Of a DNA stretch of 64,000 nucleotides, positions 1 through 64,000 are shown piece after piece. Each line of letters starts with the position of its first letter. The stretch's first letter is position 1. This DNA comes from a virus (taxonomy: Duplodnaviria; Caudoviricetes). Where the stretch lies: the IMG/VR virus record IMGVR_UViG_3300010429_001449; one strand, given 5' to 3'. The notes beneath the pieces are model-generated. The model was not told where the DNA came from, searched no databases, and worked only from the letters and a program-made list of their open reading frames with translations. The translations under genes and the position numbers were made by a program.

Positions 1-353
1 TTGGTGATGCTGAACGTGCCGTGGAACGGCTCTTCGCAAGTGCCGCAAGACATCGAGAAGCGAACGTCGTCGCCCTTCGATATCTTCCTGATCTGGAGCA
101 AGAGAAACTCCCTGTCGCCAAGAAGCATCTCCGTGAAAGTTCGGCGGTCAATCTTGACGCTGCCGAGAGCCTTCACGCAGCTTTGAAGGATAACGTCTGT
201 TACCCTCGTGGCGTCCCTGCGAACGTCCGCCCTAGCGATGTCTTTCCGGGTCATTCCCGTCATCGGGATGATGTCGGCGGTCGTTACGACCTTATCGCCG
301 TCCATTACGCCTGCCGGGAGTACAACTCCCACTGGTTGAATCAACGACTCCAT
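1..353 (-). CDS. Partial tail/baseplate assembly protein (T4 gp26-like / CIS hub-chaperone-like); runs off the window
   Basis: Not in the ORF track. AAGGAGG RBS, then ATG at 353. Translates MESLIQPVGVVLPAGV...PMTG...LLGDREFLLLQIRKISKG...CGTC. Directly follows the tube genes. Confidence 0.65.
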   Translation of the reverse strand, partial: MESLIQPVGVVLPAGVMDGDKVVTTADIIPMTGMTRKDIARADVRRDATRVTDVILQSCVKALGSVKIDRRTFTEMLLGDREFLLLQIRKISKGDDVRFSMSCGTCEEPFHGTFSIT

Positions 354-410
354 CACAAACCTCCTTGGTCACAGACCATTGGAAGAAGAACACAACGCGG
401 CGCAGCAGCA

Positions 411-974
411 TTAGCCCAACTTCTTTCCCCAATGAATGCCCTCGTGCGCAACAACGAGGTTCTGAATCCAGACTTCGTTGCCCGCCGCGTTGAGTTCGTT
501 GGTGCTTATTTCTTTCGGCCACGCACGCAAAAGCGTAACCGTCCTAGCGATCCTCGGCGACACCTCGCCGCTGCTGACATCTCCCTTATCGTAAACGTCT
601 ATCCTGATTGTGCCTTTGTATCCCGCGTCAGAAGAACCCTCTTGGCCATCCAGCGTAGCTTGTGTAACAATGTCGTTAGCAGGCACGCCAGCAATGTTTT
701 GGGTCCACTTAAGCAACTCTTGACTGTCGGGAGACCATCCACGCGAAAACGCCACGTCATCGTACTTCACGAGACCCGGAGTTTTCTTGACGGTGACGCC
801 GAACTTGTAATTACCCTCGCGGTAATCAATCTCGGCTACGGCCTGTTTCAGGCCGCTAACCTTCATGAAACCACAAACCGCCCCGGTAGCGTAACCGTTA
901 ACCGAGTCTATTGTGACAGCGTACCTGAAGTTTCGGATCGGATCGGCAGGCCCTATTTCTACGGGAATTGCCAT
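411..974 (-). CDS. Tail tube protein (T4 gp19-like), paralog 3
   Basis: DPIRNFRY, GFMKVSGL, IDYREG, PGLVKY, AWP and LVVAHEG motifs; downstream of the sheath. Confidence 0.9.
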   Translation of the reverse strand: MAIPVEIGPADPIRNFRYAVTIDSVNGYATGAVCGFMKVSGLKQAVAEIDYREGNYKFGVTVKKTPGLVKYDDVAFSRGWSPDSQELLKWTQNIAGVPANDIVTQATLDGQEGSSDAGYKGTIRIDVYDKGDVSSGEVSPRIARTVTLLRAWPKEISTNELNAAGNEVWIQNLVVAHEGIHWGKKLG

Positions 975-986
975 GACAAACCTCCT

Positions 987-1646
987 TTAATCAAGCCTGA
1001 ATGGCCCTGTAATGTCCAAGTTGTCGCCTGCATCCGCGATGCTCTGGCGCATCGCGGACTTGAACCTGTCGGCGACCTTTTCCATCCAACTGGAAGGCTC
1101 GCCCCATGCGAGTCCTTCGTGAACAAGAGTCATTGACTCTATGATGACGGCGTTGCCCATGCCTTCGAGCGGTGTTACAGCGAGCTTGGCGGGCCAAGCG
1201 CGATACAAATAACACTTGCGAGAGACGAAGGCCGGATCGCCCTTGCCCAGAATCGAAATGGTCACGGTTCGTTTGTACGGAGCCTGGCTGTGCTTCAGCG
1301 GGGCCAAACCGTCTTCAACACGCCTTCCGCCAGCGGTTCCGCCGACTTGCATACGCCACCGTTCGAGCGTCGTGTTTTCAGAAAATCCGCTTTCGAGCAC
1401 GACGGGAGAGTACTTTATGAGACCGGGCGACTTCTTGGGCGTGACGCCCCATTTGTAGTTGCCCTCGCGGTACTCTATGACGTTGGACTCTTCTTCGATG
1501 CCGGACACTTTCGTGAATCCGGCCTCGCTCAACAAACCAGCAACGGAGACGTGGTAACGAAAATTGCGCAGCGGCTCGTTCAACTCCGAGCTTATCGTTC
1601 CCGTGCTGGCTCTTGAAAAGATGTTGTCGAAGAATCCCATCGTCAT
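987..1646 (-). CDS. Tail tube protein (T4 gp19-like), paralog 2
   Basis: PLRNFRY, GFTKVSG, IEYREG, PGLIKY, AWP, IIESMTLVHEG. Confidence 0.9.
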   Translation of the reverse strand: MTMGFFDNIFSRASTGTISSELNEPLRNFRYHVSVAGLLSEAGFTKVSGIEEESNVIEYREGNYKWGVTPKKSPGLIKYSPVVLESGFSENTTLERWRMQVGGTAGGRRVEDGLAPLKHSQAPYKRTVTISILGKGDPAFVSRKCYLYRAWPAKLAVTPLEGMGNAVIIESMTLVHEGLAWGEPSSWMEKVADRFKSAMRQSIADAGDNLDITGPFRLD

Positions 1647-1649
1647 TCC

Positions 1650-2189
1650 TCAGATGAACGAGATGCCTTCACACGCCACAGTAAGCTTGTGAATCAGAAT
1701 CTTACTGGATTCTGCGTCTAGTGTATCAGCCTCCAGACCAATAGGCCAAGCATAATGTAGTACGAAGCCGTGCATCGGCCACGCAGCCTCTAAGCCAGTA
1801 GCGCCTAAGCCTGCAGGGTCTTGCATACCAACGGCACCAACAAAACCACCCTTGTAAAACTTAGGCGCAGGAAGGTGAATATTAACCTTCTTGAAGCCAG
1901 TGTAAGGGCCAAACCCTCCTTTTCGCCCCAGAGCGAAAAGTTGGCGCATCTTCGCAAACAAAAGGCTATTTTCGGTCACGCCCCGCTCAAAGACAACAGG
2001 TCCAAAATCGGCCACGTCCGGCAATTTTCGTGGAGAGAGAAGCTCCGTGCATTCGGTCCAAACAAGGGGGGTTATGGAGGCTCTTAGGCCGGATATTTTC
2101 GAGAAACCTACCGAATCCACTCCATCAAAGTTCACAGTAAACTTGAAGCCTACGGTAGGGTCTTCGGGGCCTAGTTGAATGGTCGCCAT
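1650..2189 (-). CDS. Tail tube protein (T4 gp19-like), divergent paralog 1
   Basis: DPTVGFKF, GFSKISGL, FERG, AWP, LTVACEG. Confidence 0.8.
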   Translation of the reverse strand: MATIQLGPEDPTVGFKFTVNFDGVDSVGFSKISGLRASITPLVWTECTELLSPRKLPDVADFGPVVFERGVTENSLLFAKMRQLFALGRKGGFGPYTGFKKVNIHLPAPKFYKGGFVGAVGMQDPAGLGATGLEAAWPMHGFVLHYAWPIGLEADTLDAESSKILIHKLTVACEGISFI

Positions 2190-2329
2190 CTAAACCAATC
2201 CGCACTTACAAAGCGCTTGGAGTGGCGCGTCAACCGAACCGGGCGGCGTAACGAACGCCAGCCACAGGCTGGCGCGGCAACTCCACGATCAAGCCGCGCC
2301 ACAAAGGCTGGGCGCGTGCTTCTGCGATG

Positions 2330-2338
2330 ATTATAGCA
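2330..2338 (-). promoter_or_regulatory. Extended -10 promoter for the tube genes
   Basis: TGcTATAAT between the sheath terminator and the first tube gene; -35 is weak. Confidence 0.5.
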
Positions 2339-2395
2339 CAAGTGTTTTCAAGAAAGAAAGACCCTGATTCGAGAATTTTGGCGCAACCAAGGGTA

Positions 2396-2432
2396 CAAGA
2401 AAGGAGGCTTGCCGTCTCCGACAAGCCTCCTT
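2396..2432 (-). terminator. Intrinsic terminator after the sheath gene
   Basis: AAGGAGGCTTG...CAAGCCTCCTT stem followed by a short T-rich tail. Confidence 0.65.
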
Positions 2433-2454
2433 GAGCTTCCTGCTCCTGAGAGTT

Positions 2455-5184
2455 CTAGCCTCTGCGGCTGATTTCTTCGCTGATCGTCGTCCCGCCACTC
2501 CAAAGGCCGACCCTGAAGATAACGAACTCTGCAGGGTACTGCGGGTTGATTCCAACTTCGCAGAACACGCGCCCGGCGCGACGTTCGGAATCCGGGTTCG
2601 TTTCCTCGTCGCACTTGACGAAGTAGGCGCGGGATTCGTCCGTGGGCGGATAGAGCATTCCACGCGCCCACATCGAGGACAGGAACTCGCCTACGACGGC
2701 GTTTATCTGTCCCCACAGCCGTTGATCGTTAGGCTCGTAGATGACCCAGCGCATTCCTTCCTTCAAGGACGCCTTGACGAAGTTGACCGTCCTGCGGATG
2801 GAGATGTAGTGGAATCCGTCCTGAACGCTCGTCATTGTCCGAGCGCCCATGCAGCGGATGCCCTGGCCGGGGAAGAACCGGATTACGTTGATTCCTGCGG
2901 GGTGCAGGAGGTCGTGCTCGCGGTCGTTCACGCGGTATTGGACATCTACGATGCCGTTGATCGGAATGTTCGCCGGAGAGACGTGTACGCCTCGCACAGC
3001 GCCTACGGCTGCCCATTGACCGGCCATGTAACCGCTCGGCGGGAAGTATTCGCGCCGATCCGGGTTGAAATCGTCAACGATGGCCAACCAAGGGTAGTAG
3101 AAGGCCGCGTGGCTCGTGTCCAGATTGAGCGTGTACTGGCGGTAGTAAAGGATTTCCTGCGGCTCGTCGTACTGCGCGGAGTAAGGAGCGTCCAGCAAGC
3201 AGTCGATGAAGCCGTTGTTCTCGCACCAGCCGCCGAGACCCACCTGAACACCTACGTCGGTTACGCCCGGAATGGCCACGAAATTGAGGGTTGGAACGTC
3301 CTCGAAGAGGTAAACGCCGCTCTTGGGCGGAATCGGGCCTTCGTAACCTAGGTAGTCCTGGGCCACAAGAGTCGATCCGTCATGGCCGAAGGCCAGCGAC
3401 ACATTTACGACCGGGTACGGAATCAGTTGCCAGTATGCGCCCGCGAGCGCGGGGGACGCGCCTTGATCCGTCGCCGTGATGAAGTAGCTCTCGTTGCTGT
3501 CGCCGGAAAGGCGAATCGCAATGTCGTCGTCTTCGTTGGTCACAACGGCGTTAGGCATCGCCAAACCTACGAAAGACTCGGCCAACTGGCTCTTTTCGTA
3601 GATTTGCATACTGAACTCTTGGCTTACGACGTTCGCGCCCGTCAGAATCGTGGACGACAACACTACCGCAGCGAACTTGATCTTGCCCGGCTCTACGGCG
3701 GTAACAACTACCGTGGCGAGCGTTGTGCCGTCCTCGATTGTAACGACTTGACCTACTCTCGCGGCGTAAGTTGAACTGACCGTCAGTTCGGTGTCGCCGT
3801 TGGCGAGAGGAGCCGTGCTGACCGTGGACATTCTGTGGTAGGAGGCGCTGCGAATGATCGCGTCTGCCGCGATGGTATTGGGGTTGCCGGGGTTTGTGTT
3901 GTCGCCGGAATGCAGCGTGATCTGGAACGTTGCAACGTTAACATCCGTACAGATGCCTACGAATGTCTGTCCCGGAGCCACAGCGTCCTCAACAACGATT
4001 ACGTCGCCGATCTGGATGCCATTGATGTTCGACACCGTGAGGACAACGACCGCGCCCGGACCCGGAGCAACCGGCGCAAGCTCGTTGACAGTCGTTTGGA
4101 GCTTCTGGGTCGTTATGGACAGACTGTTGCCCCAGAAGCCTTCGCTGATGGCGTCAATCTTCAGCGTATCCTCTTGGCCGTCCGTCGAACCCGTTATGCC
4201 CGCCGTGTCGATGCCTATCGTTGCAGCAGGCGTTCCAACTAAGTCGGCGATAACGAGTGTTCCAGCTACACCCGACGTGATCGAACGAACGCGAACAGCC
4301 GCGCCCAGCGCGTCCACATCGGCGGTAGCAGGCTCAAGAACGGCGCTCATGATCGTGTTCAATTCCGTGGACGATACGCTGTCGATGTTCTGAACGTTTC
4401 CACCGCCGCTGTACGTTCCGGCGGTCAGCAGGAGAGGAACCAGCGCGTTCAAGGGGCCTGCGCCAGCCGTGAGGATCAGGCTGGAGGACAACCCTTCAGT
4501 ATCGGACGTAATGGTAAGGGTGTAAGTAAGCGGGGCTACCAGCGTGGCTGTCATTACGCCACCGTGAAGCTGACCGTTTACGTCGGCGAGAAGCTCGTTC
4601 TGGTCGGCGTACGTGCCGCCGCCGCCACCGCTCAGCGTAATGGTTTGAACGTCCGCCTCACTATCCGTCTGTACCGTGAAGTAGAAACCAGCCGTGGCCG
4701 CCAGCGGGAACAGAACCGGTGCGCCGGTATGCGTCGCCGGTGTAGCGGTGAACGTAATTGGCAGCGGGCCGCCCGTGTCGGACGTAACGTTGAAGCTGTC
4801 GCCGTTGTCGAGATTGAAGGGGCCTGAGCCTCCGACAATCTCAGCGGGAGTGTCCTGGAACGCGGTCTCGCCCAGCATCCCCGTGGCTTTCTGCAGCACG
4901 GTATCGCGTTGATTCAAAACGCGAACGACGTAGGCAATCCGCCCGCCGTTCTCGAAGAAGGCCCTAACCGAAGGTTGAAGGAAGCTGCCCGAATAGCGGC
5001 CTCCAAAGCGGCTGTTGAAGTCTTCGGTGTTCGTGACCACAACAGCGCGGTCAAGCGGCCCCTTCTCGGCAATACCGATGAAGCCCGCAACGTTGGCGCT
5101 TACTCCAGCGAGACGCGGGACTCCGCGTTCTTCAATGACGAAAACGTCTGGGTGTAACGTCTCGATGGCCGGAAGTGGCGACAT
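2455..5184 (-). CDS. Contractile tail sheath protein with large inserted domains
   Basis: N-terminal PDVFVIE...GFIGIAEKGP...FFENGG; C-terminal YYPW, PPSG, GVHVSPAN, GINVIR, GART, YISIRR, EPND, YFVKCDEETN, PAEFVIFR. Confidence 0.95.
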   Translation of the reverse strand: MSPLPAIETLHPDVFVIEERGVPRLAGVSANVAGFIGIAEKGPLDRAVVVTNTEDFNSRFGGRYSGSFLQPSVRAFFENGGRIAYVVRVLNQRDTVLQKATGMLGETAFQDTPAEIVGGSGPFNLDNGDSFNVTSDTGGPLPITFTATPATHTGAPVLFPLAATAGFYFTVQTDSEADVQTITLSGGGGGTYADQNELLADVNGQLHGGVMTATLVAPLTYTLTITSDTEGLSSSLILTAGAGPLNALVPLLLTAGTYSGGGNVQNIDSVSSTELNTIMSAVLEPATADVDALGAAVRVRSITSGVAGTLVIADLVGTPAATIGIDTAGITGSTDGQEDTLKIDAISEGFWGNSLSITTQKLQTTVNELAPVAPGPGAVVVLTVSNINGIQIGDVIVVEDAVAPGQTFVGICTDVNVATFQITLHSGDNTNPGNPNTIAADAIIRSASYHRMSTVSTAPLANGDTELTVSSTYAARVGQVVTIEDGTTLATVVVTAVEPGKIKFAAVVLSSTILTGANVVSQEFSMQIYEKSQLAESFVGLAMPNAVVTNEDDDIAIRLSGDSNESYFITATDQGASPALAGAYWQLIPYPVVNVSLAFGHDGSTLVAQDYLGYEGPIPPKSGVYLFEDVPTLNFVAIPGVTDVGVQVGLGGWCENNGFIDCLLDAPYSAQYDEPQEILYYRQYTLNLDTSHAAFYYPWLAIVDDFNPDRREYFPPSGYMAGQWAAVGAVRGVHVSPANIPINGIVDVQYRVNDREHDLLHPAGINVIRFFPGQGIRCMGARTMTSVQDGFHYISIRRTVNFVKASLKEGMRWVIYEPNDQRLWGQINAVVGEFLSSMWARGMLYPPTDESRAYFVKCDEETNPDSERRAGRVFCEVGINPQYPAEFVIFRVGLWSGGTTISEEISRRG

Positions 5185-5215
5185 CTGTTATCTCCTACTC
5201 GCTTGCTTGGGCGGG

Positions 5216-5512
5216 TTAATCCTCCGCCTTTTGCTGGGATTGCGCCACAGGCTTTGCTTGGGCGGCTCTTACTGCCGCTTTCTTCGCGTCCACTTTGCGC
5301 TGCGCCCTGACCTGCATCGTAGTAACGTCGACCAAAATGTGCTTTTTGATCAACCGGGCGACAAACTTCGACTGAACATCAGCCACATGAAGTTTTTTGG
5401 TTTCGCCGGGCTTGAAGAAGGTGCTACGAGGCTTACCTTTACGACTGAGGGCGGGCAATTCGACACAAAGAAGAGACCGATTCGTAGATCGCAGATACCT
5501 ATGCTGTTGCAC
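5216..5512 (-). CDS. Small basic hypothetical protein
   Basis: GGAGG RBS before GTG at 5512; lies between the tail-completion and sheath genes. Confidence 0.55.
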   Translation of the reverse strand: MQQHRYLRSTNRSLLCVELPALSRKGKPRSTFFKPGETKKLHVADVQSKFVARLIKKHILVDVTTMQVRAQRKVDAKKAAVRAAQAKPVAQSQQKAED

Positions 5513-5537
5513 GCTCGATCCTCCACAGGTGGACCGT

Positions 5538-6995
5538 CTATGACTCCGACCACACCGACTGGCGTGGGGCACTCACTGGTCTCAACATCACATTAAACTC
5601 TTCGACGAATGGAATGTCAATCGCAAAATCGGGGCGAAGGAACGTTCTTGCGACGACTTCTATCTGGAAATTCTTGGCATACAAGGCCGTTCCTACACGG
5701 TTTAAGTCGTCCATCGGCGATGCCCCTACGATTGCGAAAACCGTGTCTAGGGCCAACGAGGTCAGATCGCGGTACTGCGTCAGGGCGCGTTCTAGGGCGT
5801 CATTCATGGCCACGGCTTCGTGGTGCTTGTTCGAGAAACTGGTCAGGCGGATGGTGGATCGATGGTACGTTTGATGATAGGTTGCCCTGGCTACGCGACG
5901 CCCGTTGGATATTTCGTTCAAAAGGTGGCCTTGCCGCAGTTCCCTCTCTTCCGTGGCGGTTGGGATGAACGCTACGACAGACGGGTTGTTGGTGTTGTAA
6001 AAAATTTCTTCTGCGGTGATGAAAACCCGCGGTACGGCAAAAAGCTCCGCGCTCAAAACGCCTGTTTGCGGCGACGAAAGGATGATTCCTCTCCCGTCCC
6101 CTGTAAGAGCGCTGTACAAGTTCGTTGTCATCGTCGGATCATCGGTCAGGTTGAATACTTCAACCGGAGATGTCAGATGATCCCAGTTGTGATCAACCTG
6201 AAAGGTCGTAACACCGTTGGCGGAGGGGTCTGTCCATTTCGTACTTACAGCCAAAATACCATCGAGATAGCGTTTTACGCTCCTGAACATATCCTCGTTG
6301 TGATTGTAACGATAGTCCACAAAGTAGAGAACGCCCTGCAAACCCGGCGTCCTTTGTCCGTCCGTCGAAGGAGTAAGCTTTACGGCTAGGCGAATCTGCG
6401 GATCACTTCGGTTGAACGGGAATACGTTAAAGCCTTCATCCGCCTCGAAAACCGTGTTCCAGCGCGTAGCCAATGGCCCTACGGCCTCTTGCCACGCGCC
6501 GGTATCCCAAACGAGCCACGTGGCTCCGTCGTCGGGGGAGAGCCTGTAAGTTACCGAACCGCCGTACTCGTACGACTTCATGCGCCCGTCGCCGACACGG
6601 AATCCGAAACCGAAAACGTCTGGGTAGTGATGATCCGGCCCTAACGGATGAAGCCCGGTTCCATGACCGTAAGGAACCAATGTGGGTTCAACGAGAGGCG
6701 CACCGTTGGCGAAAGCTCCGTAACCGAAGTAGGACGGGCTGACATTGGCAGACGGCCCTACACCGCCCCACGTAATCTCCATAGGATAAAAGCCGAAAAG
6801 ACCGCGAAGCGCTTGCGGCTTCCAGTTTGGGAGAATCACTGTCGTTTCGTAATAGCGGCCAAACGGGTCGTACTGTGTCTGCGCAGCATTCAACCGTCTC
6901 AGTTTGAGCCGCCAAGCCGAATCAACGAAGGCTTTTAGGTCGTCTTCAAATACGAACCGCGAGGGGTGATCGAACAAGTGCAAGCCGTAGGCCAT
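5538..6995 (-). CDS. Putative tail completion/terminator protein with an N-terminal extension
   Basis: ~485 aa, TGATG-coupled to the upstream gene; function inferred from position only. Confidence 0.45.
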   Translation of the reverse strand: MAYGLHLFDHPSRFVFEDDLKAFVDSAWRLKLRRLNAAQTQYDPFGRYYETTVILPNWKPQALRGLFGFYPMEITWGGVGPSANVSPSYFGYGAFANGAPLVEPTLVPYGHGTGLHPLGPDHHYPDVFGFGFRVGDGRMKSYEYGGSVTYRLSPDDGATWLVWDTGAWQEAVGPLATRWNTVFEADEGFNVFPFNRSDPQIRLAVKLTPSTDGQRTPGLQGVLYFVDYRYNHNEDMFRSVKRYLDGILAVSTKWTDPSANGVTTFQVDHNWDHLTSPVEVFNLTDDPTMTTNLYSALTGDGRGIILSSPQTGVLSAELFAVPRVFITAEEIFYNTNNPSVVAFIPTATEERELRQGHLLNEISNGRRVARATYHQTYHRSTIRLTSFSNKHHEAVAMNDALERALTQYRDLTSLALDTVFAIVGASPMDDLNRVGTALYAKNFQIEVVARTFLRPDFAIDIPFVEEFNVMLRPVSAPRQSVWSES

Positions 6996-7420
6996 CAACC
7001 AACTCCGCCAAAGAAAATCGGCTGAATCACAACCTCTGTTGTAGTTTCCGGCGGCGGCCTACCCGCTTGCGAAAACCACTCCCGCAGTTCAGGCGTAACG
7101 CCGACGACAACGCCCTTGACCAACGCCTCGAAAGCCGTAACAACGTCGTCGTCGCCTTCTACGCCAATGTACTTTTTGTCGTCTTCGTCAGACTCCATAA
7201 CGCGCAGCGACGAAACCAATTCTTCGCCGGTGACTTCCCGTATGGCTCCGATGACGTGCAGCACCTTGACGGCGTTGAACGCAGAGCCGCTGGTCATCTC
7301 GCGCATTATGGCATTGGCCACCTTCGGCAGCGCCGCCTGAGCGTTTACGTAGGGTGCCGCCTCGGAGATGACTAACTGAAAGTCTTGTTCGAAACCTTCT
7401 AGCTCCGACTCGAACGACAT
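6995..7420 (-). CDS. Putative neck/tail-completion protein
   Basis: Coupled ORF in the neck cluster; positional call. Confidence 0.45.
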   Translation of the reverse strand: MSFESELEGFEQDFQLVISEAAPYVNAQAALPKVANAIMREMTSGSAFNAVKVLHVIGAIREVTGEELVSSLRVMESDEDDKKYIGVEGDDDVVTAFEALVKGVVVGVTPELREWFSQAGRPPPETTTEVVIQPIFFGGVG

Positions 7421-7878
7421 CAGACAGACTCCCTGACTTTGCGGTCTTGCTCGAACTCAATCTTCCACATCAAGAACTGCCTGCGGAGAGGCGAGAAAGG
7501 CGCGGCCTGTATGATCCGGAACAGCGTCTCGTATTGCGTGCGCCCTTTGGACGGACATCGCGGATTAGGACCATCGACGAACATCTTTACGATGAGATCG
7601 CCTTTCTTAGGCCCCTCTCCGTTGGTGTATCCGGCAGCCCGCAACTCGTTATAGCGAAACACGGCGGTGCCCCTCGAAGGAAGGGCATCGCCGGTTGAGG
7701 TTCGCTGCGTACCGTTGAAATCACGCGCACCTACCAACTGACCCTTGACCTTCCGCGTCGAGTACTTTCGGTAAGACTCGGCTTCGCGGAAATCAGGGTC
7801 CATAGGTGTATTTTCGAGCACAGATAGCTCGAAGGTACACCAGTTCATGCGTACTGGTAGTATTGATGCGTGACTCAC
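7420..7878 (-). CDS. Putative head-closure (stopper) protein
   Basis: DPDFRE and PKKGDLI motifs, ~150 aa, follows the adaptor. Confidence 0.55.
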   Translation of the reverse strand: MSHASILPVRMNWCTFELSVLENTPMDPDFREAESYRKYSTRKVKGQLVGARDFNGTQRTSTGDALPSRGTAVFRYNELRAAGYTNGEGPKKGDLIVKMFVDGPNPRCPSKGRTQYETLFRIIQAAPFSPLRRQFLMWKIEFEQDRKVRESV

Positions 7879-7905
7879 AGTGCATCGCTATTCAGGGAGT
7901 AGGCG

Positions 7906-8121
7906 TTAGAACGACTGCGGGCCGAACGTTCCGTAGAAGTACGCCGCCCAACGAGCCTGACCTACCTGGCGGGCGACCTGATTCTGAATCGCCTCGTAGT
8001 TGGTCATGATCGTTGTTAGCTGTTCCCTAGCCAACAGCTTGGCCTGAGTGTCCGGACTGATCATGAGAACACGGCCAGAAATCGCGGCATCGCGGGGACC
8101 AGAGGTGAAAGCCATTGTCAA
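7906..8121 (-). CDS. Hypothetical protein
   Basis: AGGAGG RBS; fills the gap in the neck operon. Confidence 0.55.
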   Translation of the reverse strand: MTMAFTSGPRDAAISGRVLMISPDTQAKLLAREQLTTIMTNYEAIQNQVARQVGQARWAAYFYGTFGPQSF

Positions 8122-8129
8122 TCCTCCTG

Positions 8130-9047
8130 CTAAACGACTCCGATGTAGAGTCTGTTACTACTGTACTGCTGCAAAATGTCGTCCACTTCCGGATTGCCGG
8201 TAGTGAATTCGCCGCCGCCGGGACCGTAGTCCACGGGCAGCTTCGTTAACCCATAAGAATAACCTTCTACACTCTCGTTTGTCAACCGCTTTGTAAACCA
8301 CGGCGGACATTCAACGTCTGCCCAGCCCATCTGCTCGCCTTTGTCCAGAATGAGCAGGATGGTGGCTCGCTTGATGAGGAACGGAATACGACCGAAACGA
8401 GTGACTTTGCTGTTCTGCGTGATCGAAACAGAAGTCGGCTCAACAAGAAAGCGGCTCAAAGCAGTGTCTATGGCTTTGATTTCGCGGGGGACAGAGTAAG
8501 GCCACGGCGTATCACCGATAAGGATTACGTCGCCGACCTCAATCGTTTCGGGAATCGTGTTGACCGGAATGTGAATCGAGCCTTTAGGTACAGCGGCGGT
8601 CAACAACATTTCCTCTTTGTAGTAGTCGTCTTCAAGCCATCCAAAAACACCATCAAGCTCCACGAAACGCGGCTGCGAAGGCAGATAAGCGCGGTAGTCC
8701 AGCATCCGGACATAACGATCCATCCGCTCCCAAGAAATGCTAGGAAGAGTCATCAAGACCAAGCCAGGCTTGGCGATCTTTACGGCGTCCAGACGAAGGA
8801 TAGGGATGAAGTACGGGGCCGCCACAACCGACGATCCGTGCGCGTCCAGCCGCTCGTTCAGGCGAACGGGCATAAACCACTGGCGCGTGAGAAGATTGAT
8901 CCACTGACTCATGCGCCGGATGAACGCCCTTGCGCGGTCGTCATCGATGTATTCTTCGGAGATGTCCTCGGCGCGGAGTTCGTCCAGCGTGATGTAAGAA
9001 AAATCACCCGAATCTGGCTTGAAGATTTGATCGGGCATTTTAGACAC
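8130..9047 (-). CDS. Putative head-tail adaptor
   Basis: YITLDELR...INLLTRQWF...G.FGW...IP..IKRAT...ESVEGYSY...TG..EVD.IL..Y pattern typical of gp6/gp15-like adaptors. Confidence 0.7.
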   Translation of the reverse strand: MSKMPDQIFKPDSGDFSYITLDELRAEDISEEYIDDDRARAFIRRMSQWINLLTRQWFMPVRLNERLDAHGSSVVAAPYFIPILRLDAVKIAKPGLVLMTLPSISWERMDRYVRMLDYRAYLPSQPRFVELDGVFGWLEDDYYKEEMLLTAAVPKGSIHIPVNTIPETIEVGDVILIGDTPWPYSVPREIKAIDTALSRFLVEPTSVSITQNSKVTRFGRIPFLIKRATILLILDKGEQMGWADVECPPWFTKRLTNESVEGYSYGLTKLPVDYGPGGGEFTTGNPEVDDILQQYSSNRLYIGVV

Positions 9048-9474
9048 TCCTCTGGCGTCGGGTTCTGGCGAAATGGTAGAACATCACAGGATCAGCCATG
9101 TCTTCACTAACCACACGCCAAATCTTTGCCGGTGGCAACCCCTTGTCAGACGGCGCTTTTCGCGTATCCCACAAAGAAACCTTACCCTGCTCCGAAGCTT
9201 CTGCCAAAGTCTGCCCGGAGCGGGGTTCTATTGGAGGAAACGGGCCAATCAAGTTGCCATTAGCGTCCGATTCCCGATAGAGATAAACGCCACTGTCCGT
9301 GTTCCCTTGGAACAGGAAGTAATCTCCATCCTCATCGGCCACCTCCGTAGGCACGCCCCCCGACCGCATTCCCGTGCTAGGGTCAAGCACTCCTGCTTCA
9401 AAAAAGTAGAAGTTGCCGGAAGGCGTGGTTACGGCTTTGCGACCTCGTTGTTGCATCACAAACCAGCGGGACAT
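9040..9474 (-). CDS. Hypothetical virion-module protein
   Basis: GGAGG RBS before ATG at 9474. Confidence 0.6.
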   Translation of the reverse strand: MSRWFVMQQRGRKAVTTPSGNFYFFEAGVLDPSTGMRSGGVPTEVADEDGDYFLFQGNTDSGVYLYRESDANGNLIGPFPPIEPRSGQTLAEASEQGKVSLWDTRKAPSDKGLPPAKIWRVVSEDMADPVMFYHFARTRRQRSV

Positions 9475-9494
9475 CCTTTTCCTCCAATAAGTGT

Positions 9495-9523
9495 ATGATA
9501 AGCCCTCTATCCCCGCAGAGCAA
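9495..9523 (-). promoter_or_regulatory. Candidate promoter of the neck operon
   Basis: TTGCTC-N17-TATCAT just after the terminator. Confidence 0.4.
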
Positions 9524-9525
9524 CC

Positions 9526-9560
9526 AAAAAGAAGGGGCGGCCACAATAATGGCCGCCCCT
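9526..9560 (-). terminator. Intrinsic terminator
   Basis: AGGGGCGGCCA/TGGCCGCCCCT stem followed by TCTTTTT. Confidence 0.85.
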
Positions 9561-9640
9561 AATCTTACCGGTGACTCCGTTGGAGGCTGTCGTCAGAGCC
9601 ACCTCGAACCGCACCAGCCGGGAACCGGTGCTATGCTATT
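9526..9640 (-). ncRNA. Candidate ~115 nt small RNA
   Basis: Own promoter, two hairpins and a terminator; no RBS-supported ORF. Confidence 0.45.
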
Positions 9641-9646
9641 AAACAT

Positions 9647-9675
9647 AGTCTAATCGTCCGGAGTAGCGTTGTCAA
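9647..9675 (-). promoter_or_regulatory. Sigma70-like promoter
   Basis: TTGACA-N17-TAGACT. Confidence 0.7.
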
Positions 9676-9681
9676 GAGGCT

Positions 9682-10503
9682 TCAAGAGATTTTTTGTGAG
9701 ATTTGTAAGTCCTGTGCAGCGGCGTCTGTGTCCGTGGGCATTTCCGCAATAAGCGGCGCGAACTTGTCCAGATTGTCTAGGACGTATTTCGGGTAGGTTT
9801 CGTCCACCGGCACTACCTTGTATCCGTGGGTGTCCTTATCGTAGATGTCTGTGCCTCTCCTGATTGCGTTTTCGATATGCTCCTGCGCCGTCCATTCCGG
9901 CTTGTTGCAGCTAGTCTGAGATAACATACGGATTTTGTCTGCGATCTGCGAAGCCGTGCCAAGATAGCTCCAGTGCCAGCCACAATAGCTCAGTCTCTCG
10001 CCTGCCGACTCGCGGAGCAACGTCCAGCGCGATTTGTCCGCCGTCTCGATTGTGTTGCGGCGCACGCCGACTGTACCCCCTGATCTATCGCTCGGTTTGT
10101 AGCGTTGAATGTTAAGACGGTAGCAATAAAGTTTGTGAACGCAGAAAAACGGAGGCTCCACGCCAGCTATGTCGGTTGAGCGCGGGATTTCGTCAATATC
10201 CGAGATAAGCACCAGCGCGTCAGGCTCCATCTTGACATTCCTCACACAGGCATTGCGCTGATGCCGCTGACGCCCCCACGCGCTGTTATTTGGCATTGTG
10301 ATCTTGAGATATTCGATCCTGTCGGCGAACTCCGCAAAGCGATCCATTACAGGCTCCAGAACCCACGGTTTAGGCTCCCCCGGAAACGTTTTGTCGGCCT
10401 CGACGACTACGAAGCGGTCGACTAGATCGCTGAGTTCGTGAAGGCGAATATCGAGCAGGACTAGCTCGCGCTCGTGGCCAAGCATTACACAGTCGTATAT
10501 CAT
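9682..10503 (-). CDS. Glycosyltransferase family 17-like (MGAT3-like GlcNAc transferase)
   Basis: IYDC, LDIRLHEL, VDRFVVVE..KTF.G.PKP, QRN, ISDIDEIP, GWHWSY. Confidence 0.85.
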   Translation of the reverse strand: MIYDCVMLGHERELVLLDIRLHELSDLVDRFVVVEADKTFPGEPKPWVLEPVMDRFAEFADRIEYLKITMPNNSAWGRQRHQRNACVRNVKMEPDALVLISDIDEIPRSTDIAGVEPPFFCVHKLYCYRLNIQRYKPSDRSGGTVGVRRNTIETADKSRWTLLRESAGERLSYCGWHWSYLGTASQIADKIRMLSQTSCNKPEWTAQEHIENAIRRGTDIYDKDTHGYKVVPVDETYPKYVLDNLDKFAPLIAEMPTDTDAAAQDLQISQKIS

Positions 10504-10543
10504 CTTGGTTATGTCTCCTTGACGACGGCGTCAACGTTTGGGC

Positions 10544-10572
10544 ATTCTAGCGGACAGCCGGAGTTCAATCAA
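10544..10572 (-). promoter_or_regulatory. Promoter for the GT17 gene
   Basis: TTGATT-N17-TAGAAT. Confidence 0.55.
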
Positions 10573-10575
10573 ACA

Positions 10576-10603
10576 AAAAGGGCCGCTCGAAAGCGGCCCT
10601 TTT
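10576..10603 (-). terminator. Terminator after the major capsid gene (possibly bidirectional)
   Basis: AAAAGGGCCGCT-TTCG-AGCGGCCCTTTT; T-rich tails on both strands. Confidence 0.9.
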
Positions 10604-10626
10604 GCTTTTTGCTGGCGTTCTGTGGC

Positions 10627-11997
10627 TTACAGAACCAGATCACGCCGACGGATGTTGATGACCTTCACAACAGCGTCAACGTTTTCAACCTTCGCATCCA
10701 CCTGGTTGTACACGATGGTTTCGATTTGGTCTGTGTTCTTGTTGAACTCGGTGAAGATTCTGGTTCCGTCCAGAATGCCCCACACGAAGTTGCGCGGGTT
10801 CACGAGCCACATGAACGAGCCTTCGGGTACTACGTTCGGGCCAGCGGCAGCACCGGTGATGGTGACTGCGGCGGCGGGCCAGAACGGTCCGACCGGGACG
10901 CCCGGAATCAAGCCGAGGGTCGTGTATGCCTGTGAGGCTACGGCGACCGGCTGAATGGCGATGCTGGACGCGCCGCCTACCACCGGGGATTCCAGACGGA
11001 CACGACCCATACGGTCGTCGCGGGCTACGTTACTGTAGTCGCGGCCCGTGGCGATGTACGCGCCGTTCGTCGAGATGGCCTGGTTGATTGCGTAGGCGAC
11101 TCTCGTAGCCTCGATTTCGCCGTGCGGCAGCGTGATGGTCACGTTACCAACGGCGTCAAGGTTCAGGATGAGGGTGTCGTTTGCCGACGTGATCGTGAAC
11201 GGGCGGAACTCCACGCCGACCAACTCAGCCGGAACGGCTGTCTGGACGGTGATAGGTTCTTCGTCCTCAATCAGCGGCACACGCACCATCGGACGACCCA
11301 ACGGAGCCATTTCCGCGCCTTGGAGGGCGGCGTCGCCGAGAATCGTGCCACGGTCGGCTACGACGTCGATCCAGTCAACTGCGATGGCGTCGGAGACGAG
11401 CCACTTGAGTTGCGGATCGTGCTTGTACTGCTTCGGCATCCTGCGCAGAGCGAGCGCGAACAGACCCTTCTGGATGGACGAGCCTTGCGCGTCGACCAGA
11501 TGCGCACCGTCGTTGGTCTGCACGTTCCAGCCGTCCAACCGGCGGAGCAGCCTGCCGCGAGGCTCGGTGCCTGCGTAGGTCGTGTCGCCGTTGATGGCCA
11601 GGTCTTCGAGGTCGGTTGCGATACGCTCGATCATCGCATTCATGACCGTGACCTCGAAATCGTTCTGCTCGATGTTGCCCTGCAGAACTTCAGTCGTGAT
11701 GTTCCACGCGCTACGCAGCTTCTGCGCAGTCAACTGGAAGCGTTGGAACTTGGCGCGGGCCAGATTGCCGGTGTCGGTGGCTTCGTCAACCGATTCCGTA
11801 ATCGGCTCGCCAACCCACATCTTGTCAACGTCCATCAACGGACGCGGCATTCTGATGAAGCGAACCATCGGAAGCAGCACGGAAAACCGCTTCACGAGTA
11901 CGATGAACTGTTGCTGCTGAGCGGGGTTCAGCAGACCACCCGTGATCATGTCACCAGTCTGGATGGATTTTTCAATCGTTTCCTGATTTCCCATCAT
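10627..11997 (-). CDS. Major capsid protein (HK97 fold) with an inserted domain
   Basis: GGLLNPAQQQQF, NIE, IATDLEDLAINGD, DGW, MPKQY; follows the protease/scaffold and is followed by a strong terminator. Confidence 0.9.
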   Translation of the reverse strand: MMGNQETIEKSIQTGDMITGGLLNPAQQQQFIVLVKRFSVLLPMVRFIRMPRPLMDVDKMWVGEPITESVDEATDTGNLARAKFQRFQLTAQKLRSAWNITTEVLQGNIEQNDFEVTVMNAMIERIATDLEDLAINGDTTYAGTEPRGRLLRRLDGWNVQTNDGAHLVDAQGSSIQKGLFALALRRMPKQYKHDPQLKWLVSDAIAVDWIDVVADRGTILGDAALQGAEMAPLGRPMVRVPLIEDEEPITVQTAVPAELVGVEFRPFTITSANDTLILNLDAVGNVTITLPHGEIEATRVAYAINQAISTNGAYIATGRDYSNVARDDRMGRVRLESPVVGGASSIAIQPVAVASQAYTTLGLIPGVPVGPFWPAAAVTITGAAAGPNVVPEGSFMWLVNPRNFVWGILDGTRIFTEFNKNTDQIETIVYNQVDAKVENVDAVVKVINIRRRDLVL

Positions 11998-12052
11998 TGT
12001 TTCTTACTCCACACGCAAAAATGCGTCAGTCACAAAGGCCACCGAGAGATTT

Positions 12053-14506
12053 CTACTTTCTCGGAGCGGGATACTGTGCCAAGGCGCTCTGAGCGGACTT
12101 GCGGATGATGCCGCCCCAGAAACCGCCACCTGTCTGCTGCGTCTTCTCTACAATCTCGTCGCCCTCGTTGAGAGTAGCATCCGGGCCGCTTTGAGACGGC
12201 TGGCTGGTCTTCTCAACGCTGTTGAGACGCTTCTGAACGTCATCGAGCTTGGCCGCGAGGTCCGTAAATTCCTGATGGAACGGCTTCATGGCCCTTTCGA
12301 TGGTCTTCGACAGCATCTCGGTCTGCGCCGCAACAGTCTGCTGGGCGGCGGCTTCGAGGCTCTTTCCGAACGCTGCGTTCTTCTGGTCAGACTGAAGCTC
12401 TTTGGCCTGCCGCAGGGCAAGCTCAATGATCTTCATGTAGTCCTTGCCAGTGTCCGGAGCTTTCGTGGTCTTCTCTTGACCTTCTGCGTACGTGGGCAGT
12501 TTCCGCGTGTCCGAGACAGACGATCCGGCAATGTCAGCGTCCGATCCCTTTCCGGGGAACTCGGTCGGTAGACCTTTTCCGGCACTCAGATCGCGTGGAG
12601 CGGCAACTTCGTTGTCCTTCCACTGCTCCGCTTGCAGACCGCGAGAAGACGCTTCTTTCTCCAGCGCTTTCCTAACAGCGTCCAGAGCCGCGTTGATTTC
12701 GGGTCTCGATGTAATGTCTTCGCCAGTCTGTCCGACGGACTCTTGGAGCTTCTTCTCCAAGCTGGCGATATCTCCGAGCAACGACGCCGTCTTCAATTCC
12801 GGCTCAGGGATAGGCGGAAGAGGCGGCTTCTTTCCGGCAGGAGCCGGTTTCTTGCCAGCCATCGGCGTTTCGGGTTTCTTTGCGTCAGTAGGCATCATGG
12901 GTTTCTTTCCTGCGGGAGGCGGGGGTCCGGGTTTCTTTCCTGCGAGAGGCGGGGGTCCGGGTTTCTTATTGCCAAACGGCGGACCCGGCTTCTTGGCTCC
13001 GGGGGTAGAACCGCTGTCGGGTACGCCAAGAGGAGGCGTCTCGTCCTCGGCTGGACCCGCTTTGCACGCTTTGCCTTCTTCTTCCAACAGATCGGTGCCT
13101 TCGCCAACATCATCGCCCATAGGCAGCGGCGGGGGCGGAGGCGGAGGAGGCGGCGGGAGCGGCGGAAGCTTCTCGCCGCTGTCTTCGCTCTCGCTGTCGC
13201 TGTCCGAACTGCTGGAAGAACTGTCGGAACTGCTTGAGGAACTGTCCGAACTGCTCGAATCGCTCGAACTGCTCGAAGAACTGGATGAATCGCTGCTATC
13301 GTCGTCTTCGCTCTTTTCGGAAGGGATAGCAGGCGTCATGGGGACGTTCAGCAGTTCTTCCTCCGGCAAACCGCCTTCGGCCCCAGCATCGGAGGCCAGT
13401 GGCATCTCAATCTGTTTCTTCATGTCATCCTCTTCGTCAAGAGTGTCGGGGTAGGCCGCCGTCAACTGATCGTCGATGGCTTTGATAAGCTCAGGAATAT
13501 CTTCCAGAGCTTTTTCACGTTTTTCCTTGCGGGACTTAAGGCCGGGGAACTTGGCATTGACCGCGCTGCGAACCTTGTTCCTCAAGGCTTCGAGGCTGCC
13601 GGTGTACCACGGCGGAACGGCGCTGTACTGCATTACGCGAGCAAGCGCGTTTCTTGCGTGGGCCAAGTCCGGAATTGGGAAATGATCCTTGTTATCCTTG
13701 ACGTTCTTGTCGTTAGCGTCAAAGATCGGCTTTGGCCGCGTGCGCCCTTTGGTACGCTCGCCGCCGCGCTTTTCCGGCTTTTCCTTCTTGACTTCTTCCG
13801 ATCCTGTGGCAGGAGTCGTTTGCGGCACGAAGCCCATAGAACGAGCAATCTTGCCCAGATTAGACAAGAAAGAAGCTCCGGTCTGAGCGTCCTTCGCCAG
13901 AATCTCGGCCTCTTCCTTCGTCGGCTCTGTCACAGGAATCATGCCTTTCTCAACGGCGAAATCGAGCGACTTCATCATTGCGCCGACGAAGCCCGTGCCC
14001 GGATTGGCCGCTTTTCCTGGCCTGGTAGTGCAGATGTGATCCAAGTTCACGTCGTCAATCTCGCGGATCAAGCCTTTTTCCGTGCGCATAACGCGGAAAG
14101 GATGAACGTCAAAGTTCAATTCTCCGCCGACGGAAAGCTGCTTCTGGCACTTACCGCCCTGCACCTCTTGGAAAAGCCGACGAGCCTGCGGATATTCACC
14201 GTCGAGTTCGATATCAACCTCTAGGCCATATCCGTTATTCGTCTTTACGACGTTGCCCTTCTTGGTTACTCCTATGCCGAATACGCTTCCGTGCGTCTCG
14301 TACAAAGGAAGCCCTCGCTCGACCTGTTTGGCCATTGAAGTGAGGGCGCGATCCGTCATTCTGTCGCGTTGAAGATCAACGCTATCGTCGGAGGCTATGG
14401 CACTGACGTGCATCTTCCCTTTTTCGTCGACATAGCCTTTGTTGATGGTTATGTCAAAATCAAAGGGAGCGGCCTTCCGAATCGGGTCAGCGGCTACACC
14501 TGTCAT
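12053..14506 (-). CDS. Prohead protease fused to a scaffold-like low-complexity region
   Basis: ASDDSVDLQRDRM, H, QLSVGG, AANP HK97-type protease motifs; Ser/Pro-rich middle; coiled-coil C-terminus; between portal and capsid. Confidence 0.85.
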   Translation of the reverse strand: MTGVAADPIRKAAPFDFDITINKGYVDEKGKMHVSAIASDDSVDLQRDRMTDRALTSMAKQVERGLPLYETHGSVFGIGVTKKGNVVKTNNGYGLEVDIELDGEYPQARRLFQEVQGGKCQKQLSVGGELNFDVHPFRVMRTEKGLIREIDDVNLDHICTTRPGKAANPGTGFVGAMMKSLDFAVEKGMIPVTEPTKEEAEILAKDAQTGASFLSNLGKIARSMGFVPQTTPATGSEEVKKEKPEKRGGERTKGRTRPKPIFDANDKNVKDNKDHFPIPDLAHARNALARVMQYSAVPPWYTGSLEALRNKVRSAVNAKFPGLKSRKEKREKALEDIPELIKAIDDQLTAAYPDTLDEEDDMKKQIEMPLASDAGAEGGLPEEELLNVPMTPAIPSEKSEDDDSSDSSSSSSSSSDSSSSDSSSSSSDSSSSSSDSDSESEDSGEKLPPLPPPPPPPPPPLPMGDDVGEGTDLLEEEGKACKAGPAEDETPPLGVPDSGSTPGAKKPGPPFGNKKPGPPPLAGKKPGPPPPAGKKPMMPTDAKKPETPMAGKKPAPAGKKPPLPPIPEPELKTASLLGDIASLEKKLQESVGQTGEDITSRPEINAALDAVRKALEKEASSRGLQAEQWKDNEVAAPRDLSAGKGLPTEFPGKGSDADIAGSSVSDTRKLPTYAEGQEKTTKAPDTGKDYMKIIELALRQAKELQSDQKNAAFGKSLEAAAQQTVAAQTEMLSKTIERAMKPFHQEFTDLAAKLDDVQKRLNSVEKTSQPSQSGPDATLNEGDEIVEKTQQTGGGFWGGIIRKSAQSALAQYPAPRK
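12901..12967. repeat. 30-bp tandem repeat (~2.2 copies) encoding KKPGPPP(L/P)AG
   Basis: gtttctttcctgcgRgaggcgggggtccgg twice, plus a partial copy. Confidence 0.85.
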
Positions 14507-16410
14507 TTCTCCACTTCCTCCACATCAACGGCCTGCGGTTGAAGCTGACGAGCACTAGAATCCATACTCATCAGGAGCGCCTTCATAGCGCTTTCCGTTG
14601 TTGCCTGTATTGATGCTAGAGCAATCGAAATTAGCTTGTCAACATTTTCTTTAGAAGAATTTTCTGTCGATTTCAGCGAGATAGCCTTGTGCCCCTTTAC
14701 GTCGTCAGTAACACGCTTGGGGCCGCTTGGCAACGCTGGCGGCTTTTTACCGCTTGGCTTCTCTCTGTCATCATCCTGCTGTTGACCGCCTTGTCCACCT
14801 TGACCACCTTGACCACCTTGACCGCCTTGTTGTTGCTGTTGCATCTGCATCAACTGCATCATACCCTCTTGTCCTTGCTTCTGGATAAGAAGGGCTGCGC
14901 CCGCCTTCATTTCCGCCAAAGCAATATCACGCGGCTTGTCGGCAAACTGGAATTCCTTTGGGAAACGAGGCTTGCCGAGCGCGTCGCGGATTTCGTTGGG
15001 CGTAATCGCGCACATCTTAGAGTACATCTCATCTACTCTAGCGCGTTCCGACGGGTCCGTAATCTGTAACCGCTCAAAACGCAGGATAACAACAGCGTCA
15101 GCACCAAGAATATCCTTCACCAAGAACTGATTGAGCATGTGCTCGATTTCGAGCCGCTCAGGTTCAAATTCTTGGTCGTTGGTCAATTCGCGGCTTGCGT
15201 ACGCCGCCGACTTGTTGACGTTTTCAGACGTGAAAAAGATACGAGCGATTCCGAATGCCTGGCGGATTTCTTCGTCGTTCGCCTCGCGGTACTTGAGGAA
15301 ACTGGCGTCCTCGGCACTCCCAACCGTGATGGGCTGTAGCTCGATCTTGGCCGATTCTTCCTTCGCAAAACCTACACGGGTCACTTCGGTCTGCAGAACC
15401 AGAACGCGGTGAGAGTTCTCCAAGCCCTGCAACTTGGCCTTCAAGAACTCCTCTATCTGCTGGATAGATTTGGAATCCAGCTTGCCGCCGGAAACGAGGA
15501 CGGCCAGTCTAGGAACAGCGTCGTTCTCGAAGAATTTGACGTTCCAAATGCCCGCCATTCGACTGCCAGAGATGGCCGGAGCCGCAGAGACGTAGCGAGG
15601 AACACCGTAGAAAGACGATGCGGGAGAATAGAGCCAAATGCGCAGGATTTCCGTAGCCTGCCGCTCCAACGGCACATTCTCAGCGTATTCTCCGGTGATA
15701 GCGTCCATCGTACGCTTGTCGCCGAACGCCTTGAAGTACCGCTTTTTGTTGCCGCGAATCTGAACAAAGCCTTCTACTCTAGTTTGCCCGGTTCTATCGT
15801 CCCGAAGCCGTCTCCGCCGCATACTGACGGTGGGCGCGTGGTAGATGTTACTGATTTCCCCGGAACGATTTCGAGTAACCTCGATGTAACCGTCGCCCAT
15901 CGCCTCTTCGTCGAACTTGACCCGATACATGACGGACGTAAAGTCCATCTCTTCGTTAGGCCGTTCCAGAATGAGACGGAGTTTCTCCGTCTGCATAACG
16001 ATCTTTTCCCGCAACTCATCCGGAATGTCAGGGGGCAAGAACGGCCCGCTGCCGGAAACGGCCATCTTCCGACGAATACTCGGGTGGACGGGAGCCGGTT
16101 CGATGTACCAACCCAAGCCTACCGTATTCCTGGCGTACGTAGAAATGCAACGGCGTAACCGCGTGCTTACTTCTGGAATTTGCGCCCACACAGCGGGGTC
16201 GTACTTGGGGACGACGTACTGACCTTTGGCCTGAACTTCAAAAGGGTCTTCAAGCTGCTTGGACCCGCCCCCGTTTTCGCCGTTGTCGTGGTAAGCCAAT
16301 TCCCTCTGAGGGAATGTGGATACCGGTACCCCTAGCTGGGTTACTTTCAGAATGGCTGCCTGCTCAGGAATCTCGTCCCTGAGCTTCAACAGAGTCTGTG
16401 CTCCGCCCAT
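14503..16410 (-). CDS. Portal protein (PBSX/HK97-like)
   Basis: DEEAMGDGYIEV.RN..G, FYGVP, FFENDAVP, DASFL, ITPNEIRD.LG. Confidence 0.92.
   Translation of the reverse strand: MGGAQTLLKLRDEIPEQAAILKVTQLGVPVSTFPQRELAYHDNGENGGGSKQLEDPFEVQAKGQYVVPKYDPAVWAQIPEVSTRLRRCISTYARNTVGLGWYIEPAPVHPSIRRKMAVSGSGPFLPPDIPDELREKIVMQTEKLRLILERPNEEMDFTSVMYRVKFDEEAMGDGYIEVTRNRSGEISNIYHAPTVSMRRRRLRDDRTGQTRVEGFVQIRGNKKRYFKAFGDKRTMDAITGEYAENVPLERQATEILRIWLYSPASSFYGVPRYVSAAPAISGSRMAGIWNVKFFENDAVPRLAVLVSGGKLDSKSIQQIEEFLKAKLQGLENSHRVLVLQTEVTRVGFAKEESAKIELQPITVGSAEDASFLKYREANDEEIRQAFGIARIFFTSENVNKSAAYASRELTNDQEFEPERLEIEHMLNQFLVKDILGADAVVILRFERLQITDPSERARVDEMYSKMCAITPNEIRDALGKPRFPKEFQFADKPRDIALAEMKAGAALLIQKQGQEGMMQLMQMQQQQQGGQGGQGGQGGQGGQQQDDDREKPSGKKPPALPSGPKRVTDDVKGHKAISLKSTENSSKENVDKLISIALASIQATTESAMKALLMSMDSSARQLQPQAVDVEEVEK
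14782..14829. repeat. 9-bp tandem repeat encoding (GGQ)n in the portal tail
   Basis: About five ttgaccRcc-type units. Confidence 0.8.
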
Positions 16411-16413
16411 CGG

Positions 16414-16740
16414 CTACGTTTCCTCGGTAAATGTCATAATGACATGGTGGGGATCGTTGACGATCCCAGTCGTCTTGAAGCGGATTTTTGATCCGGCTTC
16501 GAGGTAAATTGGCTGCGGATTGGCTGCGTTGGGAAAGGCGTAGTATTGTGTCGCGCCAGTCGTTTCAATGACGATCTCTACTCCACGGACAAGAACAGAC
16601 AGCGTGATAACCGGCGTGTCGTTCGTGTCCGCCTGGTATAGAACGTTCCTGAGCGCAAAAGACCCCGACTTGGGAGCAAACACCACGTCAATCTCGGCAG
16701 GGCCTGTTGCGTGATGCTCGAAATGAATGACATTACCCAT
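16414..16740 (-). CDS. Hypothetical beta-rich protein
   Basis: AGGAGG RBS; upstream of the portal. Confidence 0.6.
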   Translation of the reverse strand: MGNVIHFEHHATGPAEIDVVFAPKSGSFALRNVLYQADTNDTPVITLSVLVRGVEIVIETTGATQYYAFPNAANPQPIYLEAGSKIRFKTTGIVNDPHHVIMTFTEET

Positions 16741-16782
16741 CTGGCGACCTCCTAAACAGGCAACTGACGCTTACACTATACC

Positions 16783-17514
16783 TCACGACGCGCCCTTCGT
16801 GAAGTACTTTTCCACAAGAGTTTTGGCCACCATGAAAAGAAGGCCGCTGCCAAAGCCGACGCCAGCGGAAACCACGGCAATCTTGACGGTCAACTTGAAG
16901 AGTTCATTTCTGAGATCAGCCACGCTCTTTTGTACCTCGCCGACAATCTTCTCAATACCAACAAAGCGATCTTCGAGCCGCCTGCTTTTCTCTGCGCTAA
17001 GATCATCACAAACCTTTTTCTGCGCAGTGACGGCCCTAGCCGTTTTTTCTTCCGTCTGCTGCAACGTCTCTTTAACGGCGATTGCCACGGCAACCTCGAT
17101 TCTGTCTTCGCTGGCGCGGCGAACCTCTTCGTCCTGCTGTCTCCGACACGCGGCGACTCTAGCCTCACTGCGCTGCTCTCCTTCTTTGATAGCCGAATAA
17201 ATCCTGTCTATCTTTGTGTCAATATCCGCTCGAAATGCGTCCAGCTTTTTGTCAAAACGAGTCTCGAAGACCGTGACCTTTCCACCAATATCGTTCAGAG
17301 CCTCCCCGATTCGTTTGAAGGCGTCGCACGTCTCCTGATCCGCTCGTATAGCCTCGCGTTCGTCCTCGTCTTGTTTAACAATATGAGCTTCTAGCTCATC
17401 GCGCAGAGTAACAAGCGCAGCCTTCTGCTCATCATTCTGACGACTCACGTCGCGTTGCAGTAATTCGATGTTGTGTTGTATCAAGCCGCCCGCATCGGGT
17501 AAATCGTTTCCCAC
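16783..17514 (-). CDS. Coiled-coil protein with one C-terminal TM segment (holin-like candidate)
   Basis: Charged heptads followed by IAVVSAGVGFGSGLLFMVA. Confidence 0.5.
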   Translation of the reverse strand: MGNDLPDAGGLIQHNIELLQRDVSRQNDEQKAALVTLRDELEAHIVKQDEDEREAIRADQETCDAFKRIGEALNDIGGKVTVFETRFDKKLDAFRADIDTKIDRIYSAIKEGEQRSEARVAACRRQQDEEVRRASEDRIEVAVAIAVKETLQQTEEKTARAVTAQKKVCDDLSAEKSRRLEDRFVGIEKIVGEVQKSVADLRNELFKLTVKIAVVSAGVGFGSGLLFMVAKTLVEKYFTKGAS

Positions 17515-17544
17515 AGATGTTGCTCCAAGACTTCATGGCCGATT

Positions 17545-17946
17545 TTAAGGTTCCTCCACGATGAGCACAGAACAGCCTTTTGTTCCAGTCTCAGCAGCTT
17601 CAATGCGATGTTCTACGTTTGGAGGAATCAATACCGCGTGGGGCGCGACAACACACCGCGCCGCCTCTCCTTTCAGTATAACATTAATAGAACCTCTGAT
17701 CAGAACTATTTCTTCCGATTTTTCGGGATGAGTGTGCCACACTTCCAAGGCTACGCGCTGATCAAACCAGAATAGCGAAATGCTGTAGTCAGAGTTGGCG
17801 TGAATCAAACGACCGCTCAGCCCACGACCGAAACAAAGAGATTCGACTTTGGTGACGGACGAAGCGCGTTCCTCGAAGCGAGTACGCACTTTACCTATGC
17901 TGGACAACGCCCGAACAACGGTAGAATCGAGAGTAGCGTCGCCCAT
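17545..17946 (-). CDS. Cupin-domain protein
   Basis: WHTHPEKSE...G and IPPNVEHRI cupin motifs. Confidence 0.8.
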   Translation of the reverse strand: MGDATLDSTVVRALSSIGKVRTRFEERASSVTKVESLCFGRGLSGRLIHANSDYSISLFWFDQRVALEVWHTHPEKSEEIVLIRGSINVILKGEAARCVVAPHAVLIPPNVEHRIEAAETGTKGCSVLIVEEP

Positions 17947-17958
17947 TGTGATCCTTCC

Positions 17959-18459
17959 TCAGAACGAAAGTGTAAAAGAGTCAAGCCAGATTGCTTCGCC
18001 ACTCTCTGTCTTGATCTGAACTTCCCACGTAACCGACCCGGAATTAACCAGATTACTGATCGCCTCAGTTACTACCTCGGTAAAGTCCACGCTGTTGATC
18101 CCGGTGATCTCACAGATCGTGGTGTTGTTCGTGGTGTCCTGAATCCTGATTGACCCATTGTCGCCCGCAGCATTGGCGGTCTTCACCAAGAAACTCGCCT
18201 TGACCGGCCATCCATCTGCGAATCCGCCGTTGTAAGTCATCGTGTAGACGGTCTGGTACACATCCGATTCGATGGCGGCGCTGTGAACATCAAAAGCCTG
18301 CGATGTTCCTGCGTGTTTTCCGTACTCTAGTAGAGTAATGCTGTCTTCGTCAATCGTGTGCGCCGCGTTATTAGGGCACACGGTGGGCACGGTAGGAGAC
18401 CAAACGTAAACCATCTTGGCCTCTGTCACACACCACAGTCTGTATTTTGCCCAGCTCAT
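17959..18459 (-). CDS. Hypothetical virion accessory protein
   Basis: YRLWC...CPNNAAH N-terminus; RIQDTTNN motif shared with the next gene. Confidence 0.65.
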   Translation of the reverse strand: MSWAKYRLWCVTEAKMVYVWSPTVPTVCPNNAAHTIDEDSITLLEYGKHAGTSQAFDVHSAAIESDVYQTVYTMTYNGGFADGWPVKASFLVKTANAAGDNGSIRIQDTTNNTTICEITGINSVDFTEVVTEAISNLVNSGSVTWEVQIKTESGEAIWLDSFTLSF

Positions 18460-19037
18460 TCCATGATCACCAATTTCACTGTGTCTGCGAAGATTCTGCC
18501 TTCAGCAACACTCGTCCGCTTGACCTGAAACTCGAACACGGACATGTCAGACGGCATGTTAGACAGGTCGCCGACGGCCATCACCGGGTCTGCATTATTC
18601 AGTTTGGCAGACAAGTACACTACAGCATTGTTCGTGACATCGTAGACACGAAACTTGCCTTCTACACTCGGATCAACCCAGCTAATGAACGCGCACTTAT
18701 TGGGTACTTGCTTGAAACAGTGAGGACAGTAAATGAAGCTGCCAATCTTAGTCCACACAGCGGCACTGGAGTTTACATTAGGTATATTCCAGTTGACTAC
18801 CGTAGTAACCGGCTTGGGCGTGGAGTCTCCTGAAGGAAGTGCCGCGACTATTCCATCAAGATCGGCCTCTTGCTCCTGTGTAAGCTCCACCAAGAACATG
18901 ACAGAGAGAATCTCAGTGTCGTCAGACCAAGATGATCCTGCGTAATCCTCTATATTCAAGAGTTCGCTGTTGATTATATCCTGTCTCAACTTGTAGAAGT
19001 CAGGCTCTTGCGCTTTGGAATAATCGTATTGAGTCAT
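18456..19037 (-). CDS. Hypothetical virion accessory protein
   Basis: N-terminus similar to 21563..22210; RVYDVTNN shared with 17959..18459. Confidence 0.65.
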   Translation of the reverse strand: MTQYDYSKAQEPDFYKLRQDIINSELLNIEDYAGSSWSDDTEILSVMFLVELTQEQEADLDGIVAALPSGDSTPKPVTTVVNWNIPNVNSSAAVWTKIGSFIYCPHCFKQVPNKCAFISWVDPSVEGKFRVYDVTNNAVVYLSAKLNNADPVMAVGDLSNMPSDMSVFEFQVKRTSVAEGRIFADTVKLVIME

Positions 19038-19048
19038 TCAACCCTCCG

Positions 19049-20020
19049 TCAAAGCTGTGTTACTCTCATGGCAATTATTCTAGCCCGGCGTATGTACGCC
19101 GTGTAGGAGCCACTTAATGACTTGTACTGCAATCTCATGCTCTGCGCGGCAGAGATGCCGGGTCTCAGAGAAACTCCGCTGATTGGAACAAAGCCTTCGT
19201 TGCCGTCGCTACTCCGCGAGAAGTCGAACTCCTCTACGCCACGCGCTTCCTCAAACGATGTATTATTCTCTAAGAGTCTCCAGCCGACACCGGAAGAGGA
19301 TGAACTGTTCACTGCTATCTCGGCGGACCAGAATACGAAGTAGTCGCCAGAAGACGGGGGCGTGAAATCCAGTTGAGCCTTAGTCTGAAAACTCGTTGAC
19401 GACGTGCTTGACTCTCCTACGCTGGATGTAAAATAAAGCTGTGGCGATGTATATATCGACCCGGCACTGTCAGGCTGGAACGATACCGAAAGCAGACTTC
19501 CAGAGACTGTCCAGTCTACCCCCGCGCCGATATTCAGGGACAAATTAGGGCTAGTAGGCGAAGTCTTAGTCAGAATCCCTGTGGCTGGATTAGATGCGGC
19601 GAGGTAAAAATCAGCACCCACATCAGTGTTGGCAAAGCCTGAGACCTGCGTGTTTCTACCGGACGTGTAGACCTTCCCTGTAGAACCACTGGGTACTGAG
19701 GCAAGGACAAATCCGTGCGCGATCTTTATTCCAGCGGCATTCGACGCAGTAGCATACTGCATCTCGACCCGTGACTGTGCCACGTTGTACGTCAGATAAA
19801 CGTATCTGCCCGCCGCGATAGGCGCTCCTGTGTTGTTGTACGCTGAAATCTCAGAAGTGCCGGGAGGAACTAACGACGGCGAAAGACGCCCGTCTGCGCC
19901 CGCAGCGAGCAGACGACCTGCGTCCCCTGTGCCCGGAGTCGTAGAACCGTCCACGGCAGTCTGCACAACGCGGTCAGGAGTCGGGGTCGTTTGGATTTGT
20001 TCGTATTGGTCGCCTGCCAT
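19049..20020 (-). CDS. Decoration/head-fibre-like paralog
   Basis: GRL.A...GRLSPSLVP, AHGFVL..VY..G.N and AYIRRARI modules. Confidence 0.6.
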   Translation of the reverse strand: MAGDQYEQIQTTPTPDRVVQTAVDGSTTPGTGDAGRLLAAGADGRLSPSLVPPGTSEISAYNNTGAPIAAGRYVYLTYNVAQSRVEMQYATASNAAGIKIAHGFVLASVPSGSTGKVYTSGRNTQVSGFANTDVGADFYLAASNPATGILTKTSPTSPNLSLNIGAGVDWTVSGSLLSVSFQPDSAGSIYTSPQLYFTSSVGESSTSSTSFQTKAQLDFTPPSSGDYFVFWSAEIAVNSSSSSGVGWRLLENNTSFEEARGVEEFDFSRSSDGNEGFVPISGVSLRPGISAAQSMRLQYKSLSGSYTAYIRRARIIAMRVTQL

Positions 20021-20964
20021 TATCCTACCCTCTCAGCAATCAAACTAGAGCGAGTGATCGTACCTGCCGAGGCTACGTTCGTTCCTGTGATGACAAGCGT
20101 ATAAGCATAGGCAACGCCCGCCGTCAATGACCGCCTGACGGCGAACGAGAAAGTGCTCGTCAAGTTGATTTGCGCTCCTATCCGATGAAGGATAGTCGCT
20201 CCTTCGTAACCGTAGAACTGGACTTGAGCGGCAGTGCCTCCTGTTCTTAGCACTTCTCCGTTCCCAATGATCGTGTACTCTCCAGTCAGGTAAGGAGTAA
20301 TGTTCAACGTCACAGCCGTGGTAGACCCTACACCAGCTACGGGCACAGACGCGGTGTTGGAGACGGAGTGCTTCTCCTTGAACGAAAACTGGTTGAACAA
20401 CACCTTAGCAGCGCCTGCGTTGACATCGTAGATATGGCCGACAGGTTGAACAACGCAGTCAGCCGTGTGTGTCACGCCCGCGACGTTGTTTCCCGTCGTG
20501 TCGCTGTCCGGCGGTGTGTAATCGCACTTGCCCGCGTTCCCGCTTTCGGCAAGCCAGAGGAGCTTTCCTCGATCCGCAACCGCAAAGCCACCGCCAGTGT
20601 GAATGGCGTAAGGATTCAGACCAAAGGTGTAAACATTGGCGGAGCCGGGGAACACCGGGGTGTCGAGAACAAAGCCGTGCGCCAGCTTGACTACCCCGCC
20701 AGAAAGAGTCGAGTCCGCTTTGCGGACATTCAAAACGCCGCCATTGTTGTAGAGGTTGACCCACTGACCCTGAGTCAACGCCTCAGACATAGGAACCAAA
20801 AGAGGACCGGTAGCTTGAGACGGCAGGAGTGTGGCTGACAGTAATCCGTTGGCATCGAGGGCGACGAGCTTTCCGTTGTCACCCGCGCCTGAGTAGGTTG
20901 TTATCCCCTCGCGGGCTTTTTGCTCGCCGTTCGACAAGTCTTGCAGTATGTAACGGTCAGCCAT
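20020..20964 (-). CDS. Decoration/head-fibre-like paralog
   Basis: GKLVALDANG...LLP; VRKADS...AHGFVL. Confidence 0.6.
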   Translation of the reverse strand: MADRYILQDLSNGEQKAREGITTYSGAGDNGKLVALDANGLLSATLLPSQATGPLLVPMSEALTQGQWVNLYNNGGVLNVRKADSTLSGGVVKLAHGFVLDTPVFPGSANVYTFGLNPYAIHTGGGFAVADRGKLLWLAESGNAGKCDYTPPDSDTTGNNVAGVTHTADCVVQPVGHIYDVNAGAAKVLFNQFSFKEKHSVSNTASVPVAGVGSTTAVTLNITPYLTGEYTIIGNGEVLRTGGTAAQVQFYGYEGATILHRIGAQINLTSTFSFAVRRSLTAGVAYAYTLVITGTNVASAGTITRSSLIAERVG

Positions 20965-20970
20965 AACAAG

Positions 20971-21549
20971 CTACTCTACTTCTATCGGCTCCTGTGGGAG
21001 AAACGCTACCTTAGCAGGTGAGCCAGAGGCGTCCGTCAGAATTCCTACCTTCTGGAGAAGGTACGGTGTGCCCAACGCAGTAACTTCCGTAACATCAGTC
21101 GTCCCTTTGCCTTCAAAACCGCCACCGCCATACAAGTAGACGTACTTGCCTTCAAACGACTGATCCAGATCAGCCTCATCAGCCTTACTGTTCTCTCCGT
21201 CTATGTAGATATCCGCAGTACCGGCTGGCCCTGGAACCGGACCAGCAACAGCGGCCAAGATGTAACCATTGCACGGCTTAGTCGGGTCAGAAGCGTCCGC
21301 CTTCTCAACTTCTCTTGTGCCTACATTGTCGTAGAAGTGGACAAAATCTCCAGCGAGCAAATCCTCTACAGCTACAGCTTGAACGGTCTCAACACCGCCG
21401 GGAAGCAACGATGCGTCAACCAGACCGCTCGCATTTAGTCCTACGACCTCGCCTGCACTGGCGCTCACGCTAGATGTGCGCGGCGTGCTCCACTTCTGAC
21501 CACCGTTTGCGGGGTCAATCGTTAGAAATCTTGTTTTGTCACCGGCCAT
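20971..21549 (-). CDS. Decoration-like paralog
   Basis: GEVVGLNASG...LLP; EDLLAGDFV...VEKADA...NGYIL. Confidence 0.6.
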   Translation of the reverse strand: MAGDKTRFLTIDPANGGQKWSTPRTSSVSASAGEVVGLNASGLVDASLLPGGVETVQAVAVEDLLAGDFVHFYDNVGTREVEKADASDPTKPCNGYILAAVAGPVPGPAGTADIYIDGENSKADEADLDQSFEGKYVYLYGGGGFEGKGTTDVTEVTALGTPYLLQKVGILTDASGSPAKVAFLPQEPIEVE

Positions 21550-21562
21550 ACGTCAACTCCTT

Positions 21563-22210
21563 TCAACTCTCAACCAACGCAGGTCTTGCTGGCGCGAACT
21601 CTATCGTAGCGCGTCCGCCCGCAATAACCAAGTCAATCAATTTGCCCAACACCTGAATGATGTTGTCGGCGCTGGTATCCGGCGCTGTCACCGCCGCGCC
21701 CGCCGTCGTGGACAGAAACATGTCCGATCCAACATCGGCTAGAACAAGAGCGGTGCCGTCAACCAACGGATTCTGTCCTTCAAAGTGAACTCTGACCTGA
21801 CTGCCAATCAAAACGCTGTCAAGAACGAAGCCGTCTGCGGGACGCTCGCCCGGCGTTACCGTATCCGCGTTGGCCTTCCTTACGGAACGGACGCCTGCAT
21901 TGTCGTAGATGTTGACGAACTCTCCCGCGTTCAAATTCTCGCCAGCTACAAAAAGTGTTTCGTCGGAGTAGCCTGTTGCCAGCGCCGCGATCACCGCTGT
22001 GAGCGCAGCCTGCTGCCCCATCGGTCCTACGGTCAGTGCCGCCGCCCACTGCGTCGTGAGAACGGCGGGCGTTGCGTCGTCCCAGTAGGCTCCTTCGTAG
22101 TTGCCAAAAACAGGCGCAAGCGTGGCGTCAGCCGCAATGTCCTTCTCCAACTGATGGAGATCAGGCTGTGTTGGCGACCCTGGCCAAGGATTAGGGTAAG
22201 TAACCGACAC
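21563..22210 (-). CDS. Decoration-like paralog
   Basis: ENLNAGEFVNIY...VRKANA...ADGFVL. Confidence 0.6.
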   Translation of the reverse strand: MSVTYPNPWPGSPTQPDLHQLEKDIAADATLAPVFGNYEGAYWDDATPAVLTTQWAAALTVGPMGQQAALTAVIAALATGYSDETLFVAGENLNAGEFVNIYDNAGVRSVRKANADTVTPGERPADGFVLDSVLIGSQVRVHFEGQNPLVDGTALVLADVGSDMFLSTTAGAAVTAPDTSADNIIQVLGKLIDLVIAGGRATIEFAPARPALVES

Positions 22211-22224
22211 GCTGAGCTACCTCG

Positions 22225-22776
22225 TTACGGAGCATCTACCTGAATTATGCCTATCCGCGCTCTGCGGATGTACGCTGTGCCTGCAACACCGGGACGATTC
22301 ACGTCCAACAGGACGGTGTACGGCCCCGGCACGATGATGTCAAACGCCTTGAACACGGCTTGGCCAACCCATCCCGTGGGATAGGTCGAACCGAATGTCC
22401 GCATGTCCACCTCTCCGAAGATCGGAGGCAACAACAACGGCATGTGCAGCCTGACGCCGACCCGCCCAGCCGGATTCGTTTGAGAGAGTTCGCAGTAACT
22501 CCAAAGGAAAAAGGAGCCTTCGGGCATCAACGGAATGACCAGGCTCAGCTTGTTTACCCATCCGGGCGGAATTACCGTCGTAGACAATTCGCCTTCGCTT
22601 TCGGCGTAGTAGTAAGAGAGGTCTTGGACTGCGGGGAGCAAAGAAGGATCGATTTTGCCCGTCGCCGCCAATGCAACCAGCTTGCCAGCATCACCAATGC
22701 CTGAGAAGGTAACAATACCTTCACGAGCCTTCTTAGTGCTGGTCGCAAGATCAACTCTTACGTATCTGTCTGCCAT
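22225..22776 (-). CDS. Decoration-like paralog lacking the central module
   Basis: GKLVAL...GKIDPSLLP; ESEGE.ST; AYIRRARI. Confidence 0.6.
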   Translation of the reverse strand: MADRYVRVDLATSTKKAREGIVTFSGIGDAGKLVALAATGKIDPSLLPAVQDLSYYYAESEGELSTTVIPPGWVNKLSLVIPLMPEGSFFLWSYCELSQTNPAGRVGVRLHMPLLLPPIFGEVDMRTFGSTYPTGWVGQAVFKAFDIIVPGPYTVLLDVNRPGVAGTAYIRRARIGIIQVDAP

Positions 22777-22778
22777 GC

Positions 22779-23384
22779 CTATTCGAGAAGAATCTCGTCT
22801 CCGGGCATGAAGTCAACCGAAACAGTCAAACCAACTGCGTCTATGTAGCCGAGGTCTTCCACCAAATCGCCTACCGCGTACGCCGAAAGATCGTCCGTCA
22901 TCTCTCCAGCCGTCTTTGACAAGTAAACGCGCTTCCCCAAATCGGCTGCAACCCACGCTCCGAGCGGAACTTGCGTATTGATACCGTCTGTGTAAACGTC
23001 GACGTACCAATTGCCGCCTGCGGGGGGAATTTCCTGCGGAGTATCTACGATATAGCCGTTGGCGGGATAAGGCGTCGGACCGCTCGCATTGGCCCTGCGC
23101 ACTTCCGGCGTTCCTGCGCTGTCGTAGACGTGAACCCAGTGTCCTTTGATCAGGAAACCAACCTCGGCGGCGCGGACGTGAACCGCAGCGATAATCGTTG
23201 GACCAACGCCGGGAGGAAGCAATGTCGGGCTGAGCCGAGGCAGGCCAAGAACGGTGTCCAGACCCACGACCTCGCCCGCTTCCTCGCTGCCGTCCGCAGC
23301 CGTGCGCGGAGTGCCTCTTATGCGCTTGCCTAAATCCACGCCAGTCAGCGGGACAGCGATGAAAGATTTCTTGTCTTCAGACAC
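22779..23384 (-). CDS. Decoration-like paralog
   Basis: GEVVGL...LLP; VRRANA...ANGYI; VYTDGIN. Confidence 0.6.
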   Translation of the reverse strand: MSEDKKSFIAVPLTGVDLGKRIRGTPRTAADGSEEAGEVVGLDTVLGLPRLSPTLLPPGVGPTIIAAVHVRAAEVGFLIKGHWVHVYDSAGTPEVRRANASGPTPYPANGYIVDTPQEIPPAGGNWYVDVYTDGINTQVPLGAWVAADLGKRVYLSKTAGEMTDDLSAYAVGDLVEDLGYIDAVGLTVSVDFMPGDEILLE

Positions 23385-23953
23385 TACGAGGGAACCTCAA
23401 CCGGTTGATCCGGAATGAAATCGGCTGCGGAAGGCGTCGGAGCGACGTTCTGCTCAATGACAAAACCCACGACTTGAATGATGTAAGGCGTTCCTAACGC
23501 GATAACATCGTTCAAATCCGTCGTGGCCTTGCCGAGTTGGCAGAGGTAAAGAGGAAGGCCGTCGTCGGTCGCGCCTATGTCGGTGGAATCAACCTTGTCA
23601 TTAACGCCGTCCGTGTAGACTTTGGCGGTTTGAGTTATCAGCCAGTTCTCTAGCACGTAACCATTGGCAAACTTGTCTGGATCATCCGCACTGGCGCGGC
23701 GTACTCGCGTGGCTCCTGCGCCGCCGTCGTGATAGACGTTGACGTAATCGCCCTCCGAAAGACCTTCTGATGCTTCGATACTGCGGTAGCCCGTGCTGGA
23801 GGGAAGCAACGTAGAATCAATGACGCCTGCGCCGTTCAAACCAACGACATCGCCAGGCTGTTCGCTGCCATCGGCTACCGTAACAGGGGTAGTCAACGCA
23901 TCAAGGCCGTTGGCTGCGTCTATCGTCCAGAATGTCTTTTTTCCGACCGCCAA
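23384..23953 (-). CDS. Decoration-like paralog
   Basis: GDVVGLNGAG...LLP; VRRASA...ANGYVL; VYTDGVN. Confidence 0.6.
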   Translation of the reverse strand: MAVGKKTFWTIDAANGLDALTTPVTVADGSEQPGDVVGLNGAGVIDSTLLPSSTGYRSIEASEGLSEGDYVNVYHDGGAGATRVRRASADDPDKFANGYVLENWLITQTAKVYTDGVNDKVDSTDIGATDDGLPLYLCQLGKATTDLNDVIALGTPYIIQVVGFVIEQNVAPTPSAADFIPDQPVEVPS

Positions 23954-23983
23954 AGCAAACCCTCCGTACCAGCCTTTTTCATC

Positions 23984-26071
23984 CTACTCAACCCGCTCGG
24001 CGTTGGCAAGACAAAAACGAGACAACTCGACTGCTTCCTGAACGATTTGCGGCAGCGGCCACGTGACCGGCGCAACAATACCGTCAGGACACGGGCCTAG
24101 TTTTCCGTCCCAACCTTCCCAAGCGAGACGCCTATCGGCGGGCGCGTTGTCTCTCGCCTCGTAGAAGGAGTGTTTGGCCCGCATCAAGCCGCTGCTCAAG
24201 CAGTGACCCAGATGATAGATCATCGTGTACGGGTTAGCCTCCTGCGCCGCCCTCGCGCTCGTGTAAGTGTGCAGATGATTACCGGCGGCATCTACCGGAC
24301 TGTGGTGAACACGCCAGCGGTAGGAAGGACGCCACCACGAAAAACGGTAATGAGAACAGACACTGCCTACTCCCAGCGAGCCGCCCCATCGAGTACCGTC
24401 CGGTTCGGCGTCGTGAATCCAAAAGTCGCCTGTGTGCCACAGATTAATCCATCTCGGACAGGCAAAAGCCGCCTGCCAGTACTCAAGACCGACCCAAATC
24501 TCGTCCGCATCGAGAACAAGCTGGTAGTTACCCGTGATTCTAGCGGCGAGCGACGCCCGCATCTCGCGTTTGTCGACCCAGACAGGACGCGCATCTATCT
24601 TGATCTTGTGTTCCGGGTCAGGCAACGCCCGCAACTGTTCCAAAACGCCGTTTTCGGGAGAGCCTCTGTAAAGCTCTACGGGGCCGTAGGCAATGAGAAT
24701 CTCGTGGACATGAGGATAGACCGCTTCGACGGCTTTTGTGGCCGTAGGCGTGCCGTAACATATCATACAGGCGGATATCTTGCGCGTTTGGAGTGAATGA
24801 TACGGCAGCCGTTCTACCGCTTTCTGCATCGCGCCCAGTCCGTAGGTCTCCACCACCCAGCGACTAGACTCCGCCAAGTCGGGCTTAGGTTTCGCCGCAA
24901 GTTTCTTGACCTTGCGAACGAAGGCTTTCTCGTTTCCCCACGGAACATAATGCAACCGATCTCCGTAAGCCCACCGGAGGACAGGGAGATCATAAACTAC
25001 GACCTGCGTTCCAGCAGCCAGAGACTCCGCCGGAACCATACCGAATCCCTCAAAGAGAGACGGAGCCAAAACCATGTGCGCGTGCCGCATCGCGTCGTAC
25101 TTCACGGAATCAGGGAAATTCTTCAGGCTGTGCCATTTGTGTAAGTCGGTATCTACTGGGACACTGCCGGGATCGCCAAAAGTAACCAGATCGAAGGGCA
25201 TCTTCAGCGAGTAAACGGCGTCAAAAGCAAGCCCGGCGCACTTGTAATCCGTGTTGCGTGCGCTCCAGAGCGCGTAAGGCCGTTCCGGAGGCTGCCAAGA
25301 ACACGGTTGATGCAGCGCGTAGTCATTTACAGCAGGAACCAGATAGTCGTAGAGACGCTCCGCGCCTGTCTCGCCCATCCACTCTCGACAATACCGCATG
25401 GATAACTCAGAGCAGCCCAACAACAGATCAGAGGCGCTGTAACCCTCTCTGGTGTGCGTAGTGTTCATCAAGTCGGCGACACGAGGAACATAGTTGCGCA
25501 CCCAATTCTCCGTCTCGAAATTCAGACAAACAAGTTTACAGCCTGGATGCGCCGCCTTGTAAGCCGCCGCCTGTAACCCCAAGCCGCCTTTCGAGTCAGT
25601 CATGCAGATGTCCAAGTCGGGCGGAATCTGGTCTTTGCCGTTGATCAGGAATTTCAGACGATTGCACACCGGATAATCCGTCACCCATCTCGGAACGGCG
25701 TTGGTGATGAAAAATACGTCCGCGCCAAGCTGAGCACAACTCAGGGCGTACTGATAGACCAGAAGTCTTCCGCCGGAATAGTGCGTGCTTGTCCACAGCC
25801 AACAACCAATACGCAACGTCCTAGCCAGCGGAGCGGCGGCGTTATTCATATTGACAGGCGGTTTGACTGGACGGCGGGAACTGGTACAACGTAACGGCAG
25901 ATTGTTGGATTTCTGCGGTCTGGCGTAATCAACAAAGCCGTTGAATATCAACGACTCTACCGTATCACTGGCTGCGTTGAAAATGCGCCCCGGCCTAGCA
26001 TAACGCTGAGTACCGCGAGCGTCGTAATAGTGAAATCCTCGCAAGACGCGAACTGGTATAACCGCCGCCAA
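23984..26071 (-). CDS. Two-domain glycosyltransferase (GT4-like plus GT-A/GT2-like)
   Basis: PSLFEGFGMVPAESLAAG (GT4); KISACMI...LVLDADE and IYHLGH (GT-A). Confidence 0.85.
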   Translation of the reverse strand: MAAVIPVRVLRGFHYYDARGTQRYARPGRIFNAASDTVESLIFNGFVDYARPQKSNNLPLRCTSSRRPVKPPVNMNNAAAPLARTLRIGCWLWTSTHYSGGRLLVYQYALSCAQLGADVFFITNAVPRWVTDYPVCNRLKFLINGKDQIPPDLDICMTDSKGGLGLQAAAYKAAHPGCKLVCLNFETENWVRNYVPRVADLMNTTHTREGYSASDLLLGCSELSMRYCREWMGETGAERLYDYLVPAVNDYALHQPCSWQPPERPYALWSARNTDYKCAGLAFDAVYSLKMPFDLVTFGDPGSVPVDTDLHKWHSLKNFPDSVKYDAMRHAHMVLAPSLFEGFGMVPAESLAAGTQVVVYDLPVLRWAYGDRLHYVPWGNEKAFVRKVKKLAAKPKPDLAESSRWVVETYGLGAMQKAVERLPYHSLQTRKISACMICYGTPTATKAVEAVYPHVHEILIAYGPVELYRGSPENGVLEQLRALPDPEHKIKIDARPVWVDKREMRASLAARITGNYQLVLDADEIWVGLEYWQAAFACPRWINLWHTGDFWIHDAEPDGTRWGGSLGVGSVCSHYRFSWWRPSYRWRVHHSPVDAAGNHLHTYTSARAAQEANPYTMIYHLGHCLSSGLMRAKHSFYEARDNAPADRRLAWEGWDGKLGPCPDGIVAPVTWPLPQIVQEAVELSRFCLANAERVE

Positions 26072-26101
26072 GTCTCGTCCCTACCTTTCTCGCGGCTAGG
26101 A

Positions 26102-26425
26102 TCATGATGGATTCTCTTTGTGCCACGCCGCTAAAGCCATCGCATGAATGTCCGCTCCGACTGGATCGGCGTTTATCGCCACTTCTTCATCAGGATAAAC
26201 ACAGGCGATAGCGGGAGTGCCCGTTTCAGGCAAAATGCCTTCCTGCTTCATTATGATGAGGTCCGCGAGCGTCGACGCACGCGCTTCTGTCGTTATTTTC
26301 AGCGAGAAGGAGTTGGGAGAATGGTTCTGGTCAATAGATACTTCTCCATCCTTCAGGATTCGATACCCCCAACCGCCTGTCCACGGGGGCTGTGTCACCT
26401 GATACACCTGCTTTGTCAGTGCCAT
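26102..26425 (-). CDS. DUF4907-like small protein
   Basis: GWGY.I..DG...I.Q...P...TEARA...A.L...K; start moved to the RBS-supported ATG. Confidence 0.55.
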   Translation of the reverse strand: MALTKQVYQVTQPPWTGGWGYRILKDGEVSIDQNHSPNSFSLKITTEARASTLADLIIMKQEGILPETGTPAIACVYPDEEVAINADPVGADIHAMALAAWHKENPS

Positions 26426-26427
26426 CG

Positions 26428-26757
26428 CTATGCTCCGAACGGTAGTTTGAAGTGAGCCGCGCAAGAGGCTCTCTCTTCATCATCTGCTACTTTAGCCGCC
26501 GCAGCCATAGTAGCCGGGTCTACTCCATCGGGATCAGAGAGTATCTGATTCTGCTCCAATAGAGTAACGGTCAACATCAAACCAAGATTTACCTTGCCAA
26601 GGAGTAGGTCAGCGAAGATATTTGCGATCTGTTCCGTTGTTATGTCACCCACAGAGCACGGGAGACGTGTTTGTAACAGACGGCTGAAACCGTCTTCGAG
26701 TAGTTCGTAGCTCCACTTGCCGGGGCTTATCTCAGCGATGTTCTTTGTCCAGGCCAT
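26428..26757 (-). CDS. DUF4907-like small protein, paralog
   Basis: GKWSYELLEDG...Q...P...ITTE..A...ADL...K. Confidence 0.55.
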   Translation of the reverse strand: MAWTKNIAEISPGKWSYELLEDGFSRLLQTRLPCSVGDITTEQIANIFADLLLGKVNLGLMLTVTLLEQNQILSDPDGVDPATMAAAAKVADDEERASCAAHFKLPFGA

Positions 26758-27959
26758 TAGGGTTTCTCGTACAGATAGAAGCCTTCGGGTGTCACAACAG
26801 GAGCAAGCAGCGGAACAAAACTCACTACATCCTGCCCGACATTGGAAAAGCCATTGATTAACGCATTGCCAAGCAGGTATATCCGACCGTTGAACTCAAC
26901 CGCGCTTCCGTCTGCGAAGGGATACCACCAACTCTGGCGAGACCGTCCGTAATCACCACGGTCGTACAATGGAGGCAGCAAAGACAACCAACCATCTCCC
27001 TCGGAACCGGCAGAGTATCCACCCGCGATGATGATATGGTCGTTATAAACCAACGCGGTCGCTCTTCGCGCAAACAGGAGATAGGGCAGGACGGGTATCC
27101 TCGTATCCCATTCAATTCCATCAACGGTAGTGCGTACAGCAAGCGGACTGACCTGCCCCATACCCGCATAAATCTGAGTACCGTCAGTCCACGTAATCGG
27201 CTGCAAGAAGTCGAAGGGCAAGGTCGGTAGTGTTGTCCACGTCGCTCCTACCGTAGCTCCAAAATCGGTGCGCTTGACCAACCGTTGATTGTTTCTTCCG
27301 CCGAAAGTCCACAAAGCGTTGTTGAAAACGACCGTGCCGGACTCGATCAGATTAGTGCCCTCAGTGAGGGATACCTGCGCCCATGTCGGAGGATTCATCG
27401 GATTTCCGTCCCACGACATCAACCAAACATCGGTAGGGTCTGGAAGCGCGTGCCCTAAATCACGTCCTCCTGCGATAAGAACCTTGTCGTCTGTACCATC
27501 ATTCACGATGCCACAGACGTAATGACTTCTGTGCTGCCACGGACCAGCACCAACGAGTGTCCAGTTCACGCCATCAAGAGACATCCACGTATCGTCGAGT
27601 GACACTCCTACGAAGGGGTCGTAACCGCCAAACAGCCACAGTGCGCCCTTGAACGACACGGCTGTAAACGACTCCCTGCCGGACCACGGAGCAATCGGAA
27701 CATCAACTCGGGCGTCGGTGCATTCTGTGTAATTCTGGACGGGGACATAGCCCTCTGCCGCGAGATATGTATTCGGATAGATGTCGGAGAGCCGGTAACT
27801 TCCTGCTCCTAATCCTGAGCCTCCTGCTGCCTCCATACGCACAAATGCGAGTTCCCACCGAACCTTCTCATCATCCATCTCATCGACGAGATTGTTCTGA
27901 TAGGGCTGGTCGCCCGGCTGGTACATCTGTGACCGTCTTGGGAGTATGATGTCGCTCAT
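26757..27959 (-). CDS. Kelch-repeat beta-propeller protein
   Basis: Repeated R...F.G.LW.FGG...D.W.S.DG.NW units. Confidence 0.85.
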   Translation of the reverse strand: MSDIILPRRSQMYQPGDQPYQNNLVDEMDDEKVRWELAFVRMEAAGGSGLGAGSYRLSDIYPNTYLAAEGYVPVQNYTECTDARVDVPIAPWSGRESFTAVSFKGALWLFGGYDPFVGVSLDDTWMSLDGVNWTLVGAGPWQHRSHYVCGIVNDGTDDKVLIAGGRDLGHALPDPTDVWLMSWDGNPMNPPTWAQVSLTEGTNLIESGTVVFNNALWTFGGRNNQRLVKRTDFGATVGATWTTLPTLPFDFLQPITWTDGTQIYAGMGQVSPLAVRTTVDGIEWDTRIPVLPYLLFARRATALVYNDHIIIAGGYSAGSEGDGWLSLLPPLYDRGDYGRSRQSWWYPFADGSAVEFNGRIYLLGNALINGFSNVGQDVVSFVPLLAPVVTPEGFYLYEKP

Positions 27960-29203
27960 GGTTTTTCGTAGATATAGAACCCTTCAAGGGTTCTAGCCGG
28001 TCCCTTGGTCGGCGTGATCTCAGCAATGTCTTGCAGACCGCCTGTAAGTGCCATGTCTTCGTAGGCTGAACCTATCAGCAGCAGTTTACCGCCCCAAGAT
28101 ACTAGATGCCCGAAGACAACGGTGTTCTCTGGGTTGGGGGTTATCATCTGTGTCCAGACTACACCATCAGGAGACGACCACAACCCTCTTGATGAAAGAA
28201 TCCCCTGCGATCTGTACAAGAAGAGATGGCCGTCGAAGACAGCAATGCTGCCGCCGAATGCGTTGAAAGGATATCTGCTCAGCGGAGTATCTATCTCCCA
28301 CTGAGTACCGCCCGTCGGGCCGTAACGAGTTCTCCACATATTCGTGCCGTACGTTCCAGCCGTAGCAAGATCGCTGACGCCTAAACCCAACCACAAGTCA
28401 TTGTTAAAAACTGTCGAAACACCAAACCCCGCGCCGTTTCCTAGGAAGGCGGTCTGTGCTCCTACAAGGTTGAAGTCGGTCTGAATAACGTCGTCTAAGA
28501 ATGTTCCGTTGAAGCCTCGCATTATCCACGCACACAAACCGTTGCCATCCCCTGAATCCCACACAGCACAATTATGTCCTGCCCGTTCGAGAATCCCGCC
28601 TACGAATACAGACGCCCAGCCGGTTGACGGATCGCACAAGAAGAGCGTGCCGTTGAACACGCTGAAAGCGAGATCGAGAGAACCTCCGAGGAACATAATC
28701 ACGGGTCCGCCACCGGCATCGTACGAAATCATACAGTGACCTGCCAGCGGCGGAAGAATCGGCGCGGGGACAAGCAACTGAGTCCATGTTACGCCGTCGG
28801 CAGACCGCCACACGTCGCTCATCAGCGTAGGCGCGGTCGTCGGTCCTTGAATCCCGCCCGAAAGCCAGAGTTCGCCTTGATACTCGCACAAACCAAATAA
28901 TGTTCTGCCTCCAACACCGGCCCAAGACGCTACGGCGGAGTGCTTGACGACGGTGTAGGTATTGTAGACCATCTTCGGCTGGTAGCCTGCACTTACAAGG
29001 TCAGGATTAGGGTACGTATCACTCATAATAGGAACTGTAGTCTGCGCAGCGCCAGAGGCTGTCAAGAGGTCCTCAAGATTAATAAAGCCGGACTCCAATG
29101 CGAACCGTTCAGCCTGCAACGCATCAATAAACGTATTTGCGTACGCTTTCGGTGTGGGCGTATATGAACTGGAACGCGCTGGTAGTATCGGTCGGTCACT
29201 CAT
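27956..29203 (-). CDS. Kelch-repeat beta-propeller protein
   Basis: LWLSGG...DVWRSADGVTW units. Confidence 0.85.
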   Translation of the reverse strand: MSDRPILPARSSSYTPTPKAYANTFIDALQAERFALESGFINLEDLLTASGAAQTTVPIMSDTYPNPDLVSAGYQPKMVYNTYTVVKHSAVASWAGVGGRTLFGLCEYQGELWLSGGIQGPTTAPTLMSDVWRSADGVTWTQLLVPAPILPPLAGHCMISYDAGGGPVIMFLGGSLDLAFSVFNGTLFLCDPSTGWASVFVGGILERAGHNCAVWDSGDGNGLCAWIMRGFNGTFLDDVIQTDFNLVGAQTAFLGNGAGFGVSTVFNNDLWLGLGVSDLATAGTYGTNMWRTRYGPTGGTQWEIDTPLSRYPFNAFGGSIAVFDGHLFLYRSQGILSSRGLWSSPDGVVWTQMITPNPENTVVFGHLVSWGGKLLLIGSAYEDMALTGGLQDIAEITPTKGPARTLEGFYIYEKP

Positions 29204-30405
29204 GCTGGCAACCTGTAAAGGTACTGACCCTCTGAAGTTCTAACGGGGGCTTGAGAGAACGAGACCTCGTAAACATCATTGTTAGCCAAACCGAAGATTC
29301 GCCCATTGTGACGAAGCAGATTCTGAGTTCGACCGAGCAAGTAAGCATAGCTGCCTGCCTGCAAACTCCACAGTAAGCCGTTCTCCGATGACGCTACAGC
29401 ATCTGTGGGAAGCCCGGCCAAAGCACCCATCGTAATAATCGCTCCCTGTTCCTCTAGGAATGCCGATCTGCTCGACATGGCTACTATATTACTCGCCTGT
29501 GATACTACCTGCGTCCAGTTCATACCGTTGGATGACTTCCAGATGTCCGTCACACCGCCAAAACCTGCTGCAAGGAACCACGGGCTGTAAGAAGTACCAA
29601 AAGCAAGCCAAAGCTCAGAGCCGCGCACCAAAAGAACAGGTATCAACCTTGACGGGAACTGCGCCGTTGTCACAAGAGTCCATGCGGCAGGATCAGTTGC
29701 TGAATAAACTGCGGAGGTTATTCCTGCTGTCCCTCTCCATCCGCCAACGAACCAGTACTTTCCGTCGAATTGGACGATATTCGACATCGCCCCGCGCCCG
29801 CCACCTCCGGGGGAAAAGCCGCCGTCAGCCGCCTCTTGCACCCACACAGCGCCGGGAAGGAACGGGTTGCTCAGAGACCACACGTCGGCACGATTACCCA
29901 ACCCAGTGAGTAAACCGGAGCCTCCGCCGATCACGTAGAGCTTGTTGTTGTGAACTAGGGAGACGTGATAAGAACGAGCGGACCACGGAGCTATGCCGTA
30001 CTGCGCCCAAGTCGTAGGACGACCTTGTGCATCAGGCACAGAAAACCACACAACGTTAGATGAACTTGGGAAATTGCCTCCACATACCCAATAATGCCCT
30101 TCCCAGAAATCGAACGTATAGCCCGCCCGATTGTTGAACAGGCCGGGTGTGAGCGGCGTAATGCTTGCAGCGTTAGGCAGCGTGACAGGCACGTACCCCG
30201 CGTCTTCAAGAACCGTGTCGGGATACGTGTTGGTACGAACATAAACGCCGCCGCTTCTCCCGCCGCCGCCGGAGAGCGTTTCCAACGATACGAATGCACG
30301 CTCAACACGAAGCTTCTCGTCGGCATAATCAGCCAAAAGGCTGACAGAGTAACCGGCGTCTCCGGGTTGATAATACTGTGATCTGCGCGGTAGAACCGGA
30401 GTCAC
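29200..30405 (-). CDS. Kelch-repeat beta-propeller protein
   Basis: APWSARSYH...KLYVIGG...DVWS units. Confidence 0.85.
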   Translation of the reverse strand: MTPVLPRRSQYYQPGDAGYSVSLLADYADEKLRVERAFVSLETLSGGGGRSGGVYVRTNTYPDTVLEDAGYVPVTLPNAASITPLTPGLFNNRAGYTFDFWEGHYWVCGGNFPSSSNVVWFSVPDAQGRPTTWAQYGIAPWSARSYHVSLVHNNKLYVIGGGSGLLTGLGNRADVWSLSNPFLPGAVWVQEAADGGFSPGGGGRGAMSNIVQFDGKYWFVGGWRGTAGITSAVYSATDPAAWTLVTTAQFPSRLIPVLLVRGSELWLAFGTSYSPWFLAAGFGGVTDIWKSSNGMNWTQVVSQASNIVAMSSRSAFLEEQGAIITMGALAGLPTDAVASSENGLLWSLQAGSYAYLLGRTQNLLRHNGRIFGLANNDVYEVSFSQAPVRTSEGQYLYRLPA

Positions 30406-30434
30406 CGCAGTCCTCCTTTGTTGCGGGAAAATTG

Positions 30435-30478
30435 CCTTCTACGCGGCGGTCACGAGTGTAACACGCCGCGTAGAAAGG
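30435..30478 (-). terminator. Long intergenic hairpin (terminator-like or processing site)
   Basis: TTCTACGCGGCG...CGCCGCGTAGAA stem; weak U tail. Confidence 0.5.
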
Positions 30479-30499
30479 TATCCACATCAACAAAAAGAA

Positions 30500-30742
30500 C
30501 TACGGGCCATCCTTGCGGTCAAGTCTGATTGCGGTGCGTCCGCCTGCAAGAGCCGCCTTGAAGTTGGCGAAGGCGGCAAGTTGCGAAGCCGCATAAATCT
30601 TGTCAATTTCCTCAATCAGAGCAACGACGCAATCCACCGTGCAGTGCAAGTCGGCTCCGCCCTTCGCAAAGTCCGGGCGGATTACGACTGTCTGACCATC
30701 ATTCAGCTTTTTTGGGTCGGAACCCAAGGTAGCGCCTGCCAT
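30500..30742 (-). CDS. Hypothetical protein
   Basis: AAGGAG RBS. Confidence 0.6.
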   Translation of the reverse strand: MAGATLGSDPKKLNDGQTVVIRPDFAKGGADLHCTVDCVVALIEEIDKIYAASQLAAFANFKAALAGGRTAIRLDRKDGP

Positions 30743-30810
30743 CGTCTATCTCCTTGTTTACAAAGGGAGTATGTGTGTGTGCAAACAGCGCGTGACGTTC
30801 CGCAGCTTGC

Positions 30811-31164
30811 TTACGGAACAACAGCCAGCTTGATCATGTCAGCGGCGGTCAGAACGTACGTGGCCGCGCCGGGATTGACCGTGAGCGTTCCGTCGCCGTT
30901 GAAGACCAACTGAGCGTCGGCCTTCACGTCAACCCACAGACCGCTGCCAGGAGCCGTCTCGCGCAGGATATTCATGAGGACCGGCCCGGTGGGGTCTGCG
31001 CCATAAGTCGTGTCGACTGTGACGCTGCCCGCGATCACGTCGGCTGCCGTGACCTCGTGAACAATCATTCCCTTGCCGATTCCGTCCCGAAGAGTCTTGA
31101 CGGCGGCGAACACGTCCCTGTGATCGGTTGCAACGATCTTTTCAAACCAAAGCAAAGCGTTCAT
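30811..31164 (-). CDS. Hypothetical beta-rich protein, possibly virion
   Basis: GAGGAG RBS; strongly C/G-ending codons, as in the capsid gene. Confidence 0.6.
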   Translation of the reverse strand: MNALLWFEKIVATDHRDVFAAVKTLRDGIGKGMIVHEVTAADVIAGSVTVDTTYGADPTGPVLMNILRETAPGSGLWVDVKADAQLVFNGDGTLTVNPGAATYVLTAADMIKLAVVP

Positions 31165-31181
31165 CTGAAACTCCTCTTTTC

Positions 31182-31790
31182 TCAGGAGACTCGACTTTTC
31201 CGCGTGTGAACTTCAGTCCACAGGCGGCTTCCGTTCAAAGCCAAAAGACGCTGCCGAAGCTCTTCGGCTGAACAACCTTCCGCGTCTTCCAAAATGTCGT
31301 CCAGAAGCTCGGCACACGTGCCGCTTTTTCTTATCATACCAAAGCGACCCGCGTTGTCCAGTCCAAATTCTGCAACAACCTCTTGTCTGAGCGTATTTGA
31401 GTTCAGGCGTTTCACGAGAATCCGTTGATCCTCGCCGAACTCGTTGCGCCGACGGAGGCGTTCGACCTCAGAAACCATATTAGACCAGCTTCCGTCGAAG
31501 TTCAAGGCCCTGTCGTCAATTAAAACGTCATAATAGATTTTTGGCGAATCGGAACCTTTGCCGGGGAGATTCTGGTTTATAGCATCGAAAGGAATACCCT
31601 CCGAGCGCAGTAATTCGGCTGTGGCCTCTTCGTCATCACGGACAGTGAATATCAAAATGCGCCAGCCGCGCTTCCGAAGCTCCAACATGGCTTCCTTGAC
31701 GCCGGGCAGAAAGCGGTTATCGGCGTCTACCATTGTGCCGTCTACATCAACGGCGAGAATGGGCGGATCAACTTGTCGACCATTTGCCAT
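31182..31790 (-). CDS. HAD-superfamily phosphatase with a C-terminal extension
   Basis: DVDGT (motif I), FTVR (II), K (III), IDDRA (IV). Confidence 0.8.
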   Translation of the reverse strand: MANGRQVDPPILAVDVDGTMVDADNRFLPGVKEAMLELRKRGWRILIFTVRDDEEATAELLRSEGIPFDAINQNLPGKGSDSPKIYYDVLIDDRALNFDGSWSNMVSEVERLRRRNEFGEDQRILVKRLNSNTLRQEVVAEFGLDNAGRFGMIRKSGTCAELLDDILEDAEGCSAEELRQRLLALNGSRLWTEVHTRKSRVS

Positions 31791-32637
31791 CGTTTATATC
31801 CCACACAGCTTTCTGCTGAAGCTCATTCAGACGTGTAACAACACCTTCAATCTCGCCTGAGCGGAAACCAAATGGATGCAAAGTTACGGCTATCATGTTG
31901 GGGTCAATCGCAGCAAGCATATCTCGAACGTAGGGATGTATCGGCTTATCCCTGAACCGTCTCCCAATGTTACACTTAAGGTAGTCGCGGATGTCGTCCT
32001 TTACAAAGGTGTAACCGTTGTCTATGGCATACACCCTGTGAAAACTGTCCATGATGAAATTGCCAGAGTGCCGATCCATAGCCCCCGTAATAAAATCGAA
32101 AGCACAAAGCAAGTGCAGCCACGGATTGTCGTAGTCCTCGCGGAACTCGTACCCCGACTCTGCCCAGTCAACGGCAAGAGGCGAGAGCACCCACGCCTGG
32201 AGAGAACCGAAGCCGAGACCTAAAACTTCTCGCCCAACAGTCGGAGGAACAAGATTGAAACCCAAGGCGCGATCAAGGGCGTAGGCGGCAAGCTCTCGTT
32301 CGGGAGATGTGACGCGACTGTCGGTACATTCACGGTAGTAGGACGTTTCTTCTATAGAACGCACGGTCTTGAACACGGCGCATTGCGTTGTAACAACACC
32401 TACCTTGTTACCGCCGTTGAAGATTACTTTCCACGGTCTGTGGATTCCGCGCCCTATGATATCCAGTTCGTCTATCGGAGCGGTACGGAGAAAACGACAC
32501 ATATCGGCGTGATCGAGCGGGGTTAGTGGTTTACGGCGATTGCTCCACTCCGCGCCAATATCTTTCGTCTTCCGGAGAAGCGCGTCTGTTGTTCCCCGGA
32601 GCATAAGCTGAAACGTGTTGCTCAGCGTTGTTCGCAT
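31768..32637 (-). CDS. PI3/PI4-kinase-like (HipA-related fold) kinase
   Basis: AVFK, RELAAY, LVPPTV.R, GSLQAWV, DRHSGN, AIDNG. Confidence 0.85.
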   Translation of the reverse strand: MRTTLSNTFQLMLRGTTDALLRKTKDIGAEWSNRRKPLTPLDHADMCRFLRTAPIDELDIIGRGIHRPWKVIFNGGNKVGVVTTQCAVFKTVRSIEETSYYRECTDSRVTSPERELAAYALDRALGFNLVPPTVGREVLGLGFGSLQAWVLSPLAVDWAESGYEFREDYDNPWLHLLCAFDFITGAMDRHSGNFIMDSFHRVYAIDNGYTFVKDDIRDYLKCNIGRRFRDKPIHPYVRDMLAAIDPNMIAVTLHPFGFRSGEIEGVVTRLNELQQKAVWDINDGKWSTS

Positions 32638-32643
32638 GGGAAC

Positions 32644-33372
32644 TCAGTACTGCTCGGTGCCGTATGGCTGCCGTTCCTCTAGTAATTCGTACGAATGGGT
32701 GTGTCCTTCTGTCTCGTCTGTAGCCCCGACTTTGTTGATGAAGTGGGCGTGATTTCCGTAGAAGTCCGTGATTCCCCGCAAGACATTGCGTTCTTTGTCA
32801 ACGATAAGGACACACTTGTGGCTGTGTTCCGGCGATTTGAGTCCGGACGACATCGAACTCTTGGCCTCAAGCCTCTTCTCCCCAGCTTGAGCGTTAGGAA
32901 CCAATCCCCAGAAATTGAGAGGGACTACTTCAGGATGCGTAGCCACGCCCTCAAAGACAGTCTCCTGTCTTGTGTTCCCAACGTCGGCGTCAAGCGTCGG
33001 CTGCGCGTGCGCGGGCGGAGCCAGCGTCTGCTCATCGGAAGTCTTTGCCAATTCCTCGGCATCAACAGCAATGGCCCGCTTGAACAACACAAGGTTGCCC
33101 ATCGCGCTGACAAGCTCCCATCCTTCCTGCCCCGCCTGATCCATCGCCTTGGCGAGATCAATAGGATGAAAGCTTGTCAACGAAACGGCCTTGTGCTCAA
33201 ACGTCTTGCCTAGACCCGTAACGGCATTGGCGGCGGCAAAGGCACGCCCTTCATCACCAGTGCGCTTGTGCGTGTTGTTCCACACATGCGCCCACTGCCT
33301 CTGCTTTTTGTCCGACAACCCGCTCTTTACCCGTTCCGGCAAACTACTCGTGTCTTTCGGGTCGTATGGCAT
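32644..33372 (-). CDS. ChaB-domain protein with a His-rich C-terminal domain
   Basis: LPERVK...QRQW..VWN...DEGRAFAAA; GWELVS; HSH/HAH/HTH. Confidence 0.75.
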   Translation of the reverse strand: MPYDPKDTSSLPERVKSGLSDKKQRQWAHVWNNTHKRTGDEGRAFAAANAVTGLGKTFEHKAVSLTSFHPIDLAKAMDQAGQEGWELVSAMGNLVLFKRAIAVDAEELAKTSDEQTLAPPAHAQPTLDADVGNTRQETVFEGVATHPEVVPLNFWGLVPNAQAGEKRLEAKSSMSSGLKSPEHSHKCVLIVDKERNVLRGITDFYGNHAHFINKVGATDETEGHTHSYELLEERQPYGTEQY

Positions 33373-33398
33373 CTCAAAACTCCTACTTCCTTAAGCAC

Positions 33399-33564
33399 TT
33401 GTCCAGTTTTCCCGTTTTGGCTGTTTGCCACAACCATAAGCAGAGCTTCGACTTACAGAAAAAACAGCTAGGAGAAAACTGGACAACTTTCCAACACGTC
33501 GCATTACAGAATGTCGTATGTTGTTTGACACCAACGACTTGTGACTTCTTGTTTGTCCAGTTTT
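33399..33564. repeat. Three exact 12-bp TTGTCCAGTTTT copies (direct, inverted, direct)
   Basis: At 33399-33410, 33475-33486 (inverted) and 33553-33564, in an AT-rich gap. Confidence 0.8.
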
Positions 33565-33601
33565 ATCACGTTTTTGCCGTAAGAGGTTTGCACTACTACA
33601 G

Positions 33602-34003
33602 TTACGGAATCATCGGGCGCGTTGGCGACGCGGTGATAGCGTCGGGATTTACCTGTGTGCTTGCCTTCGGCTTGGGGTCTTGCGGATGCGCCCAAGCACG
33701 AATCTGACCAGGGGCCAGACGAACCTGTCCGCCTGTCCTGGCTACCGGGCCAACTTCAGAAGGTCCGATAGAGGCGAGGCCGGTTTGGATCGCAACAGCC
33801 GTGGGAATCATGTTTTCGTTGCCGCTGCGGGCAAACGTTCCCATGCCTCTCATTGCGGAGGCGACGCCGGAACCGGCTTTCCCGGCGTCGGGAAGCGACT
33901 CGTGCTTTTCGGCCTTCTGGATGTCACCAGAACGAGCACGCAAGGACTTTGCAACACGGCCTTGACCAGAACGAGCGTAGCTGCTTTTGCTATTCATCGT
34001 CAT
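33602..34003 (-). CDS. Hypothetical disordered protein
   Basis: Ala/Gly/Ser-rich ORF overlapping the upstream gene. Confidence 0.55.
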   Translation of the reverse strand: MTMNSKSSYARSGQGRVAKSLRARSGDIQKAEKHESLPDAGKAGSGVASAMRGMGTFARSGNENMIPTAVAIQTGLASIGPSEVGPVARTGGQVRLAPGQIRAWAHPQDPKPKASTQVNPDAITASPTRPMIP

Positions 34004-34370
34004 CTCCCGAATCTACAGGGACAAACTTGAAGCCGGGACATTGCGGAACGGGCCGCGAAGGAAAGTCCCGGCAAATTTGAGGCTGATTGTCGTGAATAAG
34101 GCACGTTGCCTTACCATCCTCATCGAACACTAGGAATTTGCAAGGGGCGTCGATACCAAACTCGACGCTCTTGTCGTCTTCCTTCACGAAAGCGCGGGGT
34201 CGTAATGACCACCACCTAAGCAAGTCTCTGATTGCCTCTACGTCGCCGCCAGCTACGCTGCACTTGTCGAAGCTCATACGCGCCGTAACACAACACGTGC
34301 CGCATCTGCGACACTCTCCGACGCGCTTTAGCTCAAGCTGTGGCGCAACTTGTGTGGCTTCGTTCGGCAT
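33990..34370 (-). CDS. YkgJ-family (CxxCxxCC) cysteine-cluster protein
   Basis: CRRCGTCC...CKFL...CLIH..QP.ICRDFP. Confidence 0.85.
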   Translation of the reverse strand: MPNEATQVAPQLELKRVGECRRCGTCCVTARMSFDKCSVAGGDVEAIRDLLRWWSLRPRAFVKEDDKSVEFGIDAPCKFLVFDEDGKATCLIHDNQPQICRDFPSRPVPQCPGFKFVPVDSGDDDE

Positions 34371-34942
34371 CAGTAATAAACCCTGCTCTCGCCGGTCGGC
34401 AGCGCAGCAGGCCCGTCAAGACGCATTACGAACGAGTAATCTTTCAGAAGAACCGGATACGTGCCGTTCTGATCTTCCAGACCGAGCGCGTACACCCGCT
34501 TTTCTTCGAGAGTTGCTGGTTCTTCGGAGGGCCAGCGGTCAAAGGCCATTGGCCCGCACGAAATGCGACATTTGATCATGACTATCTTGTTGACCTTGCC
34601 GTTACGAGGGCCAAGATCAAGCATGGCTCCGTGAACACCCAACGGAACCCAATTAACGACCTGCACGCGGTCGCCAACGCGCAGCTTTCCGGGACGAATG
34701 TAACCGGGGGGTATCTCCGGTAGACCGTGATTCATCCATACACAGCCCGTCCGTTTAGATACCACATCGGCACTTCCGTTCCGCAGAGAGGTTGCCAACA
34801 GCCGCTGCAAGTCGTCTGTAACAGCGTAACCGCCAAGAAGAAGCTGCTCGCGGGCTTTGGCCATAAATGGATCGTGCGCTTGACCCAGACCTAAGCCTTT
34901 CAACAACCGATCTTCCGTTGCTTTGGCAAGGGGATGATTCAC
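34370..34942 (-). CDS. Hypothetical protein
   Basis: Its stop overlaps the YkgJ start (TGATG). Confidence 0.55.
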   Translation of the reverse strand: MNHPLAKATEDRLLKGLGLGQAHDPFMAKAREQLLLGGYAVTDDLQRLLATSLRNGSADVVSKRTGCVWMNHGLPEIPPGYIRPGKLRVGDRVQVVNWVPLGVHGAMLDLGPRNGKVNKIVMIKCRISCGPMAFDRWPSEEPATLEEKRVYALGLEDQNGTYPVLLKDYSFVMRLDGPAALPTGESRVYY

Positions 34943-34947
34943 TTGCG

Positions 34948-35151
34948 TTACTCTCTGATTTTTTGACTGCCCGCGATGCGTAGTCCGAGAGTGTCTTCCT
35001 CTCGACTCCTGCGCATGTCCGGATCGCCTACGACCTTCTTCTCCGGGAACAACTTCGTGACCTGCGTGCCTCTCACAGTGAACAGCTTGGCGAGATCACG
35101 CTTGACATCACGGCTGTTTCCTTGTCCGAAGTCTTCTGTCTTGTGCGACAT
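34948..35151 (-). CDS. Small hypothetical protein
   Basis: AAGGAG RBS and TGATG overlap at 35151. Confidence 0.5.
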   Translation of the reverse strand: MSHKTEDFGQGNSRDVKRDLAKLFTVRGTQVTKLFPEKKVVGDPDMRRSREEDTLGLRIAGSQKIRE

Positions 35152-36197
35152 CAGTGGTCTCCTTTTACTTCCTCGTCCCACCTGTCAGCGATTTGCTTGA
35201 CACGGCGGATTAGTTCCTTAACGGCTTCCAGGTCTTCGGAAGAGACGGCTATTTCAGCCGCCTTTCCTTCGGGAACGCCGCTTGTCTTGGTCACAGCCTT
35301 CTCGGCCACGGCTACTTCCAGAATACCCGCAGCCCTGCGGATGTTGGCTATGTCGCGTGGGGATACGAGGCGCGGAGACGACAAAACCTTGGCCGCTGTA
35401 ACAGGGTTGGCACTCCAACGGAAACGATGCGCGTGAGAATGCCCGCCGATGATGGAAGCGGAAGGGTCTGTCATACCATCAATGCTGCCCGCCGCGTAAG
35501 GAATCCGAACAACATGCTGGTGATTCTTGGCTACACTGGTCCGACACTTCAACATCGGGCCGTCGGCGTCGGTAGTAAGAGCCGCATCAATCTTGTGGAC
35601 GTGGCTATCCCCGTCCGCCTGGTCAGTGTTGCCTGTCACCTGAGAGGCGGGGCCGCTGGCAAGCGTGCCATAAGGTCCAGCCATCTCTGTTCCCTGCGCA
35701 GGATTTAGTAGACCACCGCCGAGCAGGGAACCGGTAGTGATCTGTTTTTCAAAAGGGAGGCCGATCTCCACGATTACGCCCTTGTCGGCGCAAACAGCCT
35801 TGTTGGTGTTCGGCTGAACCGGAACCCCTTTGAATTCGTAGGCAAAGAAATGCTCGACGATTCCGTGCGTCTTGGGCAGCCCCTCAACGCCGTCAATCCA
35901 TTTCCTGCAGTCCTCAACGTCCTTCCAGACGTTCTTTGAGAACCAAATCTTGTTAACTGCGATGTCGGCGACAGCATTGTGTCGCTGCGCCTCGCCAAGA
36001 GCACCTACGAAGTCGTTGCCATCGAAATCGACTGCTCGAACCGCCTTCATAACCTCGCCACACTGAGGGCAACCCTTCTGTGCGCCCAGCATGGAAGGAA
36101 AGCCTTTGGCCATTTCGGCAGCGCAGCAATCTTTCATCTCGCGCAGAGGCTGAAGAGCCACACGCCTGCCGAGACGTTCCAGCAATCCTGTACTCAT
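35151..36197 (-). CDS. Hypothetical protein with CPQC and His-rich motifs
   Basis: GGAGG RBS before ATG at 36197; HVH/HQH/HSHAH. Confidence 0.65.
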   Translation of the reverse strand: MSTGLLERLGRRVALQPLREMKDCCAAEMAKGFPSMLGAQKGCPQCGEVMKAVRAVDFDGNDFVGALGEAQRHNAVADIAVNKIWFSKNVWKDVEDCRKWIDGVEGLPKTHGIVEHFFAYEFKGVPVQPNTNKAVCADKGVIVEIGLPFEKQITTGSLLGGGLLNPAQGTEMAGPYGTLASGPASQVTGNTDQADGDSHVHKIDAALTTDADGPMLKCRTSVAKNHQHVVRIPYAAGSIDGMTDPSASIIGGHSHAHRFRWSANPVTAAKVLSSPRLVSPRDIANIRRAAGILEVAVAEKAVTKTSGVPEGKAAEIAVSSEDLEAVKELIRRVKQIADRWDEEVKGDH

Positions 36198-36231
36198 GTG
36201 TTGACCTCCAAAAGAGTCACCTTCCGTAATC

Positions 36232-38289
36232 TTACTGCAAAAGCTTGTCCTGTCCAACTAATTTCTGAAGAAGGTTGGCAGGAATAGTTGGCGTGTTGGG
36301 AACAGGAGGCGTCCAAGACATAGGACGCGACGCCACACCGTTGGTCGGAGCCTTCATCTGCGTGGCCTTCATCAGTTTCGCCATTTGTGCCCGCATTACC
36401 GCTGCGGGCGTAGCTAAGGCGGGTATATGACTAGAATCAGCCTGCGACGGGAAGTTAGGAATGAGAGTTTCACGGTCAATGACCGGCATTCCTGACTTTT
36501 TATCGGGGCGAGCGTAGTACTTCTCAGCCGCCTCGTTCCAAGCAGCGTCCAACTCATCCTTTTCCGGAATCAAATCGGCTCGATCTACCTCACCCTCGAA
36601 AATGTCCTCGAACTTCCAATACAAACATCCGGAGAGGAGCGCGTCGGGGCCGTGGTCGTTGGCTTTCAGAATAGAACCGTCGCCGCGCCGACGATACGCC
36701 TTGAGTTGTTGGATGAGAAGTTGACAATCCTTGTTGATTTTGATGCGCCTGAACGTGAAGTATTTGGCTAGGTTCTGAATGCCGGGGGCTTTGTAGGTAC
36801 GGAAATCCACGGGTGTTATCGGAATACCGGAATTAGCCACATCTCTGACGCAGAACATATGAGAGCGGTCAGCCAGAACGCGGAATGATCCGTACTTCTC
36901 GTAGATGTCGAACAGAGATTGAACTACATAGCCGGTGCTCTGATGGTCGGCGTACAGTCCGTCGGCGACGTAGAGAAACTCGGGAAGGCGCAAGACAACC
37001 AACAGACACAGACTGTTTTCTGTCTCAGACCCCCAGTCCACGCCGACAACGGTCTCGATCACGTACTGCTTGTAGTCGGTCAGCGGGTCCACCAGGGCGT
37101 CGTCTACAAGCTCAGGAATGTAGATGGAACCTGAGACGTTCGGTCTTTCGCATTCAAATTCGACGGGGAAGACCATCGTGCCGACGTTGATTTTCTTCGC
37201 CTCGGAAATCTCATCGAATAAAGCCCATCCAGCACTTTTACGCGCCTGTCCATTGCATCCAGCCCATCCTATTTGTTGCTTTCTGCCCTTTTCGTCTGTT
37301 TCTTCGTGTCGCCGGGTAAGAAAGCACTGCCGACAGTAGAGCTTTGCTTCTTCTGAATCCGCTGTAACCGTCTCACTCAAACCGCGAGAACACGGCTGCA
37401 TTGTGTGGAAAACATTCCACTTGTACCGTTTGAAACCCTTGAGTTCGGCGTTGTCCCAAAACTCCTGGAAGACGCCGCCGGGAACGTGGAACGTAGACAG
37501 CATTACGACGATAGAATCGGTTTCGCTGAGCACCGTTTGGAGCGCGGCGCGAATCGTTTTATCGTCCGTGTCCAGCGAGTTGGCCTTGGCCTGACAGGTT
37601 TCGTCAGAAACAAGCACCGGCAAGTGTTTGCCGCGCACCTGCTTGTCTGTGGACGGAACAGCCTTGATGATTACGCCGGTCTTGAGCTTCGTTTCTTTGA
37701 CGCCCGGCTCGACAAGCAGAAGACCCTGCACAAGACCGGGGATGCAGTACCAGAAGTTCTTGGTGTAATCATAAACGACCTTCGCTTGTTCCTCGCCGCC
37801 CGCGATATCCAACGTGGACATCTGGCGATAAACAGCCAACAAGAAGATCAAGATGGACGCTGACAACGATCCCCCGCCGCCACGCGGCTTCCACAGAATA
37901 ACGCGCCTGCTGCGCAAGGACAAAATGTCCGAGATGAACTCCGCCATCGGGCGGATGCAAACGACGGGGCGCATCGTGGTTCCCTTGGGAACCTTGAGCA
38001 TCTTTTCGATAAAGGTCTTTACGGCTGTAATCTGCCGCTCTCGATACTCTTCGTCCGTCTCCTCTCCGATATCATCGCGCTCCCATCCATCCCCTTCGTA
38101 TGCGGGATCAGCGAAGGCGTCCGCGCCGATAAACCTGCCTTGAGCCTTTCCTCGCGGGAAAAGCAAATCGGGCATCCCGTAGTAACCAGGATGCCCGATT
38201 AAGAGTTTCACACGAACCTGTTGCTTTACAAGGAGCAGGTCTCTGACTAGGTTGCTGCGTTCGTCTTTGAATCGTCTGATTCGAGGCAT
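36232..38289 (-). CDS. terL: Terminase large subunit
   Basis: Deviant Walker A KPRGGGGS, EQAKVV, VRG, Walker B VLVSDE, LSTF, nuclease motifs VGVDWG and NDHGPDAL. Confidence 0.85.
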   Translation of the reverse strand: MPRIRRFKDERSNLVRDLLLVKQQVRVKLLIGHPGYYGMPDLLFPRGKAQGRFIGADAFADPAYEGDGWERDDIGEETDEEYRERQITAVKTFIEKMLKVPKGTTMRPVVCIRPMAEFISDILSLRSRRVILWKPRGGGGSLSASILIFLLAVYRQMSTLDIAGGEEQAKVVYDYTKNFWYCIPGLVQGLLLVEPGVKETKLKTGVIIKAVPSTDKQVRGKHLPVLVSDETCQAKANSLDTDDKTIRAALQTVLSETDSIVVMLSTFHVPGGVFQEFWDNAELKGFKRYKWNVFHTMQPCSRGLSETVTADSEEAKLYCRQCFLTRRHEETDEKGRKQQIGWAGCNGQARKSAGWALFDEISEAKKINVGTMVFPVEFECERPNVSGSIYIPELVDDALVDPLTDYKQYVIETVVGVDWGSETENSLCLLVVLRLPEFLYVADGLYADHQSTGYVVQSLFDIYEKYGSFRVLADRSHMFCVRDVANSGIPITPVDFRTYKAPGIQNLAKYFTFRRIKINKDCQLLIQQLKAYRRRGDGSILKANDHGPDALLSGCLYWKFEDIFEGEVDRADLIPEKDELDAAWNEAAEKYYARPDKKSGMPVIDRETLIPNFPSQADSSHIPALATPAAVMRAQMAKLMKATQMKAPTNGVASRPMSWTPPVPNTPTIPANLLQKLVGQDKLLQ

Positions 38290-38301
38290 AGGAACATGCC
38301 G

Positions 38302-38676
38302 TTAGTCGACCTTCTCCTTGGCGGCCCATACAGACTCGTCAAGGTCTTTTATCGCTTTCTTTAGGTCAACCGCCGACTCTCCGCGTTCGAGAGCTTCTAC
38401 AGCCGCCGGAATCGGGACTTTGAGAAGGCGCATAGCCACTTCCAGCGCGTTTTTCTGCGCCCTTACGCCCTCCAAGGCCAATTCCAAGTTTGCCTTCACG
38501 TCGGGCGGAATACCTTCCTGCTTGAGCGCGAATTCCAAGGCATTTTCGACGCCACGGCTCACAATGTAACTACGTTGGAGCACGATCTTGGCGACATCCG
38601 GAATGTCACAGCCCGCAACAAGCAGAAGCAGGAAACACAGCGGAATCAACACGTAACGTTGCTTCAATCTGTTCAT
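38302..38676 (-). CDS. Predicted lipoprotein
   Basis: GAGGAG RBS; MNRLKQRYVLIPLCFLLLLVAG-C lipobox. Confidence 0.7.
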   Translation of the reverse strand: MNRLKQRYVLIPLCFLLLLVAGCDIPDVAKIVLQRSYIVSRGVENALEFALKQEGIPPDVKANLELALEGVRAQKNALEVAMRLLKVPIPAAVEALERGESAVDLKKAIKDLDESVWAAKEKVD

Positions 38677-38687
38677 TGCGTCGCTCC

Positions 38688-39035
38688 TCACGAGAACAAG
38701 GGCAAATTGATGCCGGTAGCTTGGCCTTCCGCCGGTATGAAGAACCGCGCAAGACCAAAATAGACCGGTCCGGGACCGCCCGAACCGGAAACACGTATGA
38801 GACTGCCGGAAACGGTAATCCACATGGCAGACACGCCATTCGCTTGAATTGTTGCCGTCTGCACATCGGTCCAAGTCGTCCCGCCGTCGGACGAGTATTG
38901 AACCTTGATCTGGATTGGACTCGTATGGAGATTCCGGAAGTAGTAAGCGCGAGGCCAGCCCGAGTTATCGGGCGTGTTCGCTAGAACAGCCTCCGCTCCC
39001 GGAACGTCAAGAACAACGCTTTGAGCAACAAGCAT
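38688..39035 (-). CDS. Hypothetical beta-sandwich protein
   Basis: GAGGTG RBS; VQYSSDGGTTWTD Asp-box-like motif. Confidence 0.6.
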   Translation of the reverse strand: MLVAQSVVLDVPGAEAVLANTPDNSGWPRAYYFRNLHTSPIQIKVQYSSDGGTTWTDVQTATIQANGVSAMWITVSGSLIRVSGSGGPGPVYFGLARFFIPAEGQATGINLPLFS

Positions 39036-39044
39036 GAGCCACCT

Positions 39045-39467
39045 CTAGTCTTTGAGGTACTTTGCTACCCTGCGAAGATCGCTGGCAGCCTCCTCGATGG
39101 CTTCCTTGTGGACGCGCAGCAACTGCTTGGCCTGCGCCTTGTCGCCGGAATTCAACAGCTTCTGAACGTCATCAGAAGTCCGTTTGGCGTCGCGTACCTT
39201 AGCGCGTGACTCCGCAAGCGATGCTACGGCGGTGGTTTCCGCCAGATCAGCGGCGTCAATGAACAAGTCTTCAAGCTGCTCCAGCCTGCTGTGAGCACCA
39301 CGAAGATCATCCTTGCCGAACAACAAACCGACTTGCTCTAGGCCGTCTTCGATAAGATCGGCCATTTGATTGACCTTCTGGCCACGGGACATTCCGCTAT
39401 TAACGCCCGAGAGGTCGTTGAGCAAACCCTTGGTGAACGCCTGGGTAAGCGTTGTCTGAATACGCAT
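39045..39467 (-). CDS. Hypothetical helical protein
   Basis: AGGAG RBS. Confidence 0.6.
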   Translation of the reverse strand: MRIQTTLTQAFTKGLLNDLSGVNSGMSRGQKVNQMADLIEDGLEQVGLLFGKDDLRGAHSRLEQLEDLFIDAADLAETTAVASLAESRAKVRDAKRTSDDVQKLLNSGDKAQAKQLLRVHKEAIEEAASDLRRVAKYLKD

Positions 39468-40209
39468 TTGGTGCTCCTAATGAGTTACGAAGACTTCGTT
39501 GTAACGGCGGTGCTTGCTGCATCGATTCGAGGGCAACAGCAGCAGGAACGCCGCTCTTTCGCATGGAGAACATTGCCTGAGTTTCAGCCGCAACTACCTC
39601 GCCTTTGCTCGGAGTTGTCAGTTGATGCGGCTGGCCGAGCCAGCCGGTAATCATCGTGTTGAACAACGCGGCCTTCTGCTTCGGGCTGTTCGTTATCTGC
39701 AAAGCCTTGCCCAGCTCTTCGTGCTCAACATCTTGGGGCACAATCAAACCCGCTGCAAGAGCCTGTTCTCTGTTTCTAGCCTGTTTGCGCAGTTCAACCC
39801 CGTAACCTCCCGCCAAATCACCCTCGGCAAATGCGCCCAGAGCCGAGCCTACGGCGGCTTCGCGGCGATCCTGAGCGTCGTAGCTGGCCCGCGCCGTCGT
39901 ATCAATGCCCTGGATACGACCTGCTTTGGACACAGGGGCATAAACAGGCTCCGGCGGAGCGAGACGCGCAGATGACGCGAACGCGGTCGGCTGTACAACC
40001 GGCAGAGGATCAAGTTCGCCTATGCGGTAGGTCAGCCAGTCCTTGAACAGACTTCTGAGTTCATCTACCGGACGGCCAAAAAGACCGCTCGCATCTGTCA
40101 GATCGATGCCTTTTTGAACGTAGATGGTTCCAACCATCTGAATGAAATCCTTTAAGGCGATTTCATTCAGAAGCTTGGCCAGGTTTTCGATGAACTCAGG
40201 TGTTGTCAC
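39400..40209 (-). CDS. Hypothetical protein
   Basis: AGGAG RBS before GTG. Confidence 0.6.
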   Translation of the reverse strand: MTTPEFIENLAKLLNEIALKDFIQMVGTIYVQKGIDLTDASGLFGRPVDELRSLFKDWLTYRIGELDPLPVVQPTAFASSARLAPPEPVYAPVSKAGRIQGIDTTARASYDAQDRREAAVGSALGAFAEGDLAGGYGVELRKQARNREQALAAGLIVPQDVEHEELGKALQITNSPKQKAALFNTMITGWLGQPHQLTTPSKGEVVAAETQAMFSMRKSGVPAAVALESMQQAPPLQRSLRNSLGAPNAYSDNAYPGVHQGFAQRPLGR

Positions 40210-40218
40210 GCGGGACTC

Positions 40219-40758
40219 CTATACTTCGTTGGGGCGTCGGCCAAGACTCATCACCTTCGGCTCGGTGTTTCCTTCCGTCAGGCGCTGAATGCTCGCTACG
40301 ATGTGCTTGAGTTCCTCGATGTGCTGAACCTCTTCCTGCCGAATGTGCTCAAGGACTGTTCGCGTGGCCTCGTCGGGCGCGACGGTCTTCAAGGCTTCGT
40401 AAATGGAAACAGCCTTGACCTCATCGAGAATCGCGCCGTAAATGTAGCCGAGGAAATCCTGCGGGCCAACGGTGGGTTGTTCCCCTCCGGCGGGCATGTC
40501 CCTCGCTATGGCATCGTCACCGGGCGCGGGCGATCCGGCTACCGGCGGAGTTTTCGCTTGCAGCGCCATCGTAGCGTCTGTAAGGGCTGCCTGTGTGTCG
40601 TCTTGGCCCGCCGGTCCGAGCATCGGAACAATGGTCTCGGCCTTCTGGACAAGAGCTTGAACGGCCTGCTTCAGATTCTTGCTGATGGGATCGGCGTTTC
40701 TACCGTCCGCCAACTCATCAAGAATCGCACGCGCTTGCTGTGGCGTTATCTTCCGCAT
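40219..40758 (-). CDS. Protein with a C-terminal half-ferritin-like domain
   Basis: AILDEVKAVSIYE...VLEHIRQEEVQHIEEL (E...EExxH). Confidence 0.7.
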   Translation of the reverse strand: MRKITPQQARAILDELADGRNADPISKNLKQAVQALVQKAETIVPMLGPAGQDDTQAALTDATMALQAKTPPVAGSPAPGDDAIARDMPAGGEQPTVGPQDFLGYIYGAILDEVKAVSIYEALKTVAPDEATRTVLEHIRQEEVQHIEELKHIVASIQRLTEGNTEPKVMSLGRRPNEV

Positions 40759-40768
40759 GGATTGTCCT

Positions 40769-40951
40769 CTATTGCTGTTGTTTTCTTCCGAAGGGATCGT
40801 CCAGAATAGGCTGTATCACAGCCAAAGCTTCCTCGCGCCCCTGTCGGCCTTCTGGGAACCATTGATTAAAAATCTGCATCGCCTCTTGACGCAGTTCTTC
40901 TTCCCGTTTTTCGTCGGGAAGCTGTATATCGAAATTAGAAGCCTCGGCCAT
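40769..40951 (-). CDS. Small acidic protein coupled to the 828 aa gene
   Basis: Starts 1 nt after the upstream stop; AAGGAG RBS. Confidence 0.55.
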   Translation of the reverse strand: MAEASNFDIQLPDEKREEELRQEAMQIFNQWFPEGRQGREEALAVIQPILDDPFGRKQQQ

Positions 40952-40952
40952 G

Positions 40953-43439
40953 TTACTGCTCCTTTATGCCCAACTGTTCAGCAAGAACGCCTGCTATGCG
41001 TTTCTGAGTAGGCTCATCCACATTACGGAACAGGCGCACGTTGTTTTGTAGCCAAGAAAGCACATCTCTTTCGCTCCCGATTGTGCCTTCTCGCGCCGCA
41101 GCTTCAAATCTGCGCGAATCATCTTCAGAGAAGCGCAGTCTTTGGAACAAGCCACGCGCTGCGCGAAGAACGTCTTCTCCAAACTCCACACGCCTTCCGG
41201 TTGGTCTCCGTTCTCCGACCGGACGACGCTCTCTCGGAGGACGACGCGCCGGAAGTTCCCTTCGGCGCGGCGGCGTTGGCGCGGCTGTAGAGGCTGGAGC
41301 CGGGGCGGGAGGCGGCGGCGGTGTAGCCGGGGCTGGGGTCGGGGCGGGAGGCGGTGCGGGGGGTTCTGGCTCCGGAGTAGCCTCTGGCGGCGGTGGTTCT
41401 GGTTCCGGGCCTCGTTCGATAGCAGCCTTGGCGCGGTCTACCAACTCGCGATCTTCCGGACTCAAGTCGGTGCCTTCGAGCGCTGAAATGGCGTCGGTTA
41501 CTCTTTGAACATTACCCCGAGACCACTGCGTCTCGCGGGGATTCCGGCTGCGCTCCATCGAATCAATGTTGGTTGCGATAGCATTTATCGCTTGGCTGCG
41601 AGTCATACCGGCGGGCGTAGCAGCCGGGGTTGGCTCGGTCGGAGGCTCAGGCGCGGGCGGCTCGACTTCGGCGGCTGGCGGCGCGACTTCGGCGGTTGGC
41701 GGAGTGGCTGCGGCGGGCGCGGGGCCGAGAGGCAATACGCCCTGTACGCGGCGAGACGGCGGAGGAACAACCGGAGCACGCGGCTCACGCCCCACGGGCA
41801 ATTCACGGCTTTCCGGCGGACGAGCGCGGCCACCGGCAGTGCTTACGCCGTCTGCCTGCGATGCGTCTGGGACTCCTTGAATCTCGGTGTCGGATGGAAC
41901 CAAGGCTCGAACTGTGTCGAGATAAGAACGCGACTGCTTGCCGAAACGTGCGGCCAGCGCTGTCTTAGCGGCAGACAAGCGCAGCCAAAGTGCCTTCTCG
42001 TAAAGATTAGAGGCTTTTCGAGCTTTCTTGTAGTAGCTCCTTGCGGAAGCCTCCGTTACGCTGACCGCAGAGTTCATTATCATAAACGAAGACCCTGCGT
42101 AGACGGTACTGTGCCGATTCTGCGCAACCCACTCATCGATGCGCTGATTGAACGCATCGTCCGATTCATCAGCGCCACGAACCAAGCCGCCGCCCTCTTT
42201 GTCTCGGGGACGAACAGCGTCCTGGCGCAGCAAAGTATCATAGTCCGTGCCGGAAATGTAACGGCTGTTGTAGTGCAGCACGGACTCTCCCATCACGTCG
42301 ATGTACATTGACAAGGCCGCTCTGGTGTTGCCCGTCTTGCGAGCATCGGCAGACAAAGCCGCGCCACGGACGTTATACGTACCGAGACGCTCATCATCCG
42401 TGCCGATGTTTTCGTCAACAGACGTGAAGTACTTTTTCCAACCCTCAGCATCGCCGCCGCGCATCACGACATCGCGTCCCAAATAAGCGCTCTGCCTCCT
42501 AGCGCGTTCTTCTGGGAAAGCCTGCAAGTCTTCCTGCTTGGCGATTGCGGTGGTGTAATGAACCAAATCATCTCGAACACCCGTATAGATCATCGCCTCG
42601 CGTTGAAGTGCGAGAGCATTTTGCAACGCTTCTTGCTCTTTCGATGATTGGCCGCGTTGCTTGAACTGCTCGGCCTCGCCTATGAAACGCTGGCGCAGTT
42701 CTTCGCACTTTGCGAGATAGGCGTTGGCGTTCCTGACACCTTCGATGTTCTGTTCTCTCGCGCCAACACCCTGCATACCAGTTACGGTGGCGTTCAAACC
42801 TGCATCGTCCCAGTGCAACGATTGGTAGTCGCGCAAGTGGAACCACAAGGAGGCGTTCTTGTTGATGTCGTCCGCCATGAAAAACCGCTTGGTCAACATA
42901 CCGCCGGGCGTCACAAGACGCATAACGTCCTTGACGCTCATATCAGCCTCATTCAGGACGGCTTGCGCTTCGGCAGAGATTCCGGCCTTCCATGTTTTGC
43001 GCTCCCCGGCGTAAGCTCCGCCAGCGCCCCATTCTCCGCTCAGACCGCCTGTGGCCCGCTGGCCGATTGAAGGCAGACTGCCGCCGCGACGACCAGGACG
43101 GCCTCTATGACCGTGGTGGCCGCTGCCTTTGCCGCCCTTTTCGGTGTCCTCGGAACCGGACATCTCATCGGACGATACGACTTCTACTTCTTCGACTGGA
43201 TACTGCGGGGCCAAATCTTCCGGAGAAGATGCTCCCATCAAGGGGATATGACATTTCGGGCATTCCTTACCGCGTGCCGGAATACCGCGTTCGTGGGGCG
43301 ATTGATACCCGCACATCGGGCAATAATCAACCACGGCTCCGCCGTCCATCTGCGCGGGACCGCCCATACCACGCCCTTGTCCACGACCCTTGTCCAGCGA
43401 ATCAAACAATCGAGAACCGAAAGGATGCGGAACAGGCAT
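40953..43439 (-). CDS. Large putative internal virion protein
   Basis: CPMCG...PHERG...CPKC motif; K-GGKGSGHHGHRGRPG.RGGS motif; helical middle; Pro-rich linkers. Confidence 0.7.
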   Translation of the reverse strand: MPVPHPFGSRLFDSLDKGRGQGRGMGGPAQMDGGAVVDYCPMCGYQSPHERGIPARGKECPKCHIPLMGASSPEDLAPQYPVEEVEVVSSDEMSGSEDTEKGGKGSGHHGHRGRPGRRGGSLPSIGQRATGGLSGEWGAGGAYAGERKTWKAGISAEAQAVLNEADMSVKDVMRLVTPGGMLTKRFFMADDINKNASLWFHLRDYQSLHWDDAGLNATVTGMQGVGAREQNIEGVRNANAYLAKCEELRQRFIGEAEQFKQRGQSSKEQEALQNALALQREAMIYTGVRDDLVHYTTAIAKQEDLQAFPEERARRQSAYLGRDVVMRGGDAEGWKKYFTSVDENIGTDDERLGTYNVRGAALSADARKTGNTRAALSMYIDVMGESVLHYNSRYISGTDYDTLLRQDAVRPRDKEGGGLVRGADESDDAFNQRIDEWVAQNRHSTVYAGSSFMIMNSAVSVTEASARSYYKKARKASNLYEKALWLRLSAAKTALAARFGKQSRSYLDTVRALVPSDTEIQGVPDASQADGVSTAGGRARPPESRELPVGREPRAPVVPPPSRRVQGVLPLGPAPAAATPPTAEVAPPAAEVEPPAPEPPTEPTPAATPAGMTRSQAINAIATNIDSMERSRNPRETQWSRGNVQRVTDAISALEGTDLSPEDRELVDRAKAAIERGPEPEPPPPEATPEPEPPAPPPAPTPAPATPPPPPAPAPASTAAPTPPRRRELPARRPPRERRPVGERRPTGRRVEFGEDVLRAARGLFQRLRFSEDDSRRFEAAAREGTIGSERDVLSWLQNNVRLFRNVDEPTQKRIAGVLAEQLGIKEQ

Positions 43440-43491
43440 TTATCTAAACCTCCACTGGCAAACAACGTACAGAGCCGCTGCGTCTTAGCCC

Positions 43492-43520
43492 AATGTAAGA
43501 CAATTCGTGGGGGATGTCAA
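43492..43520 (-). promoter_or_regulatory. Sigma70-like promoter
   Basis: TTGACA-N17-TACATT. Confidence 0.6.
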
Positions 43521-43526
43521 CTCAAA

Positions 43527-43736
43527 TCAACCTCTCTTGTCTGACCGAGCAAGGATATCCTTCAGGGGGCGGCGGACGACAGTAACACGCCCGTCAGGAC
43601 CGATTTGAGGATCAAGAAAGAGTTTTGCGTCGCCGTTGAGTTCGACCGTCAAAGCATCTTCGTTTGCCTCTACGAATCCCGGCACAGGAAAAACAGCCGC
43701 CGGAGGGCGACGATTGTTTTGTTCTTGCTGTCTCAT
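43527..43736 (-). CDS. Small partner (immunity/chaperone-like) of paralog A
   Basis: ATGA overlap with the paralog A stop; clearly homologous to 48774..48977. Confidence 0.8.
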   Translation of the reverse strand: MRQQEQNNRRPPAAVFPVPGFVEANEDALTVELNGDAKLFLDPQIGPDGRVTVVRRPLKDILARSDKRG

Positions 43737-46210
43737 TTCGACCGTCCTTCCAACAGAGTCCTGTCGAGCCGCTTCGTAAACTTATCTATGCGCTGACGAC
43801 TCGGCATTCCTTCTCTGAGATTGATCACGGCATCCCAATCAGTACCCATCATGGAAACAATACCCCACGCGCCTTTCTTGACTGACCCTCGCAAATGCGT
43901 CAAGTACTTCTCCTTCTCCTCGTCTTCCTTATCTTTGTCTTGGATAAAGTGCCGCACAGAAGCCCACCGAGCTTCGTAATAATTGTGGTCTTCAAGAAGC
44001 TGATCCAGTGTAGCTGCTAAATGCGTAGGAAGAGGCATCCTCAAGTCGGTGTATTCCCAGGCGTGATTAAGCTCCTGCGCTTGGGCAGTAAGCGCATCCT
44101 TCATCGTGCTAACATTTGCCCTATCTTGTTCGGAATCAACACTATCGGCCAAACGATCAAACATGCGTTCTACGAGAGACGTGAATCTGTCTCGGGCATT
44201 TTCGGCAATATGCTCACCGGCAAAGTCAAAGCCGCTTTTGGCCCATGTATAACCTCCGCGATCCAAGTTCGCGTGGCAAGTCATTGATTTTCGCCCGAAA
44301 GCCAGAGCCATCTGAGCTTCTCGAACCAACATGCTCCCGGCCCAGTGCGTGTCTTTTGCTCTTCCGGCCATAGATATCAACTCTGCTGTGATGTTTGATT
44401 TAGAATAGGTGCGTCGAATGGTAGCTACCTGCCCCTCGCTATCGCTTATCTCCGCAGTGTAAAACAGGCGTGGGTTAGCTCCACCAAATAAAGCGTAGGT
44501 GGTCACTGATACAGTAAGACCAGCGCCGCCCATAATACTCTCTAAGGTTTTGATAGACGGAGCGTAACCCATCGAGTCAAGCGTGGCTTTGATAACGTCA
44601 TCCGCTCCTTCTTGATAGTCGCCTGTAGCTTTCATGTCCTGAACAGCGCTCTCGAATGTAGCAGGCGACAGCCTCTGCGCAACGGCGTTCATACGAGCTT
44701 TTTCGGCTTCTAGCAACTGCTCTTGCTGCGCTTTTTCTTCAGAAGATAGTTCTGCCGGTTGCTGTCCGCCGTGTTTCAAGGCGGTCAAGAATGTACTCAC
44801 AACGTCGTCCGATACGTCCTTGTTGGTCGCATCCGCCGCGAGAAGGTTTCGATAAAGCTCATTAAGGTCTCCCGAAGATAAGGCGGAACCTTGTCGGTAT
44901 GTATCCAAAAGTTGGTTCATGCGGTTGTCTGAGATATCTCTGTAAAGACTAGCAGACCCTAACGATGCTGATTCCTCATCTTCTTCGCTAAGATCGCGGC
45001 TGCTAAGCGCATCATCCAAGTCTCGTAAACGCCCTCGGAGGTCGTCGTCGGGAAACTCGGACTCGAAGTCATAAACGGCGGCTTCTAAGTTATCTCGGTC
45101 ATCGCTGGTAAGGTAGCCTTCTGATTGATAGCGATCAACGTAGTATTCGATGCTGCCCATCAACTCAGTATATCGCTCGGTTTCTTCCGTAGAGGCGCCG
45201 GACACAGCGTCTTCGACAGAATCGGACACAAGAGCGTACAAATCCGGTGACGCATCCTCCAAAGAGGATGCTAAGGAACGAAGGCTGTCCTGATCACTGC
45301 GGTCGAGCGAGCCGTCGCGGGCAAAGGACTCTAACAGGTCTTGTATCTTGTCGAGATCATCCAAGCTCTCGTTCTCTTCGTACGCCTCTATCTGAGCCTT
45401 GACCTCATCCGTTATCAAGTTCGGATAACGTTTTTCGTAGCGGTCTAAACTCTCGTCAAACTGTTTCAAGTCTTCCGCGCTGGTTATGCCACTGAAATCT
45501 CCTGCGTTGATTCGGGCTAATTGTTCTGAGACTTGCTGCTTGAACGCTGTCGACAACGCCGCAGAGCGATCCGCACGAGCCATAACCGCGTTGCGGCTTT
45601 CTTCGCTCTTGATGTCCTCATAAGACCCTCGCCCAAGTACGCCGGGAAACCGCTCCGCCCAACTATCGATGATGCTGATTAGCCGGTTGTAATCGTCAGG
45701 AGTAACGAAGGCGTCTTCGTTTCCTTCTTTTAAGGAATTGAGTGCGGCGTAAATGGCGTTACCTTCGTCCTTTTCCGCTTGAGGAATGTCTTCCGAAGTA
45801 TAGGAACGCTCCGACGAAGGGCGTTCCTCCGCAGGAGCCGACGGCGCGGGTTCTTCGTCCGGCAAAGGATTAGCTTCCCTTACTGCCGCTACGTAAGATC
45901 GCTCACGTTCTTCCCATCCTTCTTGTTCCCGTTCGGCCAGCATCCTACTCGCAAGTTGCGCGGAAGTGGTAGGCTGTCCGGAAGCGTCTTTGAGGTCTTT
46001 TAGCCGATTCAAGTCTTCGGTCGAGAAAAGCTGATCACTAATAGCCCCGCCAGGCTCAACCAAAGCTAAACGTCCTTCGTCTCCGTGCCCTACGAACATA
46101 TAAGCACCGGTGCGTTCCGTGAACTTGCCTTCCCGGTCGTGCCAAGGATTCTGCTTCTCGACATTGCGAGATTTTTCGAGCGCAATGCTTACCCAGTCGT
46201 AAACACGCAT
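43733..46210 (-). CDS. Large acidic protein, paralog A, with a C-terminal GNAT-like domain
   Basis: YDW..KQNPWHDREGKF; CHANLDRGGYTWAKSGFDF. Confidence 0.75.
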   Translation of the reverse strand: MRVYDWVSIALEKSRNVEKQNPWHDREGKFTERTGAYMFVGHGDEGRLALVEPGGAISDQLFSTEDLNRLKDLKDASGQPTTSAQLASRMLAEREQEGWEERERSYVAAVREANPLPDEEPAPSAPAEERPSSERSYTSEDIPQAEKDEGNAIYAALNSLKEGNEDAFVTPDDYNRLISIIDSWAERFPGVLGRGSYEDIKSEESRNAVMARADRSAALSTAFKQQVSEQLARINAGDFSGITSAEDLKQFDESLDRYEKRYPNLITDEVKAQIEAYEENESLDDLDKIQDLLESFARDGSLDRSDQDSLRSLASSLEDASPDLYALVSDSVEDAVSGASTEETERYTELMGSIEYYVDRYQSEGYLTSDDRDNLEAAVYDFESEFPDDDLRGRLRDLDDALSSRDLSEEDEESASLGSASLYRDISDNRMNQLLDTYRQGSALSSGDLNELYRNLLAADATNKDVSDDVVSTFLTALKHGGQQPAELSSEEKAQQEQLLEAEKARMNAVAQRLSPATFESAVQDMKATGDYQEGADDVIKATLDSMGYAPSIKTLESIMGGAGLTVSVTTYALFGGANPRLFYTAEISDSEGQVATIRRTYSKSNITAELISMAGRAKDTHWAGSMLVREAQMALAFGRKSMTCHANLDRGGYTWAKSGFDFAGEHIAENARDRFTSLVERMFDRLADSVDSEQDRANVSTMKDALTAQAQELNHAWEYTDLRMPLPTHLAATLDQLLEDHNYYEARWASVRHFIQDKDKEDEEKEKYLTHLRGSVKKGAWGIVSMMGTDWDAVINLREGMPSRQRIDKFTKRLDRTLLEGRSK
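45867..46156. repeat. 290-bp colinear duplicate of 48426-48715
   Basis: Near-identical N-terminal coding segments of paralogs A and B. Confidence 0.85.
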
Positions 46211-46219
46211 CGCCGCCTC

Positions 46220-48769
46220 CTAGAACAATCCTTGCTCGCCTTCTTCTTCCATCCTTTGACGGAAAGGCCCGGCGGCCTCGCGCAACGTCTTTCGCTCCAC
46301 TTTCAGTTTACCGTCAGGACCGATGGAAATGTCTATAGCCAACTGTTTATCTCCGCCCAAGTTCTCCATCGCCCAAGCCTGTTCTGCATCAATAAGTCCC
46401 GGAAACAAGAAGTCGGCAGCTTGACGCTTCTGTCGCGGACGTTCATCAACTACTTCCTTGCCGAACAAGTCCTTTTTCACGGAAAAAACTCCATCAAGAG
46501 AAGCTTGAACGGGTTGCGGCGACTTTTCTTCCGGCATTTCCGCCTGCGGAGACGCAGGCTTTGCCGGACGCCACTGCAACCGATGCCTGCGCTGGCGTTC
46601 TTCGCGCTTGCGCAGAGGCTCCAAAGTTCTAGCCAACATGTCGTCAAATCTTTTACGACCGGGAGTATCGGGAGTCAAATCAAGACGTGCCCCCCACGAT
46701 GAGCCGTAAGTCATGTAACGCCCTATGAGACCGTTTTTCAACGAGCCGCGCAAATGCTCTTCGAGATTCTGTCCGTAATGCCGCGCACGCGACTTGGTGT
46801 GAGGTTCCAGCGCCGCAACTATATCGTCTCGGTAGTCTTGCGGCAAAGTTATAACGAGATCGGAGAAATCCCACGCATGATACAGCGGGGGGCGACCTGT
46901 TTGAGGATCAACCGCAAACAAGGAATCGATTGTCTGGCGCAACGGCGTTACTTCGGCGGCAATCTCCTCCCGACTCTTACCTTTGGCCGACATAACTGAT
47001 TCCAAGGTAGTTACAAGATAACCAAGCCCCTGCTGAAAGTTCTGCGTGACATTCTCTCTCTCGTAATGGCTTTCAAAGTCAAAACCGATGTGCCCCCACA
47101 TATAACCTCCTCTGTCTATGTTGGCGTGGCACCTCATCTCTTTCCTTCCATTCTTAACGACCATATCCCCTTCCTTAGCCAACATGTGAGCATTAACCAT
47201 CTTGTCTTTGTACTCGTCTCTCGCCGTGTTCAAGTGAGCATCAACACGGTCTTTGAAATAATGGCGACTCATGTGCATAACTTCTTCTCCCTCAGAGTTT
47301 TGGATAGAAACAGTATAGTAGAGGTTAGGATTATCACCAGAAACGAGTCTATAACCTATGTGCGTCGTATGTCCCGGCGCGTCGTAGGCATAAATGTTCT
47401 CCAGAGCCGCTTTTGTAGGCGTCGGTCCTAATTCTCGAAGCGCCTGCTGAATCCGACGTAACTCCGCTCGGTATCCGCGCAGAGTCGGATCGAGACCCAT
47501 GTCTTGCGCGGCCCGCTCCGCGTTGGTGGTCTCTAGGTGAGCGTCCTTTGTGCGATCTTCTACTTCTCCCAGCACGTCTCGTTGAGAGAGTTCTTCCAAT
47601 AACTGCTCCGCATCTGCGCTCAGAGACGGAAGAGCAGAAACAGCAACGGATTCGGGGCGAACGGCACGCGCCAAACGTCTTTCCGCAGTCAGAAAGATAC
47701 CGCTAGATATAACACCGGGATACTGACTGGCAGCTTCGTCGAAAAACGAGATAGCATCGCGCACATCGTCGGCGTTCAAAGTCTCAGAAGACGAAATCAT
47801 ATCTCGATAATAACGATAACTTTCTTGCGTATCCGCTGGCAAATCACTGGTAGAGCTAAAGTACTGCACGTTAGTTTCTCCCGCGTCAAACTTAGCGAGC
47901 ATACGTTCAGCCGCGTCTCTCCAATGGAAATAGTAAACATCTAATGCCCCATTAACTTGCTCGTTAAGCTCATCGTATCGTTCCGTGAAGGCACGCAAAC
48001 CTTCCGGATCGTTGGCATAGTCCCCGTGTTGTATCTTAGTATCTTCTCGGTATATAAAGTTTGCCACGTCGTCTAGCAACGACCCCCCTGCTAATTCACG
48101 GAGTGAGTTATTTGCAGAGAGTCGTATCTTGGTATAAGGGAATTCGTCGAAAATACCGGGATTCTGAGCCTCAAGTCGCTGCGCGACATCGGCTGTTTGT
48201 CGTATGTCGCGGGTAGAATAATAAAGGGAGTCCACTAATCCTGCAAATTCGTTCCGCGTTTCGAGAGGCAAGCTGAAATAGTCCCCGGCGGGCGGTGCTT
48301 CTTCTTCTTCTCTTTCTTCTTCTGAGGGCGCTGCTTCAGCTTCAGGCTCGCCGACAAGTAGTGTTTCGCCTTGTGTCTCGCCCGGCGTCACGATTGTTAA
48401 CTCTTCGGCAGTCGTCGCTTCCAGAGGATTAGCCTCTCGAACAGCAGCCGCGTAAGCCCGTTCCCGTTCTTCCCATCCCTCTTGCTGCCGCTCCGCCAAC
48501 ATGCGCTGAGCAATCCTTGCCGAAGTTGTAGGCTGCCCATCGTCATCCTTGAGGTCTTTTAGGCGATTCAAGTCTTCATCGGAGAAAAGCCGGTCGCTGA
48601 TAGCCCCGCCAGGCTCTACGAGCGCAAGACGCCCCTCGTCCCCGTGCCCAACGTGCATGTAAGACTCGCCGCGACGCGCAAATTTGCCTTCCCGGTCGTG
48701 CCAAGGGTTCTGCTTGGAGACATGGCGGGACTTCAACAGAGCATATCCGAGCCAATCATAAGTACGCAC
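46220..48769 (-). CDS. Large acidic protein, paralog B, with a GNAT-like domain and fused partner domain
   Basis: GTG at 48769 aligns with the paralog starts; CHANIDRGGYMWGHIGFDF; C-terminal L.GD..L...IGPDG...R..L.E. Confidence 0.75.
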   Translation of the reverse strand: MRTYDWLGYALLKSRHVSKQNPWHDREGKFARRGESYMHVGHGDEGRLALVEPGGAISDRLFSDEDLNRLKDLKDDDGQPTTSARIAQRMLAERQQEGWEERERAYAAAVREANPLEATTAEELTIVTPGETQGETLLVGEPEAEAAPSEEEREEEEAPPAGDYFSLPLETRNEFAGLVDSLYYSTRDIRQTADVAQRLEAQNPGIFDEFPYTKIRLSANNSLRELAGGSLLDDVANFIYREDTKIQHGDYANDPEGLRAFTERYDELNEQVNGALDVYYFHWRDAAERMLAKFDAGETNVQYFSSTSDLPADTQESYRYYRDMISSSETLNADDVRDAISFFDEAASQYPGVISSGIFLTAERRLARAVRPESVAVSALPSLSADAEQLLEELSQRDVLGEVEDRTKDAHLETTNAERAAQDMGLDPTLRGYRAELRRIQQALRELGPTPTKAALENIYAYDAPGHTTHIGYRLVSGDNPNLYYTVSIQNSEGEEVMHMSRHYFKDRVDAHLNTARDEYKDKMVNAHMLAKEGDMVVKNGRKEMRCHANIDRGGYMWGHIGFDFESHYERENVTQNFQQGLGYLVTTLESVMSAKGKSREEIAAEVTPLRQTIDSLFAVDPQTGRPPLYHAWDFSDLVITLPQDYRDDIVAALEPHTKSRARHYGQNLEEHLRGSLKNGLIGRYMTYGSSWGARLDLTPDTPGRKRFDDMLARTLEPLRKREERQRRHRLQWRPAKPASPQAEMPEEKSPQPVQASLDGVFSVKKDLFGKEVVDERPRQKRQAADFLFPGLIDAEQAWAMENLGGDKQLAIDISIGPDGKLKVERKTLREAAGPFRQRMEEEGEQGLF
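48426..48715. repeat. 290-bp colinear duplicate of 45867-46156
   Basis: Same length as the partner copy, with long identical stretches. Confidence 0.85.
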
Positions 48770-48773
48770 GATG

Positions 48774-48977
48774 TTACCCTCTCTTCTTAGCAGCAAGAAG
48801 TTCTTTCAGCGGCCTGTCGGTAAAGACAAGTTGTCCGTCCGGCCCGCGTGTGATCTTCGTGTACAACGAAGCATCACCATTGAGTTCCAACGTCAAATCA
48901 TCCTCGTTGTCCTCAATGAACTTCGGGTAAGGAAACTCGGTGTGCGCTGTCTTATCCTTCGGGTTGGGGGCTGCCAC
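48774..48977 (-). CDS. Small partner (immunity/chaperone-like) of paralog C
   Basis: Overlaps the end of paralog C; FP.P.F.E.NED.LT.ELNGDA.L...GPDG...RPLK..LA...KRG. Confidence 0.8.
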   Translation of the reverse strand: MAAPNPKDKTAHTEFPYPKFIEDNEDDLTLELNGDASLYTKITRGPDGQLVFTDRPLKELLAAKKRG

Positions 48978-51507
48978 GTCTTGTCTCCCGGAAAATGTGC
49001 TTGTCCAAACGTCGTGTGTACTTTTCGATGCGCTTGCGGCTCTCTGCGCCGTCGCGTAGATTCATGTGAGCGGCCCAGTGAGAACCGAGAAGGGCTGCTT
49101 TGCCCCAAGCCCCTGCCTTAACGGCACCTTGCAACTGGTCTATGAACTGTTGCCGCGCTGCGGGGCGATCTGCGGCATCCACAGAGTATTGTACCTCTTG
49201 CCAACGACGCTCGTAATAATTATCTGCTTCCAGTGCCGCGTGAACCTTCTCCGTATATTCTTTTGAAAGAGGCATTCTGTAATCGGCGTACTCCCAAGCA
49301 TGACTCTGTTGCTTCTCTGCCAAGTGCGTTGCGATAGAGCGCAGGTCTGCCGTTTCCTCTCTTGTTAATCCTGCTTGTCTCTCTACCGCAGTAAAGAGCG
49401 TGTCTATCGTTTGCGCGTAGTGGGTGTAAAACCTCTCCGCCACGTCTTCCGACACAAAATCAAAACCGCTCTTGGCCCAAGAGAATCCGCCGCGATCCAG
49501 ATTGGCGTGGCACCACATGGACTTGCGCCCGAATGCAATAGCCATCTGAGCTTCTTTGCTCAAGATGCCCCCCGCCCAAGCAGTGTTGCGGTACTTCGGC
49601 GACATATGAATCAAGGACGCATCTATGTTACGCAGCCCGTAACCTCTGGTTATCTCGGCGACTTCGTTGCCGTCTTGATCCCGTACGTAAACGACATAAC
49701 CGAGTGCCGGGCGATCCAAACCCCCGGTAAGCTCGTACCCTGACACGGACACAGTCAATCCTTCGCCGCCATATATCTGCTCTAACGAGGCTTTAGATGG
49801 AGCGTGACCGAGTTTTTTCAACATAGCCTCGATGGTTGACGGAGACTTTTTGTAGTATTCAGTGGTGTCTCGAGCGTAACTCTCTGCTGTTGCGGGCTGA
49901 TAGTGCTGCGCAACCCGTTCCAACTCCTGTTTTCTTGCTTCGGCGGCTTGCGCCTGAGCCGGATCAACGTCGGACGGAGGCTGCTGCCCCTGATAACGAA
50001 GAATGTTGGAGATGACTGCGTCTATTTCACCGCCAAGCTCGCGGTCGTCGCGGTCTGCCGCATGAACGACTTGCATAAGAGCCGTTACTTCTTCGGCAGA
50101 CAGCGCGTTACCGCTTGTGTAAGAATCAAATAGTCGGCGAGCCGACGTTCCTAAACTAGAGCGCAAAGCCTCATCGGCAGGACGTTCTTCTTCCTCTTCT
50201 TCGTCTGCGTCTTCGGTGGGCCCAGCATCTTCGCCAGCATCTTCGCCAGCATCTTCGCCAGCGTCTTCCGGCGCACTTTCCCACTCCAAAGCTTCCACGC
50301 TATCAGAAATAATCTCATTCAAGTTACCATAGTGATCCGTGATGTCCTCGTCTGGAAACTCCCGCCTGAAACGCGCTACCAAGTCTTGCAGTTCGCTTAG
50401 CTCTTCGGAGTTCAAGAGACGCGGACGACGACCTCTTCTTACGTAAGGATAGATTTCATCTACGATAGCGGAACGGCGTTCTTCTTGCTCGCTCTCGCGT
50501 GCCGCCTCCTCGCGGCCCTCGAAATCCAACGCACTTGCAACAGTGTCTCTCACATCAGACGCCAAATCCGGGTATTTTTCGCTCAATTCGCCATAAAGCT
50601 CCTCCAACTTAACCCCATTCTCTCTTGAGATTTCTTCGTACTCGCTAAACTCGTCCAAGATAGGCGATATACCTTCGTACAAGTGGAAAAGATCGCTTCC
50701 TTGCAGTCGGCGCACGCCTTCCCCCAACGTTCCTTCCGAGACAGCCGCAGGGTCTCTAGTCGCAAAGTCCTCCAAATTCTGCTGCAAACCGTCGAGAAAA
50801 GTCATGTTCAACGACTCTCCGCGCAGAACAGTGTTGATGCGTTCTTGCAAGTCGGAAACAAGCGCGGCCTTTCGTTCCTCGGATTGCTGCGCATGTTCTG
50901 CTATAAGCTGCCGCGTTTCATCGCTCTTGATGCGTTCAGCAATCTCATCAGGAACCGCCCCCGGATAATCCGTCTGGAAATAATCAACGATTTCAAGCAG
51001 ACGGTTGTACTCCGCCGGAGTCAAATAAGCACCTTCGTCATCCCGCGAGAGTGCGCTTATAGACGCAAAGAGCGTATTACCTTCGTCGCGCAGCGGTTTC
51101 GGTATGTCTCCCGCCGAATACTGACGAGAAGGCTCGGACGCCGCGCCTTCCCCCAGACCCTCTACCATCCTACGAATGGCTTGCCGTTCTCGGTCTTCCC
51201 AACCTTCAGAACTCCGCCCGCGCAATAGATACCGCGCAACTTGTGCAGAGCGACTCAATTCCTCTCCGGTCTTCCTCGCCCGCATCTCGGAACTTCTTAC
51301 AATACGCCTCAAGAGATTGCTGCCGGGCAACGACTCGGCGCGAAACCGCCCGCGCTCCATGACGGCTATAACAGGCGTGTCGTGGCTGACATAAAGCCTT
51401 GCGTTCTCACGAGATGTGAACTTCCCTTCATCGTCGTGATAGGGATTCTGCTTATCAATCTCGCGTGCCTTGGCCAGCGCTATGCCAAGCCAGTCATAGG
51501 GTCTCAC
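48952..51507 (-). CDS. Large acidic protein, paralog C, with a C-terminal GNAT-like domain
   Basis: YDW..KQNPYHDDEGKF; CHANLDRGGFSWAKSGFDF. Confidence 0.75.
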   Translation of the reverse strand: MRPYDWLGIALAKAREIDKQNPYHDDEGKFTSRENARLYVSHDTPVIAVMERGRFRAESLPGSNLLRRIVRSSEMRARKTGEELSRSAQVARYLLRGRSSEGWEDRERQAIRRMVEGLGEGAASEPSRQYSAGDIPKPLRDEGNTLFASISALSRDDEGAYLTPAEYNRLLEIVDYFQTDYPGAVPDEIAERIKSDETRQLIAEHAQQSEERKAALVSDLQERINTVLRGESLNMTFLDGLQQNLEDFATRDPAAVSEGTLGEGVRRLQGSDLFHLYEGISPILDEFSEYEEISRENGVKLEELYGELSEKYPDLASDVRDTVASALDFEGREEAARESEQEERRSAIVDEIYPYVRRGRRPRLLNSEELSELQDLVARFRREFPDEDITDHYGNLNEIISDSVEALEWESAPEDAGEDAGEDAGEDAGPTEDADEEEEEERPADEALRSSLGTSARRLFDSYTSGNALSAEEVTALMQVVHAADRDDRELGGEIDAVISNILRYQGQQPPSDVDPAQAQAAEARKQELERVAQHYQPATAESYARDTTEYYKKSPSTIEAMLKKLGHAPSKASLEQIYGGEGLTVSVSGYELTGGLDRPALGYVVYVRDQDGNEVAEITRGYGLRNIDASLIHMSPKYRNTAWAGGILSKEAQMAIAFGRKSMWCHANLDRGGFSWAKSGFDFVSEDVAERFYTHYAQTIDTLFTAVERQAGLTREETADLRSIATHLAEKQQSHAWEYADYRMPLSKEYTEKVHAALEADNYYERRWQEVQYSVDAADRPAARQQFIDQLQGAVKAGAWGKAALLGSHWAAHMNLRDGAESRKRIEKYTRRLDKHIFRETRRGSPQPEG
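50222..50268. repeat. 12-bp tandem repeat (~4 copies) encoding EDAG
   Basis: ccagcatcttcg units. Confidence 0.85.
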
Positions 51508-51539
51508 CGGGTGAATCCTCCTCGCAGTAATCTTTCTCT

Positions 51540-51568
51540 ATGTTACTAAAAGGCGGTGGGAGGTGCAA
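51540..51568 (-). promoter_or_regulatory. Candidate promoter of the paralog array
   Basis: TTGCAC-N17-TAACAT. Confidence 0.45.
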
Positions 51569-51580
51569 GGAGAAAGAAAG

Positions 51581-51667
51581 TGGTGGGCGCGGAGGGATTT
51601 GAACCCTCACGTCCTTTCGGACAACAGCTTTTGAGACTGCCGCGTCTGCCTGCTACGCCACGCGCCC
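51581..51667 (-). tRNA. tRNA-Leu(CAA)
   Basis: GGGCGCG/CGCGCCC acceptor stem, loop CTCAAAA, long variable arm, GGTTCAAATCC, discriminator A, encoded CCA. Confidence 0.95.
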
Positions 51668-51686
51668 AGGTGAAGCTTCTGCACTT

Positions 51687-51714
51687 AGTATAACAGCGTG
51701 GGCGGGAATGTCAA
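51687..51714 (-). promoter_or_regulatory. Repeated phage promoter (16-bp spacer class)
   Basis: TTGACA-N16(..GCTGT)-TATACT. Confidence 0.85.
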
Positions 51715-51721
51715 GAGAAAA

Positions 51722-52066
51722 TCAAGAATCGAAATCGTCATCATCCAACAGCGGCAAGGGTAAGGGATCGCTCGGTAAGTTGGCAGCGAGGCGGTTCTTG
51801 ATTTGCAGCATTGCTATTCTTCCGTCGCCGACGAACGGATTAGTGCCGCTGCTGTAGACTTCCGCAACCGCAGCGCGAAGGGCTTCCTCTTCGGTCTTGA
51901 TTTCATACCGGTGCAGAGCAGTAGCTACTCCTGCGCAAGACAATAACCGCCTGCGCATACGCGCCCTGTCCTTTGTAGCGTATAAACGCACGTCATGATT
52001 CGGAAAAATAAGAGACCACGCCTCACCAGGGACAACACTACTCAACAAGCGTGGTAAGTCCAGCAC
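51722..52066 (-). CDS. Hypothetical protein
   Basis: Own promoter and GGAGG RBS. Confidence 0.6.
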   Translation of the reverse strand: MLDLPRLLSSVVPGEAWSLIFPNHDVRLYATKDRARMRRRLLSCAGVATALHRYEIKTEEEALRAAVAEVYSSGTNPFVGDGRIAMLQIKNRLAANLPSDPLPLPLLDDDDFDS

Positions 52067-52086
52067 AGACTTAGCCCTCCTGCCCT

Positions 52087-52114
52087 AGTATAACAGCGGA
52101 GGCTAGAATGTCAA
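52087..52114 (-). promoter_or_regulatory. Repeated phage promoter
   Basis: TTGACA-N16-TATACT. Confidence 0.85.
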
Positions 52115-52211
52115 GTTAATCCATTGCTGTACAGCAACAAAGAATCTCTGTGTTCCTCGCGGAGAGAAACCGCCGCGCCTCAAAAAAGGAAAGAAAATCT
52201 CCACTATTCGC

Positions 52212-52240
52212 TTGACCTAGCGGCAAACGAGTGGTAAGAT
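52212..52240 (+). promoter_or_regulatory. tnpB promoter (probably leaderless mRNA)
   Basis: TTGACC-N17-TAAGAT with TG extension; GTG starts 7 nt downstream. Confidence 0.6.
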
Positions 52241-52247
52241 TCAGTGC

Positions 52248-53417
52248 GTGGAGATACAAAGAACAATCCAGATCGTTATAGAGCCGAGCGAAGAACTCGA
52301 AGATACCCTCGCGGTTTTTACGCAAGTGTGCAATCAGATTTCGCCAACGGCTTACAATGGCGGAGAGTTCCTGAGACACATTGATCTTCATCACGCTGTT
52401 TATTCCAGTATTAGGAACGTTCTGTCTAGTCAAATGGCATGTACTGCCATTCGCCTGACGGCGGGAGCTTACGTTGCTATCAAAAAGAACAGACACGATA
52501 TCACTAAGCCCGCTCGATTCCTAAAGCCAAGAGCGTTGTTCTTGATTGGCAAAAGAGGTCGAGACGCATCGTTCCGAAGAGACGGGCGGCTCTCGATCTG
52601 GACAGTACGCGGACGAAAAAAGTTGTCTTATTCCGTCCCCGAATACTTCAAGCCGATGTTGGCTTGCGCCAAAACGGTCGATAGCATCAACGTCGTCAAA
52701 AGGAACGGAAAGCTTATCGGCTTTGTGTCGATCACCATTGATGTGCCGGACGCCGTCGGCGTCCATCCCGTAGGGGTTGATCTCAACGAAACTAATCCTG
52801 TCGTTGCTGTCGACGACAGAGACAGGGAGTTGTTTGTTGCCGGTGCTGTTCAGAAAGAACGGAAAAGGCGAATCCGCAAGACCAGAAAACGTCTCCAGAA
52901 ACGGCTTGCTTCTCGAAAGGCAGAGGGAAAGTCCACGAAGTCTGTTGGACGAGTCCTCAAACGGCTGCGAGAACGGCAAAGCCGATCCACCAAAGACTTC
53001 TGTCACGTCGTATCGAAAAAGCTGGTGAACTGGAGTCCTAAGAACTCGGTTTTGGTCTTCGAGGATTTGTCCTTTGAGCAGGGAGATCAGGAGCACGGAA
53101 AGGCGTGGAATCGAAGGTTTCACGAATGGCCAAGAGGCCAGATCGTGGAAATGACGACGTACAAAGCGGAAGGAAAGCACGGAGTGGTTTTCATTAATCC
53201 CGCCTACACGTCTCAGTTCTGTTCCCGTTGCGGTTTATTTGGACGCCGTAATCGTCATTCTTTCGTTTGTCCTCATTGCCAGTTCCGTTGTCACGCTGAT
53301 CTCAACGCCGCCAAGAACATTCGTAATCATTTTGCCGTGCTACGGCATGGTGGGCTGCCGTCGATCAGCCCCGAAGCATCTTCGAGATGCAAGCCTCCGG
53401 CTTTAGCCGTGGGGTAA
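52248..53417 (+). CDS. tnpB: RNA-guided endonuclease TnpB
   Basis: RuvC motifs GVDLN, VFEDL and ADLNAAKNI; Zn finger CSRCG...CPHC. Confidence 0.92.
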   Translation: MEIQRTIQIVIEPSEELEDTLAVFTQVCNQISPTAYNGGEFLRHIDLHHAVYSSIRNVLSSQMACTAIRLTAGAYVAIKKNRHDITKPARFLKPRALFLIGKRGRDASFRRDGRLSIWTVRGRKKLSYSVPEYFKPMLACAKTVDSINVVKRNGKLIGFVSITIDVPDAVGVHPVGVDLNETNPVVAVDDRDRELFVAGAVQKERKRRIRKTRKRLQKRLASRKAEGKSTKSVGRVLKRLRERQSRSTKDFCHVVSKKLVNWSPKNSVLVFEDLSFEQGDQEHGKAWNRRFHEWPRGQIVEMTTYKAEGKHGVVFINPAYTSQFCSRCGLFGRRNRHSFVCPHCQFRCHADLNAAKNIRNHFAVLRHGGLPSISPEASSRCKPPALAVG

Positions 53418-54364
53418 TCGACTGGGCCTTTTCGATTAAATCTTTCGGGTATATCTGTCCCCTCGAAACATATCTTGAACCAATTACCTTCTACGCGGGC
53501 CTGAGCGGTCTCGGCTTCGAGCCGCTCCAATTCCTCCGTATTCAGAGGGGAGAATCCCTGCGTCCAATTGACTAGATTCACGAGTTGGTCTTCGTTGTCA
53601 ACACCTACAATGGCGCAATCGATGTCGTGCGAGAGGACGTAGCGCAAAGCCAAATGTGCCGCCGCGTCAATGGCGACGGGCAGCTTTTCCAGCATAGGAC
53701 CACGGGCCATTACCTTCATTGCTATAGCACCCATCCCTTTATCTACGAGCTTCGGTAGAAGCACGTGTTTGAAGGACGGCCCGTGGATGTCTGCCATGTT
53801 CAAGGCGAAAAGGCACGTATCAAAATGCGGGAAATAGTTGATGAACTCGCGGAGCAGGACGGGATCAGAGTGTCCGGTAACACCGATGTGATCAACCAGA
53901 CCCTGCTGCTTCGCCTTGTACATAGCCAAGACGACGCCCTTTTCGAGCGTTTTGAAGTCGCGGTCTTTCCATTGGAGGTTGTGCAACTGCCATAGATTCA
54001 CCCGCCGTCCCAGAAGGCGCATAGATTCTTCCAGAAGGCGCATAGAGCCGTCATAGGAACGTTCGTGCGTCTTTGTGGCTAGGAAGACCTCTGCTTCCGG
54101 TAATCCGCGCAGCGCCCATCCTAGACGCGCCTGCGACTCGCCGTAGCCGGGGGCTGTATCGAAATACTTGATGCCGAGATCGAGCGCCCTACGAATGATT
54201 CCGATAGCCTTGCCGCCGGATTTGCCGTACTGAAGGTAGCCTTGACCCCCCAAACCCAGACGTGTTACAGTCTCGCCGGTATTGCCGAGAGGCTTCAAGG
54301 GTATGTGCAAGGACGTTGGATCATCGGCGGGCAGTCCTTGCCGAACCCAGTCATAAAGACCCAT
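53327..54364 (-). CDS. Aldo/keto reductase; the C-terminus reads into the IS
   Basis: LGNTG..V..LGLG, YFDTAPGYG.S, FLATK, QLH, IGVTGH, IAMK. Confidence 0.9.
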   Translation of the reverse strand: MGLYDWVRQGLPADDPTSLHIPLKPLGNTGETVTRLGLGGQGYLQYGKSGGKAIGIIRRALDLGIKYFDTAPGYGESQARLGWALRGLPEAEVFLATKTHERSYDGSMRLLEESMRLLGRRVNLWQLHNLQWKDRDFKTLEKGVVLAMYKAKQQGLVDHIGVTGHSDPVLLREFINYFPHFDTCLFALNMADIHGPSFKHVLLPKLVDKGMGAIAMKVMARGPMLEKLPVAIDAAAHLALRYVLSHDIDCAIVGVDNEDQLVNLVNWTQGFSPLNTEELERLEAETAQARVEGNWFKICFEGTDIPERFNRKGPVDYPTAKAGGLHLEDASGLIDGSPPCRSTAK

Positions 54365-54367
54365 CCA

Positions 54368-54952
54368 TCAACCTCCAGACAAGGCGGGAACGGGATCAAG
54401 CTCTTTCGCAGCCACGTCCTTCAACTGTCCCATCAGTCTAGCCTCAAGCGCCCGCAATTCCAAGAGATTCATGCCGCCGATATCTTCGCCGCTCGTAATG
54501 CGAACGCTGATGGCATTTTCCGTCTTCGAGGTCGCGCCTTCCACGACACCGCTCTTGATCAGGAAAGAGGCTTCTGCGGCCAAAGACCGGATAGCTTTGT
54601 CCAGAAACTGCGCCTTGTTGGCCCCTTTGTCTTGAAGATCAAACTGAGTCAGGGCTTCCGCCGTCAAATGTTGGAAACGCGCTACGACGCCGCCTTTCAA
54701 CACCGCATCGTCTGCCGCTCGAATACGCTCGCCCCAATTTTCTTCCAACGCTTTGAGGTCCGTGTCAACGGTGCTTTTAGAGACGCCGAGAGCGTTGGCT
54801 ATCTCCCGAACTGTCATGCCGCGCAGCCGATACGACAAAACCTCGCTGCGACGAAGCTCGATATCAGGTTCTTTGTTCGGGCGCGGATGATCCGCAGTAG
54901 CTTTACGCTTGGGCTGTTTCTTGTGCGCTGTTGGAGTTATGGCCTTTGCCAT
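54368..54952 (-). CDS. Probable terminase small subunit (HTH)
   Basis: RRSEVL.YRLRGMTVREIANALGVSKSTVDTD followed by helices; first gene of the head region. Confidence 0.6.
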   Translation of the reverse strand: MAKAITPTAHKKQPKRKATADHPRPNKEPDIELRRSEVLSYRLRGMTVREIANALGVSKSTVDTDLKALEENWGERIRAADDAVLKGGVVARFQHLTAEALTQFDLQDKGANKAQFLDKAIRSLAAEASFLIKSGVVEGATSKTENAISVRITSGEDIGGMNLLELRALEARLMGQLKDVAAKELDPVPALSGG

Positions 54953-55014
54953 TTCACTTCTCCTCTCTGTGCTGCCATATCTATCTTAGCAACTAGGCGA
55001 TAACAGCGCAATCC

Positions 55015-55200
55015 CTAATCTACCGCCTTGAATATCTGTCCACACCAGCCACAACGATACCGAGAATCCGCGCCGAGAGGATCGAGAGACGCGCCGCAGG
55101 AGGGGCATACGTATTCAGAACGGGGACGCGGAGTCTTGCCGAGACCCAGAAGCCACGCCCCCGCGCAAACAAACAACAGAGTCTTCCAGAAGGCGGTCAA
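55015..55200 (-). CDS. Small Zn-ribbon protein with a hydrophobic N-terminus
   Basis: CPSCG...CGWCG; start overlaps the NADAR stop. Confidence 0.55.
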   Translation of the reverse strand: MTAFWKTLLFVCAGAWLLGLGKTPRPRSEYVCPSCGASLDPLGADSRYRCGWCGQIFKAVD

Positions 55201-55850
55201 AGGGCGTTCCCGGACAGAATGTCGGTGCGAATGGCCATCAACAGCTTGCCCAGATGATTGTCGCCCTTGCCCTTCGTTGTGCCCCAGAACGTATCACCCC
55301 ATGTATTGCCTTCGCGCAGTTCGCAGGGATGTGTAGCAATCAACTTTCTGCTTAAGTCGGCGTGACGGGTGAACTTCTGTTTCAACAGCGCCTCCATGAC
55401 AGACAGGCGCATGTCATTCCAGCCCGGCCTCAACGTGAGATTCTGGCCCCGATGCTTTGCTTCGGCGGGACTGGACGCCGTTCTGATCCACTCTCGCATC
55501 TTCATATCATCGGTCTTAGCCGCCTGATAAGCGTGCTCGACCGTAGGGTACAACGCGCCTTCATACTCGACCGGCGCAGAGAAAAAGTTCGAGAGAAACC
55601 GGTGATCCCCCCGAAAAGACGTTATCGGGGGCGGCGCGTCCGCTTTGACAAGAGCAGTCTCCGCCACGGCAAGCTGGCGCGGACCAGTGCCTCCCTCGCC
55701 AAGCGGCTTAGTGAGCGTCACCGGCCAGCGACCCGTCTGAAAATACTGGAACGAACGACGTTCCAAAACACCTTCCCGACCGTTCCACGGAGTTCCGGGT
55801 TCGACCAGCGTAACGCGATCACCCGGCAACCACTTCGTCTTGTCGGCCAT
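55197..55850 (-). CDS. NADAR-family protein with an N-terminal extension
   Basis: FLSNF, TVEHAYQAAK, KF, EGN.WGD.FWG, G.NHLGKLLM. Confidence 0.9.
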   Translation of the reverse strand: MADKTKWLPGDRVTLVEPGTPWNGREGVLERRSFQYFQTGRWPVTLTKPLGEGGTGPRQLAVAETALVKADAPPPITSFRGDHRFLSNFFSAPVEYEGALYPTVEHAYQAAKTDDMKMREWIRTASSPAEAKHRGQNLTLRPGWNDMRLSVMEALLKQKFTRHADLSRKLIATHPCELREGNTWGDTFWGTTKGKGDNHLGKLLMAIRTDILSGNAL

Positions 55851-55862
55851 AATCCGTTCTCC

Positions 55863-55922
55863 GCAAAAAATTATGCTTAAAACAGTGCAAAACTTCGCGC
55901 ACTTTTAAGCATAATATTTTGC
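55863..55922. repeat. AT-rich ~24-bp imperfect inverted repeat after tRNA-Ser
   Basis: GCAAAAAATTATGCTTAAAA..GTGC / GCACTTTTAAGCATAATATTTTGC. Confidence 0.7.
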
Positions 55923-55929
55923 TCAGAGG

Positions 55930-56016
55930 TGGCGGAAGGGAGGGGACTCGAACCCCTGGAACCTCTCGGTTCACCGCGTTTCCAACACGGCGCAATCGCC
56001 ACTATGCGACCCTTCC
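55930..56016 (-). tRNA. tRNA-Ser(GGA)
   Basis: GGAAGGG/CCCTTCC acceptor stem, loop TTGGAAA, long variable arm, GGTTCGAGTCC, discriminator G, encoded CCA. Confidence 0.95.
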
Positions 56017-56041
56017 GCATGAGTTCGCCTACAACAATGTT

Positions 56042-56069
56042 AGTATAACAGCGCGGGTAAGAATGTCAA
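56042..56069 (-). promoter_or_regulatory. Repeated phage promoter
   Basis: TTGACA-N16-TATACT. Confidence 0.85.
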
Positions 56070-56081
56070 GCGGTTTTCTTC

Positions 56082-57077
56082 TCATTTAGCGCGTCTTAGT
56101 TCAAACAAGTACTCAGTGAGTGGCGTCTCGTTGTAGGTTCTAATCGTCGATGTATCAGCGCGGTAACGACGTTGTTCTGTTTCGTGGATGATCACGCTTC
56201 CGAAACTGGCTAACGCAGTTTTCATGTCTCCGGCAGACACGATACCATCTGAGTTGTAACTGATGTAAACTAGAGGGGCTTTGGAGACTCTTACGACATC
56301 GACAAGAAACGCCAAGCACTTAGGGGCGACACAAAAAGCACTATGACATTCCGCCTTCCAGCCGCGTAGACCAGTCTTACCGGTTGGGTTGGGATTATCG
56401 TTACGTACAAATGTTTCGTAGAGATGATAATTCGGACCATACTGACGCCCTGTATAAGGCGGATCGATGTAGAGAATATCTTCGGCGGGAATCAAACCAT
56501 CCAAAAGAAGGGACAGGAGATCACGCCGATATACCTTAGCAGTGCCGGGAGTGTACACTTCAGGGCGCAATTCAAATCGATCCAATGCTCTAGTTTTGAA
56601 TCTCTTAAGAAACGCCGCTTGAACTCCGGTTGTGTTACTCGTGCGGCTGAGAGCTTCCAGTCCGCAATAGAGCAGATAGTCCCTGACTTTCTGATCGCGT
56701 ACCGTTTCAATCTCGGCGCGAACATGATCAATACGCCGGGCATTACTCGACGTGAAGTAGAGACGCGGAGGTTTAGACGCATCGCAAAAATGCGTGCAGA
56801 AGTACCCAGCTTTTCCTGGCAGCGCATTGAGGCGATCAATGTACGCTTGAGCCTCTGCTATTTGAGCGGGGGTGAGTCCGATACTTCCGTTGACGATGGT
56901 AGCAGGGAAGTACATTAAATCGTTGGCAATGACGCTGTAACCGTGTTGAGCCGCACACCTGCTTACCACGCCCGAACCACTGCATCCATCAAGAAAGATT
57001 TGCCCGGGAGGATCGGACGCGCCAATACGCTCGAACAACCAACTGGTCCACTTCGCCTTTGAACCGATGTAATCCAT
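56082..57077 (-). CDS. N6-adenine DNA methyltransferase (M.NlaIII/FokI-like)
   Basis: YIGSK, DGCSGSG, ND, NT.GV..AFLK, YIDPPY..RQY..NYH. Confidence 0.9.
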   Translation of the reverse strand: MDYIGSKAKWTSWLFERIGASDPPGQIFLDGCSGSGVVSRCAAQHGYSVIANDLMYFPATIVNGSIGLTPAQIAEAQAYIDRLNALPGKAGYFCTHFCDASKPPRLYFTSSNARRIDHVRAEIETVRDQKVRDYLLYCGLEALSRTSNTTGVQAAFLKRFKTRALDRFELRPEVYTPGTAKVYRRDLLSLLLDGLIPAEDILYIDPPYTGRQYGPNYHLYETFVRNDNPNPTGKTGLRGWKAECHSAFCVAPKCLAFLVDVVRVSKAPLVYISYNSDGIVSAGDMKTALASFGSVIIHETEQRRYRADTSTIRTYNETPLTEYLFELRRAK

Positions 57078-57084
57078 GTTCTCG

Positions 57085-58180
57085 CTACTTACTGTTGGAT
57101 TTCTTCGTTCTGTTTATCCTCACGGCAGCTTGCAACTCACGCAGTGTTAATATGAATTGAGCGCGTGCGCTTTGCAAGTCAGATGCCGGAAACAAGTCGG
57201 GACATTTTGGGCGCAACAGATCGAACCAGAAACAGCCAAAACAACCGAGGTCATCTTCATCAAACCGTTGCTTGTACGCGCTCTTGAACGGCATAATATC
57301 GTCAGGCAGGGGAATCGTCTTGCCTGCCAGACAGCGGTTACATGCCTCGCGTTTCTTGTTGTTGGTTAGTTTGCTGACTACTTGATAAGCCAATGCCCAC
57401 GGAAGCGTACAACCGCCTTCCCCACGCACGGCTCTAAGGCTGTTCAACAACCAGAAGTTATCGGGCGGGTCCGCCAGCAAAGAAGTCACAGTCAAAGGGA
57501 CGGCGGCTATGCTAAGCTTTTGCCGCGCCTTTTCAGGCATTCTATGGTCTATCTGAGCCTCTCGCGTAGTAAAGGGCACGCCCAAGAAATCTGGCGAAAA
57601 AAAACTGCCGCAACACGGCTCGAAAATGTTTAGGAAGCTTGTTCCAAGACGCGCCCCACACGTTGGACGGCTCCTCATAGCCGATAATCATGCGGTAAGG
57701 CATGCCGCTGGCGTCTTTCCAGAACCACGCGCTGTCTTTCGTGTTACCGTCTTCGTCCGCCGCAAACATAAAACCTAGATTGCGCAGACCCATCGCGGGT
57801 CGCGCAGCCTGCTGACTGGCTTTATGCTCTGAAATTTCTTGATTTGAGCGGGGCGTCTGATACCAACCGTATAAACACGACAACGACGATTCGGCAGTGG
57901 GCAGGGACTCAGAATGAATGATGACGCTGTCGGCGAATAGCTTGTCGTTGTGTGGCCACTTGCCTTTAATCTCTATTAAAAAGAGCAAGAGCAAGTTGTG
58001 CAGAACGACCGAATCAGAGAAGTCGTAACCATACTGTCTGCACAATCCTTCCAGAAAAGGAAGTACAAACATCTCTACTGTCTTGCCTTCCGGAGCCAAC
58101 AACAATTGAAGCGACTGCTTGATTTCATCAATCCGCTGTTGACGTTCGGATAAATTCATGACGCCTTTCTGCTCACTCAT
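57085..58180 (-). pseudogene. HNH restriction-endonuclease-like gene (IceA1/NlaIII-like C-terminus) split at a T8 tract
   Basis: ORFs 57542..58180 and 57085..57678 join into 364 aa if T8 (57597-57604) is T7; IDHRMP...YQ.V...N..KR..C..C...C.GCFWFD. Confidence 0.65.
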
Positions 58181-59064
58181 AGCGATATTTCCTTCAGAAG
58201 GGCCGCTACGACAGGGACGGTCATCGAGTTCGCCAACATTGCGTAGCGGCGCGTCCTACTGATGGATTCGGGAAACTCGAAGTCGGTAAAGCCAAACAAG
58301 CGGAGGCACTCCGTTACGGAAGGCTTGCGAAGTTGGCCTATAGCATGATTGACTGCCGCCACGTAACTAATGTACTCAGCGGAACTACCATTGCGGCAGA
58401 TAGTCTGTGTAACGCACGGAATGTAGTCATGCGTAAAATGAGCCAAACGCGCCTGCACCTTCGGCTTCGCCAAGAACGACTTTGTGACAAACAAGCTACT
58501 GTCAGCGTTACGATCCAGCACGGAGGCCAGCGGTGGATACGACGCCGTTCCAACAGGAAACTCAAAGTCCGGCGTGTCCTTGCCCACAATCCAGAGCCTG
58601 CGGCGGTTTTGCGGAAGACCGAAATCCAGAGAGTTCAAAACAGAGTACTTGACGTAATAACCCATCCGGCGGATTGTCCTTACAAGCCGCACGAGAGTCG
58701 CCTTATGCCGGAACACCAAACCTTCTACGTTTTCCGCAATGATCGTTTTGGGTCTGCTTTTTTCGACGATATCTAGGGCCTTCAGAACTACCTTTCCGCG
58801 CTCGTCGCAAAGTCCGTTACCCTTTCCTGCAAGCGAATAAGGTTGACAGGGGAAGCCGAAAACAAGCAAATCAACCGGCGGCGTCTTTGTGCCGTCAATG
58901 TCATAGACATTATCGTAGAATTTCCCGCACGCATGATTGGCCAAATAAGCAGTCTTGGCGTATCTATCATTGTCGCACGCGAACTCTACCGTATGCGGTA
59001 TCCCCAATACCTTGAGTGCCGCTTCCGGCGCTCCCATTCCAGAAAAAAGTGTTCCTACGCGCAC
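58177..59064 (-). CDS. C5-cytosine DNA methyltransferase
   Basis: FSGMG, GFPCQ, ENV, PQNRRR, ANS. Confidence 0.93.
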   Translation of the reverse strand: MRVGTLFSGMGAPEAALKVLGIPHTVEFACDNDRYAKTAYLANHACGKFYDNVYDIDGTKTPPVDLLVFGFPCQPYSLAGKGNGLCDERGKVVLKALDIVEKSRPKTIIAENVEGLVFRHKATLVRLVRTIRRMGYYVKYSVLNSLDFGLPQNRRRLWIVGKDTPDFEFPVGTASYPPLASVLDRNADSSLFVTKSFLAKPKVQARLAHFTHDYIPCVTQTICRNGSSAEYISYVAAVNHAIGQLRKPSVTECLRLFGFTDFEFPESISRTRRYAMLANSMTVPVVAALLKEISL

Positions 59065-59199
59065 AGAAAATCTCCAGACGAATGTTAAGCGACGCTATCT
59101 AATCCCACGGGAACTGTTACCGGCCACGCAAAGCCAGCGAAGTCTCCGCCCTTTGCTTTTCGGAACAGCCGTCGTTACTCGCCTAAAAGCATCACTCTT

Positions 59200-59227
59200 A
59201 TTATAACAGCGCGGCTAGAAATGTCAA
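59200..59227 (-). promoter_or_regulatory. Repeated phage promoter
   Basis: TTGACA-N16-TATAAT. Confidence 0.85.
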
Positions 59228-59874
59228 GGTGTTTTCCGCAATTCGTTAGGAATAACTGGCCGCTGCAGCCAATGTTCATCAGTTTGAACGTGATTCGGTC
59301 GAACGTACTTGGCGAAGCTCAGCGCGTGAAACTGCCATAGGATTCTGTCGTGGAGGCGGAGCACGTAACCTTCTTGCTTGGACGCGCCGAAGACAGACGT
59401 GCCGGTGAAACAAGCTCGAACAGCGGCTTCTGTGTAAAGTCCTTCGTAGAGCACGGGAACGCACGCCAGGCCGATACTCGCGGCAAACGCTTTCGTGTCC
59501 GGCCACGAGAGGCATATGTTTTGAGCGTCGTACACCGCGAACACAAGAAAGAAAGACGGAAGGTCTTTGTAATGAATGGTGTGTGTAGCGTAAAGATTCT
59601 CGCCGCATATCCGCCAATCGTCGGGTATCTGACAGGCTATGCCCGCGTGCAGGTTTTTTAGCCAAGACCGCGACGCATGATGCTGACTATTTATCGAGCG
59701 GGCGTGAAGGTAGTCCCGGTAGAGGGACGAGCATTCTCCATCCATCTTCTCGCTAACGACAACAGACGCCTTATCGAAGCTGGTCATGGACGCCAAGACA
59801 CGGTCGTCCTTCGTCACCGTGCCGGACCACGGAACATGAGCAATCTTTGGAAACTTGTAACGTTCACTGTTCAT
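59224..59874 (-). CDS. RNA ligase family protein
   Basis: KFPK..HVPWS...KDD, EKMDG, ICGEN, EGYVLR, AKYVR; start at the ATGA overlap. Confidence 0.85.
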   Translation of the reverse strand: MNSERYKFPKIAHVPWSGTVTKDDRVLASMTSFDKASVVVSEKMDGECSSLYRDYLHARSINSQHHASRSWLKNLHAGIACQIPDDWRICGENLYATHTIHYKDLPSFFLVFAVYDAQNICLSWPDTKAFAASIGLACVPVLYEGLYTEAAVRACFTGTSVFGASKQEGYVLRLHDRILWQFHALSFAKYVRPNHVQTDEHWLQRPVIPNELRKTP

Positions 59875-60296
59875 GTCTGCTCTTTTGCGACCGGCCATAC
59901 GTAAGGAAGCGCGGCTGGTTCCAACCAGCCGAATTGTCCGTACCACACAGGGTCTTTTCGCAACAGATTCGAGCGATGGCTTGCGTGGAAACTGTCATTG
60001 CCAATCCAAGGCGGCAGCACTCCCACCCCGTCGGTATGTTCGGGAGAAAGCCGTGAGTAACGAACGCCGTGGCAAAGAACACACGTCCAGAAAAACACGT
60101 TGTAGTAATCAGTGAGCGACTGTTCGTACCCGCGCCACATGCGCACCGCAGGATGATTCCGCCAGCCTGCCTTCGGGTTGCCCGATCTCAAACAACGCAG
60201 TATCTGCGCCGCCTCAACGACCTGCTTGATGCACCGTCGCTTATCCAGCACTTGAGCCGACGCAAGAAAGTCAGGGTAAGGAAGAAATGTCTGCAT
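59871..60296 (-). CDS. Pyrimidine-dimer glycosylase-like protein (MSMEG_6728 family)
   Basis: MQTFLPY.DF..SA..LD..R..KQ.VE..QIL, NHPAV.MW.GY, SHRSNLLRKDP, Y.WP. Confidence 0.85.
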   Translation of the reverse strand: MQTFLPYPDFLASAQVLDKRRCIKQVVEAAQILRCLRSGNPKAGWRNHPAVRMWRGYEQSLTDYYNVFFWTCVLCHGVRYSRLSPEHTDGVGVLPPWIGNDSFHASHRSNLLRKDPVWYGQFGWLEPAALPYVWPVAKEQT

Positions 60297-60302
60297 ACTT
60301 TT

Positions 60303-60330
60303 ATTATAACAGAGCAACCAGAATTGTCAA
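60303..60330 (-). promoter_or_regulatory. Repeated phage promoter (leaderless mRNA)
   Basis: TTGACA-N16-TATAAT; ATG 6 nt downstream. Confidence 0.85.
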
Positions 60331-60339
60331 GACGAAGAA

Positions 60340-60960
60340 TCAGCCGTGCAGACGCATCGTAGCGCGTACCTTGGCGAGCACGAAATCTATGCTTGTTTCC
60401 AAGACCTGTTGACAGGCGCGGGCATAAACAGCCGCAGTCGCCTCTTTGTCGTCTAATGCGCTGTGCTTACTGCACCACCAATCTGCGTGAGTAATCGGCC
60501 AGCAAGCGATAGGGCCTTGTACCACGGCGGTTTGATGAATAATAGGTACGGCTTGACGGCATTCTCCGGCGGAGTCAATGTCTTGAAGGATATCCACCAA
60601 CGGTGTGCCGTTCCAAGCAAAGTCAGGAGTACACTTTTCCCAGAAGGCGCAGTTGGCGCAAACGTGCTCTCTCAGCGGAGGTTCTTCCTGCTTCTTCGCC
60701 GGAGTTTCATCCACCGGGTCTTCTTCAGGAACGGCAATGTTCGGCGGCACTCTCGGTCCGCGAGATATAACCGCGTAGTCTTTGCCAGTAGCCGGGTGCT
60801 TCAATTCAACACGAATGACCGTGTCTCCTTGTGCCTCAACAGTCACGACGGTAAAGCCTGCCTTGGCGTACGCGGCGCGAACGGCGTTAGGGTCGTAATG
60901 TCCTAGGTACTGCCATACGTACTGAAGGTCTCTGGCTATCTGTGCGGTCTGAGTATTCAC
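60340..60960 (-). CDS. Hypothetical protein with a Cys cluster
   Basis: CANCAFW...GECR..P...WP...WCSKH. Confidence 0.65.
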   Translation of the reverse strand: MNTQTAQIARDLQYVWQYLGHYDPNAVRAAYAKAGFTVVTVEAQGDTVIRVELKHPATGKDYAVISRGPRVPPNIAVPEEDPVDETPAKKQEEPPLREHVCANCAFWEKCTPDFAWNGTPLVDILQDIDSAGECRQAVPIIHQTAVVQGPIACWPITHADWWCSKHSALDDKEATAAVYARACQQVLETSIDFVLAKVRATMRLHG

Positions 60961-60997
60961 AACGACTTCCTTTCTCGCAGTCCTTCGCGGATCGTTT

Positions 60998-61198
60998 TCA
61001 GAAATCCACGCCGGGGCGCAGCGTAACGCTGCGTATTGTATGGCAACGGTCGCACTTGAAACGAATGACGATCTGTCCGCCTTCTACAGCGAACTTGACC
61101 TGGCCTGCGGGCACAGTCACCACTTTGCGGCAAGGAACACAAGTCAACGCACACGCATTGAGCGCGGCGGACTCCGGTATTGGTTTTTGATCGGCCAC
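60998..61198 (-). CDS. Small Zn-ribbon protein
   Basis: CVPC...CDRC; AAGGAG RBS. Confidence 0.55.
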   Translation of the reverse strand: MADQKPIPESAALNACALTCVPCRKVVTVPAGQVKFAVEGGQIVIRFKCDRCHTIRSVTLRPGVDF

Positions 61199-61216
61199 AA
61201 TCGATCTCCTTTCTGC

Positions 61217-62137
61217 TCAGGACCAAGACAACGCGAACTTCTCCGGCTCGCCGGAGTTGAGCACGTAGTCACACGTCTCCAAGACAATCTCCAGCGCTTG
61301 GAGATGCCAGTCGTAATTGTAGCCGTTGGCGTAACGGACCACTACGTAGAAGCACGGTTCTTCACTCTTTTCGCCACGCAGGGCTGCCGCCAAGCTTTTC
61401 ACTTTGCCGACCACGACACCGAGCAGTTGCGGAAATTCAGCCATGAAAAACGTGCCGGACTCTGACCTGTAACTATTGCCAATGTTGTCTGGCGCAGCCT
61501 CGCCGAGAGCCAGCTTCTGCTTCTCTTGACGGTCGGTGACTTGTTTCATAAACACGTCTCGGACTTCCTTCTCGTTGGACGGCCATTCGGCGGGATCGCC
61601 AAAGAGAGGAATATCCACCCGGATAACGTCGAAGTTGGGTTGTTCCGTAATGACTTTGCGGAAGTCGTCCAAGAGCGATTGAACATCCGCACGCAAAGCG
61701 ATCCATTCGCCTTTCGTGTAGATAAGATCAGATTCCTTTCTACCCCGACGGAACACGTCGTTCAGATCGCGCCCGACAATACGGCGAAGTACGCTGTTCA
61801 AACCGGTGTCGTTATACGAACTGTGCCAATAGCCTATCTTGAACATGTCGTGGTCAGGATATTTGACTGACGGGTTCTCGACTCTAACGCGCTTGGTTGA
61901 TACGACCTGCCCATACTCATCGAGACCCAGGCTGGCGTAAAGCTCTTTGCACCGGCGGTGCATCTCGTCCTTTTCCTCTTGCGAAAGGTCGTTGTACTTT
62001 CGACCTTGCTGGATTTCGTCGCAAATCTCGGTCTCTTTGTCGTCGGCGGCTTGCTTTAAGGCAGCCTCTGCGGCCATCACACCCGCAGGATCGCCGTCAG
62101 GAAAATGCTCCAAGTAAATGTCCAAGCCCATCGTCAC
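61217..62137 (-). CDS. Hypothetical phage protein
   Basis: MGLDIYL...GYW.SSYN..G.N; own promoter and RBS. Confidence 0.7.
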   Translation of the reverse strand: MTMGLDIYLEHFPDGDPAGVMAAEAALKQAADDKETEICDEIQQGRKYNDLSQEEKDEMHRRCKELYASLGLDEYGQVVSTKRVRVENPSVKYPDHDMFKIGYWHSSYNDTGLNSVLRRIVGRDLNDVFRRGRKESDLIYTKGEWIALRADVQSLLDDFRKVITEQPNFDVIRVDIPLFGDPAEWPSNEKEVRDVFMKQVTDRQEKQKLALGEAAPDNIGNSYRSESGTFFMAEFPQLLGVVVGKVKSLAAALRGEKSEEPCFYVVVRYANGYNYDWHLQALEIVLETCDYVLNSGEPEKFALSWS

Positions 62138-62173
62138 GCTCCTTTGAAAGAGAAAACCTCGCTCAACACCTCT

Positions 62174-62201
62174 ATTATAACGGATAACAACCCAGTGTCA
62201 A
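62174..62201 (-). promoter_or_regulatory. Repeated phage promoter
   Basis: TTGACA-N16-TATAAT. Confidence 0.85.
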
Positions 62202-63014
62202 GTCCTTGTTAGGAAAAAAGCTCAAGAATTCGGCATGTGCATTTCTGCGCCCACCGCTGATTCCTCCTTGCCTTCGCGGACCGCTCAACTGCCAATTAAT
62301 CGGAGAGAGTGGCACAGCCTCGGACACATAACAAGGAACAGACAAAGCAGAAGCCAAAGAGACAACATCAAATCCGTCAGCGTATCCCGTCAATCCCGCA
62401 TAAGGAGGATCAAGATAAGCAGTCCCGTCTGGAATGGCCGCCAGAGATCGAACATCACAACACTGCGCTTTAACACCGCGCATCGATTCAACTAGCGCGG
62501 CCACTCTCCTTAAGAGTTCGTCGGGCATCGGCATCATCGGATTGACCGGATAACGCCGCGACGATGTTTCCGTTGGCGTCCAATAACTCCGAAAACTACA
62601 ATTACACCACTTGCCTTTGTCGATCCAAATCTGCTTCCCGCCAAACGCCCCTGCTTGAAGCAAGAGATACACATAGACTCTGTCTTCTTGTCTCGGAGCT
62701 TCTCTGGCAAGTCTCTCCAACACCCCCTGTACTCGCGTAACATCTTCCGGCAGCAATCGAAGAGTGCGCTCAAAGTCGCGCAGAGAAAACGTGCCGCGCC
62801 CTACGGATTGCCAGAACTCGCCCCATACGCCAGAGTCCACCATCACAATATCTGATGGCGAGACGCCGCGATTGACGGCCTCAATTGAGACCGCGCCTGA
62901 TCCACAACACAAATCCCACAGCGGGAGCTTGAGATCAATCTTATCCAAGATTGCAGCCGCAAGACGCACTTTAGCGCCTTGATAAGTGACCGCTGTATGG
63001 AGCTTAATTGCCAC
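62175..63014 (-). CDS. Dam-like N6-adenine DNA methyltransferase
   Basis: YQGAK.RLA, DLCCGSG.VS, YLDPPY; start uncertain (63014 or 63062). Confidence 0.85.
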   Translation of the reverse strand: MAIKLHTAVTYQGAKVRLAAAILDKIDLKLPLWDLCCGSGAVSIEAVNRGVSPSDIVMVDSGVWGEFWQSVGRGTFSLRDFERTLRLLPEDVTRVQGVLERLAREAPRQEDRVYVYLLLQAGAFGGKQIWIDKGKWCNCSFRSYWTPTETSSRRYPVNPMMPMPDELLRRVAALVESMRGVKAQCCDVRSLAAIPDGTAYLDPPYAGLTGYADGFDVVSLASALSVPCYVSEAVPLSPINWQLSGPRRQGGISGGRRNAHAEFLSFFPNKDLTLGCYPL

Positions 63015-63834
63015 AGTTGTTATCGTCGGTAGTTTCCTGTGGAACGACCGGCTCTTCACCAAACAAGACGCCTACGCGGTTCGCCACGCGCAAGATCGGG
63101 GGCAGAGCGAGTCTTTGCACCTCTTGTCGCTTAACGACTAAGGCAGGGTTCCTGCGGGCCTCGTGCTTTTCGGGCAGGGCGTCGATCTCCTCGGCGGTGA
63201 AAGGCCGCTCGACCGTGCGCCGGGCGTAGTAAGAGCCGCGCTTGAACCAGTCCGGGTAGTCGTTCCAATTGATGCCTTTCTGATGGAGCATCTCGTGGAG
63301 GTCCGCTCCGTTCTTGCGGTCGAGTTGATTGTGCGAGTAGACGGACTGGGCCGCTGCCTGCAAGCTATTACGCACGGCGTCCTGTTCCCGCCACACAAAG
63401 ACGTTGGCGGCTTCTTCCAGGGTCGGGACGTTCCAGACGCGGCAATCGAAAGTCGGGCGGCGATTCGCGTAGTCCCTGAGCGGACTTTCGCAGACAATCT
63501 CGAAAAAAGCCAGCGTCGCCGTTGATGCCAGCGTCGATGTCATCTTCTGGATACGCCCGTCGAAGTAGATTTGGCTGTCCGGGTCCGGAGCATGCCAGCA
63601 CAACGTTATTTCGTCGGACTGCGTATAGCCGACGCAAGCAGCCGTTTCTTCTACTAGGAAGGCTGTCAGGGCCTTCATAGCGGCGCACATCATGTTATCG
63701 AAGGGTTTGTCCATCCCAGCAGTGAAACTGCTGAAACACCGACCGTCCAAACGGGCGAAAGCAGGCAGTTTAGGCATTAGACGCCGTTGAGCTTCCGCGC
63801 CTTCGTAAAGCTTCATCCTATCGTCAAGATTCAT
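63004..63834 (-). CDS. Thg1-like tRNA(His) guanylyltransferase / 3'-5' polymerase
   Basis: RMK.YE, RLDGRCFSSFT, KPFD, YTQSDEI, FDGRIQK, FDCR, WREQDA.RNS. Confidence 0.93.
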   Translation of the reverse strand: MNLDDRMKLYEGAEAQRRLMPKLPAFARLDGRCFSSFTAGMDKPFDNMMCAAMKALTAFLVEETAACVGYTQSDEITLCWHAPDPDSQIYFDGRIQKMTSTLASTATLAFFEIVCESPLRDYANRRPTFDCRVWNVPTLEEAANVFVWREQDAVRNSLQAAAQSVYSHNQLDRKNGADLHEMLHQKGINWNDYPDWFKRGSYYARRTVERPFTAEEIDALPEKHEARRNPALVVKRQEVQRLALPPILRVANRVGVLFGEEPVVPQETTDDNNCGN

Positions 63835-64000
63835 GCGCCGTGTCCTCCAGCAACGAAAACGCCGTTATGAACGCTGCCGCGACTTGCGGCACAATGGCAT
63901 TGCCGTAACCGCGCAGTCGTCCCACGTGGGCGGAAACCCCATGAGCCAGCGGGAATGTGCCGGGTTCAACGCGCCGCGACTTTCCGTCCCGGCAGGGGAG
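63824..64000 (-). CDS. C-terminus of a C5-cytosine methyltransferase (partial)
   Basis: ..RRVEPGTFPLAHG...RLRGYGNAIVPQVAAAFI (motif X); stop at 63824. Confidence 0.8.
   Translation of the reverse strand, partial: LPCRDGKSRRVEPGTFPLAHGVSAHVGRLRGYGNAIVPQVAAAFITAFSLLEDTAHES
63865..63999 (-). CDS. Overlapping alternate-frame methyltransferase polypeptide (motif IX-like), partial
   Basis: ..GALNPAHSRWLMGFPPTW..; stop at 63865. Confidence 0.6.
   Translation of the reverse strand, partial: SPAGTESRGALNPAHSRWLMGFPPTWDDCAVTAMPLCRKSRQRS

Follow-up and report, generated by a model that had tools for sequence, protein, structure and literature searches.

Three tandem GNAT-like proteins, each with a small partner, as candidate single-module cargo of an uncultured phage

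The DNA studied here comes from an uncultured phage with a 269-kb genome from an anaerobic digester, and the window denotes the whole stretch of 64,000 nucleotides that was analysed. ORF calls revealed three large paralogous genes, A, B and C, encoding proteins of 825, 849 and 851 aa, on the minus strand within window positions 43527-51507. The original prediction had described a tandem of three large paralogs with shared motifs, and all of the ORFs and the quoted motifs are present. The small domain that it had assigned to each copy was present as a separate overlapping gene after A and C and was fused in B. The genes and domains of the array are as follows.

48952-51507, minus strand: gene C, 851 aa, with a YDW leader, a head domain, an acidic helical middle and a C-terminal GNAT-like domain at ~48955-49815
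48774-48977, minus strand: gene c, 67 aa, the small partner of C, with a GTG start
46220-48769, minus strand: gene B, 849 aa from the GTG at 48769, which gives MRTYDW; the longest ORF extends to 48796
~46577-47449, minus strand: GNAT-like domain of B; after it come a disordered basic/Pro linker and, at ~46223-46447, the small-partner domain in fused form
43733-46210, minus strand: gene A, 825 aa, with a GNAT-like domain at ~43736-44578
43527-43736, minus strand: gene a, 69 aa, the small partner of A, predicted to bind across the GNAT cleft

The genes are closely spaced, with a 26-nt overlap between C and c, gaps of 4 nt between c and B and of 9 nt between B and A, and a 4-nt overlap of A and a at an ATGA start/stop. 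When compared by BLASTP against the 1785 ORFs of the genome, A and C aligned over their full length (3e-142), and A and B aligned at the N-terminus (1.8e-54) and at the C-terminus (2e-33). The small proteins a and c matched each other (4.5e-16), and a matched the tail of B (1.6e-7). The paralogy of the array genes is thus far above chance. A fourth, distant paralog, D, was found at genome positions 256784-259309, beyond the window and 110 kb from the array; it has the same architecture as A-C, its own 81-aa gene downstream and additional, unassigned domains in its middle. None of A, B, C, a and c had a match in Pfam, PHROGs or NCBIfam, and no GenBank phage matched the array (DNA and tblastn searches), A, the GNAT domain of D or even the terminase large subunit (TerL) of this phage. 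The four large proteins appear to be built alike: an amphipathic YDW leader with NP(W/Y)HD..GKF comes first, then a conserved ~75-aa head domain, a helical spacer of 330-450 aa that is strongly acidic, and finally a C-terminal GNAT-fold domain. The helical middles carry a net charge of -36 to -59, and an Atlas structure search with the acidic middle region returned just low-TM helical matches.

To characterise the C-terminal domain, we used an AlphaFold2 model (pLDDT 85), which displays the GNAT alpha/beta fold, namely a four-stranded N-terminal sheet, alpha3, beta5, alpha4 and beta6, interrupted by a helical insertion of ~125 aa. Named acetyltransferases made up 45 of the top 50 structural matches found with VIA-align (37 named as GNATs, and eight others comprising p300/CBP, NatD, KKT23 and Elp3), and one additional match was an acyl-CoA N-acyltransferase. 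The matches had Z scores of 5.4-8.0 and aligned 95-141 residues over model residues 1-281, on both sides of the insertion. A domain profile detected 1714 cluster representatives at E<=1e-3, many of them proteins of 1000-6000 aa, in which the matched stretch is Pfam Acetyltransf_1; one of these proteins additionally bears an ADP-ribosyltransferase domain. The domain is therefore related to curated GNAT models via the profile-matched proteins and via P0011, the ortholog of D, which scored above the Pfam cut-off (22.3 vs 20.7); D itself matched the Pfam GNAT model at E=0.023. Fold and profile together uphold the GNAT-like assignment of the original prediction. Its suggested relation to TacT/AtaT found no such backing, as the fold likeness to these toxins (Z 5.6-6.2) was no higher than that to unrelated GNATs. 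One effector-type domain was recognisable in each of A, B and C.

A, B and C, like the orthologs P0007 and P0010, have lost the canonical acetyl-CoA pyrophosphate loop (motif A, Q/R-x-x-G-x-G/A), which is retained as QGQGIG in D, in P0011 and in the wider family. The array proteins had been put forward as modifying enzymes, and the loss of the loop makes this doubtful for A, B and C, which from their sequences may be binders or pseudo-enzymes, with a "cleft" that may no longer be an active site. D, judged in the same way, is probably an active acetyltransferase. That three of four copies have lost the cofactor loop is a warning against naming enzymes from fold alone. Loop loss would also suit structural proteins of the head interior, similar to an inner body or scaffold, in which a dead GNAT would bind other proteins and its small partner would be a structural subunit. 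The long, very acidic helical middles, the three abundant-looking paralogs close to packaging genes and the large predicted interface with the partner are consistent with such a role. However, D has the canonical loop despite the same architecture and partner, other proteins with the same leader bear recognisable enzyme domains or motifs, and the beta5/alpha4 motif is invariant among paralogs merely 20% identical, as a functional site would be. We therefore regard a structural role as very unlikely.

The small partner was examined by sequence search and complex prediction. All eight occurrences found were directly downstream of a GNAT copy or fused to one, with no unlinked occurrence. The ortholog of B, P0010, is fused to the small domain as B is, and in the relative L016 a B-type protein is split at the fusion junction; fusion and fission have thus occurred at the same point. 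The predicted GNAT-partner complex had a binding score of 0.86, compared to 0.00 for the best control. In benchmarks, 58 of 80 solved complexes attained this mark, as did 2 of 110 mismatched pairs, counts that are approximate because our own alignments were used. The prediction runs had at least 93% of contacts in common, a partner pLDDT of at least 78 and ~150 contacts, and no solved complex was similar in sequence to either chain. The predicted interface involves beta4, the acetyl-CoA loop, beta5/alpha4 and the HAWE segment. When B was modelled as a single chain, its fused small domain reached a pLDDT of only ~66. Collectively, adjacency in every occurrence, fusion and fission in relatives and the predicted complex bear out the proposal of a cognate small partner for each copy. 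A word-index search matched the partner in this phage lineage alone plus one 1.4-kb contig, a restriction that is weak evidence because the method is limited. The D-type partner showed a weak likeness to the a/c/B type (12 bits, above all 2000 shuffles), in the ortholog P0168 only. No RHH or DNA-binding domain was found in the partner with Pfam or NCBIfam. By sequence, then, the small partners form a new family that seems restricted to this lineage.

Antitoxins of the TacA/AtaR type block GNAT toxins by covering the cofactor cleft. In TacT/TacA, AtaT/AtaR and KacT/KacA a GNAT has its small partner on the cofactor side, the placement predicted here. The array could accordingly be read as a true toxin-immunity system, in which active GNAT toxins are injected or released and each is neutralised in the producing cell by its cognate immunity protein; like polymorphic toxin loci, the array has its small genes directly downstream, the predicted position of the partner over the cofactor cleft matches the blocking mode, and paralogs and partners diversify together. 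Against this stand the missing loop of A, B, C and their orthologs, the likeness to TacT/AtaT that does not exceed that to other GNATs, and the partner's lack of an RHH or DNA-binding domain. The covalent fusion conserved in B and P0010 likewise argues against a simple toxin-immunity pair. The TacAT/AtaRT loci consist of an upstream RHH/DUF1778 antitoxin and a solo GNAT of ~170 aa, whereas here the partner is downstream or fused and the GNAT, with its 125-aa insertion, makes up the C-terminal part of an 830-aa protein. MuF polymorphic toxins do have a small gene behind the effector, as here, but they carry an N-terminal MuF domain (PF04233). Neither this nor any other known toxin-delivery domain was found in the array proteins: A-D had no Pfam match to MuF, and PF04233 was absent from the whole genome, as the original prediction had noted for the window, while in a control search 5 of 14 genomes had it. 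We consider a toxin-immunity system unlikely, and from the modelled complex "immunity" is only one reading among others of a cleft-covering partner.

The same GNAT family is joined to MuF, the domain of SPP1 gp7-type minor head proteins, in gp24 of Alteromonas phage R7M and in the morphogenesis protein of Pseudomonas phage RaNi. In these head proteins the GNAT is N-terminal to MuF, whereas here it is C-terminal and there is no MuF. A further link to virion proteins is suggested by the N-terminal motif, which consists of two parts, the YDW helix and NP(W/Y)HD..GKF, located as follows.

46103-46210, minus strand: leader of A, residues 1-36, with the YDW helix and the motif NPWHDREGKF
48662-48769 and 51400-51507, minus strand: leaders of B and C, respectively, equivalent to that of A

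The YDW helix starts seven large proteins of this genome, namely the four GNAT paralogs and three with other payloads: a CCA-adding enzyme, a PI3/PI4-kinase-like protein and a protein with a zincin HExxH motif. The description of the array as a stand-alone set was therefore too narrow, since it belongs to this genome-wide set of leader-tagged proteins. The second part of the motif, in the form NP(W/Y)HD / QPRD..G(R/K)(W/F), recurs as 2-6 spaced copies along multi-module proteins of the GNAT family; in P0012, where positions were checked, copies flank the GNAT stretch on both sides. NP(W/Y)HD..GKF also precedes the modules of polyvalent proteins elsewhere. The motif is not described in the passages of Iyer et al. 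2017 (PMC5512222) on linkers, short motifs, cleavage and processing, and a literature search for the strings QPRD, NPYHD, NPWHD and NPNHD retrieved no relevant paper.

Iyer et al. 2017 (PMC5512222) describe polyvalent proteins as bearing two to fifteen effector domains per polypeptide and predict that such GNAT modules are packaged; proteins of this class would enter the host along with the DNA. The array proteins are like polyvalent proteins in their GNAT sequence family, in the motif ahead of the module and in their proximity to packaging genes, and so have both the shared domain families and the virion/packaging gene location of that class. They differ in having one module per ~830-aa gene rather than 2-15 domains, in adding the YDW helix, the long acidic spacer and the dedicated small partner, and, unlike polyvalent-protein GNATs, in lacking the acetyl-CoA loop in three of four copies. 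Polyvalent proteins and MuF fusions have this GNAT family and this N-terminal motif too, which makes virion delivery of A-D plausible; packaging is suggested here by analogy and domain associations.

The genomic surroundings were then considered, with the following features.

36232-38289, minus strand: TerL, ~5 kb downstream of the array
40953-43439, minus strand: P0004, 828 aa, the downstream neighbour of the array, with a zinc ribbon at its N-terminus and a GSGHHGHRGRPGRRGGS motif, Pro-rich and syntenic in relatives
51581-51667, minus strand: tRNA-Leu(CAA), between the promoter and gene C
51687-51714, minus strand: sigma-70-type promoter with the extended consensus TTGACA-16-TG-TATACT, upstream of tRNA-Leu and gene C
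54368-54952: putative "TerS", a 194-aa HTH protein

The array had been placed between TerS and TerL. The putative TerS and TerL do lie on either side, but TerL does not adjoin the array, six genes being in between. The array is close to P0004 and TerL and has the same orientation, and the GSGHHGHRGRPGRRGGS of P0004 is a second punctuation motif that the same GNAT-family proteins contain. One strand carries TerL, portal, capsid and sheath, and capsid and portal are of the HK97 type. The promoter type occurs in 49 copies in the genome, none of them at window positions 1-51000, the site of all structural genes, so that the array does not look plainly like a set of late structural genes. This consensus promoter and the tRNA-Leu directly upstream would fit unpackaged intracellular proteins for host takeover or counter-defence, expressed from host-type promoters, with the YDW leader serving complex assembly or localisation to the membrane or nucleoid. 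Exact array fragments, as scattered pieces of 151-236 nt, were also present in two metatranscriptome libraries; as these may contain carried-over DNA, the evidence is weak. An intracellular role nevertheless seems improbable given the position and orientation of the array relative to P0004 and TerL, the N-terminal motif held in common with polyvalent proteins, and the occurrence of the family, in cultured phages, in MuF head proteins and in slots beside TerL.

Such slots were seen in the Bacillus phages Shanette (gp30/gp31) and CP-51 (gp195/gp196), in which the gene next to TerL encodes a large protein that ends in a GNAT of the same family, HAWE motif included. A 54-aa gene abuts the large GNAT protein in Shanette and overlaps it in CP-51. 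Unlike the array proteins, those of Shanette and CP-51 have the canonical acetyl-CoA loop and no YDW leader. Separately, five distant members of the family from uncultured contigs (L009, L012, L013, L014 and L015; gp31 and gp196 were not in this set) are followed by small ORFs that by eye seemed to have an F-W/P-x-x-F/Y-L-E-D motif in common with a and c. No likeness was detectable in an HMM test against shuffled copies, and the idea was therefore dropped.

Taken together, we lean towards the interpretation that A, B, C and D are single-module, "unbundled" cargo proteins of the polyvalent type, each with a cleft-binding regulator. The leader would most likely address A-D and the three other tagged proteins to the capsid for co-delivery with the DNA. 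A comparable arrangement is the capsid-targeting sequence of T4 (IPI-III, Alt), a short N-terminal leader on unrelated proteins including enzymes, as here; the T4 leader ends in an (L/I)xE cleavage motif and the YDW leader does not, and the capsid here is HK97-type rather than T4-type. Searches for a T4-type prohead protease (PF03420) and gp23 gave no match, control searches being equally blank. Each GNAT domain would be made together with its dedicated ~65-aa partner, either by translational coupling or by fusion. The partner is predicted to drape over beta4, the acetyl-CoA loop, beta5/alpha4 and the inserted helices and would thereby cap the cofactor/substrate cleft, acting as an inhibitor or obligate regulator.

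Under the cargo interpretation, the phage seems to carry an unbundled polyvalent protein, with GNAT, kinase-like, Pol-beta nucleotidyltransferase and zincin-motif modules as separate genes. Should the leader and motif indeed label capsid cargo, the injected proteins of a phage could be read from sequence alone and the injected set compared with the giant polyvalent proteins. Fusion and fission of the partner, combined with its predicted binding to the cleft, provide a testable model for the restraint of a packaged enzyme-like domain. We give only a small chance to a broader proposal, in which the YDW helix and NP(W/Y)HD / QPRD..G(R/K)(W/F) would be a general, so far undescribed handle for loading or processing cargo modules in tailed phages, and the GNAT and its partner a new injected effector capped by a cleft-plugging peptide, the cap being shed as the protein unfolds for ejection or, when fused, cleaved away.

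Comparison within the family also revealed that A is a mosaic. Its first ~115 residues, a B-like head, share 78-82% identity with B, whose likeness ends there; the body is nearest to the ortholog P0007 of a related phage. In a related phage, a TAA stop lies within the leader of the A-type gene.

The window (97158-161157 of a single 268,817-bp IMG/VR virus record; GC 55.5%, CheckV completeness 77%) belongs to a myovirus-type jumbo phage, and the same DNA is contained in anaerobic-digester metagenomes. GenBank phages gave no tblastn match even for TerL, indicating that the phage is remote from all of them. No end repeats were found in the 268,817-bp record; degenerate GGGGGAC/GGGGACG-type repeats make up both its ends (genome 1-100 and 268718-268817). 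The structural genes and the array are located in the window as follows.

2455-5184, minus, tail sheath
10627-11997, minus, HK97-type capsid protein
14503-16410, minus, portal
36232-38289, minus, TerL
40953-43439, P0004, 828 aa, just downstream of the array
43527-43736, minus, a (partner of A), 69 aa
43733-46210, minus, A, 825 aa
46220-48769, minus, B, 849 aa from a GTG giving MRTYDW
48774-48977, minus, c (partner of C), 67 aa
48952-51507, minus, C, 851 aa

A family-17 glycosyltransferase gene (9682-10503) adjoins the capsid gene.

The array was as originally described, with its ORFs, paralogy and small partners all present. Overlaps or gaps between its tightly packed genes measure 4-26 nt, and the paralogy is highly significant (A-C, 3e-142; a-c, 4.5e-16; a versus the B tail, 1.6e-7). 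D (841 aa), a fourth paralog at a distance of 110 kb, has the same head-to-tail plan. A has a mosaic make-up: its residues 1-115 show ~80% identity to B, and the remainder is nearest to P0007, the A-type protein of a related phage. As DNA, this head reaches an identity of only about 70%, so the exchange was not recent. In the relative L002/L003, the leader of the A-type gene contains a TAA in frame, at the NPYHD Tyr codon (region 4383-4472); the TAA is seen in two assemblies differing at 7 of 14,804 positions, and gene calling puts the start of the protein at a later Met, which leaves out the leader.

To characterise the C-terminal domain, residues 545-825 of A were modelled with AlphaFold2 (pLDDT 85). 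In an exhaustive structural comparison, 45 of the best 50 rows were named acetyltransferases, 37 of them GNAT-named, with Z scores of 5.4-8.0 over 95-141 aligned residues; the alignments span a helical insertion of ~125 residues that separates alpha4 from beta6. Foldseek matches pointed the same way, but weakly. A profile built from the five available copies and searched against 1.84 billion cluster representatives returned 1714 matches at E<=1e-3, many in proteins of 1000-6000 residues. Among the scanned matches the aligned stretch is Pfam Acetyltransf_1, and one also has an ADP-ribosyltransferase domain; P0011, the D ortholog, clears the Pfam GNAT cut-off. Fold and profile family thus both support the predicted GNAT-like domain. 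Among cultured phages, Alteromonas phage R7M and Pseudomonas phage RaNi have the same family N-terminal to the MuF domain of their head-morphogenesis proteins. In Bacillus phage Shanette gp30 and CP-51 gp195, both encoded beside TerL, it makes up the C-terminus. It also agrees with the kind of GNAT module that is described for phage polyvalent proteins, which are giant multi-module proteins, and whose packaging is predicted (Iyer et al. 2017, PMC5512222).

The array proteins had been proposed to be modifying enzymes. In the family alignment, the canonical acetyl-CoA loop (Q-G-x-G-hydrophobic-G/A/S) is kept in D, P0011, solo family members, Shanette gp30, R7M gp24 and polyvalent modules, whereas every signature position is substituted in A, B, C and their orthologs. 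All share an unchanged beta5/alpha4 motif, A-N-x-x-x-G-G-x-x-W-x-x-x-G-x-D-F. D is therefore a probable enzyme, and activity of the GNAT-like domains of A, B and C is doubtful.

The three partner copies of the window have in common F-x-x-P, a G-D/N position, G-P-D-G and a P/T-L-K/R-E/D position. The GNAT-partner pairing recurs in relatives found in two other assemblies. In L002/L003 an A-type gene and its 70-aa partner precede a B-type gene to which the partner is fused; in L016 the B-type gene is followed by a separate, overlapping 92-aa partner gene that starts exactly at the KKDLFG point of the B linker, which shows fusion or fission of the partner. Overlapping genes of 78-81 aa also follow D and its ortholog, one each. 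The D-ortholog partner scores 12 bits against an HMM from a/c/B-type partners only, above all 2000 shuffles, a weak but real sequence-level hint of common origin. No unlinked copy was found: each of the eight occurrences either adjoins a GNAT copy or is fused to one. Since the non-GNAT leader-tagged proteins lack such a partner, it goes with the GNAT domain rather than with the leader.

Complex prediction for the A GNAT domain with a gave 0.86 in each of three runs, compared to 0.00 for the best of three controls. The 0.86 mark was reached by 58/80 solved complexes and 2/110 mismatched pairs, counts that are only rough because own alignments were used. At least 93% of contacts were common to the runs, with partner pLDDT of at least 78. 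Neither chain has sequence likeness to solved structures, which makes it unlikely that the prediction reproduces a known complex. In the model, the contacts fall on the beta4 end, on the acetyl-CoA loop together with the alpha3 start, on beta5/alpha4, on one face of an inserted helix, on the HAWEYTDLRMPL segment and on the C-terminal helix. In canonical GNATs, the beta4 end, acetyl-CoA loop/alpha3 start and beta5/alpha4 form the cofactor site; the model therefore supports binding in which the partner is predicted to cap the cleft. When B was modelled as a single chain, the linker came out disordered and the pLDDT of the fused domain was ~66. We infer a regulatory, inhibitor-like role for the partner. 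The toxin-immunity system of the original prediction is a possible reading of such pairs, but the cofactor loop is lost in A-C, partner fusion is conserved in B, and neither MuF nor any antitoxin-type domain is present.

The YDW helix (Y-D-W-[LI]-x-x-A-[LF]-x-K) heads seven large proteins in a six-frame scan of the whole genome: A, B, C, D and three with other payloads. Of these three, one is a CCA-adding enzyme (strong Pfam matches) and one is PI3/PI4-kinase-like (above the Pfam cut-off); the third, of 790 aa, has a zincin HExxH motif but no Pfam match. Together with D, they lie in two other stretches of the genome.

genome 256784-262000 (L001 6543-11949), YDW-leader proteins
genome 234000-238000 (L004 4251-7703), YDW-leader proteins, second stretch

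The helix is followed by NP(W/Y)HD..GKF or a Cys-bracketed C..C(R/K/H)D...G.(F/T)T. In multi-module GNAT-family proteins the former motif, as NP(W/Y)HD..G(K/R)F or QPRD..G(R/K)(W/F), recurs in 2-6 copies along the chain. P0012 has six copies, two of which (residues 290 and 602) flank the GNAT stretch 421-505; P0059 and P0166 have five each. A second motif, GSGN.GH.GRPG..GGS, behaves similarly and occurs once in P0004. Neither a literature string search nor the passages of the polyvalent-protein paper reached by term searches (PMC5512222) describe these motifs. The protein-acting enzyme classes listed there include GNAT, kinase, Pol-beta nucleotidyltransferase, peptidase and ADP-ribosyltransferase (Iyer et al. 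2017, PMC5512222). Because the YDW-leader payloads span most of these (GNAT, kinase, Pol-beta nucleotidyltransferase and possibly peptidase; ADP-ribosyltransferase not confirmed), the phage seems to carry an unbundled polyvalent protein, its payload classes distributed over separate YDW-leader genes. By inference, the array proteins would be loaded into the capsid and injected. P0004, syntenic in relatives after the B-type gene, may be another cargo protein. It has an N-terminal zinc ribbon, long Pro-rich tracts and a GSGHHGHRGRPGRRGGS motif, of which multi-module GNAT-family proteins carry spaced copies too (five in P0140). D has unassigned middle domains, among them an LYHVT-type segment. 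An aldo/keto reductase (53327-54364) begins MGLYDW, a leader echo without the second motif, and a 188-aa ORF at genome position ~186115 begins MSFDWIKYA, then YSDGTF. A second, short PI3/PI4-kinase-like ORF (31768-32637) gave a weak match, below cut-off.

A consensus sigma-70-type promoter at 51714-51687, TTGACA-16-TG-TATACT, drives tRNA-Leu(CAA). Its highly conserved extended form, CTTGACA-N12-CTGTTATA(A/C)T, has 49 sites genome-wide, concentrated in two genome regions, 14-62 kb and 148-263 kb. The sites fall into two subtypes: one reads TATACT, and the other reads TATAAT and has a conserved AACCTTTTGTGGAG downstream.

51687-51714, 52087-52114, 56042-56069, 59227 and 60330, extended promoter sites in the window
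51581-51667, tRNA-Leu(CAA), between promoter and gene C
55930-56016, tRNA-Ser(GGA)

Window positions 1-51000, home of the structural genes, contain none of the 49 sites. The array is thus not obviously in a late structural operon, which weakens the case that its proteins would be loaded into the capsid and injected. Each tRNA gene lies right behind an extended promoter and right upstream of a protein gene (gene C and the NADAR gene, respectively); gene C starts 74 nt past tRNA-Leu(CAA), with no clear terminator in the interval. This arrangement suggests tRNA-mRNA co-transcripts. Short exact array fragments occur in two activated-sludge RNA libraries, where DNA carry-over is possible. The NADAR-domain protein is encoded at 55197-55850. 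Three shorter ORFs (114, 126 and 219 aa; 51722-53180) have no family matches; in their position the relative L002 has one 357-aa Band_7 (SPFH) gene (3045-4118), which in the window may have been broken up or have diverged.
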